From: Octopus sinensis
Taxonomy: Eukaryota
NCBI RefSeq assembly: GCF_006345805.1
Contig: NC_043026.1
Location: forward strand, 12,069,579-12,133,578
Reading direction: 5' to 3'
DNA length: 64,000 nucleotides
The position numbers were made by a program, and so were the translations under genes. The notes beneath the pieces were generated by a model. That model was not told where the DNA came from, made no database searches, and was given only the letters and a program-made list of their open reading frames with translations. Shown piece by piece: positions 1-64,000 of the stretch. The number at the start of each line of letters is the position of its first letter. Position 1 is the first letter of the stretch.

Positions 1-2289
<2,289 letters not shown>

Positions 2290-3591
2290 TTATGTTAAAT
2301 TAAGAGATTTCCCTCCTGTGTGTATTTGTTTGTGTGTTTTTAACAGACTATTTTTAATAAAGGAAATCCCGCACATTTCACAATTATACGGTTTTTCTCC
2401 TGAGTGTAGTCTTTTGTGTTCTGTTAAATATCTTCTATAAACAAAGGACTCCTCACATATTTCACACTGAAATGGTTTCTCTCTTGTGTGACTACGTTTG
2501 TGTGTCGTTAAATCACCGTTAGTGCTGAAAGATTTTCCACAGATTTCACAGTAATATGGCTTTTCTCCAGTGTGACTACGATTGTGGATAATAAGGCAAG
2601 AATTCTGAGTAAATGATTTTCCACAGATTTCACAATGAAATGGTTTTTCTCCTGTATGAATACGTTTATGTTTGTTTAAATCACCATTCTGAACAAAATA
2701 TTTCCCACAAATTTCACAGTGAAAAGGTTTTTCTCCAGTATGAATTCGTTTATGAACAACAAGGTTAGAATTGTCAGAGAATGATTTGCCGCATATTTCA
2801 CAAGGAAAAGGTTTCTCTCCTGTGTGACTACGTTTGTGTGTTGTTAAATCACCATTGGACGCCAACGATTTTCCGCACACCTCACAGTGGAAAGGCTTTT
2901 CCCCCGTGTGTATTCGTTTGTGTCTATTTAACTGACCTTTGGTGTTAAATGATTTTCCACAGATTTCACAATGAAATGGTTTTTCTCCCGTATGAATTCT
3001 TCTGTGAACGACAAGATTAGAATTATCAGAGAAAGATTTCCCACAGATTTCACAAGGAAAGGGTTTTTCACCTGTATGTTTCCTTATATGTTTTTTCAAG
3101 TCGCCATTCTTGACAAAATATTTCCCACAAATTTCACAATGAAACGGCTTCTCTCCTGTATGACTGCGTATGTGAACTACAAGACTAGAATTATCGGAGA
3201 ATGATTTTCCACAGATTTCACAATGGTAAGGTTTCTCTCCTGTGTGGATTCGTTTGTGAACTACAAAATTAGAATTATCAGAGAATGATTTTCCACACAT
3301 TTCACAGTGAAACGGTTTTTCACCCGAGTGTATCCTCCTGTGTATCGTTAAATTATTGTTTGAGACAAAATATTTTCCACAAATGTCACAATGATAGGCC
3401 GTTACCTTATTATGTATTTCTTTGTGCACGGAGACTTCACGCTCTGAAGAGAATGTCTTCTTACAAATCTCACAGTAATATTCAGGAACATTTTTGTCTA
3501 CAAGTTTATCACATCTGTCGGTTTCTGTAGCTGTATTTATATTGGTAAAAACAGTTCCATTTGAAGTGTCCGAGTGATTAACGTCCTCCAT
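2290..3591 (-). CDS. C2H2 zinc-finger protein, 433 aa, 14 tandem fingers, single coding exon
   Basis: 14 CxxC-x12-HxxxH motifs joined mostly by TGEKP(F/Y) linkers; short N-terminus with no recognisable effector domain. Confidence 0.95.
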   Translation of the reverse strand: MEDVNHSDTSNGTVFTNINTATETDRCDKLVDKNVPEYYCEICKKTFSSEREVSVHKEIHNKVTAYHCDICGKYFVSNNNLTIHRRIHSGEKPFHCEMCGKSFSDNSNFVVHKRIHTGEKPYHCEICGKSFSDNSSLVVHIRSHTGEKPFHCEICGKYFVKNGDLKKHIRKHTGEKPFPCEICGKSFSDNSNLVVHRRIHTGEKPFHCEICGKSFNTKGQLNRHKRIHTGEKPFHCEVCGKSLASNGDLTTHKRSHTGEKPFPCEICGKSFSDNSNLVVHKRIHTGEKPFHCEICGKYFVQNGDLNKHKRIHTGEKPFHCEICGKSFTQNSCLIIHNRSHTGEKPYYCEICGKSFSTNGDLTTHKRSHTREKPFQCEICEESFVYRRYLTEHKRLHSGEKPYNCEMCGISFIKNSLLKTHKQIHTGGKSLNLT

Positions 3592-4204
3592 ATTAATTCT
3601 TGAGGAATTCCTAAAAGTTGGGTAAAGTCTGACAGAATAATCTATCGTGCTTTAGTTTTTTTGTTTTTATCTATCGTGAAACTGTTTACACGAGTGGAAA
3701 ATATATAATGTAGGTATATATATTCTACTCACCATTAGAATACTTGCAGCTGACTGGGCACTATTCTAGTAATTCACATTTTGCTGCAAATATAATTATA
3801 TCTATGTCAAAATTAAGAAATGTAGACATGGTTAAAAGATGCTGTCCCAGTCTAAAGGATAAGCAGTCCATAAACGGACGTCCTGGTGAAATCGGAGCGA
3901 TCTTAAGAGATATTGCATTGCAGTAATAATCACAACAGAAAAGCAAAAATCACGGCGAAAAAACGATGTCGGGAGACAGAATATGAGTGTTTATAATAGA
4001 GACTCAATATACGTGTACGTACGTATGTATAGGAGTGTGTACGTATTCTCATATAAGTATAGTCCCAATAAATGGGGTTTGTTTCCCACGAATAGAGGGA
4101 AAGAACAACAATGTGTGTTGCGATGGTAATTCAAATAAGAAAAATCTTTTCAATTTGAAATTCAGCTGAAAAAAGTCAAGGATATTCAGAATAGATATTC
4201 CCTC

Positions 4205-4353
4205 ATTTTGACAAATTAAATTTAAATGTTGAAGTGAATCGAACGGCTTTTGTGTGTTTCTTAAATGGCTTACAAACACCTTCCACGCTGCAATTGTTTT
4301 CGTTTCAGCACACGATCTCAGATCAAGTCACTTGCTATGCAAGTACATCTCTG
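4205..4353 (+). mobile_element. 5'-truncated copy of the hammerhead-bearing (G3-C8 family) repeat
   Basis: Near-identical to 44716-44864; begins at ATTTTGACAAA, the predicted self-cleavage region. Confidence 0.7.
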
Positions 4354-4663
4354 TTATTCCCTCATTTTATAGATTATTAAAACCCGTCCTGTAAAATAGG
4401 GAACAATCAATATACGATGTAATGTATTTAATCATGAAGATGACAGAACACAGATCATGAAACATGTAAATCAAACTTCGCATTAATATCAGATAATTAC
4501 TACACAACATAATTACATTAGCTAAACTAATTAATCTTACCAAGTAGGCGGTGACGTTGACGATTTTCCCGCGTTGGAATGACACCGGTGACTTCAATTA
4601 AAAAGTTCCTAACGTAATTTAACGTTCAGAATCACCTTTAATTGCATAAATTTGTTTCTTTTA

Positions 4664-4804
4664 TAAGGTTGTCCCAGAAGTTCGTAGAAAGTCTTGGAAA
4701 ATAATGGTCTTTATTTTGAGGAATAATTTTTGTTGCTTTTGTTAGTACTTGGCGAGTAAAAATTCAATTTTCGCAAGTGTTTACGAACTTTTGGGACAAC
4801 CTAA
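4664..4804. mobile_element. Tc1/mariner-type MITE
   Basis: TIRs TAAGGTTGTCCCAGAAGTTCGTA / TACGAACTTTTGGGACAACCTAA, flanked by TA on both sides. Confidence 0.65.
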
Positions 4805-4862
4805 TAATATATGGACACCATGTTAAATAGAAAATTATAATTATAATAATAATAATAATCTC

Positions 4863-4942
4863 GGATTTTTTTCTTTTGAACGGCAAAGTGTTTAGTTAAC
4901 TAGAGATTGTGTTGACATGTGCCGTTCAAAAGGAAAAGATCC
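4863..4942. mobile_element. 80-bp mini-MITE (GGAT...ATCC family), 8-bp TSD
   Basis: Imperfect ~23-bp TIRs related to the element at 30445-30858; flanks ATAATCTC / ATAACCTC. Confidence 0.6.
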
Positions 4943-5133
4943 ATAACCTCAGAGCAAAATAACAATTACGTATCTATGAAGGTGCCTCTACGTGTCTTTC
5001 GACCTACTAGAAATAGCAGCCAAGTACCTTTCGTAGTAGATCTGCTATCTCATCATTAAGAAAAAAGAACGACATATTGGACAGTGTAGTCCTACATAAT
5101 ATAAGCTGTAAGTTCCACGGCAATCGCCTCCAC

Positions 5134-5559
5134 GGCAATCTTTCGTCTCTAGTAGACCTTTCCGTCGATTTCCGTAAAAAATTTTTTTTTTTACATATGG
5201 GCTTGCGGGAACTTTTGAAGTAATGAGAGCGAAAGAGACTAAGAGAAAGCGATTGTATGACGAGGGAAGTTCTTTTGAAGTTACCGTGCATGGGAAGCAT
5301 TGATGTACATGTGTGTGTGTGTGTGTGTTTGATGGGGTGTGGGAGACAGACAGTATGTTGTGTAAGTGAAGTGCTTCTGTTAGTGTGTGTGAAGAGACAG
5401 AGAGTAATGTGTGAAAGAGAGAGATAACTGAAATTTTTTACTCGGTGTATGTGTATATGTATGTATATTACTTCAAAAGTTCCCGCAAGCCCATATGTAA
5501 AAAAAAGACATTTTTTTACGGAAATCGACGGAAAGGTCTACTAGAGACGAAAGATCGCC
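5134..5559. mobile_element. MITE with ~90-bp TIRs (GGCAATC...GATCGCC), 8-bp TSD, probably Merlin superfamily
   Basis: Long TIRs; AGTTCCAC at 5111-5118 and 5560-5567; GG-n-R-M termini and 8-bp TSD fit Merlin elements. Confidence 0.75.
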
Positions 5560-5810
5560 AGTTCCACTAATAGCCACGATTACATAAATAAGTAAATGAA
5601 TATATGGATCTTTTCGGTTTGACCGAATTTTATAATTTAACATAGGGTTTATCAACGCATTCACTGCGACCCTGCACTTCCTCTCTGTATCTTTGAATTT
5701 GGTCTTTCCTTCTGCAATTCACACCTTTTATGTTTAACGTTCCTAAGGTATATATTCTTCTAATTTGTTTTCTCTTGTTACATTTTCAGCGGTTTATTGT
5801 ATGCCTTTCC

Positions 5811-6245
5811 GGCGATCTTTCGTCTCTAGTAGACCTTTCCGTCGATTTCCGTAAAAAATTTTTTTTTTTTTTTTTACATATGGGCTTGCGGGAACTTTTG
5901 AAGTAATGAGAGCGAAAGAGACTAAGAGAAAGCGATTGTATGACGAGGGAAGTTCTCAGTTATCTCTTTCTTTCACACATTACTCTGTCTCTTCACACAC
6001 ACTAACAGAAGCACTTCACTTACACAACATACTGTCTGTCTCCCACACCCCATCAAACACACACACACACACACATGTACATCAATGCTTCCCATGCACG
6101 GTAACTTCAAAAGAACTTCCCTCGTCATACAATCGCTTTCTCTTAGTCTCTTTACTTCAAAAGTTCCCGCAAGCCCATATGTAAAAAAAAAAAAATTTTT
6201 TTTACGGAAATCGACGGAAAGGTCTACTAGAGACGAAAGATTTCC
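5811..6245. mobile_element. Rearranged copy of the same MITE (internal inversion, extended TIRs)
   Basis: Same TIRs as 5134-5559; core inverted and a ~45-bp subterminal block present at both ends. Confidence 0.75.
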
Positions 6246-6504
6246 AAATTTTCAAATGTTTTCGTTGTTGCTAATTTTTGTGTTGTTATTTAAGACCAAA
6301 TGTGATTATAAGCTGCGATCTTTTACCCTATTCGATCCATTCTTGCAGAAAATATTGGTTTCGATTTTTGGCACAAGACCAGCATCTTGAGGGAGGGCAT
6401 AAGTCAATTGCATCAATCCCAGTACTCAACTGGTACGCATCGTATTGACTACGAAAGGATGAGAGTCAAAGTTGACCTTAGCAAAATTCTTATATATTCT
6501 TTTC

Positions 6505-7085
6505 TTTTCTTTTACTTGTTTCAGTCATTTGACTGCGGCCATGCTGCAGCACCGCCTTTAGTCGAGCAAATCGACCCCGGGTCTTATTCTTTGTAAGCCC
6601 AGTACTTATTCTATCGGTCTCTCTTTTGCCGAACCGCTAGGTGACGGGGACGTAAACACTCCAGCATCGGTTGTCAAGCAATGCTAGGGGGACAAACACA
6701 GACACACAAACATATACACAAACACTTATATATACATATATATGACAGGCTTCTTTCAGTTTCCGTCTACCAAATCCACTCACAAGGCATTGGTCGGCCC
6801 GGGGCTATAGCAGAAGACACTTGCTCAAGATGCCACGCAGTGGGACTGAACCCGGAACCATGTGGTTGGTTAGCAAGCTACTTACCACACAGCCACTCCT
6901 ATGCCTATTTATATACATATATACGACAGGCTTCTTTCAGTTTCCGTCTACCAAATCCACTCACAAGGCATTGGTCGGCCCGAGGCTATAGTAAAAGACA
7001 CTTGCCCGAGGTGCCACGCAGTGGGACTGAACCCGGAACCATGTGGTTCGTAAGCAAGCTACTTACCACACAGCCACTCCTCGCC
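6505..7085 (-). mobile_element. tRNA-derived SINE (family A) plus duplicated 5' half
   Basis: Minus strand reads A box TGGCTGTGTGG, B box GGTTCAGTCCC, central CA/TA tract and GAAACAAGTAAAAGA tail; >15 copies in the window. Confidence 0.85.
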
Positions 7086-7094
7086 TTACTATAT

Positions 7095-7305
7095 TTCCTT
7101 ACTACCCACAAAGGGACAAACAAAGGGAGTAAGTCAATTATATCGACGCCAGTGCATAACTGGTACTTAATTTATCGACCCCGAAAGGATGAAAGGCAAA
7201 GTCGACCTCGGCGGAATCTGAACTCGGAACGTAACGACAGACGAAATACAGCTCCGAAATGCCACTAAGCATTTTGAACAGCGCGGTACGATTCTGCCTG
7301 ATCAT
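7095..7305 (-). mobile_element. SINE family C fragment (ATCGACCCCGAAAGGATGAAAGGCAAAGTCGACCTCGGCGG core)
   Basis: Same core at 6410-6485, 14655-14812, 14993-15131 and ~52050. Confidence 0.7.
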
Positions 7306-7636
7306 TCCTTGATTGAATTCAGTTTTAAGCATCCCATTTTTTGCGAGTTTCTGTTCTACACACGAAATTCATACGATTATGCAAAAAGAAAAAAAAAATT
7401 GTTTATGTACGCGATTTAAGAATGATTTAGCTATTATTTTTAGCACATCCCACGACCACCTGTTACTTCAGTATTCTGACATGTTTTTAAATATCCACCA
7501 TATTTTATTCTCTATTTTTTTGTTATTTCAGAATACAAAATAGCGCTGGCATTCAAGAATTCCATCGGCATTGGATACGTAATATTTGGAAGGTTTTACC
7601 CCAGACGTCGTTCTGTTTACATGAATCTATCTAGAG

Positions 7637-8315
7637 CAGTGCTTTTCAAACTTTTTGGTGGAGCGGAACCCCCAAGGAAACATTCCACTGGCCCGAGGAA
7701 CCCCTGTGCAATAATTTAATAGTCTTATATGCACACATATCTGCACAGGAGAATTAAAAATTACTGCCGATTTTAGAAAGTTTTGTAACTTCTTGCGGAA
7801 CCCCTGGACTGTACTGGCGGAACCCTGGTTGAAAACCACTGAGTTAGACACTAGTTAGACCAGTGCTTTTCAAACTTTTTGCTGGAGCGGAACCCCAAGG
7901 AAACATTCCACTGGCTCGAGGAACCCCTGTGCAATAATTTAATTGTCTTATATGCACACATATCTGCACCGGAGACTTAAAAATTACTGCCGATTTTAGC
8001 AGTTTTGTAACTTCTTGTGGAACCCCTGGACTGTACTGGCAGAACCCTAAGGTTCCACGGAACCCTGGTTGAAAACCACTGAGTTAGACACAGTCACTTA
8101 GACACTAGTTAGACCAGTGCTTTTCAACATTTTTGCTGGAGCGGAACTCCAAGGAAACATTCCACTGGCTCGAGGAACCCCTGTGCAAAAATTTAATAGT
8201 GTTATGCACACATATCTGCACAGGAGAATTAAAAATTACTGCCGATTTTAGCAGTTTTGTAACTTCTTGCGGAACCCCTGGTCTGTACTGGCGGAACCCT
8301 GGTTGAAAACCACTG
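7637..8315. mobile_element. Trimer of a ~205-220-bp hAT-type MITE
   Basis: Units 7637-7841, 7861-8081 and 8115-8315, each CAGTGCTTTTCAA...TTGAAAACCACTG; outer 8-bp TSD ATCTAGAG / GTCTAGAG (nTCTAGAn, Charlie-type target). Confidence 0.85.
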
Positions 8316-8546
8316 GTCTAGAGAATTACAGTAAAACATTTTCTCTGAATAATACATTTCTTTACCATGTGGAGAGAGTGGAAGATTATTTTGTATTTTA
8401 ATTCAGTTGAGGCTACACGGGACTTTACAACGTCTACGTGTACTATTTGAGATCACATTTGATGAAAATATAGCAGGATAAGTATTTATTAGGAATATTT
8501 GAAAGGAAGAAAACATCTGAATGTTCTGGTGAGAGAAGAAGAAACA

Positions 8547-10145
8547 ATGGCTAATGAAGTGTGTAATAACAACATTGAACACAAATCACAGTGTGAAGGT
8601 ATTGATTTTTCTGATGAGATACCAACAAAGGGAGATAAACCATCATACTGCTGTGATATCTGTAAAAAGTCATTTTCTCAAAATAATATCCTTTCTCGAC
8701 ATAAATGCACTCATACAAATGTGAAAGCATATCGCTGTGGTGTATGTGGTAAATCATTCTCTCAATGTGTTCGCTTAACTGAACACAAAAGCGTTCATAC
8801 AGGAGAAAAGCCATTTTGCTGCGACATCTGTGGATATTCGTTCTCCAAGGTAGACAGTTTAGCCAAACACAAACGCACTCATACAGGAGAAGAGCCATAT
8901 CACTGCGAAATCTGTGGTAAATCGTTCTCTGTGAAATGGAATTTAACTACACACATTCGAATTCATACAGGAGAGAAACCGTATCACTGCCTCGTTTGTA
9001 AGAAATCATTCTCTAGTGGAAGTAACTTAACCAGACATCAATATCTTCATACAGGAGATGAAACACATACCTGTGATATTTGTGGTAAGTCTTTCACTCA
9101 GGAAGATAGATTAGCTAGACACAAATACATTCATACAGCAGAAAAATTGTATGACCATGGGATATCGTTATCAAATAAGACTGCCTTAACTGCTCACAAA
9201 AGCAGTCATTCTGGAGAGAGACCATATTGCTGTGATATTTGTGATAAATCATTTCCTTCAAGTAGTAATTTAAACAAACACAAACGTGTCCATTCAGGAG
9301 AGAAGCCATATCACTGTGACATCTGTGGTAAATCATTTTCTCAAAGTAGCACCTTAACTCAACATAAACGTCGTCATACAGGAGTGAAACCATATCACTG
9401 TGATATCTGTGGCAAATCATTCTTTAAGTTAGATAGCTTGACTATACACAAACGCATTCACACAGGAGAAAAACCATATCACTGTCATATTTGTGGTAAA
9501 TCTTTCTCTACAAGAAGTAACTTAACCACACACAAATATATTCATACAGGAGAGAAACCATATCAGTGTCATTCTTGTGGCAAATCATTCTCTGATGGAA
9601 GCACCTTAACAAGACACAAGTATATTCATACAGGAGAGAAACCATATCAGTGTGATGTCTGTGATAAATCATTCTCCCTGAAAATTAGCTTAGCTAGACA
9701 CAAATACATTCATACAGGGGAAAGACCTTTTCACTGCGACATCTGTGGAATGTCGTTCCTCGATGGAAGTACTTTGACTGGTCACAAACGCATTCATACA
9801 GGAGAGAAGCCATATCACTGTGACATCTGTGGAAAATCATTCTCTAGAAGTAGTCACGTAACTTCACACAAACGCATTCATACAGGAGAGAAACCCTTTC
9901 GCTGTGATGTCTGCGGTAAATCATTTTCTCACAGTGGTTCCTTAACTTCACACAAACGCATTCATTCAGGCGAGAAACTATATCACTGCGATGATTGTGG
10001 TAAATCGTTCTCTGGAAGTAGTGACCTGGCGAGACACAAACGCGTTCATACAGGTGAGAAGCCACATCACTGTGATATTTGTGGCAAATCATTCTCTCAG
10101 AAATGTACCTTAACGTCACATGTATCTATTCATACAGAACCCTAA
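8547..10145 (+). CDS. C2H2 zinc-finger protein, ~532 aa, 17 intact + 1 degenerate finger
   Basis: Uninterrupted ORF; first in-frame ATG at 8547 (the track's 8499 start is TTG); TGEKPY linkers; finger 7 lacks CxxC. Confidence 0.95.
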
Positions 10146-10212
10146 ATACACCATTGTGGAAATGCACTGCAACATGTGAAACATGTTGTAAGCTCATTTG
10201 CCATGCTAAACC

Positions 10213-11010
10213 ATTACTCTTTTACTTGTTTCAGTCATTTGACTGTGGCCATGCTGGAGCACCGCCCTTTAGTCGAGCAAATCGACCCCGGCACTTATTC
10301 TTTTGTAAGCCCAGTACTTATTCTATCGGTCTCTTTTCTCTTTTACTCTTTTACTTGTTTCAGTCATTTGACTGCGGCCATGCTGGAGCACCGCCCTTTA
10401 GTCGAGCAAATCGACCCCGGCACTTATTCTTTTGTAAGCCCAGTACTTATTCTATCGGTCTCTTTTCTCTTTTACTCTTTTACTTGTTTCAGTCATTTGA
10501 CTGCGGCCATGCTGGAGCACCGCCTTTAGTCGAGCAAATCGACCCCGGCACTTATTCTTTTGTAAGCCCAGTACTTATTCTATCGGTCTCTTTTCTCTTT
10601 TACTCTTTTACTTGTTTCAGTCATTTGACTGCGGCCATGCTGGAGCACCGCCTTTTAGTCGAGCAACTCGACCCCGGGACTTATTCTTTTGTAAGCCCAG
10701 TACTTATTCTATCGGTCTCTTTTGCCGAACCGCTAAGTGACGGGGGACGTAAACACACCAGCATCGGTTGTCAAGCAATGCTAGGGGGACAAACACAGAC
10801 ACACAAACACATACACACACATACATATATATATATATACATATATACGACAGGCTTCTTTCAGTTTCCATCTACCAAATCCACTCACAAGGCACTGGTC
10901 GGCCCGGGGCTATAGCAGAAGACACTTGCCCAAGATGCCACGCAGTGGGACTGAACCCGGAACCATGTGGTTGGTTAGCAAGCTACTTACCACACAGCCA
11001 CTCCTGCGTC
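10213..11010 (-). mobile_element. SINE family A with its 3' ~128 bp tandemly repeated 4 times
   Basis: TACTCTTTTACTTGTTTCAGTCATTTGACTG...CTATCGGTCTCTTT recurs four times, then the rest of the SINE follows. Confidence 0.85.
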
Positions 11011-11020
11011 CGTTGTCTTA

Positions 11021-11232
11021 TCATCATCATCGTTTAACGTCCGCTTTCCATGCTGGCATGGGTTGGATGATTTGACTGAGGACTAGCAAACCAGAAGGCT
11101 GCACCAGGCTCCAATCTTGATCTGGCAGAGTTTCTACAGCTCGATGCCCTTCCTAACGCCAACCACTATGAGAGTGTAGTGGGTGCTTTTACGTGCCACC
11201 GGCACAGGGCCAGTCAGGCAGTACTGGCAATG
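11021..11232 (-). mobile_element. 3'-terminal fragment of the RTE LINE (3' UTR with GAT-repeat tail)
   Basis: Matches the UTR after the RTE ORF at ~29700-30166; further copies at ~15905-16200, 16500-16780, 17070-17330, 21165-21315, 32666-32920, 49348-49626, 49945-50343, 51740-51900, 53335-53503, 54434-54810, 55375-55873 and 61108-61383. Confidence 0.75.
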
Positions 11233-12134
11233 ACCAAAATATTTTGACAAATTAAAATTTAAATGTTGAAGTGAATCTAACGGTTTTTGTGTGTTTCTTA
11301 AATGGCTTATAAACACCTTCCACACTGCAATTATTTTTATGTTTAACATTTAACCAAGACTTGTATTGATACAATTATAAGTTATAGAATTTACAGACCT
11401 GATCTATTTATGATAAAGTTGCAGGTTTCTCTAAACTGGTCTCACTATACCTCGACTATATGGTGCTATTTCATGCCACAACAGGGACAATTTATTTTAT
11501 AGAAAATGAAATATTACATGCATCTCAAAACTGATTTTCCTGTCAGCAATTGTTGCATATTAATCTGTAAATGCCAAAGGTTTATTATATCAAGGTTTCC
11601 ACATTGTCTGATAACCAAATTAACCAATCATAATTGCTGTAACATGCGATTGAAGACCAACATGTCATCTTTGGATAATGTTTTTTTAGTCCATTGGCAA
11701 AAACATACTTTAATAAAGAAAGCTGCTTATTAAATTGTCTAAATTATGTAACTTTTACTGAAAGAAATCAATTATTAAAGACTATACTGTCTAGAAAATT
11801 TTTATAACTTCCAATTTTAATATATTTTTATCAGAATGCAGTTTTCAAGTTTCTGTTATTATTGATTTTAAGTACACATATCCGTCATGGAACTAATTTT
11901 CATTCACTTTGAGATAGCGCCTTCTTAATGTCATTTTTTATACTGCTTGAAATATAAAGGTTGCCCAAATATTTGCTACTCTACCTTCTGAAAGTTTAAT
12001 CAAGTGTTGGCAAATTATGTTGATTCCAGTATCTTTTCATATTTGTTGGGGGCTGTTGAAGAAATAACTGAATAAAGAAAAGTGGTTTTGATTTGCTTAT
12101 TTCAAATGCTTGAGAAGACCTATCAAGCCAAGTG

Positions 12135-12590
12135 AAAGAGACTTCAAACTTGAAATCTTCAAAGCCACAGTCGAACCAATTCTACTATATGGCTCAGAAA
12201 CCTGGACGTTATCAAAGAAGCTTGAGAGGCGGTTGGATGGAACCTACACTCGCCTCCTTATGAGAGCTCAAAATCTCTTGTGGAAGTGTCATCCAACCAA
12301 AATGCAAATATATGGGAAACTACCACCTGTGTCATCTCTTGTGAAAGGTAGGAGAGTCCAGTTTGCTGGACATTGTTGTAGAGCTGAAAAAGAGGTAATT
12401 TCTACTCTTCTCCTCTGGAAGCCATCTACTCGCAATACCAGAGGGCGCACACTCTCCTACCCTGGTGTAATCTCCAGGGATACAGGCATCCAGCAACAGG
12501 ACCTCTGTAATGCTATGATGGACCGTGAAGTCTGGCGTAGCATAGTAAATTCCATTGTCTCGACCACAGTCGAACAATGATGATGATGAT
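12135..12590 (+). mobile_element. 5'-truncated non-LTR retrotransposon (RTE-like), RT C-terminal region
   Basis: KLEIFKATVEPILLYGSETW...FAGHCCR...DREVWR motifs; stop followed directly by a (TGA)n tail. Confidence 0.85.
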
Positions 12591-13271
12591 AGTCGTGGCC
12601 AATGCTGGTGTCATGTAACCGGCATCTGCATTGGTGGCATGTAAGAAGCACCCTTTGAACATGGAGGCAATGGTAAGTGACTGAGACCTTTTGGCAACAT
12701 GCCATGCTTGAGAAGACTCATCAAACCATAGTTATAGCCACAGTTGGTGTCGCATAACTAGCATGTAAAAAGCACCCATCACACTCTTGGAGTGGTTGGC
12801 ATTAGGAAGGGCATCCAGCTGTGGAAACCATGCCAAATCAGTTTCTCTCTACCAAATCCAATCACAAGGCTTTGGTCGGCCCAAGGCTATAGTAGAAGAC
12901 ACTTGCCTAAGGTGCAACACAGTGGGACTGAACCCAGAACCTTGTTCTTGTGAAGCAAGTTTCTTACCACACAGCCACGCCTGTGAATATTTTATTTTGA
13001 TAAGCATATTTTAACTTATTACGAACATGTTCTTGCTTAGAAAAACTAGACTGTGGCCATGATTTATATGCCATTTTCATAACTGTTGTTCTGGCTTGGC
13101 TGTGAGTCAACATTGTTTGACTGAAAGTTGTCAAATAAATTTGAGACTGAAACAATGCCATTTTGTTCTAAAATACAAACAAAAATATCTCTATGAAAAA
13201 TAAGGTAAAAGACTGTAAAATAATTAAAGCAAAAAAAAAAGTTTGACTGGCACAGGTATGGCTGCGTAGTA

Positions 13272-14113
13272 CAGAACTTTTCAACCTTTTTGCTGGAGCG
13301 GAACCCCAAGGAAACATTCCACTGGCTCGGGGAACCCCTGTGCAATAATTTAATAGTCTTATGCACACACATCTGCACAGGAGAATTAAAAATTACTGCC
13401 GATTTTAGCAGTTTTGTAACTTCTTGCGGAACCCCTGGACTGTACTGGCGGAACCACTGAGTTAGACACAGTCAGTTAGACACTAGTTAGACCAGTGCTT
13501 TTCAATCTTTTTGCTGGAGTGGAACCCCAAGGAAACATTCCACTGGCTCAAGGAACCCCTGTGCAATAGTTTAATAGTCTTATGCACACATATCTGCACA
13601 GGAGACTTAAAAATTACTGTCGATTTTAGCAGTTTTGTAACTTCTTGCGGAACCCTGGTTGAAAACCACTGAGTTAGACACAGTCAGTTAGACACTAGTT
13701 AGACCAGTGCTTTTCAAACTTTTTGCTGGAGCAGAACCCAAGGAACATTCCACTGGCTCGGGGAACCCCTGTGCAATAATTCAATAGTTTTATGCACAAA
13801 TATCTGCACAGGAGACTTAAAAATTACCGCCGATTTTAGCAGTTTTGTAACTTCTTGCGGAACCCCTGGACTGTACTGGCGGAACCACTGAGTTAGACAC
13901 AGTCAGTTAGACCAGTGCATTTCAAACTTTTTGCTGGAGCGGAACCCCAAGGAAACATTCCACTGGCTCGGGGAACCCCTGTGCAATAATTTAATAGTGT
14001 TATGCACACATATCTGCACAGGAGAATTAAAAATTACTGCCGATTTTAGCAGTTTTGTAACTTCTTGCGGAACCCCTGGACTGTACTGGCAGAACCCTGG
14101 TTGAAAATCATAG
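13272..14113. mobile_element. Tetramer of the same hAT-type MITE, inserted in the A box of a SINE
   Basis: Four units with AGTTAGAC-containing spacers; perfect 8-bp TSD GCGTAGTA (13264-13271 / 14114-14121); SINE head resumes at 14114. Confidence 0.85.
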
Positions 14114-15254
14114 GCGTAGTAAGTAGCTTGCTTCCCAACCACATGGTTGCAGGTTTACTCCTACTACAGGGAACCTTGGGCAAGTGTCTTCTACTATAAC
14201 TTTGAGCTGACCAAAGCCTTGTGAGTGGATTTGGTTGGTGGAAACTGTAAGAAGCCAGTCATATACAGGCAAACTCCATGTTTATGAATTAATTCATTCC
14301 TGACTAGAATTGTAAAGAGGAAAATTTATATAATGGAGTATTATCGTCCGTAGAAAACAATGGATATACCTTTAATCGGTTCCCACTAAAGAAGTTGATC
14401 CTTAAACTTTCTAAAGTTGAAAAAAGGGATAAGATAAAAATAATATTCAAGGGTATAAGTTTTTTATTAAATCACAAACTACAGAATAAAAATAGAAAAA
14501 CATAAAATATTAAAAAATCCAACTTATGAAATCTAATTTGTATCCATCAGGTCTGCTGTCACTGGGGCCTCTTGAGTCCGTGTCAGTTTCATTTGTTGAG
14601 TTTCTTCTTGTTTTGATGTTTGACCCACATTAGTTTTCTTTATTAACAAATGTATTTCTTTACTGCCCACAAGGGGCTAAACATAGAGGGGACAAACAAG
14701 AACAGACAAAGGGATTAAGTCGATTACATCGACCCCAGTGCGAAACTGGTACTTATTTAATCGACCCCGAAAGGATGAAAGGCAAAGTCGACCTCGGCGG
14801 AATTTGAACTCGATCTATCGTCAGCCGGTGACTGACTGTCTTGTCAAATTTTTATTTGGATTAACATCATTGTAAACTTTACTCTCCACGTTGTGAACAA
14901 ACATAATTTATTAAGACTACCCACACGCACACATTTTCTTTTTCTGGCCCTGGTTAGTATGTTTCTGCTTAATAATTGTTCCTATCATTCAAACTGGTCC
15001 TTTATTTATTGACCCCGAAAGGATGAAAGGCAAAGTCGACCTCGGCGGAATTTGAACTCAGAACGTAACGACTGACGAAATACGGCTACGCATTTCGCCC
15101 GACGTGCTAACGTTTCTGCCAGCTCACCGCTTTATTAAAAAATGATCTAAAGGTGATTGTTGAAAAGATTTCTTCTCCATTTTACGGTAGATTTCACAAT
15201 AACAAGCATGACCCCTCATTGAATTTGCAGCAACAGCTGAGCTTCGTTCCAAAT

Positions 15255-15770
15255 CTGCAGTTGTCTCTGTTTGTCTGTCATGGACAAGATATCTCAAGAA
15301 CCACTGGATGGATTCAGATGAAACTTTCAGGGATCTTTGGCCTTGTGACTGGCACGAACTGATTAGATTTTGGGATCAATCCAGTACTGGACAAGGATTT
15401 TGGATTATTTATTATACTTACTTTACATGACTACGGTCCTATGTTAACTTTTCTCAATTATCTCCCTTTAGGCTGTAACTATTTTGAATGGTGAATTTAA
15501 CTTTGGCTTGTACTAGATAAGAATTTTTTTTATTACTGTTACTAAATTTTCTACAACCACCTTCACATTCCACGACTATCACTGGAATCAATTAGGTACT
15601 GGTCAAGGATTCTGGATTATTTTAATTTTTGAGAGCTGTTGGGTTCATTTTCAGTATTGTTTGTGAGAGCAGTTGAGTTTATTTCAGATATCCTCATTTG
15701 AAACATCATCTCTGGCCAAACGTTGAGAGGATGTTGGTGTTGCTTTGGCCGAGGTTTGTGCTCTTGAGGT
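15255..15770 (+). mobile_element. Degenerate non-autonomous Helentron/DINE-like element
   Basis: TCTG-rich start, GGATTCAGATGAAACTTTCAGG core and TTGGCCGAGGTTTGTGCTCT 3' motif; recognised by resemblance only. Confidence 0.35.
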
Positions 15771-15979
15771 TTGTACTATTGTCATTACCATCCTTATTAT
15801 TGCTACTCTTAACATCATCACCATCACTACCTGCTCTTGTCATTTACAGTATCGTTTCTATTAGTCGTAACATTAGCCTTACTTTTATCATTATTACATA
15901 TAGCGCACCATCCAAATCGTGGCCGATGCCAGCGCAGCCCTGACTGGCTTCCGTGCCGGCGGCACGTAAAACGCACCAA

Positions 15980-17140
15980 TCCGATCGTGGCCGTTGCCAG
16001 CCTCGCCTGGCACCTGTGCAGGTGGCACGTAAAAAGCACCTACTACACTCACGGAGTGGTTGGCGTTAGGAAGGGCATCCAGCTGTAGAAACACTGCCAG
16101 ATCAGACTGGAGCCTGGTGCAGCCTTCTGGATTCGGAGATCCCCGGTCGAACCATCCAACCCATGCTAGCATGGAAAACGGACGTTAAATGATGGTGATG
16201 ATTCTATTTTGGTCTAGGTCTGTCAGATTTAAGTTTTCTAGTCCCCTTAGTCTATGGGTGCTGCGGGACACTATAATTTGTGCTAGGTTTCTAGTAGTGA
16301 AGTAGGCAAATCTCACAGTGTCAGTTAAGCAATCTCTCACACTTGCTCAAGACAAGGAAATGTTAGTCTAATGCTGCAAAGAATTCCCAGGGAATGTTTG
16401 TAATATTTGGACCCCAAATGGTGCATTGAACCAGATAGTTTCTGTCCTCTTTTGAGCCACATATAATGGCTTGTTTCCTCAACAGCTTGCAACAATTTTC
16501 TGGCCGTTGCCAGCCTCGCCTGGTCCCCATGCCTGTGGCACGTAAAAAGCACCATCCAATCGTGGCCGTTGCCAGCCTCGCCTGGCACCTGTGCAGGTGG
16601 CACGTAGAAAAAAGCACCCACTACACTCATGGAGTGGTTGGCGTTAGGAAGGGCATCCAGCTGTAGAAACACTGCCAGATCAGACTGGAGCCTGGTGCAG
16701 CCTTCTGGATTCGGAGATCCCCGGTCGAACCGTCCAACCCATGCTAGCATGGAGAATGGACGTTAAACAATGATGATGATTCTATTTTGGTCTAGGTCTG
16801 TCAGATTTAAGTTTTCTAGTCCCCTTAGTCTATGGGTGCTGTGGAACACTACAATTTGTGCTAGGGTTCTAGTAGTGAAGTAGGCAAATCTTACAGAGTG
16901 TCAGTTAAGCAATCTCTCACACCTGCTCAAGACAAGGAAATGTTTGCAAAGAATTCCCAGGGAATGTTTGTAATATTTGGACCCCAAACGGAGCATTGAA
17001 CCAGATAGTTTCTGTCCTCTCTTGAGCCACATATAATGGCTTGTTTCCTCAACAGCTTGCAACAATTTTCTGGCCATTGCCACCCTCGCCTGGCTCCCGT
17101 GCCAGTGGCACGTAAAAAGGACCATCCAATCGTGGCTGTT
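15980..17140. repeat. ~580-bp direct tandem duplication (RTE UTR fragment plus spacer)
   Basis: 16200-16510 is near-identical to 16779-17080; the flanking RTE UTR pieces also repeat. Confidence 0.8.
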
Positions 17141-17549
17141 TGCCAGCCTCGTCTGGCACGTAAAAAGCACCCACTACACTCATGGAGTGGTTGGCGTTAG
17201 GAAGGGCATCCAGCTGTAGAAACATTGCCAGATCAGACTGGGCCTGGTGCAGCCTTCTGGCTTCCCAGACCCCAGTTGAACCGTCCAACCCATGCTAGTA
17301 TGGAAAGCGGACGCTAAACAAAGATGATGATCTTTTGTCTTTATCACAGCTAGCTCTGACGAAATCATCATCAATGCTCCCTTGGTTATACCACAATATG
17401 TTCCAGGCCTAATGGGCAATTGGAGAGTATGTGCCTCATCATTTCAGCCTTTTCGCATTTGCACATACCACTCACCTCTATGTCACAATGCTTTACATTT
17501 GTAGGTCTACGAAGCATGTCGTAGGAAGAGTGAATCCGATTAAATTAAC

Positions 17550-17715
17550 CAGACATCACAATGATATGGCCTTTCTGTGAATTGTTAGTACACCATTTTG
17601 AGGGAATGATTTACCACAGACATCACAATAATATGGTTTCTCTCTGGTGTGAATACGTTGGTTCTTACTTAAAATTTCATTTTCAGAAGTCTTTGATATC
17701 AGGCACTGGATAATC
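17550..17715 (-). pseudogene. C2H2 zinc-finger gene fragment
   Basis: [28 protein letters not shown], then frameshifted remains of the next finger. Confidence 0.7.
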
Positions 17716-18174
17716 TGAAATAATAAATAATATAAGATATAGAGCAAACACAAAAAGTAGAGATACGAGAATATATTACTACATTTTTAGGACAATAAAC
17801 TGTTGAAATAAATATTAATCTGAACAACTGAACATCATTTTTTAAAATTTGTTATCAAAATTGTGTGAAACCAGCATATTTGTAGACTATAACTTCTCTT
17901 TCAGACTGTGCAGCATTCAATGTCATTTTAAAATCCACTTTTTCATACTCGCATGAGTGTGTATATGCACGATTACAAAAATAAATAAGATAAAGACAGT
18001 CCAGCAGTGACTATCAAATCAAATCAATATGTATTTTTATAAACAAAGAAAAATACTGTTCCCTTAAAAGGCATGACTTCAGGATCACTTGACTGCTATT
18101 TCTAGTAAGTTAAGCGACTCTAGAGAGGCCTTCCTTTTATAGTTTGGAGTAAACTTAGTTGCTTAGTCTCAGAT

Positions 18175-18530
18175 CAGGGTCCGATTAAGTTGCCAGGAGT
18201 CTGGTTTGGTCCGGACCTCCAAATAGAAAAGAACTGGGCTGAAGTATCGAGCAAGGTAACCCACATAGTCAAGACCTGGTCTTGGTGGTGGCCAATGTGT
18301 TCATCGCATCGGTCATCACCTACCGCCTTTCCCTGCCCTGTATCATGGTTAATCAACCTGGAAAGACAGCTCTTCCACTTCTTGTGGAGTGACTCCAAAC
18401 CGCTCTGTTTGCTGCCATCAGCCGTTAAAGAGTGGACTAGGGAAACCATGGCTGTTGATGCGCAGGGGTTGAGGCATCTGCGGCCCCACCTGGATGGTGA
18501 ACATGTGTGGGTCTCTGTTTGCAAAAAAGT
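18175..18530 (+). mobile_element. L1/Tx1-like LINE RT C-terminal fragment (deleted)
   Basis: PIKLPGVWFGPDLQIEKNW...W...LERQLFHFLW resembles the LG..F / F.F.W motifs after the RT domain of L1/Tx1 elements. Confidence 0.6.
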
Positions 18531-19343
18531 TCACTAGTTTCGGTGGACGGGAAATCTGGTTCTATCGTAGATCGAAGTCCGGGTACATGGTTACATATAG
18601 CTGTGTATATAAATGGTACTACTAGCGAACAGTGGTCCCGGTGCGCGCATGCAAAGGAATGGATTCGCCCATGCGCGATACAAGTTTGTATCACACGTGG
18701 TAAATAATTTTAAAAACTAAGTAAATAAATGATTTTTTAAAACAATGTATATAATAAATTAGGGTTAGGGAAGTTTTTTAGTCTCTCCCTGCAAGTAGTT
18801 TTTTTAAATAAAGCAAATAAAGGTAACACAATACCTGTTATTGGTGGTAACTTGTCACATCTTTATGGTTTGTTTTTCAAACAGCATCCAACGGTTTTTT
18901 AAACAGTATTCGATGGCTTTTTTAACCAGTGGCAATCTGTGGAAGTTTTCCTTGCCTTTTTCCAGTCCTTCCTTGCTCGATACCGAATCCCTTCTAGAGA
19001 GAAAGGCAACGAAAACTACAGAAGGGAAGGAAGATTGGCGGAAAATTCAACTTTCAAGAACGATATCCAAATTGTACCTGTTAATTACACAGCTGTTGTC
19101 ATGGCAAATAAAGAGATTTTCAATACTACAAGGTTTTTGCAATTCGTTTGAAAATGCCGAGAGTCGTTAATTAATACTGGAAGAACGCAACATATAATAT
19201 TCAAAATGATAAAAACGAAACAATAAAAAAGGGTGTGTGTGTGTTTTATGGACAAAGAAATGAACAATCAACATTAGATTGTATATTCTTGCCACAACTG
19301 AATTTATCAGACAATGTTGTAGATTAAAGTGTGGCCACATTAA

Positions 19344-19428
19344 CCCTTTTTTTGATAACGACCCCTGGCTTTGAAACCGCCACTGGCTATTTGTTTTCAA
19401 AACTTTTGAATTAAAATCTTCCACCAAT
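19344..19428. mobile_element. piggyBac-type MITE, left end only
   Basis: TTAA-CCCTTT start; similar to 47291-47380. Confidence 0.55.
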
Positions 19429-19438
19429 CAATAAAATG

Positions 19439-20329
19439 TTACTGAAATGTGAACTTTTCTGAAATATGCTTCAAAATATTTTCAAAACATTCATTTCCAG
19501 TTCTGCCGTATTGCTCTCGCCAAAGAAATTCGTTCAGATATGATTCAACCATTTCCGTGTCCCTCCCCATTATATTCTTAAAACATTGCTTCGCCCTTCT
19601 CCAATAACATTCCAGCGTATTGGTATCAAGATCAGTTTTTGCAGGGTCGACGCAATTTTCGGTTTGGTTCGCCACGGAAAGAATATATTTTGGCGTCACA
19701 TTTATTTCACTGATCCTGTTGGACGCACTACAACGATTAGAATGTATGGTGGTCCCTGGTTTGATATATTTCTTAATAAGGAATAGAAGGGTTTCAGGAG
19801 CACAGTCAGGTACAAATGCTAAAAACCCTATTTTGTCATCCCTATCCCATCCTCCAAAAACCCACCTCTCCTGTGACATTCTACCCCTTTTGTACTTTCG
19901 CTTGCACATCATAGGTTCGTCTATTTCTACTATGTGCCCGGGTCCACCAATTTGGTAGGGGTTACGCACGAAATAATCGCTTGTGATGTCCCTCATGTAC
20001 TGGTACCACTGAGTCACGGTAGATATTGATAGACCGACCAACTCGGACGTTAAAAGCACGGTTGTGTTTCGGGACCAGAGGTATGTGAGAAGGATAAAGT
20101 CCTGTAGTCGCAGTTTGGAATACTCCAGAAACGAAGACTTTCTAATGGATTCTTTTTCGCCTTTATGGGCCGAGCAACGAAAGATCTTCACGTCCTTATT
20201 CTTGATCAGGGACATTTCCTTCTGGCAATGCAAACATCGGGGAGCAACGTTGTTAAGGACTTTCTTCTCCTTCAGAAAGGAATAAGCTGCCTCAAAATCT
20301 TGAATGTAAGGCATTATATCGTAAAACAT
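19439..20329 (-). CDS. Merlin/IS1595 (ISXO2-like) DDE transposase-derived protein, ~296 aa, second catalytic Asp replaced by Asn
   Basis: N-terminal CxxC...CxxH zinc ribbon, HTH-like segment, IGGPGHIVEIDE..KRKYKRGR..WVFGG, PGTTIHSN (family consensus SD), TNTLE, SYLNEFLWR; no stops or frameshifts; first ATG at 20329. Confidence 0.9.
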   Translation of the reverse strand: MFYDIMPYIQDFEAAYSFLKEKKVLNNVAPRCLHCQKEMSLIKNKDVKIFRCSAHKGEKESIRKSSFLEYSKLRLQDFILLTYLWSRNTTVLLTSELVGLSISTVTQWYQYMRDITSDYFVRNPYQIGGPGHIVEIDEPMMCKRKYKRGRMSQERWVFGGWDRDDKIGFLAFVPDCAPETLLFLIKKYIKPGTTIHSNRCSASNRISEINVTPKYILSVANQTENCVDPAKTDLDTNTLECYWRRAKQCFKNIMGRDTEMVESYLNEFLWREQYGRTGNECFENILKHISEKFTFQ

Positions 20330-20354
20330 TTTAGGAAATTCAATCACCAATTAT

Positions 20355-20532
20355 CGCACGTCCAGAAAATTCAAGCGATCTGCTCACCACAAGGTTTTTC
20401 GTAGAAATGATCCGTTTTGCCGCGCGCTCGCGCGCAAATCAGTGGTAACATGTGCGCATGCGCGAGCGCGCTCTCCTGAACCGTTCTCCGTAGGTATTAC
20501 CTCGCTTACGGTACTTATACCGAAGGATCGCC
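20355..20532 (-). promoter_or_regulatory. CpG-rich putative promoter of the Merlin-derived ORF, ending in a TIR-like remnant
   Basis: Local CpG cluster (GCGCGCTCGCGCGC; TGCGCATGCGCG, NRF1-like) in AT-rich DNA; CGAAGGATCGCC at 20521-20532 matches the MITE end CGAAAGATCGCC at 11/12. Confidence 0.45.
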
Positions 20533-20561
20533 TTCGCATGACCACAGCCAAATGAGTGTTG

Positions 20562-20598
<37 letters not shown>

Positions 20599-20626
20599 AT
20601 ATATATGTACATATATATATTCATAT

Positions 20627-21035
20627 TGCAATCTTTCGTCTCTAGTAGACCTTTCCGTCGATTTCCGTAAAAATTTTTTTTTTTTTTACATATGGGCTTG
20701 CGGGAACTTTTGAAGTAATGAGAGCGAAAGAGACTAAGACGAGGGAAGTTCTTTTGAGGTTACCGTGCATGGGAAGCATTGATGTACATGTGTGTGTGTG
20801 TGTGTGTTTGATGGGGTGTGGGAGACAGACAGTATGTTGTGTAAGTGAAGTGCTTCTGTTAGTGTGTGTGAAGAGACAGAGTAATGTGTGAAAGAAAGAG
20901 ATAACTGAAATTTTTTACTCGGTGTATGTGTATATGTATGTATATTACTTCAAAAGTTCCCGCAAGCCCATGTGTAAAAAAAAAAAATTTTTTACGGAAA
21001 TCGACGGAAAGGTCTACTAGAGACGAAAGATCGCC
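20627..21035. mobile_element. Third copy of the long-TIR (Merlin-like) MITE
   Basis: Same TIRs and core as 5134-5559 with a small internal deletion. Confidence 0.8.
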
Positions 21036-21384
21036 ATATATTTATATATATATATATATATATGTTCATTTATATATTTATATATATATATATATGTGTG
21101 TACATATATGTATGAGTTCCTTTCGAGAGTTGGGCCTCACGGAGGCTTTTATGTACTACTGGCACCCAGTAGATTCTCAGACAGGTTTGGCGTTAAGAAG
21201 GCCGTAAAAAACCATGCCAAATCAGACTGGAGTCTGGAGCAGCCTTCCAGCGTGCCAGCCCAGTCAAACCATCCAACCCATGCCAGCATGGACAAAAGAT
21301 GTTAAATGATGATGATATATATGTGTGTGTGTGCACGTATGTATGTGTGTTCATGTGTGCACACACACACACAAACGTGTTTGT

Positions 21385-22305
21385 ATAGGAGTGGCTGTGT
21401 AGTAAGAAGCTTGCTTACCAACCACATGGTTCCGGGTTCAGTCCCACTGCGTAGCACCTTGGGCAAGTGTCTTCTGCTATAGCCTCGGGCCGACCAAAGC
21501 CTTGTGAGTGGATTTGGAAGACGGAAACTGAAAGAAGCTCGTCGTATATATGTATATATCTATATATATAAAACTGTAGTTGTGTGAGTGTCTGTCCCCT
21601 TCGATTTAGATTCCTAACTACTCCCACATTTTGCGGTGCAGTTTAACCAAATTCGGGTATCTTATAGTCGTGATTAATATCGAGCCCGTCTGGCTATTAG
21701 CACGCGTCTACGATGAGTCTACGATTTTAAAAATAACTTAACATCATTTTTTATTCCATTTTAATGCATATTTTTTCGTGTGTCGATGGCGGTGGAGTTG
21801 GCGTCCATGGTCACACCTGCACCTGTTTGCTTCTCCCCCTTCTTCCCTCCCTCGTGAAGCTGTGGGGAAGGGAGTGTAAGGAAATCAACGTCGTAAAGCG
21901 TTGTCAAGGAGACCAGCGTTCTTTTAGAACAACGACTTCATGGCTTGAAGACACCAAAACAGAAATGGCTAAGAAAGCCCGAATTGGCATCTATAAGGGA
22001 AGTAACTCTCTAAAGATGCTTATATAGTTATTTCCCTTACAAACCCGAGCGACGCTGGGCGATACTGCTAGTATATATATATGTGTGTGTGTGTGCATGT
22101 ATGTTTGTGTGTCTGTGTTTGTCCCCCTAGCGTTGCTTGGCAACCGATGCTGGTGTGTTTACGTCACCGTCACTTAGCGGTTCGGCAAAAGAGACCGATA
22201 GAATAAGTACTGGGCTTACAAAAGAATAAGTCCCGGGGTCGAGTTGCTCGACTAAAGGCGGTGCACCAGCATGGCCGCAGTCAAATGACTGAAACAAGTT
22301 AAAAA
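21385..22305 (+). mobile_element. SINE family A interrupted by a Helitron
   Basis: Head at 21385-21545; body and tail resume at ~22075. Confidence 0.8.
21559..22071 (+). mobile_element. Non-autonomous Helitron
   Basis: A|TC start, subterminal hairpin CCCGAGCGACGCTGGG, CTAG|T end, no TSD. Confidence 0.75.
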
Positions 22306-22597
22306 ATAAATAAATAAATACATATAAATACACACATTCACACACATAAAACATCAATAATAAACACACAAGCATCAGCATAAACAAATACACACACCAA
22401 CACACAGCTTCCAATGTCAACACCGAAAGGTCCACGTGGCTGCTCGATCTGTTAGAAATAGTAATCAATATTGCCTCGAATCACATCATAAGACAGACTG
22501 GCGAAGCTTAAAATTCATCTGATTGGGGGTCTACGTAACCAAGCCTGACCAAGCAACAAACAATAACAGCCCTTGTACCCCTTTCTCTCTCTCCCTC

Positions 22598-22635
<38 letters not shown>

Positions 22636-22732
22636 TGTTTCAGTCATTTGATTGAGGCCATGCTGGAGCACCACCTTGTATATATATATATATATATATG
22701 TTGGAAGGTTTGGAGATGATGTACAGGTATTA

Positions 22733-23005
22733 TATATTAGAAGAAATGAGGTACTCAGAAGATCGGATGGTTTATATTTACAGATATTTATTTATATATT
22801 ACATTTTTTACATATATATATCATATCATTCAGATCATTAGTGCTTTCTCCCATTCTAGTGGGGTTTTCAAAAAAAAAAAAAAAAAAACCACTAGAATGA
22901 GAGAAAGCGCTAATGATCTGAATGATATGATATATATATGTAAAAAATGTAATATATAAATAAATATCTGTAAATATAAACCATCCGATCTGATTACCTC
23001 ATTTC

Positions 23006-23015
<10 letters not shown>
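22733..23015. repeat. Long inverted repeat (~135-bp arms, poly-A loop) between (TA)n tracts
   Basis: 22733-22867 is the near-perfect reverse complement of 22884-23015. Confidence 0.85.
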
Positions 23016-23055
<40 letters not shown>

Positions 23056-23291
23056 AATTGAGATGGGGTTGTAAATGCAACCCTGCATGGATAACATATA
23101 TCCAATATACTGCTAGTGAGGTACCCAACAAAGTTAATACATAAATGTTAAGGATTGCGATGCAATCAATTCATTTACTGTATTATATGGGCAAAGGTAA
23201 AATGATTTACCACAAATTACTAATACAAGATAAGAAAATGGAGAAATACATCTAAATCAAATATCAATTACCAGATAATACTCAATCACAT

Positions 23292-23678
23292 GTGGAGGCG
23301 CAATGGCCCAGAGGTTAGGGTAGCGGACTCGCAGTCATAGGATCGTGGTTTCGATTCCCAGACCGGGCGTTGTGAGTGTTTATTGAGCGAAAACAGCTAA
23401 AAGCTCCACGAGGCTCCGGCAGGGGATGGTGGTGATTCCTGCTGTACTCTTTCACCACAACTTTCTCTCACTCTTACTTCCTGTTTCTGTTGTACCTGTA
23501 TTTCAAAGGGCCAGCCTTGTCACTCTCTGTGTCACGCTGAATATCCCCGAGAACTATGTTAAGGGTGCATGTGTCTGTGGAGTGCTCAGCCACTTACACC
23601 TTAATTTCACGAGCAGGCTGTTCCGTTGATTCGGATCAACCGGAACCCTCGTCGTCGTAACCGACGGAGTGCTTCCCT
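23292..23678 (+). mobile_element. tRNA-derived SINE family B
   Basis: GTGGAGGCGCAATGGCCCAGAGGTTAGG...GGTTTCGATTCC head; relatives at 28069-28322(+), 46554-46845(+), 50750-50860(-), 61507-61869(-) and 62030-62316(-). Confidence 0.8.
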
Positions 23679-24190
23679 TACTCAATCACATACTTTATTA
23701 AACCACCACATAAGAGACTATAGGGTTACATATAAAAAGCAGAACAAATCAGTGTACATACAGTAGTGTACATAAAAAAGTGTACATAAAAGAGTAATGA
23801 TGTATAATAAGTAGAATATATATAAAAGAGAATACAAATATAAGTAAATATAAATATAATATAGTACATTATTTCCTCTTTGTGAATATTCTTCATAATC
23901 TGAAATATAATAAATCTGGTTTATTTTTAAATTACATCCCTATCATTTGATTTATAGAACAGCCAAAAATTGTCATGATCCAACTGTAAACTATATAATT
24001 CACACAATTGATCAATGTATGATAAGAATTACACACTTCTCTAATCTACACTTCTCTAACTGCTTAGTTTGAAATTTACAATGAGAGGTTGCTATGAAGT
24101 GAATTGGAAATGAAAGATAACTGGACGTTGATAAAGCATGTTGCCAAGTAATTCACTGATTATATATAACAGTTTAAAAATCTTATATTA

Positions 24191-24960
24191 GGCGCAGGAG
24201 AGGCTGTGTGGTAAGTAGCTTGCTAACCAATCACATGTTGCCAAGTAATTCACTGGTAAGTAGCTTGCTAACCAATCACATGTTGCCAAGTAATTCACTG
24301 GTAAGTAGCTTGCTAACCAACCGCATGTTGCCAAGTAATTCTATGGTAAGTAGCTTGCTAACCAACCACATGTTGCCAAGTAATTCACTGGGTTCAGTCC
24401 CACTGCATGGCACCTTGGGCAAGTGTCTTCTGCTATAGCCTCGGGCCGACCAAAGCCTTGTGAGTCGATTTGGTAGATGGAAACTGAAAGAAGCCTGTCG
24501 TATATATGTGTGTGTGTGTGTGTCTGTGTTTGTCCCCCTAGCATTGCTCGACAACCGATGCTGGTGTGTTTACGTCCCCATCACTTAGCAGTTCAGCAAA
24601 AGACTCTGATAGAATAAGTACTGGGCTTACAAAGATGCGTGGCATCTTGGGCAAGTGTCTTCTGCTATAGCCTCGGGCCGACCAAAGCCTTGTGAGTGGA
24701 TTTGGTAGACGGAAACTGAAAGAAGCCTGTCATATATATGTATATATATATAAGTGTTTGTGTCTGTGTTTGTCCCCCTAGCATTGCTCGACAACCGATG
24801 CTGGTGTGTTTACATCCCCATCACTTAGCGGTTTGGCAAAAGAGACCGATAGAATAAGTACTGGGCTTACAAAAGAATAAGTCCCTGGGGTCGATATGCT
24901 CGATTAAAGGCGGTGCTCCGGCATGGCCGCAGTCAAATGGATGAAACAAGTAAAAGAGAA
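24191..24960 (+). mobile_element. SINE family A with a 45-bp x4 expansion in the head and an internal duplication
   Basis: GTAAGTAGCTTGCTAACCAA...GTAATTCACTG at 24211, 24256, 24301 and 24346; body repeated at 24410-24633 and 24640-24870. Confidence 0.8.
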
Positions 24961-25411
24961 AAAAAAAAAGAAAAGATATGTGTGTGTGGATGTGTGTGTG
25001 CGTGTATATGCAAGAAAGGGGGCCTCACTTCAGTCATGAATGATCATAGGATTGCACCTAGAGAGTTACCCTCCGAGACAAAAGTCTGGGCTAGGTCGTT
25101 TATGGAAGACCAGCAATCACCCATGCATACCAGCTTCCTTTCTCCACACCACCAATATTGTCCAAGGGAAAGGCAAGGGCCGATACAGCTTGGCACCAGT
25201 GACGTCGCAACTCATTTCTACGGCTGAGTGAACTGGAGCAACGTGAAATAACGTGTCTTGCTCAAGAACACAACACAGAGCTTGGTCCGGGAATTGAGCT
25301 CACTACCTCATGGTTGTGATCTCAACACTGTAACCACTGAGCCATGCACCGTTATTTATATATATATATATATATAACACATATATATATACACACATAT
25401 ATATATCATAC

Positions 25412-25466
<55 letters not shown>

Positions 25467-25539
25467 ATACATATGTATATATAATATATATACATATATA
25501 TAATATATATACATATATATATATATATACATATATATA

Positions 25540-25579
<40 letters not shown>

Positions 25580-25597
25580 TATATATATATATATATA

Positions 25598-25727
25598 TAC
25601 TAAGCAATAAGGGTTTAGCAACGAATTGCCTTACCACATCCGAATTTAGAAATAGCACTCTTTGACTGCTATTTCTAATTCGGTATGTGGTAAGGCAATT
25701 CGTTGCTAAACCCTTTATTGCTTAGTA
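25598..25727. repeat. Inverted repeat (~60-bp arms) in a (TA)n-inserted element
   Basis: TAAGCAATAAGGGTTTAGCAACG...AATAGCA mirrored by TGCTATT...CCCTTTATTGCTTAG. Confidence 0.8.
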
Positions 25728-25830
25728 TTACTTACTTAATTTTCCTCGAATGAGGCTTTTACATGCCGAAGACTACTTGGTGTAATTGATAATTATTCCA
25801 AATTAATTAATTTCACCCTTCATTATTATT

Positions 25831-25862
<32 letters not shown>

Positions 25863-25988
25863 GTGGACGTAAATATATATATATATATATATACTAACAA
25901 TATAGGATGAAGTCCCTTTCTCTACAGAAAAGGATTCCATCAAAAAGCGTGGCAGTATATTAAAAAAAACCTTTACGGTTGAAGTAAA

Positions 25989-26183
25989 ACATCTTATAAT
26001 TAAGGGCTAAAGAGGGTTATTCTAAAGCCAATACCACTGATTTATCCACTTATAATCCACTTGTTACAGGAAAATTGAACTGAAAGCGGGCAACTACCTT
26101 TAGTTGCCCGCTTCAGTTCAATTTTCCTGTAACAAGTGGATTATAAGTGGATAATCAGTGTATAGCCCTTAATTATAAGATGT
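25989..26183. repeat. Inverted repeat (~62-bp inner plus ~20-bp outer arms) in a (TA)n-inserted element
   Basis: 26035-26096 pairs with 26101-26160; 25989-26009 pairs with 26163-26183. Confidence 0.8.
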
Positions 26184-26188
26184 ATATA

Positions 26189-26228
<40 letters not shown>

Positions 26229-26438
26229 TGAAATAGAAAGATGAATAATCTTGTTGCAGATTAATCAAAAGTTTAACCGATACCTTGGTAGCAAAAATCA
26301 CAGCAGAAGACAGCACGGTTGGAGGTACAACCATATGGTGTTGCAACCATGCGTTGGTGCGGATATTGAATTTTAATATTATTAGTGAATTGAAGAAATG
26401 GAGTTGAACGAAGATTGAACAGAAATCGTTTTATTGCA

Positions 26439-26517
26439 TTCTACACGTGTTTCGAAAGCTACAATTTACCAAATTCCGATTGAATAGGAGGCCATATTGT
26501 GTCTTCCTCTTCAGGAA
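26439..26517 (-). ncRNA. Type-I hammerhead ribozyme motif (canonical CUGAAGA core, long stem II)
   Basis: Minus strand: UUC-CUGAAGA-GGAAGACACAAU...AUUGUAGCUUUC-GAAA-CACGUG-UA-GAA; palindromic stem III as in Penelope-type hammerheads; stem I short. Confidence 0.7.
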
Positions 26518-26691
26518 GAAATAGGAAATCCGTTGGTCTCCTTATTCAATCGGAATTTGGTAAATTGTGGCTTTCGAAACACGTGTAGAATGCATATAAA
26601 CGATTTCTGTTCAATCTTCGTTCAACTCCATTTCTTCAATTCACTTATATATATATATATATATATAATATATATATATATATAATATATA

Positions 26692-26729
<38 letters not shown>

Positions 26730-26897
26730 TATAATATATATATACATATATATATATTATATATATATACATATATATATATATATACAGTGATACCTCA
26801 CTTTATGAGGACCTGCTTTACGAGACCCCACAAGAACCTGTGTCCACTATAACCTTCGAACAGGGGAGGTCAGCCGCTTTCCCTTGCTGGTCAGGCA

Positions 26898-26940
26898 TCT
26901 GCAGACATGTTTCAGGGTATTTGCGCTTTGTCAATGCAGA
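26898..26940 (-). ncRNA. Type-I hammerhead motif, U3-A8 variant core
   Basis: UCUGCA-UUGACAA-AGCG caaaua CCCU-GAAA-CAUG-UC-UGCAGA (one stem II mismatch). Confidence 0.7.
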
Positions 26941-27318
26941 GTAGGCAGACCCAGCAGGCATCACTGCCGACCGTCTGTTCAAAGGATTATTTACCTAATT
27001 TCTGTGGAATACGTCCACTGGTTTCCAAAAATAGAAATATTAAAATTTGTAAAGGAGACTATGGCAGCGGTACTGGAAATTAACAGTTATTGCCAAGCTA
27101 ATATGGCAGTCCATAAATATAGGACGAAAGCTGCCGTTGATTAGCTCCAAGAGGTCATCGCCTCTAGCTAGCTATATGACACACGAACCTGTGTCCATTA
27201 TAACCTTCGAACAGGGGAGGTCAGCCGCTTCCCTTCGCGGGTCAGGCATTTCCACTGAAATTAGGTAAATAATCCTTTGAACAGACGGTCGGCAGTGATG
27301 CCTGCTGGGTCTGGCTAC

Positions 27319-27361
27319 TCTGCATTGACAAAGGGCAAATACCCTGAAACATGTCTGCAGA
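27319..27361 (+). ncRNA. Type-I hammerhead motif, U3-A8 variant core, GUC cleavage triplet
   Basis: UCUGCA-UUGACAA-AGGG caaaua CCCU-GAAA-CAUG-UC-UGCAGA: 6-bp stem I, 4-bp stem II, palindromic stem III. Confidence 0.8.
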
Positions 27362-27598
27362 TGCCTGACCAGCAAGGGGAAGCGGCTGACCTTCCCTGTT
27401 CAAAGGTTGTAATGGACACAGGTTCATGTGTCATATAGCTAGCTAGAGGTGATGGCCTCTCGCAGCTAATCAACGGCAGCTTTAGTCTTATATTTATGGA
27501 CTGCCATATTAGCTTGGCAATAACTATTAATTTCCAGTACCGCTGCCGTAGTCTCCCCTAGAGAGACTTAGAAATTTTAATATATCTATTTCTATATA

Positions 27599-27698
27599 NN
27601 NNNNNNNNNNNNNNNNNNNNNNNNNNNNNNNNNNNNNNNNNNNNNNNNNNNNNNNNNNNNNNNNNNNNNNNNNNNNNNNNNNNNNNNNNNNNNNNNNN
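27599..27698. other. Assembly gap
   Basis: 100 consecutive N. Confidence 1.
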
Positions 27699-28412
27699 AC
27701 TATAGAATTTTCTCAATAAGCCAAGAGAAAAAGATGTTTTATTTTGACACATTCTACCAGTATACGAAGTTTAAAAGTGTTTAGTTACGTGGAAATTATT
27801 TTAAAAAACTGCCGTTCAAACCGAAAAGATCCAATACTCGTGAATTGTGCCGTCACTTTGCTGCATCGAAGAAAATTCTAGCCATTCAACCCAATTGTTT
27901 GGCTTTTGTATGAACAGGTAGATTTTATTTGTAATTAACCAAAATTGTATGTACGACTAAGGGGAGGTAATCAGTGTGATATCTCGTCACAACGTCGAAA
28001 TAGATTCCGTAATCCAATCACCACAGACGACCTATTATTATTGTTATGGGATCGCTTTTGTTGCAGTGGTGGAGGCGCGTGGCTTAGCGGTTAGGGTGTC
28101 AGCATCATGATCGTAAGATTGTGGTTTCGATTCCTGGACCGGGCGACGCGTTGTGTTCTTGAGCAAAACACTTCCTTTTCACGTTGCTCCAGTCCACTCA
28201 GCTGGCAAAAATGAGTAACGTTGCGACGGACTGGCATCCCGTCCAGCTGGGGAACACGTACGCCATAGAAACCGGGAAACCGGACCCATGAGCCTGGCTA
28301 GCCTTTAAAAAGGGCGCATTTATTATGTTTATTAATTTTTTGTTACAGTCACTGTTCTGTTTTTTTTTTTTTTTCCCCGGTTGTTTTCTAATGCTATATT
28401 CCTTGTACAGCA

Positions 28413-30166
28413 TGCAGGAGAAATACCTAGCCAAAGATAAACCCCTATATTTGGCTTTTGTGGACTTGGAGAAAGCCTTTGACAGGGTCCCCCGATCCCT
28501 TATCAGGTGGGCAATGCGAAAACTGGGGATTGACAACTGGTTAATAAGGGATGTAGAGGCCCTGTATAGAGATGACATTAGTAGGGTTAGGATTGGCAGT
28601 CAGTATAGTGAAGAATTCCAGGTAGAAGTAGGAGTCCACCAAGGATCAGCCCTCAGCCCCCTCTTATTCATCATAGTCCTCCAAGTAATAACAGAGGAAT
28701 TCAAGACAAGTTGCCCCTGGGTGCTCCTCTATGCTGACACCTGGCCCTCATAGCAGAATCACTACCAGAACTAGAGAAGAAACTTCAAGTGTGGAAGCAA
28801 GGTTTAGAATCCAAGGGCCTTAGAGTCAGTGTTGCAAAGACCAGAGTTGTAGTAAGTAGGAAGGCAAACATATCACATACCCCTTCAGGTAGGTGGCCCT
28901 GCTTAATCTGTAGAAAAGGTGTAAGTAGAAACTCCATAAGATGTACCCAGCGTAAGCTATGGACACATAAGAGGTGCAGCAACATCAAAGGAAGTTTAAC
29001 CTGGAAGATAGCTTTTGCATGCAGCAGATGCACAGGGGCAATAAACACCACGGATGCTCAGAAAACAGACTCCATCACATGCCAGGGGAAGAAACTAGAA
29101 GTAGTTGATAGCTTCTGTTACCTAGGTGACCAAGTCTGTAGTGGTGGTGGATGCTCAGAGAGTGTTACCATTAGAATAAGAATAACCTGGGTAAAGTTCA
29201 GAAAGCTTCTACCCCTATTGGTGAGAAAGGGTCTCTCGCTCAGAGTGAAAGGTAGATTGTATGATGCATGTGTGCAAAGTGCCATGCTTCATGGCAGTGA
29301 AACATGGGCTGTGACTGCTGAAGACATGTGTAGGCTTGAAAGAAATGAAGCTAGCATGATCCGCTGGATGTGTAATGTCAGTATGCACACACACACACAA
29401 CAGAGTGTAAGTGCTCTGAAAGAAATGTTAGACATAAGAAGCATCAGATGTGACATACAAGAGAGACGTTTGCATTGGTATGGTCATGTAGTGTGGATGG
29501 ACGAGGAGAGCTGTGTGTAGAAGTGCCACTCCCAAGCAGTGGAAGGAATCCGGGGTAGAGGGAGACCCAGGAAGACATGGGACGAGGTGGTCAAGCATGA
29601 CCTTTGAATGTTGGGCCTCACAGAGGCAATGACAAAAGGCTGAGACTTCTGGGGTTATGCTGTGACTGAGAAGACCTGGCAAATAAAGTGAGTCCTCAGC
29701 TGTAGCCTACACCAGTGTCGCATAACCAGCCCACTCAAAAGTACCTTGACTTGTAGGGTGACATTCTGTGCTTAAGGAGACCTACTTAGTCAAGTACATC
29801 AACATCAGCAATATCAGTATCAAGTCAAATGGAAATTGTAGTTGTGACCCCTGGGCCGGTAGCACGTGAAAAGCACCATCCGAAGAAGCTGATAACAGTG
29901 TGGCTTTGACTGGCTTCTGTGCCAGTGACACTTAAAAAAAAACAACCATCCAATGGTGGTAGATGCCAGCTCCTCTGGCCCCTGTGCTGGTGGCACATAA
30001 AAAGCACCCACTTCATTTTCGGAGTGGTTGGCATTAGAAAGGGCATCCAGCTGTAGAAACACTGCCAGATCAGATTGGGGCCTGGTGCAGCCTCCTGGTT
30101 TCTCACACTCCAGTCGAACCGTCCAACCCATGCCAGCATGGAAAATGGACGTTAAACGATGATGAG
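28413..30166 (+). mobile_element. 5'-truncated RTE-clade LINE (RT, PHD-like insert, C-terminus, 3' UTR), defective
   Basis: AFVDLEKAFDRV, GVHQGSALSPLLF, YAD then frameshift at ~28740, FCYLG, MLHGSETW, LHWYGHV; in-frame stops; GATGATG tail. Confidence 0.92.
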
Positions 30167-30444
30167 GTGGAGGCAACCATATTTTTTTTACCCTTTTGAG
30201 GTACTCATTCCTTGTTTTCTCCTTATTAACTGGACCCTAATTCTGTCCAAAACGTCTGTAGCTTTCCTTAGAGATTTCCCTTGATACCCTTATTAAATCT
30301 TACCGATAGAAGTTGAGATTTTTTAAAACCGATATTCTGTACTAAGTTCTGAATCCTTTTACTAGTTTTTCAAAGATTCTTTCATCTTTATTTATGCCAA
30401 AGTTACAGCTTTCATCTTTCGTTTTTAACGTGTTTAAATACTCG

Positions 30445-30858
30445 GGATCTTTTCGGTTTGAACGGCAGTTTTTTCTAGCGGTGTCATATGAAATTGTCAC
30501 CCATAATTATGACCCTAGTATTGATCTATTGCATTTCAATCTATTTTAGGTTTAGGGTTAGGGGGAAGGGTATCTTTTTTTTCTTCACAAATGTAAATAA
30601 ACCCAATCTGTTTCTTAAACGAGGGACATATTCATATGGCACAGAATGTTTTTTACCTCAATAGACGTCACTGATTGGTTGAAATTGCAGAAACTGAAGA
30701 AAAAAAGCAACAAATATCTTACAAACTATAGAATTTTCTCAATAAAGCCAAGAGAAAAAAGATGTTTTATAAACACATTCTACCAGTATACGAAGTTTAA
30801 AAGTGTTTAGTTACGTGGAAATTATTTTAAAAAACTGCCGTTCAAACCGAAAAGACCC
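30445..30858. mobile_element. MITE with ~29-bp TIRs (GGATCTTTTCGGTTTGAACGGCAG), 8-bp TSD
   Basis: TSD AATACTCG / AATATTCG; a duplicate of its right end plus flank lies at 27699-28005 and shows AATACTCG. Confidence 0.8.
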
Positions 30859-31329
30859 AATATTCGTCAATTGTGTCGTCACTTTGCTCCATCGATGAAA
30901 ATTCTAGCCATTCAACCCAATTGTTTGGCTTTTGTATGAACAGGTAGATTTTATTTGTAATTAACCAATATTGTATGTACGACTAAGGGGAGGTAATCAG
31001 TGTAATATCTTGTCACAACGTCGAAATAGGAGTCCACCAAGGATCAGCCCTCAGCCCCCTCTTATTCATCATAGTCCTCCAAGAAATAACAGAGGAATTC
31101 AAGACAGGTTGCCCCTGGGAGCTCCTCTATGCTGACACCTGGCCCTCATAGCAGAATCACAACCAGAACTAGTTACCTAGAAATTATGTTAAAAACTGCC
31201 GTTCAAACCGAAAGAACCCCACAGGTTTAATAACAAATTAAATATTGAAATTCAGTTGTCCAGGTTAATGTTTTTCTATACATTTGAAGCATCTTCTGTA
31301 TCTTACGCTGTTGTTTCTCTTTTCAGATT

Positions 31330-32463
31330 ATTGGATGAAATTGACCTCAAAGAATTGTTTATTCAAGTACATCGTGACTATTTTTCACCTTTTAAAACCG
31401 AAGGAAAGTATTGTCGAAGCATGTGTTTACCACTGGATGAAATTGACCTCAAAGAATTGTTTATATCAAGTACATCGTGACTATTTTTCACCTTTTAAAA
31501 ACCGAAAAGTATGTTGAAGCATTGTTTTACACTGGATGAATGCTCAAAGAATTGTTATATCAGCATCGTGACTTTTTCACTTTTAAAACCGAGGAAAATG
31601 TATTGTTGAAGCATGTTTTACCAAATGAAATGACCTCAAAGAATTGTTTATATCAAGTACATCGTGACTATTTTTCACCTTTTAAAAACGAAGGCAAATG
31701 TATTGTTGAAGCATTGTTTTACACTGGATGAAATTGCCTCAAAGAATTTTATACGTACATCGTGACTATTTTTCACCTTTTAAAACCGAGGCAATGTATT
31801 GTTGAAGCATTGTTTTACCACTGGATGAAATTGACCTCAAAGAATTGTTTATATCAAGTACATCGTGACTATTTTTCACCTTTTAAAAACCGAAGGCAAA
31901 TGTATTGTTGAAGCATTGTTTTACCACTGGATGAAATTGACCTCAAAGAATTGTTTATATCAAGTACATCGTGACTATTTTTCACCTTTTAAAAACCGAA
32001 GGAAAATGTATTGTCGAAGCATTGTTTTACCACTGGATGAAATTGACCTCAAAGAATTGTTTATATCAAGTACATCGTGACTATTTTTCACCTTTTAAAA
32101 ACCGAAGGCAAATGTATTGTTGAAGCATTGTTTTACCACTGGATGAAATTGACCTCAAAGAATTGTTTATATCAAGTACATCGTGACTATTTTTCACCTT
32201 TTAAAAACCGAAGGAAAATGTATTGTTGAAGCATTGTTTTACCACTGGATGAAATTGACCTCAAAGAATTGTTTATATCAAGTACATCGTGACTATTTTT
32301 CACCTTTTAAAAACCGAAGGCAAATGTATTGTTGAAGCATTGTTTTACCACTGGATGAAATTGACCTCAAAGAATTGTTTATATCAAGTACATCGTGACT
32401 ATTTTTCACCTTTTAAAAACCGAAGGAAAATGTATTGTCGAAGCATTGTTTTACCACTGGATG
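31330..32463. repeat. 106-bp satellite, ~11 copies
   Basis: CTGGATGAAATTGACCTCAAAG at 31821, 31927, 32033...; early copies carry small deletions. Confidence 0.95.
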
Positions 32464-32974
32464 CCCTTAACTATTTTTCAAATAAAGGATCTCTTATTCC
32501 ATACTGCTTCCAGGCTGTAAACCAAACATAATTTGCTGAGAGGAAAACAAAATCAAAACCACCTATCACAACTCTAAGGAAAGCTACAGACGTTTTGGAC
32601 AGAATTAGGGTCCTGTTAATAAGGAGAAAACAAGGAATGAGTACCTCAAAAGGGTAAAAAAAATATGGACGGTTCGACTGGAGTGTGGGAAGCCAGGAGG
32701 CTGCACCAGGCCCCAATCTGATCTGGCAGTGTTTCTACAGCTGGATGCCCTTTCTAATGCCAACCACTCTGAAAATGTAGTGGGTGCTTTTTATGTGCCA
32801 CCAGCACAGGGGCCAGAGGAGCTGGCATCTACCACCATTGGATGGTTGTTTTTTTTTATGTGTCACTGGCACAGAAGCCAGTCAAAGCCGCACTGACATC
32901 AGCTACTTTGGATGGTGCTTTTTCTATTTTAATTAAAATTGAGCATACTCACAAAAGAGTTTGTATCTTAAGAT

Positions 32975-33240
32975 ATTTCATTTCATTTGAGTTTGAGTCC
33001 ATGCTCAGGCCAAGTCGAAGACTCCACCCTCAGAGTCTGGTGTGGTTGCCAGGTTGTATTCTCTGTTTAATTTTGACATGTGTAGGAGCGAGTTTGAGTC
33101 AGTTTGTGCTCGTTGTGTATATCCTGGGAGATGGGGTTCATCTCTAATGGTGCTTAAGTATCTATCCAGCTGCAATTTGAATGATTCCACACTGCATCCT
33201 GATAGATTTCTGACATGTACCGGAATGGAGTTGAATAAAA
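32975..33240 (-). mobile_element. CR1/L2-group LINE 3' end
   Basis: LFNSIPVHVRNLSGCSVESFKLQLDRYLSTIRDEP...SNSL, followed by a short repeat tail. Confidence 0.7.
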
Positions 33241-33379
33241 ATCACATCGAATGGATATGTAGCTGTGAAAACATTTATAAGGAATAAATTACAAAGATGC
33301 AAAGAAGAAAAATTTCCTTATATTGTAGTGAAAAAAAAAAAAAAAGTGAACAACCAAACAGTACAAGTAACTCCAAGGA

Positions 33380-36990
<3,611 letters not shown>

Positions 36991-37158
36991 GTATTTTTCC
37001 ATCTGCTGGATAGGGAGTTATTCTCAATCCAGTTACCAAACCCAAATGCATAACTGAGTGACTTCAGTTGTTTCAAAGTTTGGGATAAGGCCAGCAATTT
37101 CAGGGAAGAGCTAAGTTCGTTTGATATATATATATATACATACATACATATATATATA

Positions 37159-37248
<90 letters not shown>

Positions 37249-37348
37249 GACTATGAGGATTTACCTTCCCAATGAAACTCGTTTTTTTCCCAAACTTCTT
37301 CTCAAACCTGCTATAATGTGATACATGTCTTTGGTGTGGTAATTGTAC

Positions 37349-37435
37349 GCGGCTGAAGAAGGCTATTGACCTACATGTTATATCAATTATGCATTGATAT
37401 AAGTTGTTCAATAAAGCCAGAAACATATGTACCAC
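37349..37435 (+). ncRNA. Type-I hammerhead motif (CUGAAGA core, extended stem II), probably decayed
   Basis: GCGG-CUGAAGA-aGGCUAUUGA...UCAAUaaAGCCa-GAAA-CAUAUG-UA-CCAC; mismatches in stem I and at the base of stem II. Confidence 0.6.
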
Positions 37436-37753
37436 TAAATCCTTTGCATCCTGTTTTTTCTTTTGATAAATATATCCTATCACTTACACCACGAGCTGGC
37501 ATATACAGGTGCTTACAGTTATCAAGAATTCACCCTGAATTTTCTGTCTGTCTGTATGTATGTATGTATGTATGTATGTATGTATGTATGTATGTATGTA
37601 CGTACGTACGTACAACAATTAATATTGTATTTATTGTCTGTGAAAATTATAGAATATAAAACAACTTTGATAAAAAATTATATCTACTTTTCTGACGAAA
37701 ACAATGCCATTCTGAACATTTTGGCCGCAACTGTATATATATATATATATATA

Positions 37754-37944
37754 TATTACGTTATATAATTAAGGTTGAGTAAAAAAATTTAGTTTGCCAC
37801 ACACCGAACTTTAGAAATAGCAGCCAAAAAATTTAGCTATTTCCTCCACTATAAGAAATAGCTAAACTTTTTGGCTGCTATTTCTAAAAGTTCGGTGTGT
37901 GGCAAAGTAAATTTTTTTACTGAACCCTAATTATATAACGTAAT
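37754..37944. repeat. Inverted repeat (~90-bp arms) in a (TA)n-inserted element
   Basis: 37754-37843 pairs with 37855-37944; the tail resembles 25730-25830. Confidence 0.85.
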
Positions 37945-38068
37945 GTTTTTAATATACCGTAAATGGTCTTTTTACATACTGAACACTACTTGGTAAAATT
38001 ATTAATTAATAATTCATTAATTATACCCTTTTATTATTGACTATATATATATATATCTATATCTATAG

Positions 38069-39746
38069 CATAGGCTAATCATTTGTGACTTTAGGCTTGA
38101 GGCCAGAAGGACTCCAAAAAGCAGACCAATCCAGAAAAGAAGGATTTGGAAGCTAAAGAACCCTTCACATGGTCAGAGATTTAGGGACATCCTCATCAAG
38201 AAATTTGATGAGAGGGAGGAGGAGCTACAGACGTCAGACATAGAAGGTAGCTGGAAATCCCTACGGGACAGCTTGCTGAGTGCCACAGACCAAGTCTGTG
38301 GATGGTGCAAAGTCCCTTCCAGACCTAGAGTTACGTGGTGGTGGAATAGTGCAGTAGATAAAGCCATTAGTACAAAGAAACAGGCCTGGAGGGATGGGGG
38401 TAGCAGGGAACCGTACCAAGTAGCCAAAAGGGAGGCCGGGCGGCAGGTATACATAGCCAAAGATATAGCAGAAAAGAAGAAGTTTGCCAATGTCCAGCGA
38501 CGTGAGGACCAAAGAACTGAGGTATTTCGGATTGCTAGACAGTGTGTGAGAGAAAATAGTGATGTTACAGGAGAGAAATGTGTCCGTATGAATGATGGGG
38601 CACTTGCTTTTAATGTTGGTGAAAAGAAAGAGGCTTGGAGAAGCCATTATGAAAGACTGCTGAATGTGGAGAATGAATGGGAGGAGGAGAGCCTGCCAAA
38701 TGTTGACCCAGTAGAGGGACCAGCTATCCAAATAGACAGCTCCCTTGTAGTTAAGGCAATTAAGGGTATGAAACCAGGTAAAGCCCCCGGCCCATCAGGT
38801 ATCACTGCTGAGATGCTTAAAACAGCTGGTTATGTGGGCTATGGCCTAGTCACCTGTATTGTTAACCAGGTAGTTCATAATGGAGTCATACCCAATGACT
38901 GGCGTAGCAGCACCATAGTCAACTGCTACAAGGGTAAAGGTGATTCTCTAGATAGAAATAACTACAGGGGTATTAAACTGTTGGATCAGGTGATGAAGGT
39001 CACAGAGAGGGTCATAACCCATCTCATTAGGGAGAGAATTTGCTTAGATGAGATGCAGTTCGGTTTTGTGCCGGGTAGAAGCACCACTGATGCTATATTC
39101 CTGGTCCGACAACTGCAGGAGAAGTACCTAGCTAAAGATAAACCCCTCTACATAGCTTTTGTGGACTTGGAGAAAGCCTTTGACAGGGTTCCCCGATCCC
39201 TTATCTGGTGGTCGATGCGGAAACTGGAGATTGACAAATGGCTAATAAGGGCTGTACAGGCTCTATACAGAGAGGCTGTCAGCAAGGTTAGGATTGGCAA
39301 CGAATATAGTGAAGAATTCAGGGGAGAAGTAGGTGTACACCAAGGCTCAGCCCTCAGTCCCCTTTTATTCATCATAGTCCTCCAGGCAATAACAGAGGAA
39401 TTCAAAACAGGTTGCCCCTGGGAGATCCTCTATGCTAATGACCTGGCTCTCATAGCAGAATCACTACCGGAACTAGAAAAGAAACTTCAAGTGTGGAAGC
39501 AAGGTTTAGAATCGAAGGGCCTTAGAGCCAGTGTTACAATGACCAGAGTTCTAGTAAGTAGGAAGGCAAACACATCACATACCCCTTCAGGTAGGTGGCC
39601 CTGTTTAATCTGTAGAAAAGGTGTAGGTAGAAACTCCATAAGATGTACCCAGTGTAAGCTATGGACACATAAGAGGTGCAGCAACATCAAAGGAAGTTTA
39701 ACCTGGAAGATAGCTTTCGTGTGCAGCAGATGCACAGGGGAAATAA
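38069..39746 (+). mobile_element. RTE-clade LINE fragment (end of APE endonuclease, RT, PHD-like insert), 3' end lost at a SINE
   Basis: HRLIICDF (APE end), KAPGPSGI, YKGKGD..NYRGIKLL, QFGFVPGRSTTDAIF, YAND in place of YADD; runs into a SINE at ~39747. Confidence 0.92.
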
Positions 39747-40014
39747 ACCGCTAAGTAACGGGGACATAAACACACCAGCATCGGTTGTCAAGCAATGCTA
39801 GGGGTACAAACACAGACACACAAACACATACACACATATACATATATATACGACAGGCTTCTATCAGTTTCCATCTACCAAATCCACTCACAAGGGTTTA
39901 GTCGGCCCAAGGCTATAGCAGAAGACACTTGCCCAAGGTGCCGCGCAGTGGGACTGAACCCAGAACCATGTGGTTGGTAAGCAAGCTACTTACCACACAG
40001 CCACTCCTACGCCT
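39747..40014 (-). mobile_element. SINE family A (3'-truncated)
   Basis: Matches the head and body of family A. Confidence 0.8.
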
Positions 40015-41658
40015 ATATGTTTATATATAACAAGTAAAATGCCCCATGTCCAATGGACGGTGCTGAGTTGTTGAACATTTAAACCAAATTTTCTCAAAAC
40101 AACTTGTCTGACCGTCCCATAGGCCTCCCCTTTGAGAAACACTGATTTAACCTAAATTTGAGACACTAGCAAAAGAAGAAATAAAGATAGACTTCTTTTC
40201 TATTCCAAAGAAAAACGATTTTATTCACACAAATATGCAAAAGACTATATACTGCATTTTGTGGCATTATTTTGAGCCAGTTGGCTTTTTTTGTGCTAAC
40301 TGCATGTGCACTTTTCTTGTGTACACGTAGTATCGATCGCAACAGCTGATGTACTTGCACGTACAAATGCACGTTCCCATGGCTTTATCGATCGTATTCT
40401 CACCTGGAATCGATTTTTGTAAGTTTTTCAAGACTTTTATACACACACTGATACTGTCGGTATCTACATATCAAATTTGAGTGCAAAATTGAGTGCAGCC
40501 ACTCCTGCAGCCATTAGTATTTTATTCATTAAAATATTGATCTTTTTTTCTTTAATAGCAACGCTTTTCTTTTAACTTCAATTAGCACTATGACCCAGCC
40601 CTCTAACTGAAAAATTGTGGATTTGTATAAAGGACACTCCCGCAGGGATCTTGCCATTTTATATATATAGAGATGACGAAATTAAAGCCCAAGATAGCAA
40701 GCTTACTAACATTCCCATAAACACGTTCAATTGCCCATATAGCAGAAAGGAATATTGATAGAAAGGATTAGTAGATAATGAAACCAATCCCTAAATATTT
40801 ATAATAAAACTGGAAGCATCTTCAAGAACTTATAAAAGTAAATTCGAAAATATCTAACCAGAGAACATTAAATTTATTTTGCTTAATCAAGTTTGCCAAA
40901 TTACTTTCGTACTTACTTAATTGACTGCATTTATTAGTTCTGCACTCAAATGTATCTAAAATGAAAGATTCCCTTTTTTTTTTTTTATTAGAAAAAATTA
41001 TTTATGAAAAGATATGACTTTTTGTAAAAAAAACAACACTTCTTTTCCTTTCTCAAATGAAATGCAAAGTGCGGCTAGTGAATAATATGTTGGTAGCCCA
41101 TGACTAAGGCTTTTACACCTTTTAGACCTGCATAACCATTAACCAGCATTTGTCAACTGAAGGTAATTTAATTATATACTCTCACACTTGTATAATTTGT
41201 TAATAATCTTTAGGAAAGATTACTAGAAAGATAGGCGCATCCTTAACCATATTTCAAAAGAACGAGAAGTTTTTGTGTTGTTTTTTTCTCAAAAATTTAA
41301 TCCACGTTTTTTTAAACGTTTGTATCAACTCTAAAAAACTTTTCTTTTTCATTGATTTTATTTACTTAGTTCGAAATATATTATTTAACTTGTGTAAAAA
41401 ATTTATATACATTATATAAATAACTTAGATATGTTTCGACCAAAGGTGCTATTAATTTAGACATGGCCTGGACCAATCTTTGGTCGAAACATATCTAAGT
41501 TATCTAACATTAAAAAAAAAACAACTTTGCAAGGTTCTTTATGTGAATTCGTGTGTTGAAGCATGTTCTTTTGTATCTGGGGAGAGTAATTTTCTTTTTG
41601 TGCCTTACGATATAACACGCACACGCACACACACACACACACACCTGTAGCACGAAGT

Positions 41659-41709
41659 TTTGTCAGTGAACAGGTCGCGGTCTCAAAGCAATGAAAATAT
41701 TTTGACAAA
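41659..41709 (+). ncRNA. Type-I hammerhead motif, G3-C8 core
   Basis: UUUGUCA-GUGAACA-g-GUCGC loop GCAAU-GAAA-AUAU-UU-UGACAAA (one stem II mismatch). Confidence 0.6.
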
Positions 41710-41824
41710 TTAAACTTAAATGTTGAAGTGAATTGAACGGTTTTGGTGTTTCTTAAATGGCTTATAAACACCTTCCACGCTGCAATTATATATATATATA
41801 TATAAACCTTATTCAGCACGGATT

Positions 41825-41875
41825 TTTGTCAGTGAAGAGGTCGCGGTCTCAAAGCGATGAAAATATTTTGACAAA
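41825..41875 (+). ncRNA. Hammerhead motif, same family (core GUGAAGA, 3-8 mismatch)
   Basis: Second tandem unit, period 166 bp; stems intact. Confidence 0.55.
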
Positions 41876-42466
41876 TTAAACTTAAATGTTGAAGTGAATC
41901 GAACGGCTTTTGTGTGTTTCTTAAATTGTTTATAAACACCTTCCACGCTGCAATTGTTTTCTTATTTTTATTTTCCTAAAGTTTTCGTTGCGTCTTGCAA
42001 CCTTTTCAATAGTTTTGACAAAAAGGAAATGGCTCTCCCCGAGGCACAAGGGAATATTTAAGATTATTTGTGTATCGTGCTTGCGCGAATCTAGTCATTT
42101 GCATACGCCTTAGTTGTAGGATCATTTCAATGAAATTTTATAGAAATACAATTGCAAGGGCTTATTCTTTGTAAGCCCAGTACTTATTCTATCGGTCTCT
42201 TTTGCCGAACCGCTAAGTGACGGGGACGTCAACACACCAGCATCAATGAAATTTTATAGAAATACAATTGCAAGGGCATACGTTACGATTATAAAGAAAT
42301 TTGTGGGGAGAAGACTTCGGAAAATTCACAAAATCCGAGTTTTTTCCTCATGATTTTTAGGAAAATGGGTTGTTGTTTTTTCAACGAAAACAAATGAAGA
42401 ATGCAAAAAATTAGGAACATTCATCTATTTTTAAATATTTTGTACTAAAATATAAAACAAATCCAA

Positions 42467-42825
42467 GGAGCAGGAATGGCTGTGTGGTAAGTAGCTTGCT
42501 AACCAACCACATGGTACCGGGTTCAGTGGCACCTTGGGCAAGTGTCTTCTACTATAGCCCCGGGCCTTGTGAGTGGATTTGGTAGACGGAAACTGAAGGA
42601 AGCCCGTCGTATATATGTATGCGTGTGTGTGTTTGTGTGTCTGTTTGTCCCCCTAGCACTGCTGGTGTGTTTACGTCCCCGTTACTTAGCGTTTCGGCTA
42701 AAGAGACCGATAGAATAAGTACTGGGCTTGCAAAAGAATAAGTCCCGGGGTCGAGTTGCTCGACTAAGAGGCGGTGCTCCAGCACGGCCGCAGTCAAATG
42801 ACTGAAACAAGTAGAAGAGAGTAAA
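42467..42825 (+). mobile_element. SINE family A
   Basis: Head to tail with internal deletions. Confidence 0.8.
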
Positions 42826-42992
42826 ATGTAAACGGAGGAAGACAGTCACTAATAGGAACATGTCGGACTATGCAATCGACCGATGTATCAACTAATGGTA
42901 TACTGTTCTAGATGTACACCTGTCGTTAACATCACGTCACAGACCCATCACTAGGAAACGTTGACGCTTCCTTCTGATTGGACTTTGACGTT

Positions 42993-43167
42993 ACATCTAG
43001 AACAGTCGGTGCTCATCTAGAACAGTCGGTGCTCATCTAGAACAGTCGGTGCTCATCTAGAACAGTCGGTGTACATCTAGAACAGTCGGTGCACATCTAG
43101 AACAGTCGGTGCTCATCTAGAACAGTCGGTGCTCATCTAGAACAGTCGGTGTACATCTAGAACAGTC
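42993..43167. repeat. 20-bp minisatellite CATCTAGAACAGTCGGTGCT, 8 full copies plus a partial
   Basis: Exact 20-bp period; one inverted copy at ~42903-42920. Confidence 0.95.
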
Positions 43168-43992
43168 TACTATTAGTCATCCTTAGGTTTGCACACGTTT
43201 TATACCTACATAACCATTAAACAGCATTTGTCAACCACACTTCTATAATTTGTTAATAATCTTTAGGAAAGATTACTAGAAAGGTAAGCGCATCCTTAAC
43301 CATATTTCAAAACAATGAGAAGTTAATTTTATTTTTTTTAAACGTTTGTATCAACTCTAAAAAACTTTTCTTTTTCATTGTTTTTATTTACTTAGTTCGA
43401 AAAATATTATTTAATTTGTGTAAAAAAATTTATATACATTATATAAATGTTAGATAACTTAGATGTGTTTCGACCAAAGGTGCTATTAATTTAGACATGG
43501 CCTTGACCAATCTTTGGTCGAAACATATCTAAGTTATCTAACATTTAAAAAAAAAACTTAGTTTGTTTATAAAAAGTAATTTATTATTTAATATTATTTC
43601 GTTTTTGGATTCGGTTTGCAAGGTTCTTTATGTGAATTCGTGTGTTGAAGCATGTTCTGTTGTATCAAAAATTTAATCCACGTTTTTTTAAATGTTTGTA
43701 TCAACTCTAAAAAGCTTTTCTTTTTCATTGTTTTTATTTACTTACTTCGAAAAATATTATTTAATTTGTGTACAAAAAATTATATACATTTAAAAAAGAA
43801 AAAAACTTAGTTTGTTTATAAAAAGTAATTTATTATTTAATATTATTTCGTTTTTGGATTTGGTTTGCAAGGTTCTTTATGTGAATTCGTGTGTTGAAGC
43901 ATGTTCTGTTGTATCTGGGGAGAGTAATTTTCTTTTTGTGTCTTACGATATAACACGCACACGCACACACACACACACCTGTAGCACGAAGT

Positions 43993-44042
43993 TTTGTCAA
44001 TGAAGAGGTCGCGGTCTTAAACGACGAAAATATTTTGACAAA
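43993..44042 (+). ncRNA. Hammerhead motif, same family, decayed core (AUGAAGA)
   Basis: Stems I and III as in other copies; part of the 41090-41790 / 43180-44125 duplication. Confidence 0.45.
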
Positions 44043-44305
44043 TTAAACTTAAATGTTGAAGTGAATCGAACGGCTTTTGTGTGTTTCTTAAATGGCTTAT
44101 AAACACCTTCCACGCTGCAATTGTCTATATATATATAAACTGATCTATTCTGAAAAAACTTTTCCTCTCCCGAAATGCAATTCGTAAAAGTTTACGATTT
44201 ATCCAGATGTAATATATATAAACTCACCCATGTGCTTCGTTGATGTTGATCAGTTAGCTGATCGGCTTAAGCGAGGCAGGGTCGTTGTTTATTTATAATA
44301 CATTC

Positions 44306-44353
44306 AGGCCTGCTGATGATTACGTAAGTATGAAATCACTGTGATACAGGTCT
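44306..44353 (+). ncRNA. Type-I hammerhead motif, canonical CUGAUGA core
   Basis: AGGCCUG-CUGAUGA-uUAC guaa GUAu-GAAA-UCAC u GUGA-UA-CAGGUCU; 7-bp stem I; U-U at the base of stem II. Confidence 0.7.
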
Positions 44354-44616
44354 ATATTTTTAAATGTCTTACTTTGAAAAATTGCATTCGGTGGGATTAG
44401 TAATATTTTTGGTAGAAATGACTGATTGTCCCTCTTAGCGTTTGGCATGTATATACAATGCCTCCTGGCATGTATGTATAATGCCCTCTATATATAAATT
44501 AATATGTTCAATAAGAAATAATTATTTTCGAAATTTTTTCTCTTATGAGGTTTTTACGCTATCTACCTGACAATTTCTTGTTAAGTTTTTCCTTATTAAG
44601 TAGTTGTCCTTAATTG

Positions 44617-44659
<43 letters not shown>

Positions 44660-44675
44660 TTATTCAGCATGGATT

Positions 44676-44726
44676 TTTGTCAGTGAACAGTTCGTGGTCT
44701 CAAAGTGACGAAAATATTTTGACAAA
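44676..44726 (+). ncRNA. Type-I hammerhead motif, G3-C8 core
   Basis: UUUGUCA-GUGAACA-...GUGAC-GAAA-AUAU-UU-UGACAAA; stem II partly mutated. Confidence 0.55.
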
Positions 44727-45011
44727 TTAAACTTAAATGTTGAAGTGAATCGAACGGCTTTTGTGTGTTTCTTAAATGGCTTACAAACACCTTCCACGCT
44801 GCAATTGTTTTCGTTTCAGCACACGATCTAAGATCAAATCACTTGCTAGGCAAGTACATCTCTGTATTCTTTAAAAGTTGATAAATATTGATGATGCATT
44901 TGGTGATCCTTTGATGCCAATGTCTTCAGATAATCTGAAATAGAAACAAAAGTATAAGATATGGAAGATACTATTTTACTAGATTATTTTTATACAGATA
45001 AACTATATAGA

Positions 45012-45159
45012 CAATTGCAGCGTGGAAGGTGTTTGTAAGCCATTTAAGAAACACACAAAAGCCGTTCGATTCACTTCAACATTTAAGTTTAATTTGTCAA
45101 AATATTTTCGTCACTTTAAGACCGCGACCTGTTCACTGACAAAAATCCATGCTGAATAA

Positions 45160-45200
<41 letters not shown>

Positions 45201-45515
45201 GCAGTGTGGAAAGTGTTTATAAGCCATTTAAGAAACACACAAAAGCCGTTCGATTCACTTCAAAATTTAAGTTTAATTTGTCAAAATATTTTCATCGCTT
45301 TAAGACCGCGACCTGTTCACTGACAAAAATCCATGCTGAATAAGGTTTATATATATATATATATATATAATTGCAGTGTGGAAAGTGTTTATAAGCCATT
45401 TAAGAAACACACAAAAGCCGTTCGATTCACTTCAACATTTAAGTTTAATTTGTCAAAATATTTTCGTCACTTTAAGACCGCGACCTGTTCACTGACAAAA
45501 ATCCATGCTGAATAA

Positions 45516-45554
<39 letters not shown>

Positions 45555-45683
45555 GCAGTGTGGAAGGTGTTTATAAGCCATTTAAGAAACACACAAAAGC
45601 CGTTCGATTCACTTCAAAATTTAAGTTTAATTTGTCAAAATATTTTCATCGCTTTAAGACCGCGACCTGTTCACTGACAAAAT
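45012..45683 (-). mobile_element. Tandem array of four hammerhead-carrying units (retrozyme / Penelope pLTR-like) separated by (TA)n
   Basis: G3-C8 hammerheads at 45093-45143, 45277-45327, 45449-45499 and 45631-45681 (periods 184/172/182, differing mainly by TA number); flips to an inverted copy at 45681. Confidence 0.8.
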
Positions 45684-45954
45684 GTTGAAGTGAATCGAAC
45701 GGCTTTTGTGTGTTTCTTAAATGGCTTATAAACACCTTCCACGCTGCAATTGTTTTCTTATTTTTATTTTCCTAAAGTTTTCGTTGCGTCTTGCAACCTT
45801 TTCAATAGTTTTGACAAAAAGGAAATGGCTCTCCCCGAGGCACAAGGGAATATTTAAGATTATTTGTGTATCGTGCATGCACGAATCTAGTCATTTGCAT
45901 ACGCCTTAGTTGTAGGATCATTTCAATGAAATTTTATAGAAATACAATTGCAAG

Positions 45955-46268
45955 GGCTTATTCTTTGTAAGCCCAGTACTTATTCTATCGGTCTCTTTTG
46001 CCGAACCGCTAAGTGACGGGGACGTCAACACACCAGCATCGGTTGTCAAGCAATGCTAGGGGGACAAACACAGACACACAAACATACACATATATACATA
46101 TATACGGCGGGCTTCTTTCAGTTTCCGTCTACCAAATCCACTCACAAGGCTTTGGTCGGCCCGAAGCTATAGTAGAAGACACTTGCCCAAGGTGCCACGC
46201 AGTGGGACTGAACCCGGAACCATGTGGCTGGTAAACAAGCTACTTACCACACAGCCACTCCTGCGCCT
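45955..46268 (-). mobile_element. SINE family A
   Basis: Family A body and head; further copies at ~47972-48395(-), 48805-49226(-), 52116-52518(-), 52764-53190(+), 56299-56825(+), 58572-58976(-), 62332-62940(-) and 63499-63905(+). Confidence 0.85.
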
Positions 46269-46400
46269 GTTTGAGGGATCCCTATACTTCCAGGTCTTCC
46301 TCTTTCAGATTGGTTTGTTGTTTCTGAAACTTTTTAGCTCTAAGTCTTAAATTGAAATATTTCTAGTTTCTCATCTTTTTTAAAAAATATTTTTCAGATC

Positions 46401-46437
46401 ATGATGTCTGTACTCCTGTGCTTCACTTGCTTGATTT
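46401..46437 (+). CDS. Ig-like transmembrane gene, coding exon 1 (signal peptide MMSVLLCFTCLI)
   Basis: TTTTCAG acceptor 3 nt before the ATG; GTAAGT donor; phase 1. Confidence 0.7.
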
Positions 46438-47290
46438 GTAAGTTATCATTATTTTTTAATAATTAATATTTCTTTCTCGTTACCATTTGATATTCTTTGA
46501 AAATAATGTTTTCAAGTGTCAAATACATTGTCTATCCATCAATATCTTTAAATGTGGAGGCACATGGCCTAGTGGTTAGAGCAGCAGACTCACAGTCAAG
46601 GGATCGTTGGTTTGTGTCTCAGACCGGACGATGTGTGTGTTTATGAGCGAAAACACCTAAGCTCCACGCCGCTCCGGCAGAAGGTAATGGCGAACTTCTG
46701 CTGACTCTTTCGCCACAACTTTCTCTCACTCTTTGCTCCTGCATCTTGCAGCTCACCTGCGAGGGATCGCAGGTTCAAATCTCAGATCGGGCGATGTGTG
46801 TGTTTATGAGCGAAAACACCTAAGCTCCACGCCGCTCCGGCAGAAGTCCCTGGTGTGTGTGTGTTTTTTTTTGGGGGGGGGGTGCATTTATTTGGACATA
46901 ATGTGTTGTGTCACCATCATACGAACCTTGTCATTTGTTACCTATTCATAAGGTATTATTTTACTTGGAAACAGGGATTGTTGACAGCAAGAAGTGGGAA
47001 CTCCCTCATAAAATTTCATGTGAACGCGAAAAAGTGAGTGTTAAAATGATAATGCTTTCATTTTAACTGCCCCTGCATGCAATGTGTAATTCTAGCAACG
47101 TATGTGTTATATTGCTCTACTTTCATTCTTGGTTCTGTCGAAGAATCGAATTAAGTTTTGTGACTCAGCTTTATTTTGTGTGTTCACCTCGTGTCCTTTT
47201 AAAGTGAACTTTTGACCGGCTTCTAATTTGCATACTGGTTTGTTTTGTAAGTGATACTTTTTGCATGTGGATTTTAGAGTTCTGCTTTAA

Positions 47291-47763
47291 CCCTTTCGAT
47301 ACCAACCCGGCTGAAACCGGCCCTGGCTCTGGATACAAATGTTTTGTTTTCATAAGTTTTGAATTAAAATCTTCCACCAAACCTTAGTCACAATTTATGT
47401 TCCTAACACTAGCTGATTGATAACTAAGTTATTTTACTAAATTCTTTGGTATATTTAAAATTAATTGAAAGAAACACAGAGCATCTCAACAGAAATATGG
47501 TAACAAAAGGGTTAAAATATATAATAGAGAAACAATTCTTAACCCTTTTGATACCAACCTGGTTGAAACCACCTCTGGCTCTGTAGTACAAATGTCTTGT
47601 TTTCATAAGTTTTGAATTAAAATCTTCCACCAATCCTTAGTCACAATTTATGTTCCTAACACTAGCTGAATGATAACTAAGTTATTTTACTAAATTCTTT
47701 GTTATATTTAAAGTAATTGAAAGAAACACAGAGCATCACAAAATAAATACAGTAACGAAAGGG
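47291..47763. mobile_element. Two tandem piggyBac-type MITEs (47291-47511, 47543-47763)
   Basis: TTAA-CCCTTT...AAAGGG-TTAA termini; the two copies are highly similar. Confidence 0.75.
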
Positions 47764-48182
47764 TAGCTTTCAGTGTGCATTTTTTAGTTTATATTGCATT
47801 GTATTGTCTCTATTATTGCTTGGCATTCAAGTAATGTAATCCAAGTTAATAATTCTGTATTAAAACATAACAATGCGTTAATTATTTAACCCTTCAATAT
47901 TCAGATTGTTCTATCAAATGTAATGCATATTTAATCACACTCTTTTGAGCTTTGAGCTTTAGATGAGGTGATTACTCTTTACTCTTTTACTTGTTTCAGT
48001 CATTTGACTGCGGCCATGCTGGAGCACCGCCTTTGGTCGAGCAACTCGACCCCGGGACTTATTCTTTGTGAGCCCAGTACTTATTCTATCAGTCTGTTTT
48101 GCCGAACCGCTAAGTGACGGGGACGTCAACACACCAGCATCGGTTGTCATGCGATGCTAGGGGGACAAACACAGACACACAA

Positions 48183-48229
<47 letters not shown>

Positions 48230-48699
48230 TATATACGACGGGCTTCTTTCAGTTTCCGTCGACCAAATCCACTCACATGGCTTTGGTCAGCCCGAGGCTA
48301 TAGTAAAAGACACTTGCCCAAGGTGCCACGCAGTGGGACTGAACCCGGAACCATGTGGTTGGTAAGCAAGCTACTTACCACACAGCCACACCTGCTTATT
48401 TTTTAGAATTACATTGTAAGATAAGTGTGAGAGGCTGGATCTGGCTGGCTGAAGCATAAAACAAGTTGAACATTTTGGGCCACATATGGCTGGTTTACAT
48501 GCTGGTTTACATTTCTTGTGGCACTAGCACCAATGGGCCCACAAGATTTGGCACCAACAGCTACAAGCCCAAACAAAATTTCAGACCTTGTGTCTATAGT
48601 AGAAAGAATTGTTTAATTATTGTTACAAATATAGCAACCGATTTAGATTATCAAATGTAAAATCTGAAAAATTAAAAATTATGCTACCATTTTTTGCAG

Positions 48700-48741
48700 G
48701 TCTGACGAAAGGATATACTTACTATAAAGCTTTTCAGCAAG
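48700..48741 (+). CDS. Ig-like transmembrane gene, exon 2 (CLTKGYTYYKAFQQ)
   Basis: TTTTTTGCAG acceptor, GTAAAT donor, 42 nt, phase 1-1; completes the signal peptide. Confidence 0.65.
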
Positions 48742-51216
48742 GTAAATGGCTTAAGAAATATTTTTCTCATTTTTAACTACACAATTCTGCCTTCTCTCTT
48801 TTTCTCTTTTCTCTTTTACTTGTTTCAGTCATTTGACTGCGGCCATGCTGGAGCACCGCCTTTAGTCGAGCAAATCGACCCCAGGACTTATTCTTTGTAA
48901 GCCCAGTACTTATTCTATCAGTCTCTTTTGCCGAACCGCTAAGTGACGGGGGACGTAAACACAGCAGCATTGGTTGTCAAGCAATGCTAGGGGGACAAAC
49001 ACAGACACACAAACACACACACATACATATACATATATATATATATATATATACATATATATACGACAGGCTTCTTTCAGTTTCTGTCTACCAAATCCAC
49101 TCACAAGGCATTGGTCGGCCCGGGGCTATAGCAGAAGACACTTGCCCAAGATGCCACGCAGTGGGACTGAACCCGGAACCATGTGGTTGGTAAGCAAGCT
49201 ACTTACCACACAGCCACTCCTGCGCCTTCTATTTCTTTCCCTTATAATCTTTTACTTTATGTTCCTAATACTAGCTGAATGATAACTAAGTTATTTGTAT
49301 TTTTTTTTCCTGTCTTCATTGGGACAGTTCCATTTTAGGAGCCCAATGTCATCATCATCATCATTTAACGTCCGTTTTCCGCGCTAGCACGGGCTGGTTG
49401 GTTCGACCAGGGTCTGGGAAGCCAGGAGCTGCACCAGGCTCCTGTCTGATCTGGCAGTGTTTCTACAGCTGGATGCCCTTCCTAACGCCAACCACTCCGC
49501 GAGTGAAGTGGGTGCCTTTTACGTGACACCGGCACAGGTGCCAGGGGAGTCTGGCAGTGGCCACGGTTGGTTGGTGCTTTTAATGTGCCACCGGCCACGT
49601 TCGGATGGTGCTTTTTACGTGCCACATCAATTAATGGTCATCTTCCCTGCTGATATGGGTTGGAAGATTTCAACACAATTAAAAGTGGATGCAAGGCGCA
49701 AGCATGGCCGTGTTGCTAAGAAGTTTGCTTTGCAACCATATGGTTCCAGGTTCAGTCCTACTGCTTGGAACCTTCAGTAAATGTCTTTCCCTACAATACT
49801 GGGTCGACCAATGCTTTGTGAGTAGATTTGGCTTGAGAGAAACTGGAAGAAGCCCATTGTGTGTCTATGTGAGTGAGTTTGTATTTCCCTAGCATTTTCT
49901 AGTTTGTAAACAATGGTTTCCCAGCAATATAAAAAAAAAAAAATCAAAATCGAAATCAATCAACATCAATGGAATTTGTAGTTGTGGCACATAAGAGAAC
50001 CATCCGAATGTGGCCGTAGCCAGCACCGCATCGACTGGCCTCCGTGCTGGTGGCACGTGACAAACGCCATCCGATCGTGGCCGTTGCCAGCCCTGCCTGG
50101 CCTCCGTGCCAGTGGCACGTAAAAAGCACCATCCGAGCGTGGCCGTTCGCCTGCCTCGTCTAGCACCTGTGTCGGTGGCACATGAAAAGCACCCACTACA
50201 CTCACGGAGTGGTTGGCGTTAGGAAGGGCATCCAGTTGTAGAAACACTGCCAGATCTGACTGGCCTGGTGCAACCTTCAGTTGAACCATCCAACCCATGC
50301 TAGCATGGAAAGCGGACGTTAAACGATGATGATGATGATGATGATCAGTTGCTTGCAATCCACCACAAAAACATGCCTGGGCTTCTCAACATACTGCACA
50401 ATTTTTGCAAACTAAAAGGCTCATTGAAATGGTGATATTCGTTTCCAGTTTTCAGCATGAAACCCGTCCAGGCTGTTTTATATTTGATAGGCGTGGGCAT
50501 GGCTGTGTGGTTAGGGAGCTTGCTTCCTAGCTACATGGTTTCAGGTTCAGTCCCACTGCGTGGGACTTTGGGTAGGTGTCTTCCACTATAACCCCATGCC
50601 GACTGAAGCTTTGTGATTGAATTCGGTAGGCGGAAGTTACTGCCGTGTGTGTATGTGTGCGTATAGCTGCTCAGTGCCTCTCCGAAAGAGAGAGAGAGGG
50701 AATAGCTGCACTCTTGTTACACAAGAAAAGCCATTGCCAAGAAGACATACTGAAATGAAGTGTTTTGCTCAAGAATACAACGCGTCACCCGGTCCAGGAA
50801 TCGAAACCACAATCTTACGATCATGATGCTGACACCCTAACCACTAAGCCACGTGCCTCCACAAACACACACACACACACACACATATAATATAATATAA
50901 TAATATAGGCGCGGGCACGGCTGTGTGGTTAGGGAGCTTGCTTCCTAGCTACATGGTTTCAGGTTCAGTCCCACTGCGTGGGACTTTGGGTAGGTGTCTT
51001 CCACTATAACCCCATGCCGACTGAAGCTTTGTGATTGAATTCGGTAGGCGGAAGTTACTGCCGTGTGTGTATGTGTGCGTATAGCTGCTCAGTGCCTCTC
51101 CAGAAGAGAGAGAGAGGGAGACTGGAATATTATTACCTTGCTTGGAAACAGGGGCGGGCATCCACCTGTAGGATAATATAATGAACAAATCAGTAATGTC
51201 GATTTCTTTATTTTAG

Positions 51217-51465
51217 GTCCAGCTGTGTTGGGTGAAAGCATTACCCTGTACGCTATAATACCCAACATAACAAGACCTTTCGTATGGGAATGTGGTCGGC
51301 GTGAATACGAATGTGATAAAACCTGCCTGAACATGTCTGAGTTCAGAGTCACACATTCAGGCAACACCACCACATTTTGGATCAGAAATCTAACAGCGGA
51401 CTGTTTGTCTTGGAGATTTCTGGATGCCATTGATAACATTGCACCAATTGTTTTGAAGATAAAAG
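51217..51465 (+). CDS. Ig-like transmembrane gene, exon 3 (atypical Ig-like ectodomain)
   Basis: TTTTAG acceptor, GTAAGG donor, 249 nt, phase 1-1; LGESITL..FVW..FRVTHSGNTTTFWIRNLTAD pattern; 4 N-glycosylation sequons. Confidence 0.8.
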
Positions 51466-53804
51466 GTAAGGAACTGGAACTACTACTACTACTACCACCA
51501 CCACCACCACCACTACTACTCATGATGATTATTATTATTATTATTATTTCAAATTTTGGCACAAGGTCAGTACTTCCAAAGAAGGAGTTAGTTTTTATCT
51601 TGTAAGCCCAGTACGTATTCTATCTGTCTCTTTTGCCGAACCGCTAAGTAACAGGGACATAAACACACCAGCATCGGTTGTCAAGCAATGCTAGGGGGAC
51701 AAACACACACACGCATATATAGATATATATATATATATCACTACACTCACGAAGTGGTTGGCGTTAGGAAGGGCATCCAGCCGTAGAAACACTGCCAGAT
51801 TTGACTGGGCCTGATGAAGCCTTCTGGCTTCACAGACCCCAGTAGAACCGTCCAACCCATGCTAGCATGGAAAACGGACGCTAAACGATGATGATGATGA
51901 TATATACATATATACGTATATACATATATGTGGTTAGGGATCTTGCTTCCTAGCTACAATTATAGGGATCAACTGGTACTTATTTCATCCTCCTACATGG
52001 CCTTGCTTTTTGCTTTTTGAGCCAAAAAATTAACTCAACTTAACTTAACCCTGAAAGGATAAAAGGCAAAGATGACCTCAGCAAAATTTGAACTCAATGT
52101 GAAGCCAGAGGAAATACTCTTTACTCTTTTACTTGTTTCAGTCATTTGACTGCGGCCATGCTGGAGCACCGCCTTTAATCAAGCAACTCGACCCCGGGAC
52201 TTATTCTTTAGTAAGCCCAGTACTTATTCTATCGGTCTCTTTTTGCCGAACCGCTAGTTAACGGGGACATAAACACACCAGCATCAGTTGTCAAGCAATG
52301 CTAGGGGGACAAACACAGACACACAAACACGCATATATATATATATGTATATATATATATACGATGGGCTTCTTTCAGTTTCTGTCTACCAAATCCACTC
52401 ACAAGGCTTTGGTCGGCCGGAGGCTACAGTAGAAGACACCTGCTCAAGGTACCACGCAGTAGGACTGAATCCGGAACCATGTGGTTGGTAAACAAGCTAC
52501 TTACCACACAGCCACTCATGTATTTTCATATTGTGTTAGACTGCGGTCATGTTGGGGTATCACCTTGAAATTATTTAGTCAATAATATCATCTCCATTAG
52601 GTATTCTTCAAGCCTGTTACTTATTTTATTGGTCTTAGTCGCAGGTCATAAACGTTGGATTATCAAGAGCATCAAGAAAAGAAAATATAAAATATTAAGC
52701 CAGATAAATGAATAGGGTCCGTTTGGAAAGTACCCATTCCCATAAAATTTTTTAAAAAAATATTAGGAGTGGCTGTGTGGTAAGTTGCTTGTTTACCAAC
52801 CACATGGTTCCGGGTTCAGTCCCACTGCGTGGTACCTTGGGCAAGTGTCATCTACTATAGCCTCGGGCCGACCAAAGCCTTGTGAGTGGATTTGGTAGGC
52901 GGAAAATGAAAGAAGCCCGTCGTATATATGTGTATATATATACGACGGGCTTGTTGTGTATATATATATATGTGTTTGTGTGGCTATGTTTGTCCCCCTA
53001 GCATTGCTTGACAACCGATGCTGGTGTGTTTATGTCCCTGTTACCTAGCGGTTCGGCAAAAAGAGACCGATAGAATAAGTACTGGGCTTACAAAAAGAAT
53101 AAGTCCCGGGGTCGAGTTGCTCGATTAAAGGTGGTGCTCCAGCATGGCCGCAGTCAAATGACTGAAACAAGTAAAAGAGTAAAAAGAGTATAGTGGAAAA
53201 CTGATTTCCTACCATATCTTATAATAATGATAATAATAATAATAATAATGATGATAATAATGATAAAGTCATAAAAATTAAGAATTTCTATTAAAAAAAC
53301 TTAATTTCTGTATCACGTATATTCATGTCCCAGTTTGGCGTTAGGAAGGGCATTTGGCTTTAGAAAGGGCATCCAGCCATAGAAACATTGCCAGATCAGA
53401 CTGGGCCTGGTGCAGCCTTCTGGCTTCCAAGATCCCAGTTGAACCGTCCAACCCATGCTAGCATGGAAAGTGGACGCTAAATGATGACGATAATGATGAT
53501 GATGTTTGTCTAGCGTTAAGGCCTGAATTGCCTAACCTTCAGACGTGAATATAGATAATACAGAAATGAAGTTCTTTTTTATTTAAAACAAAACGTTTAT
53601 TGCTGATTTTTGCAGGTGATCATATAATGACATCGAGTACTGGGTGCTTTTATGCACAACTGGCACCGGTGCACTTATATGGCACTGGTATGGGTGCTTT
53701 TCTTGTGGCACCAGCACCAATGGGCCCCACATGATATGGCACCAACAGCTACAAGCCCGAACAAAATTTCAGACCTTGTGCCTATAGTAGAAAGAATTGT
53801 TTAA

Positions 53805-54169
53805 TCTTCTCTCTATATATAAACGGCAGTTTGTCTGTGTGTCTGTTAGGTTGTACCCTCACCCTGACCGCGGCTTTCAACCGATCCTGATGAAACTTGA
53901 CACACGCATAGCCCAATGTCATAATTCAAAACTAACGCAGCGAAAATTTTGAAAAGTTCCCCCAGTTCTGAAAAAGATCGATAAATTCGACATGGGGTCG
54001 ACAATCAGAAACACAAACCACAGATGGTCTAGGGGACGCAACTCGACCTTTTAACTCTCAAAAAAAAATTTACCATCATTTTTTTTTCCATTCTTTGGCT
54101 ATAACTCTCTAAAAATGCTTTATAGTTATTTCCCTTACAAACCCGAGCAACGCCGGGCGATACTGCTAG
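53805..54169 (+). mobile_element. Non-autonomous Helitron
   Basis: A|TC start, CCCGAGCAACGCCGGG hairpin, CTAG|T end; the paralogous empty site at ~48611-48620 reads GTTTAA|T. Confidence 0.75.
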
Positions 54170-55973
54170 TTTTAGGATATATCGACACTTAACCGGACTT
54201 GTTAAAATGTTAGAATCATCCTGTTGATAGCCTGACCTCCTTCTCTGTGGTCCCTTGTCTATTACTATTTCTTGTATAAAGCTTTTCACCAGGGCAAATG
54301 GATTAACAACCATTTTTCTCATTTTTAGCTACAAAATTCTGCCTTCTATTTCTTTCCCTTATAATCTTTAGTCACTATTTGTTTGTTTTTTTTCCTGTCT
54401 TCATTGGGACGGTTCCATTTTAGGAGCCCAATGTCATCATCATCATCATACGTCCGATTTCCGTGCTAGCACGGGTTGGATGGTTCGACCGGGGTCTGGG
54501 AAGCCAGGAGGCTGTACCAGGCTCCAGTCTGATCTGGCAGTGTTTCTACAGCTGGATGCCCTTCCTAACGCCAACCACTCCGAGAGTGAAGTGGGTGCTT
54601 TTTACGTGACACCGGCACAGGTGCCAGGGGAGTCTGGCAACGGCCACGATCTGTTGGTGCTTTTAATGTGCCAGTGACACGGAGGCCAGTTAGGGCAGCG
54701 CTGGCAACGGCCACGTTCGGATGGTGCTTTTAATGTGCCACCAGCACGGAGGCCAGTTAGGGCAGCACTGACACCGGCCACGTTCGGATGGTGCTTTTTA
54801 CGTGCCACATCATTTAATGGTCATCTTCCCTGCTGATATAGGTTGGAAGATTTCAATACAATTGGGGAGATTGGAAGACTGCATTAAGCTCCAATGTCTT
54901 CCATTGGCATGGTTCCTATAACTGGGTGCCCTTCCAAATGCTAACCATCTTACAGAATGTACTGGAGTCTTTTTTTCATGGCACCAGCACAAGCAAGATC
55001 ACCAAGAAACTCGACATGACAAAGAAAGATAAATTTCCCCCTTGACTGAGTGGGAGTGTATCAGAGAGGGAGGTGGCTTTATATCAGGTGTTGAGAGGCT
55101 AAAATATGGAAATGACAGGAGCAGTTGTCTTATTGTGGAGGAAGGAGTTGCATGGCCACACCACATTTATATTTGACTGAGTGGGCATAGCTGGAAAGAG
55201 ACACTGCTTAGTATGGCATTCATCATCACCACCATCATCATCATAATGTCCGTTGCCCTAGCTAGCAAGCATTCGACGGTTTGACCAGAGCTGGAAGGCT
55301 GCACCAGACTCCAGTCTGTTTTGCCATGGTTTCTATGGCTGATATCTCAATATATGTCATTTTTCATCCTTAATTGAGGCAAGTGAAAATCAAATCAAAA
55401 TCGAAATCGATCAACATCAATGGAAATTGCAGCTGTGATATCAGTGCCGGTGGTACGTAAGAGAACCATCCGAATGTGGCCATTGCTCGCGGTTCCTCTA
55501 CTGGCCTCATGCCAGTGGCACGTAAAAAGCACCATCCGATCGTGGCCGTTTGCCAGCCTCGTCTGGCCCCCCATGCCAGTGGCATGTAAAAAGCACCATC
55601 CGATCGTGGCCGTTGCTAGCCTCGCCTGGCCCCCCCCATGCCAGTGGCATGTAAAAAGCACCATCCGATCGTGGCCGTTTGCCAGCCTCGTCTGGCACGT
55701 AAAAGCACCCACTACACTCAAGGAGTGGTTGGCGTAAGGAAGGGCATCCAGCCGTAGAAACACTGCCAGATCAGACTGGGCCTGGTGCAGCCTCCTGGCT
55801 TCCCAGACCCCAGTTGAACCGTCCAACCAATGCCAGCATGGAAAGCGGACGCTAAACGATGATGATGATGATGAATTTCCATGACAATATTAAGAGTGGA
55901 TGTGAGGTACAAGCATTTAATATTTATTTTTGATCTTAGCAAACAATGATCTAACAATGAAATTTTTTTGTAG

Positions 55974-56099
55974 ATGATAACATTGCATCAGGAACCAACT
56001 ACACACCCATCATAATTGGTGTCGTTGTGACAACTGTCTTGCTCATCTTGCTCATCTGCGGCTTATGTTGCTATATGAAAAAATCCAAAACAAATTTCG
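55974..56099 (+). CDS. Ig-like transmembrane gene, exon 4 (TM helix)
   Basis: TTTTTTTGTAG acceptor, GTAAGA donor, 126 nt, phase 1-1; DDNIASGTNYTP-IIIGVVVTTVLLILLICGLCCYM-KKSK. Confidence 0.85.
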
Positions 56100-57987
56100 G
56101 TAAGAATGTTATTTTGTGATTAAATATATTATTTTTTCATTTGATGTTAACCCTTTATCATTTATCCAGTTATATCCAGCCCAGATACACTGTCTTGAGT
56201 TCAAAAGAGCCAGATCCAGCTTCTCATGCCTACCCTACAATGTCACTCTAAAAGCAAAAGAATCACTTCATTTAAAATGTTGAAGCTACAAAATAATGTA
56301 GGAGTGGCTGTGTGGTAAGTAGCTTGCTGACCAACCACATGGTTCTGGGTTCAGTCCCACTGCGTGGCATCTTGGGCAAGTGTCTTCTGCTTTAGCTCCG
56401 GGCCGACCAATGCCTTGTGAGTGGATTTGGTAGATGGAAACTGAAAGAAGCCTGTCGTATATATGTATATATATATATATATATATATGTGTGCGTGTGT
56501 GTTTGTGTGTCTGTGTTTGTCCCCCTAGCATTGCTTGACCACCAATGCTGGTGTGTTTACGTCCCCGTCACTTAGCGGTTTGGCAAAAGAGACCGATAGA
56601 ATAAGTACCGGGCTTACAGAGAATAAGTCCCGGGGTCGATTTGCTCGACTAAAGGCAATGCTCCAGTATGGCCGTAGTCAAATGACTGAAACAAGTAAAA
56701 GAGACCGATAGAATAAGTACTAGGCTTGCAAAGAATAAGTCCCGGGGTCGATTTGCTCAACTAAAGGCGGTGCTCCAGCATGGCCGCAGTCAAATGACTG
56801 AAACAAGTAAAAGAGTAAAAGAGATTGAAAACCATGTGAATAGATAATCATAACATTTGATAAAGTAATCTGAATGCTAGAGGCTTTGAAGTCCCAGGTT
56901 GTATGAGTTGGCATCTTCTTTCACTTGCAGCCATGATGGAGCATCAACTTGAAGGATTTTAGTTGAACATATTGACCACAGTGCTTATTTTTCTTTTTAA
57001 GCCTGCTACTTATTATATTGGTTTCTTTTGCGGAAAACTACTAAGTTACAGGGATGTAAACACACCAACAACGGTTGTCTATTGGTGGCGGGATAGACAC
57101 AAAGACACACACACACACACACACACACAAACTTTCACATAGTTTCTGTCCATCATATTCACTCTCGAGGCATTGGTTATCCTGGGACTATTGGTTATCC
57201 TGGGACATGTAAGTTACCTGTGGGTTTTCTATGGGAAAATTTGGGGAAGGATGTAAAATGGAATATCAGAAGACTTAATTAAGGTGGAATTTCACTTCAG
57301 CGAAAAACACCAAGATGTCATTGCAAAAATATATTTGATTTATTCTATCACATGTGGACAAGAAAGGACTAATAGCTGAGTAAATCAGAAAGATTTATAT
57401 CTTATTTTTGCATTAAAACCATCTGGATTAATATAAGTTACACAAAGGCCTTTCATGTTGACTTTATGAAAGAGGATAATAGTTAGTTCTTCCTGCTTGG
57501 GGTTGCAGTTAGCCATATATAGTGTCAGTTAGAAGAAACAAACATCAGCTTTTCTCAATTGAGTTGCAGGTGGTGAGATATGTTGACAGGTCAGCAGTTG
57601 GTCTCTAGCTCCCTCAATTAAAATCTTAGTTCTCTTTAAGGCCAAGAACTGGTTTTCTGATATTACTGCATCTTAGCTCTAATTGTCTGGCTGCCATAGC
57701 ACTACTGTGCTACTACGCGGTATTGCACTAATATGTATATAATACAATTTTACTGAACCTTCAGTTTTTTTATATGCTAGACCACTGGTGTGAAATCGAT
57801 GTTAATTAAATTAATATCTAATTTCTCACCCTCATTGGCTGTGTGGTAAGTAGCTTGCTAAACAATTAAGAAAACAGTAAAGCATAAAAATTAATGTGAT
57901 TTGTTCAAAATACAGTCTACGTTATGACTTTTGTCACAATTTACATTTAAAAACGTAGAAATAAATATAAACCGATATCTGACTTAC

Positions 57988-58131
57988 CTCTTTCTCAATA
58001 TGAACGAAGAATTGTTTGATACCTTCCAGGGTCAACTCTTCCTTTTTCACTAAAATCTTAATGGGCTTCCTCATAAACTGTCTAGTGACTTCAAAGACAT
58101 CTGGTGGCATAGTAGCTGATAATAATATCAC
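57988..58131 (-). CDS. eIF4A: Single exon of a DEAD-box helicase of the eIF4A family (motif III SAT region)
   Basis: [48 protein letters not shown]; TTCAG acceptor, GTAAGT donor, 144 nt, phase 0-0. Confidence 0.85.
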
Positions 58132-58378
58132 CTGAATGTAATATATTGTTCAATGTTGTTCTTTATGTATTTTGCGCGTGTGAATAGTATGTACAGTTTG
58201 CTTATGTATATATGTGTATGTATATTTTTTTATATGTATATATACAGTTATATATATATATTTATGTATATGTATGTATTTTGGATATTTGTTTTATTAT
58301 TTATTTGTATATATTAGATAATAAGTGCAGCATGTTTTGTATATCAATATTATTATTATACTTTTCAAGTTAATTATA

Positions 58379-58494
58379 TCTTCTGACAAGGCCTATGGTT
58401 CTTTTAACATATAATTTTTAATGCCTAAAACTGACATCTATAGGCAATATAAGTTGGATTGACTTTTTATCATAGGCTGAAACAGCTGTAAGGA
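58379..58494 (+). ncRNA. Decayed type-I hammerhead motif (core CUGACAA)
   Basis: UCUU-CUGACAA-GGCCUAUG...CAUAGGCU-GAAA-CAGCUG-UA-AGGA; C3/A8 mismatch; long loop II. Confidence 0.5.
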
Positions 58495-59285
58495 GTAGTC
58501 TATGAATTTCAATAATTTATAATATGACTATTAAAATATGTATTTGTATTATTTTTATTATTATATTACCTACTCTTACTCTTTACTCTTTTACTTGTTT
58601 CAGTCATTTGACTGCGGCCATGCTGGAGCACCGCCTTTAGTCGAGCAAATCGACCCCGAGACTTATTTTTTGTAAGCCCAGTACTTATTCTATCGGTCTC
58701 TTTTGCCGAACCGCTAAGTGACGGGGACGTAAACACACACCAGCATCGGTTGTCAAGCAATGCTAGGGGACAAACACACACACACACATACATTTATATA
58801 TATACATATATACGACAGGCTTCTTTCAGTTTCCGTCTACCAAATCCACTCACAAGGCATTGGTCGGCCCGGGGCTATAGCAGAAGACACTTGCCCAAGA
58901 TGCCACGCAGTGGGACTGAACCCAGAACCATGTGGTTGGTTAGCAAGCTACTTACCACACAGCCACTCCTGCGCCTATTGATTTATATAAAGTTTTGTTA
59001 GATTTTGATGTTCTCATTTGTATAATTAATAATGTAAAATTGTAATATCCGTAAGTTGATGAACGAGATGAATTTGTTTCTCCATTTTCGCGGGCATGGC
59101 TGTGTGGTTAGGGAGCTTGCTTCCTAGCTACATGGTTTCGGGTTCAGTCCCACTGCGTGGCACTTTGGGTAGGTGTCTTCCACTATAGCCCCGAGCCGAC
59201 CGGAGCTTTGTGATTGAATTCAGTAGGTGGAAGTTACTGCCGTGTGCGTATAGCTGCTCAGTGCCTCTCCGAAAAAGAGAGAGGG

Positions 59286-59340
<55 letters not shown>

Positions 59341-59761
59341 GGCTGTGTGGTTAGGGAGCTTGCTTCCTAGCTACATGGTTTCGGGTTCAGTCCCACTGCG
59401 TGGCACTTTGGGTAGGTGTTTTCCACTATAGCCCCGAGCCGACCGGAGCTTTGTGATTGAATTCGGTAGGTGGAAGTTACTGCCGTGTGTGTATGTGTGC
59501 GTATAGCTGCTCAGTGCCTCTCCGAAAGAGAGAGCGAGAGAGGGATATCTGTGTGTGTTCATGTGTATAGATTTATAATTAATGTGAATAGAATGGTTGT
59601 ATACTGTCAATCTAACAAGAACGTGACAGTAGGGGGTACACCACCGTTGTATAGCCCTAGGAGGCATCGAACGCCTCCTGACAGCTTCGACACATTTTTT
59701 CCCTGTGTCCTTATATACATATACGAAGGGGAGACAAACACCCCCAACCGCCGGAACTGCA

Positions 59762-59807
59762 TCTAGGGACACCGTGTTTCAGGATCATTGTCCTTCATCG
59801 GCCTAGA
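59762..59807 (-). ncRNA. Type-I hammerhead motif, core CCGAUGA (U4C), GUC triplet
   Basis: UCUAGG-CCGAUGA-AGGA caauga UCCU-GAAA-CAC g GUG-UC-CCUAGA; all three stems fully paired. Confidence 0.75.
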
Positions 59808-59915
59808 GTAGATATTTAATTAATGTGAATGTTTTTTTTTCAACTAAATGTGAAATCTGTATTTTTCTGTTTTTTTATTCCCTCACATTCTCTCTTCTTC
59901 TTTTTCCCTCTCAAG

Positions 59916-59989
59916 GTCTTCTAGAACAGATGAAGAGAAAGAAGATAGTTGCAAGACTGTCAAAGAACAGAAATGAACATTCAGTATAA
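59916..59989 (+). CDS. Ig-like transmembrane gene, probable terminal exon (GLLEQMKRKKIVARLSKNRNEHSV*)
   Basis: Strong polypyrimidine tract and AAG acceptor; in phase with exon 4; gives a 175-aa protein. Confidence 0.55.
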
Positions 59990-60344
59990 CATTTGCACAT
60001 GCCATCATTGAAAATTGGACGACTTGAACCTCTCTAATGCAATTAATATAATCAAAATTAATAAATTGGAATTGCTGTTGAAATTCAAGTTCCAAAAAGC
60101 TATTTCCATCATGACGACCACTCGGTTCAAAGTCTCCCTTGACCACAAATGGCATGAACACCACCCTGTACATAACTCCATGTACCCCTACATGGCCTTG
60201 CTTTTTCCTTTTTGAGCCAAAAAATTAGCTTAACTTAATCTTATTCTTATGATTCTTCTTAAATTTTCCACAATATTATAATGGATTTTATATTACCTAT
60301 TTATTTATATAATAAAATTTGCAAAACCAGCATTCCTTTTACTA

Positions 60345-60815
60345 ATCTATATAATCTATATAAAGCTGAAGTTGTCTGTGTATGGCAGGTTTGGTAGCCT
60401 TCAACTAACACTATCTCCTCCAAGACCCTATGGTGCAAGTTGACCAAAATTAAGATTATGATAGAAGAAGGCTTGCTTTTCATTCCATAGAAGATAAAAT
60501 TCAAATCGAACATGTTAACACCAAAAATTATTTACATAAAAAAGGTGCTTTTTTTTTCTATGAAAATCCCTATTTTTTACTATTTATAAAGCTGAAGTTG
60601 TCTGTGTATGGCAGGTTTGGTAGCCTTCAACTAACACTATCTCCTCCAAGACCCTGCGGTGCAAGTTGACCAAAATTAAGATTATGATAGAAGAAGGCTT
60701 GCTCTTCATTCTGTAGAAGATAAAATTCAAATCGGACCATATTAACACCAAAAATTATTTACATAAAAAAGGTGCTTTTTTCTATGAAAATCTCTATTTT
60801 TTACGATATTTTTTT
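60345..60815 (+). mobile_element. Two tandem ~235-bp copies of a Helitron-like 5' end
   Basis: TCTATATAAAGCTGAAGTTGTCTGTG start repeated at ~60583; no clear 3' CTAG found. Confidence 0.45.
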
Positions 60816-61435
60816 ACTGCTGTGTCACCATTTTTTGGTGTATTTCAACCAGAAAAATGTTCACTTAAAGAGAATTGGCACACACACACACACAGGCACA
60901 TACAGATTCATTCAAAAGCCACATAATGCAAAATTTTTACTTTTTAAAAATTCCAATTCTAAAGGGTCGAAAAGAAAAGTAACCCAAGTAAGGATAAAAT
61001 TATTTTGATAATTTTCAGGTTTCTTCTTTTTTTTTGGTTGTTCAATTCTAGTGCCTCAACTTAAGTACCATATTCATCTGAAACTAAATTTTTGCTGAAC
61101 TCATCTACCATGGAAATTATAGTTGTGATACCTGTGCCGGTGGCACGTAAAAAGCACCAACCGATCGTGGCTGCTGCCAACCTCCCTTGGCACCTGTGCT
61201 GGTGGCACGTAAAAAGCACCAACTACACTCACAGAGTGGTTGGCATTAGGAAGGGCATCCAGCTGTAGAAACACTGCAAGATCAGACTGGAGCCTGGTGC
61301 AGCCTCCTGGTTTCCCAGATCCCCAGTCGAACTGTCCAACCCATGCTAGCATGGAAAGCGGACGTTAAACGATGATGATGAGGATTGATGTTCAGTGATT
61401 TCTTCATGATTCCATCTCTTTGTGTTTTTTTTTAG

Positions 61436-61536
61436 GCATGCTAGAAGCATTAGCCATGCAAGGTGGTAAAGGAGACAAAACTGATCTTTCAACAGTAGTT
61501 GCTCTTGTGGAAGCACTCCGTCAGTTACGACGATGA
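61436..61536 (+). CDS. Candidate alternative terminal exon of the Ig-like gene, truncated by a SINE
   Basis: T-rich TAG acceptor, phase 1, GMLEALAMQGGKGDKTDLSTVVAL then SINE-derived VEALRQLRR*. Confidence 0.4.
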
Positions 61537-61869
61537 GGATTCCGGTTGATCCGAATCAACGGAACAGCCTGCTCGTGAAATTAACGTGTAAGTGGCTGAG
61601 CACTCCACAGACACGTGCACCCTTAATGTAGTTCTCGGGGAGATTCAGCATGACATACAGTATAAGAAGACTGTCCCTTTGAAATACAGGTACAGCAGAA
61701 ACAGGAAGTAAGAGTGAAAGAAAGTTGTAGTGAGAGAGTACAGCAGGGATCACCACCACCCCCTGCCGGAGCCTCGTGGAGCTTTTAGGTGTTTTCGCTC
61801 AATAAACACACAAGGCCCAGTCTGGGAATCGAAACCGCGAGTCCGCTGCCCTAACCACTGGGCCTCCAC
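61507..61869 (-). mobile_element. SINE family B with 10-bp TSD
   Basis: AGTTGCTCTT on both sides; reverse complement of the 23292-23678 family. Confidence 0.85.
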
Positions 61870-62622
61870 AGTTGCTCTTAATATGTTGTACTCTTCCCAA
61901 ACAGATTTGTCACATATTATGAGAGATCTGGGGTCAAAGTCAGATGAATAAAGAATGCACAACTTTCTAGCTTTTGAAAGAGCAACATAAGCCATTCTAT
62001 AAGAAAACATTTGAGTTGCCAAATCAGCTATTTGTTCCTTCTCGAGCCACGCCTGGCTCATAAGGGCTGGTTTCCCAGTTTCCTTGGTGTATAGGTTCCC
62101 CACCTGGACGGGGCACCGGTCCGTCGCAGGTGAGCTGCAAGATGCAGGAGGAAAGAGTGAGAGAAAGTTGTGGCGAAAGAGTCAGCAGAAGTTCGCCATT
62201 ACCTTCTGCCAGACCCACGTGGAGCTTAGGTGTTTCGCTCATAAACACACACATCGCCCGGTCTGAGATTTGAACCCGCGAGTCCGCTGCTCTAACCACT
62301 AGGTCATGTGCCTCCACAGCTATTACACTATACTCTTTACTCTTTTACTTGTTTCAGTCATTTGACTGCGGCCATGCTGGAGCACCGCCTTCTAGTCGAG
62401 TAAATCGATCCCAGGACTTATTCTTTGTAAGCCTAGTACTTATTCTATCAGTCTCTTTTGCTGAACCGCTAAGTTACGGGACATAAACACACCACCATCG
62501 GTGGTGGGGGGGACAAACACAGACACACAAACATATACATACATACTTCGCCATGTTGAATCGCTAGCTTCTGCACGCATTTTTTTCTCTCCTTGTTTCT
62601 CTCCGTGTTTCTTTTCTGTGTA

Positions 62623-62660
62623 TCTTTCTGTTGAAGAGCGTAGGCTCGAAACGTAAAAGA
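62623..62660 (+). ncRNA. Minimal type-I hammerhead-like motif (core CUGUUGA plus extra A)
   Basis: UCUUU-CUGUUGA-a-GAGC guag GCUC-GAAA-CG-UA-AAAGA, inside a ~210-bp insert within a SINE microsatellite. Confidence 0.55.
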
Positions 62661-64000
62661 CTTGTTTTATTTATATTCCTGAGCGCCATACTAATAAAAT
62701 TGTTTGTTTGTACTCCACCTGCCTTCGTCTTTTGTTTATTTTCATAAAGCTTCCCGTTATATATATACATATATACGACGGGCTTCTTCCAGTTTCCGTC
62801 TACCAAATCCACTCACAAGGCTTTGGTCGGCCCAAGGCTATAGCAGAAGACACTTGCCCAAGGTGCTACGTAGTGGGAATGAACCCAGAACCATGTGGTT
62901 GGTAAGCAAGCTACTTACCACACAGCCACTCCTGCGCCTATCCAGACTAATTTCCTGTGATTGATGTATTGTGATTTCATTGACTGTTGAAATTTTTCTC
63001 TAGTGACGCATGGAAAACGGACGCTAAATGATGATGATGATGATATATATATATATATATATATATATGACAGACAGACATGTAGATATATAGTGAACAG
63101 ACACATGTGGTTAACTGTTACTCCAGTCTATACAAAATCAACCATATACTGGAATATTCTACCAACAGAAAACATATTTGTATGTTAAATTTATTCTTAA
63201 AGTTCTATAACCAGATATATATTGAAAGAAGGAGGGTGTAGAAAACACCACTGTTGGTGGTTTGTAAATTATAAAGAATGAGGAAATGTTTGTCCCAGGG
63301 TATGACATAATAGTATATGTGCATGTATGTGTGTAATACATATATTACACACCCAACTCACCCAACAAAAACTCACTACTTGAATGGACCATAAACAAAA
63401 CTTGACTTAAACAGGATTCAAATAATCCTATCAGGTGGTGCTATTAAGTAAGACATGACCTGGACCAATCTTTAGTCGAAACATATCTAAGTTTATATGC
63501 AGGAGTGGCTGTGTGGTAAGTAGCTTGTTTACCAACCACATGGTTCTGGGTTCAGTCCCACTGTGTGGCACCTCGGGCAAGTGTCTTCTACTATAGCCTC
63601 GGGCTGACCAAAGCCTTGTGAGTGGATTTGGTAGACGGAAACTGAAAGAAGCCCGTCGTATATATGTATATATATATATATGCGTGTGTGTGTTTGTGTG
63701 TCTGTCTTTGTCCCCCTAGCATTGCTTGACAACCGATGCTGGTGTGTTTATGTCCCCGTTACTTAGCGGTTCGGCAAAAGAGACCGATAGAATAAGTACT
63801 GGGCTTACAAAAGAATAAGTCCCGGGCTCGAGTTGCTTGACTAAAGGCGGTGCTCCAGCATGGCCACAGTCAAATGACTGAAACAAGTAAAAGAGTAAAG
63901 AGTATACATACATACATATATATTTGTTTAAATATACAAATATATATGAAATATACACCCTAGCTTCCTAAAAAGAAATGAGAAAATGGATAATGTAGTC

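What the first reader, a model, noticed from the sequence alone, without database searches (positions are those of the whole stretch)
41649..45960. Tandem 166-184-bp (TA)n-linked repeat carrying a G3-C8 hammerhead
Seen: units contain UUUGUCA-GUGAACA-g-GUCGC(loop)GUGAC or GCGAU-GAAA-AUAU-UU-UGACAAA. GUGAACA is the compensatory swap of CUGAnGA, and the two stem II variants both keep pairing through G-U wobbles. There is a dimer (+), monomers (+) and a tetramer (-) that flips into an inverted copy; period varies mainly with the TA tract. Inference: multimeric transcripts self-process to ~170-185-nt monomers or circles via dimeric hammerheads and are mobilised by a Penelope-like RT. The weak AAUAUU stem III and UUU triplet make activity uncertain.
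Basis: partly seen in the sequence, partly recalled or inferred. Interest (0 to 1): 0.85.

Follow-up and report, generated by a model that had tools for sequence, protein, structure and literature searches.

The report
Penelope repeat with flipped hammerhead core
These repeats are short copies of the end region of an abundant Penelope-like jumping gene; they carry a predicted self-cutting RNA whose central base pair is naturally flipped (G3-C8), but the genome record suggests the copies were likely pasted in from uncut RNA rather than from self-cut circles.

Summary
There are eight hammerhead-shaped copies, six with core GUGAACA, and the period is set by the TA tract. The unit is the pseudo-LTR of an autonomous Penelope-like element (PLE) found elsewhere in the genome: ORF about 1,040 aa, with a C-terminal GIY-YIG and its ATG inside the repeat.

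Genome-wide, 4,906 of 5,381 pattern matches are G3-C8. None of the first 100 of 185 G8 copies had C3. The sister PLE family and three outgroup PLEs have C3-G8 with covarying stems, so the swap is real and derived. I found no natural G3-C8 hammerhead in the papers searched; one key paper was unavailable.

The processing model is not supported. 5' ends of 97 copies cluster 50-60 nt upstream of the predicted cut (54 of 97), not at it (4 of 97). TA-linked multimers were inserted whole: 8 of 19 have target-site duplications, and 9 of 19 end in a tail that a monomer circle lacks. The longest array has a broken core. The stem II wobbles are CpG decay. Cleavage and expression are untested.

Verdict: a new core variant of the known PLE hammerhead, in retrozyme-like arrays.

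The parts
41646..41787 (+). pLTR copy 1 (dimer 5' unit); core G3-C8, stem II with a C.A mismatch; predicted cut 41702/41703
41788..41810 (+). (TA)n tract plus the 7-nt non-element junction AAACCTT that marks the multimer lineage
41811..41961 (+). pLTR copy 2; core G3.G8 (mismatch, predicted inactive); predicted cut 41868/41869
43980..44124 (+). pLTR copy in the duplicated block; core A3.G8 and damaged stem II
44618..44661 (+). (TA)n tract plus junction
44662..44866 (+). pLTR copy with about 60-nt PLE tail; G3-C8 core but G10.1 lost; ATG at 44776 opens the first 30 codons of the PLE ORF
   Evidence: 90.7% identical to the 5' pLTR+tail of full element L170
44867..45010 (.). 144-nt non-element spacer, 98.6% identical to spacers between element pieces at two other C30 loci
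45011..45157 (-). tetramer unit 4 (3'-most); G3-C8, stem II paired with one G.U; predicted cut 45100/45099
45197..45341 (-). tetramer unit 3; G3-C8, G10.1.U11.1 wobble; predicted cut 45284/45283
45369..45513 (-). tetramer unit 2; G3-C8; predicted cut 45456/45455
45551..45682 (-). tetramer unit 1, 5'-truncated at the start of stem I; G3-C8; predicted cut 45638/45637
45680..45757 (+). inverted, 5'-truncated partner copy without hammerhead (PLE hallmark)
41104..41645 (.). upstream flank block, duplicated (with internal repeats) at 43182-43979
   Evidence: families D5, D8, D9, D10, D14
41962..42183 (.). downstream flank block, duplicated at 45758-45979 (99% identity over 300 nt including element end)
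   Evidence: family D4
4205..4357 (+). separate 5'-truncated copy of the same pLTR with tail, outside the finding
11232..11337 (+). separate 5'-truncated copy of the same pLTR, outside the finding

Best explanation
The repeat unit is the pseudo-LTR and ORF start of an endonuclease-bearing Penelope-like retrotransposon; it carries a predicted PLE-type hammerhead with a family-wide, derived G3-C8 core pair, and the TA-linked arrays likely arose and spread by PLE reverse transcription of uncut read-through RNA plus local DNA duplication. Shown: the element, the motif, the copy ends and the target-site duplications. Inferred steps: (1) the PLE protein nicks (TA)n or AT-rich DNA and starts reverse transcription at one of two internal sites about 33 and 92 nt into the ORF; (2) it copies through the intact hammerhead to the RNA 5' end 50-60 nt upstream of the cut site, giving 145- or 205-nt copies; (3) one such copy landed in the TA tract just behind another pLTR end and fixed the TA-AAACCTT junction; (4) transcripts through these tandems were copied and inserted as dimers to hexamers, mostly on C30, then expanded or rearranged as DNA. 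The ribozyme is likely slow or conditional (dimer- or protein-assisted) and not required for each insertion.
For: Full element with this pLTR at both ends and the tail continuing into the ORF (L170). Open frames of 1,042, 839, 807 and 793 aa in copies 92-94% identical to the query; for L155, L157, L158 and L159 the G3-C8 motif lies 0.9-1.05 kb after the stop. GIY-YIG Pfam E 1.3e-5, above cutoff. 3' ends of 97 anchored copies: 38 at ref 177-182, 57 at 230-240. 5' ends: 54 at ref 28-41, 16 at 42-55, 4 at 86-95, where the cut is 90/91 (p=2e-29 for the upstream cluster, p=0.32 for the cut site). Target-site duplications of 7 nt or more in 8 of 19 junction-bearing clusters against 7 of 342 mismatched control pairs (p=6e-8), one on another chromosome (C21). 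9 of 19 clusters end in a tail. G3-C8 in 4,906 of 5,381. Sister family C3-G8 in 96 of the first 100 of 2,339, with double changes in stems I, II and III. Three outgroup PLE loci are C3-G8, and the tree nests this family among them. PMC11167929: in an anole PLE, C3G/G8C partly rescues cleavage, cleavage is not needed for insertion in vitro, and RT starts at two internal sites.
Against: No RNA-level data: promoter, start site, cleavage and template are all inferred from DNA copies. 11 of 19 clusters show no target-site duplication, and 3-4 of the 8 found are A/T-rich. Partial cleavage with religation or template switching would leave a similar record. Pfam found no family on the whole L155 ORF and only a sub-cutoff RVT_1 on the sister, so the RT call rests on the YVDD motif and on homolog names. 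The 97 copies come from the first 46 Mb of one chromosome and required an exact 22-mer, which favours young copies. Constraint on the motif within the family is suggestive only (Fisher p=0.16).
Confidence: 0.72

Rival explanations
1. Active non-LTR retrozyme: multimeric transcripts self-cleave as double hammerheads into 170-185-nt monomers that circularise and are copied by rolling-circle reverse transcription.
For: Tandem units with a type I motif and a palindromic stem III; a double-hammerhead fold is possible (-63.1 kcal/mol constrained). 32 of 68 junction units keep core and stems. Some insertions share a private variant across several or all units (L030, L091, L025, L096). Retrozymes derive from pLTRs (bioRxiv 10.64898/2026.07.22.740005).
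Against: Tails at the 3' end of 9 of 19 multimer clusters cannot come from a monomer circle. Units within arrays differ (L005, L010). No 5'-end peak at the cut. The double fold is 9.4 kcal/mol above the monomer fold. The junction lineage is small and local: 58 of 79 exact matches on C30, 20 on small contigs, 1 on C21. The longest array has A3.C8 in 15 of its 16 units in L013 and 11 of 11 in L014.
Confidence: 0.15
2. The motif is a catalytically dead hammerhead relic kept, if at all, for another role (RNA fold for the PLE protein, splice or promoter context), and G3-C8 was fixed by drift.
For: 185 dispersed G8 copies (99 of the first 100 are G3.G8). The sister family reached 2,339 matches with A9 replaced by C in 96 of the first 100. 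G3 pairs with U17 in the predicted monomer fold. Constraint test not significant.
Against: A complete two-step compensatory swap in 91% of copies, and double changes in all three stems between families, are hard to get by drift. Non-CpG difference rate is 0.036 in the motif against 0.084 in other non-coding columns; the stem I substitution shared by many copies keeps a U.G pair.
Confidence: 0.25
3. The arrays are ordinary satellite or segmental duplications of one old PLE fragment in a zinc-finger cluster, with no RNA step after the first insertion.
For: The window's flanks are duplicated. The tetramer alternates two variants, as a duplicated dimer would. The roughly 24-unit array looks homogenised. 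Strong concentration on C30.
Against: Arrays have different outer flanks, PLE-type ends, inverted partners and target-site duplications, including a dimer on C21.
Confidence: 0.1

Closest known systems
[quoted passage not shown]
   Same: Position in the pLTR, extra nucleotide between A9 and G10.1, G10.1-C11.1, short palindromic stem III suited to dimers, opposite-strand pairs 100-700 bp apart
   Different: Core pair is G3-C8; the natural covariation reported there is U3-A8 (Schistosoma Cercyon). Stem I is longer (6-7 bp).
Poseidon PLE of Anolis carolinensis, PAc (PMC11167929)
   Same: ORF starts within the pLTR region, two internal RT start sites that define the tail, AT-rich targets, insertion from unprocessed RNA; engineered C3G/G8C partly active
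   Different: Here the swap is natural and family-wide; the tail is about 60 nt rather than 30-40; the linker has a CxxxCxxC motif (Neptune/Nematis-like); the evidence is genomic, not biochemical.
Metazoan non-LTR retrozymes (PMC7229834; bioRxiv 10.64898/2026.07.22.740005)
   Same: Head-to-tail 170-185-nt units with a type I hammerhead, low GC, derived from a pLTR
   Different: The unit still carries the PLE start codon and a captured (TA)n target. The hammerhead is the PLE variant, not the canonical one with loop 1-2 contacts. Circular RNA is not shown, and the genomic ends argue for uncut linear templates.
Natural core variants of Perreault et al. 2011 (PMC3088659)
   Same: Covariation at core positions 3 and 8 occurs in nature
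   Different: The section read names only U3-A8; G3-C8 is not named.

Membership tests
PLE-type (minimal) type I hammerhead | Core C3 U4 G5 A6 N7 G8 A9 ... G12 A13 A14 A15.1 ... U16.1 H17 | tested here: not met
   Literal consensus fails at positions 3 and 8 (G3-C8, Watson-Crick pair kept); all other core positions match. Rfam gave no hammerhead hit at E<=10.
PLE-type (minimal) type I hammerhead | Stem II with G10.1-C11.1 and an extra nucleotide after A9; stem I; palindromic short stem III | tested here: met
   features as listed in PMC4209133
PLE-type (minimal) type I hammerhead | Covariation supports the fold | tested here: met
   Against the sister family: double changes at 3-8, one stem II pair, 15.2-16.2 and two stem I pairs; one A.C mismatch and an unpaired sixth stem I position in the sister
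PLE-type (minimal) type I hammerhead | Purifying constraint within the family | tested here: inconclusive
   Shared variants in 3 of 34 motif columns against 14 of 67 other non-coding columns, p=0.16
PLE-type (minimal) type I hammerhead | Self-cleavage after N17 | not testable with these tools
   needs in vitro transcription
EN+ Penelope-like element | Single ORF with RT and C-terminal GIY-YIG flanked by this repeat | tested here: met
   RT by YVDD motif and homolog names, Pfam RVT_1 below cutoff
EN+ Penelope-like element | 5' truncation, optional tail, inverted 5'-truncated partner, (TA)n preference | tested here: met
   features from PMC8557442
Neptune clade of PLEs | CX2-5CxxC linker between RT and endonuclease | tested here: met
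   PMC8557442 says a Zn-finger-like linker motif also marks Nematis
Neptune clade of PLEs | Phylogenetic placement with named Neptune references | not tested
   no named reference proteins were in the tree
Non-LTR retrozyme | At least two consecutive tandem units with a complete type I hammerhead | tested here: inconclusive
   Met by the tetramer only if G3-C8 counts as complete; the + dimer fails
Non-LTR retrozyme | Accumulates as monomeric circular RNA | not testable with these tools
   only assembled contigs were offered
Non-LTR retrozyme | Spreads through cleaved or circular monomers | tested here: not met
   5' ends avoid the cut site; tail-bearing, heterogeneous multimers inserted whole. 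Indirect, from DNA only.

The most novel reading that the evidence does not exclude
This is the first natural, active G3-C8 hammerhead, fixed across a PLE family of about 5,000 or more copies (possibly through a G3.G8 intermediate that still survives in 185 copies, and eased by U17, which avoids a G3-C17 trap). The TA-linked arrays on C30 are a retrozyme caught at birth, built from PLE 5'-end cDNAs and moved as uncut multimers.
Probability: 0.35. Interest if true: 0.7.

Novelty: new variant of a known kind. Interest (0 to 1): 0.5.

Why it matters
The C3G/G8C swap is a classic laboratory test of the hammerhead fold; a natural family-wide version shows that descriptors fixed on CUGAnGA miss whole ribozyme families (Rfam found nothing here). 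The family also supplies matched natural alleles (G3-C8, G3.G8, A3.C8, sister C3-G8 with A9 or C9) and thousands of copies whose ends can be mapped. That makes the open question of what PLE and retrozyme hammerheads do directly testable. The record here leans toward cleavage not being required for mobilisation.

Tried and rejected
Rfam scan of 38000-50000 at E<=10: no hammerhead family among 33 rows. Expression: no RNA holder listed on record; the four runs laid were contigs, two only guessed to be RNA, so ends, strand and circles could not be read. Earlier scan findings: none by sequence or by words. Lunse et al. 2017 (about 150,000 PLE hammerhead variants, recalled) was not held, so it may already contain G3-C8 examples. 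One supplement of PMC4209133 could not be searched; the bioRxiv supplements were not seen. The RT ORF in the window (38069-39754) is unrelated to this PLE (best E 3.0) and is not the driver. Recombination at the cut site: a few mosaic copies exist (two in the window) but too few independent events to test. The 5' boundary could be a capped start (extra G before AGATGC in 22 of 36 truncated copies) or a 3' splice site (branch-point-like ACTAAC, pyrimidines, CAG); no donor site was found in 5 of 6 3' UTRs, and some Gs can be templated by the inverted partner, so this stays unresolved. Metagenome relatives: 42 of 46 loci showed no motif, many too short, and one of the four hits was on the opposite strand inside the ORF match and was not used. 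In the tree, three metagenome rows are frameshifted and were read in one frame with X at stops, which lengthens their branches.
Full report
Observation. The region holds eight hammerhead-shaped copies: a + dimer (41646-41961), + monomers at 43980 and 44662, and a - tetramer (45011-45682) that runs straight into a partial inverted copy (45680-45757). Tetramer periods are 184, 172 and 182 nt, which is 145 nt plus TA-and-junction gaps of 39, 27 and 37. Six of eight cores read GUGAACA; one is G3.G8 and one A3.G8. Only the four tetramer units combine G3-C8 with a folding stem II. The commonest stem II in the genome is fully Watson-Crick. Rfam gave no hammerhead match among 33 rows at E<=10.

What the unit is. 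The window lies on contig C30 of a 2.72-Gb genome. The best named homolog of the element's protein is from Octopus vulgaris at 56% identity, so an octopus host is likely (inference). A 26-nt piece of the motif has 3,257 exact matches and a 22-nt piece of the 3' end has 6,408, with 0 for reversed controls. The first 30 loci on C1 show PLE hallmarks as described in PMC8557442 (passages read): variable 5' truncation, a fixed 3' end, an optional tail, inverted 5'-truncated partners and (TA)n targets. Walking upstream reached a GIY-YIG domain (Pfam E 1.3e-5, above cutoff) at the end of long ORFs with a YVDD motif and a CxxxCxxC linker. Open frames of 1,042, 839, 807 and 793 aa are followed 0.9-1.05 kb after the stop by the G3-C8 motif. 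In L170 the repeat stands at both ends, and the 5' copy's tail continues as the ORF. The ATG lies inside the repeat, at 44776 in the window copy, which is 90.7% identical to that 5' pLTR. Pfam found no family on the whole L155 ORF and only a sub-cutoff RVT_1 on the sister family. The unit is therefore a pseudo-LTR plus ORF start of an EN+ PLE, Neptune- or Nematis-like by linker; clade placement was not tested.

The G3-C8 core. With positions 3, 7 and 8 free, a 22-nt pattern has 5,381 matches; 4,906 (91%) are G3-C8 and 185 have G8. Of the first 100 G8 copies, 99 are G3.G8, one is U3 and none is C3. A sister PLE family (about 56% RT identity) has a motif at the same place with C3-G8 in 96 of the first 100 of 2,339 matches. 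Between the two families there are double changes at the 3-8 pair, one stem II pair, 15.2-16.2 and two stem I pairs, with one A.C mismatch in the sister. Among 46 metagenome relatives, three had a same-strand motif just after the ORF, all C3-G8; one more hit lay on the opposite strand and 42 loci had none. A 10-row tree places this family beside the sister (99/97) and inside C3-G8 outgroups, so G3-C8 is derived. In contigs from four coded organisms, no other letter reached 5% at G3 or C8. The extra nucleotide after A9 and the palindromic stem III are typical of PLE hammerheads (PMC4209133, parts 1-2 of 4 read), and U17 occurs in the sister and two outgroups, so these traits are not oddities. 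Within the family, non-CpG differences per site are 0.036 in the motif and 0.084 in other non-coding columns, but shared-variant columns (3 of 34 against 14 of 67) do not differ significantly (p=0.16).

Literature on the swap. Natural U3-A8 is reported in PMC3088659 (section 8 and passages read) and PMC4209133. Engineered C3G/G8C partly rescues cleavage, including in a PLE hammerhead (PMC11167929, passages and part 2 of the main text; PMC8495972, passages). PMC3884650 (passages) notes that an engineered G3-C8 variant is more active with G17 than with C17, which suggests that U17 may have eased the swap (inference). Searches for G3C8, G3-C8, C3G/G8C and hammerheads in cephalopods found no natural G3-C8 report. 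Lunse et al. 2017 was not held, one supplement of PMC4209133 was not searchable, and subscription papers are not covered, so novelty is provisional.

How the copies were made. I took 97 of the first 100 places matching an exact 22-mer downstream of the motif, so the sample is not selected on the motif. 3' ends fall in two groups: 38 at reference 177-182 and 57 at 230-240, both inside the ORF, as with the two internal RT start sites of PMC11167929. 5' ends are 7 at or before 27, 54 at 28-41, 16 at 42-55, 7 at 56-85, 4 at 86-95 and 9 beyond 95, where the predicted cut is 90/91. The upstream cluster is far above uniform (p=2e-29); the cut site is not enriched (p=0.32). Most templates therefore ran through an uncut hammerhead. 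The boundary may be a capped start or a 3' splice site; I could not separate these.

The TA-linked multimers. The junction that links units is not part of the master element. It has 79 exact matches: 58 on C30, 20 on small contigs, 1 on C21. These arrays have different outer flanks and PLE-type ends. Of 19 junction-bearing clusters examined, 8 have a target-site duplication of 7 nt or more against 7 of 342 control pairs (p=6e-8); 11 have none, including both window clusters. Nine of 19 end in the tail, which a cut-to-cut monomer circle would not contain, and units within arrays such as L005 and L010 differ from each other. Multimers with several hammerheads, ideal substrates for dimer cleavage, were thus inserted whole. 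Against a need for cleavage, the longest array (C30, 13.62 Mb, about 24 units by span) is A3.C8 with a damaged stem II, 185 G8 copies are dispersed, and the sister family spread with C at position 9. In favour of the retrozyme view, a double-hammerhead fold is possible (-63.1 against -72.5 kcal/mol), 32 of 68 junction units keep core and stems, and some insertions share a private variant across several or all units. In the window itself, duplicated flanks and alternating tetramer variants show DNA-level duplication on top of the insertions.

Verdict. This works like a PLE pseudo-LTR hammerhead and is a member of an EN+ PLE family. It fails the literal hammerhead consensus only by a compensatory swap. 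It resembles non-LTR retrozymes (PMC7229834, introduction and passages; bioRxiv 10.64898/2026.07.22.740005, first part and passages) in layout and origin, but the defining circular intermediate is unshown and the DNA record points to uncut linear templates. Cleavage and expression are untested. New variant of a known kind; interest 0.5.

Noticed in passing
window 41417-41521 and 43451-43555; single arm at 63437-63493: Duplicated near-perfect hairpin of about 100 nt made of two inverted copies of another short repeat; it contains a stem followed by GAAAC and may be a decayed pLTR of a different PLE family.
   Followed up: partly
L160, L162, L164, L173, L174, L277-L286: Sister PLE family (2,339 pattern matches) whose hammerhead has C in place of the conserved A9 in 96 of the first 100 copies; A9 survives in 3.
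   Followed up: partly
L175-L186 and window 41827: 185 dispersed G8 copies, nearly all G3.G8, on several subfamily backgrounds; an ancestral intermediate, a reversion or recombination is not decided.
   Followed up: partly
L069-L071, L155-L159, just upstream of the pLTR boundary: Branch-point-like ACTAAC, a pyrimidine run and CAG end exactly where most short copies begin; many short copies carry an extra G there.
   Followed up: partly
window 44867-45010; L002, L029: A 144-nt non-element spacer travels between element pieces at three C30 loci with different outer flanks; possibly transduced.
   Followed up: partly
L003 (G000:C30 12.45 Mb): A trimer inserted directly behind the 3' end of a sister-family pLTR; its tail runs about 170 nt further into the ORF.
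   Followed up: no
window 38069-39754 (+): 561-aa RT ORF (RVT_1 E 2.4e-24, weak PHD-like end), LINE-like and unrelated to the PLE.
   Followed up: partly
window 2290-3651 (-), 8493-10145 (+), 33719-36715: C2H2 zinc-finger arrays, the last a degenerate 120/163-bp tandem repeat; the window lies in a zinc-finger cluster.
   Followed up: partly
window 19439-20350 (-): 303-aa ORF with an ISXO2-like DDE transposase domain (E 1.1e-9).
   Followed up: no
window 42994-43167 and 31332-32463: A 20-bp minisatellite (8.7 copies) between the duplicated blocks, and a 106-bp tandem array (11 copies).
   Followed up: no
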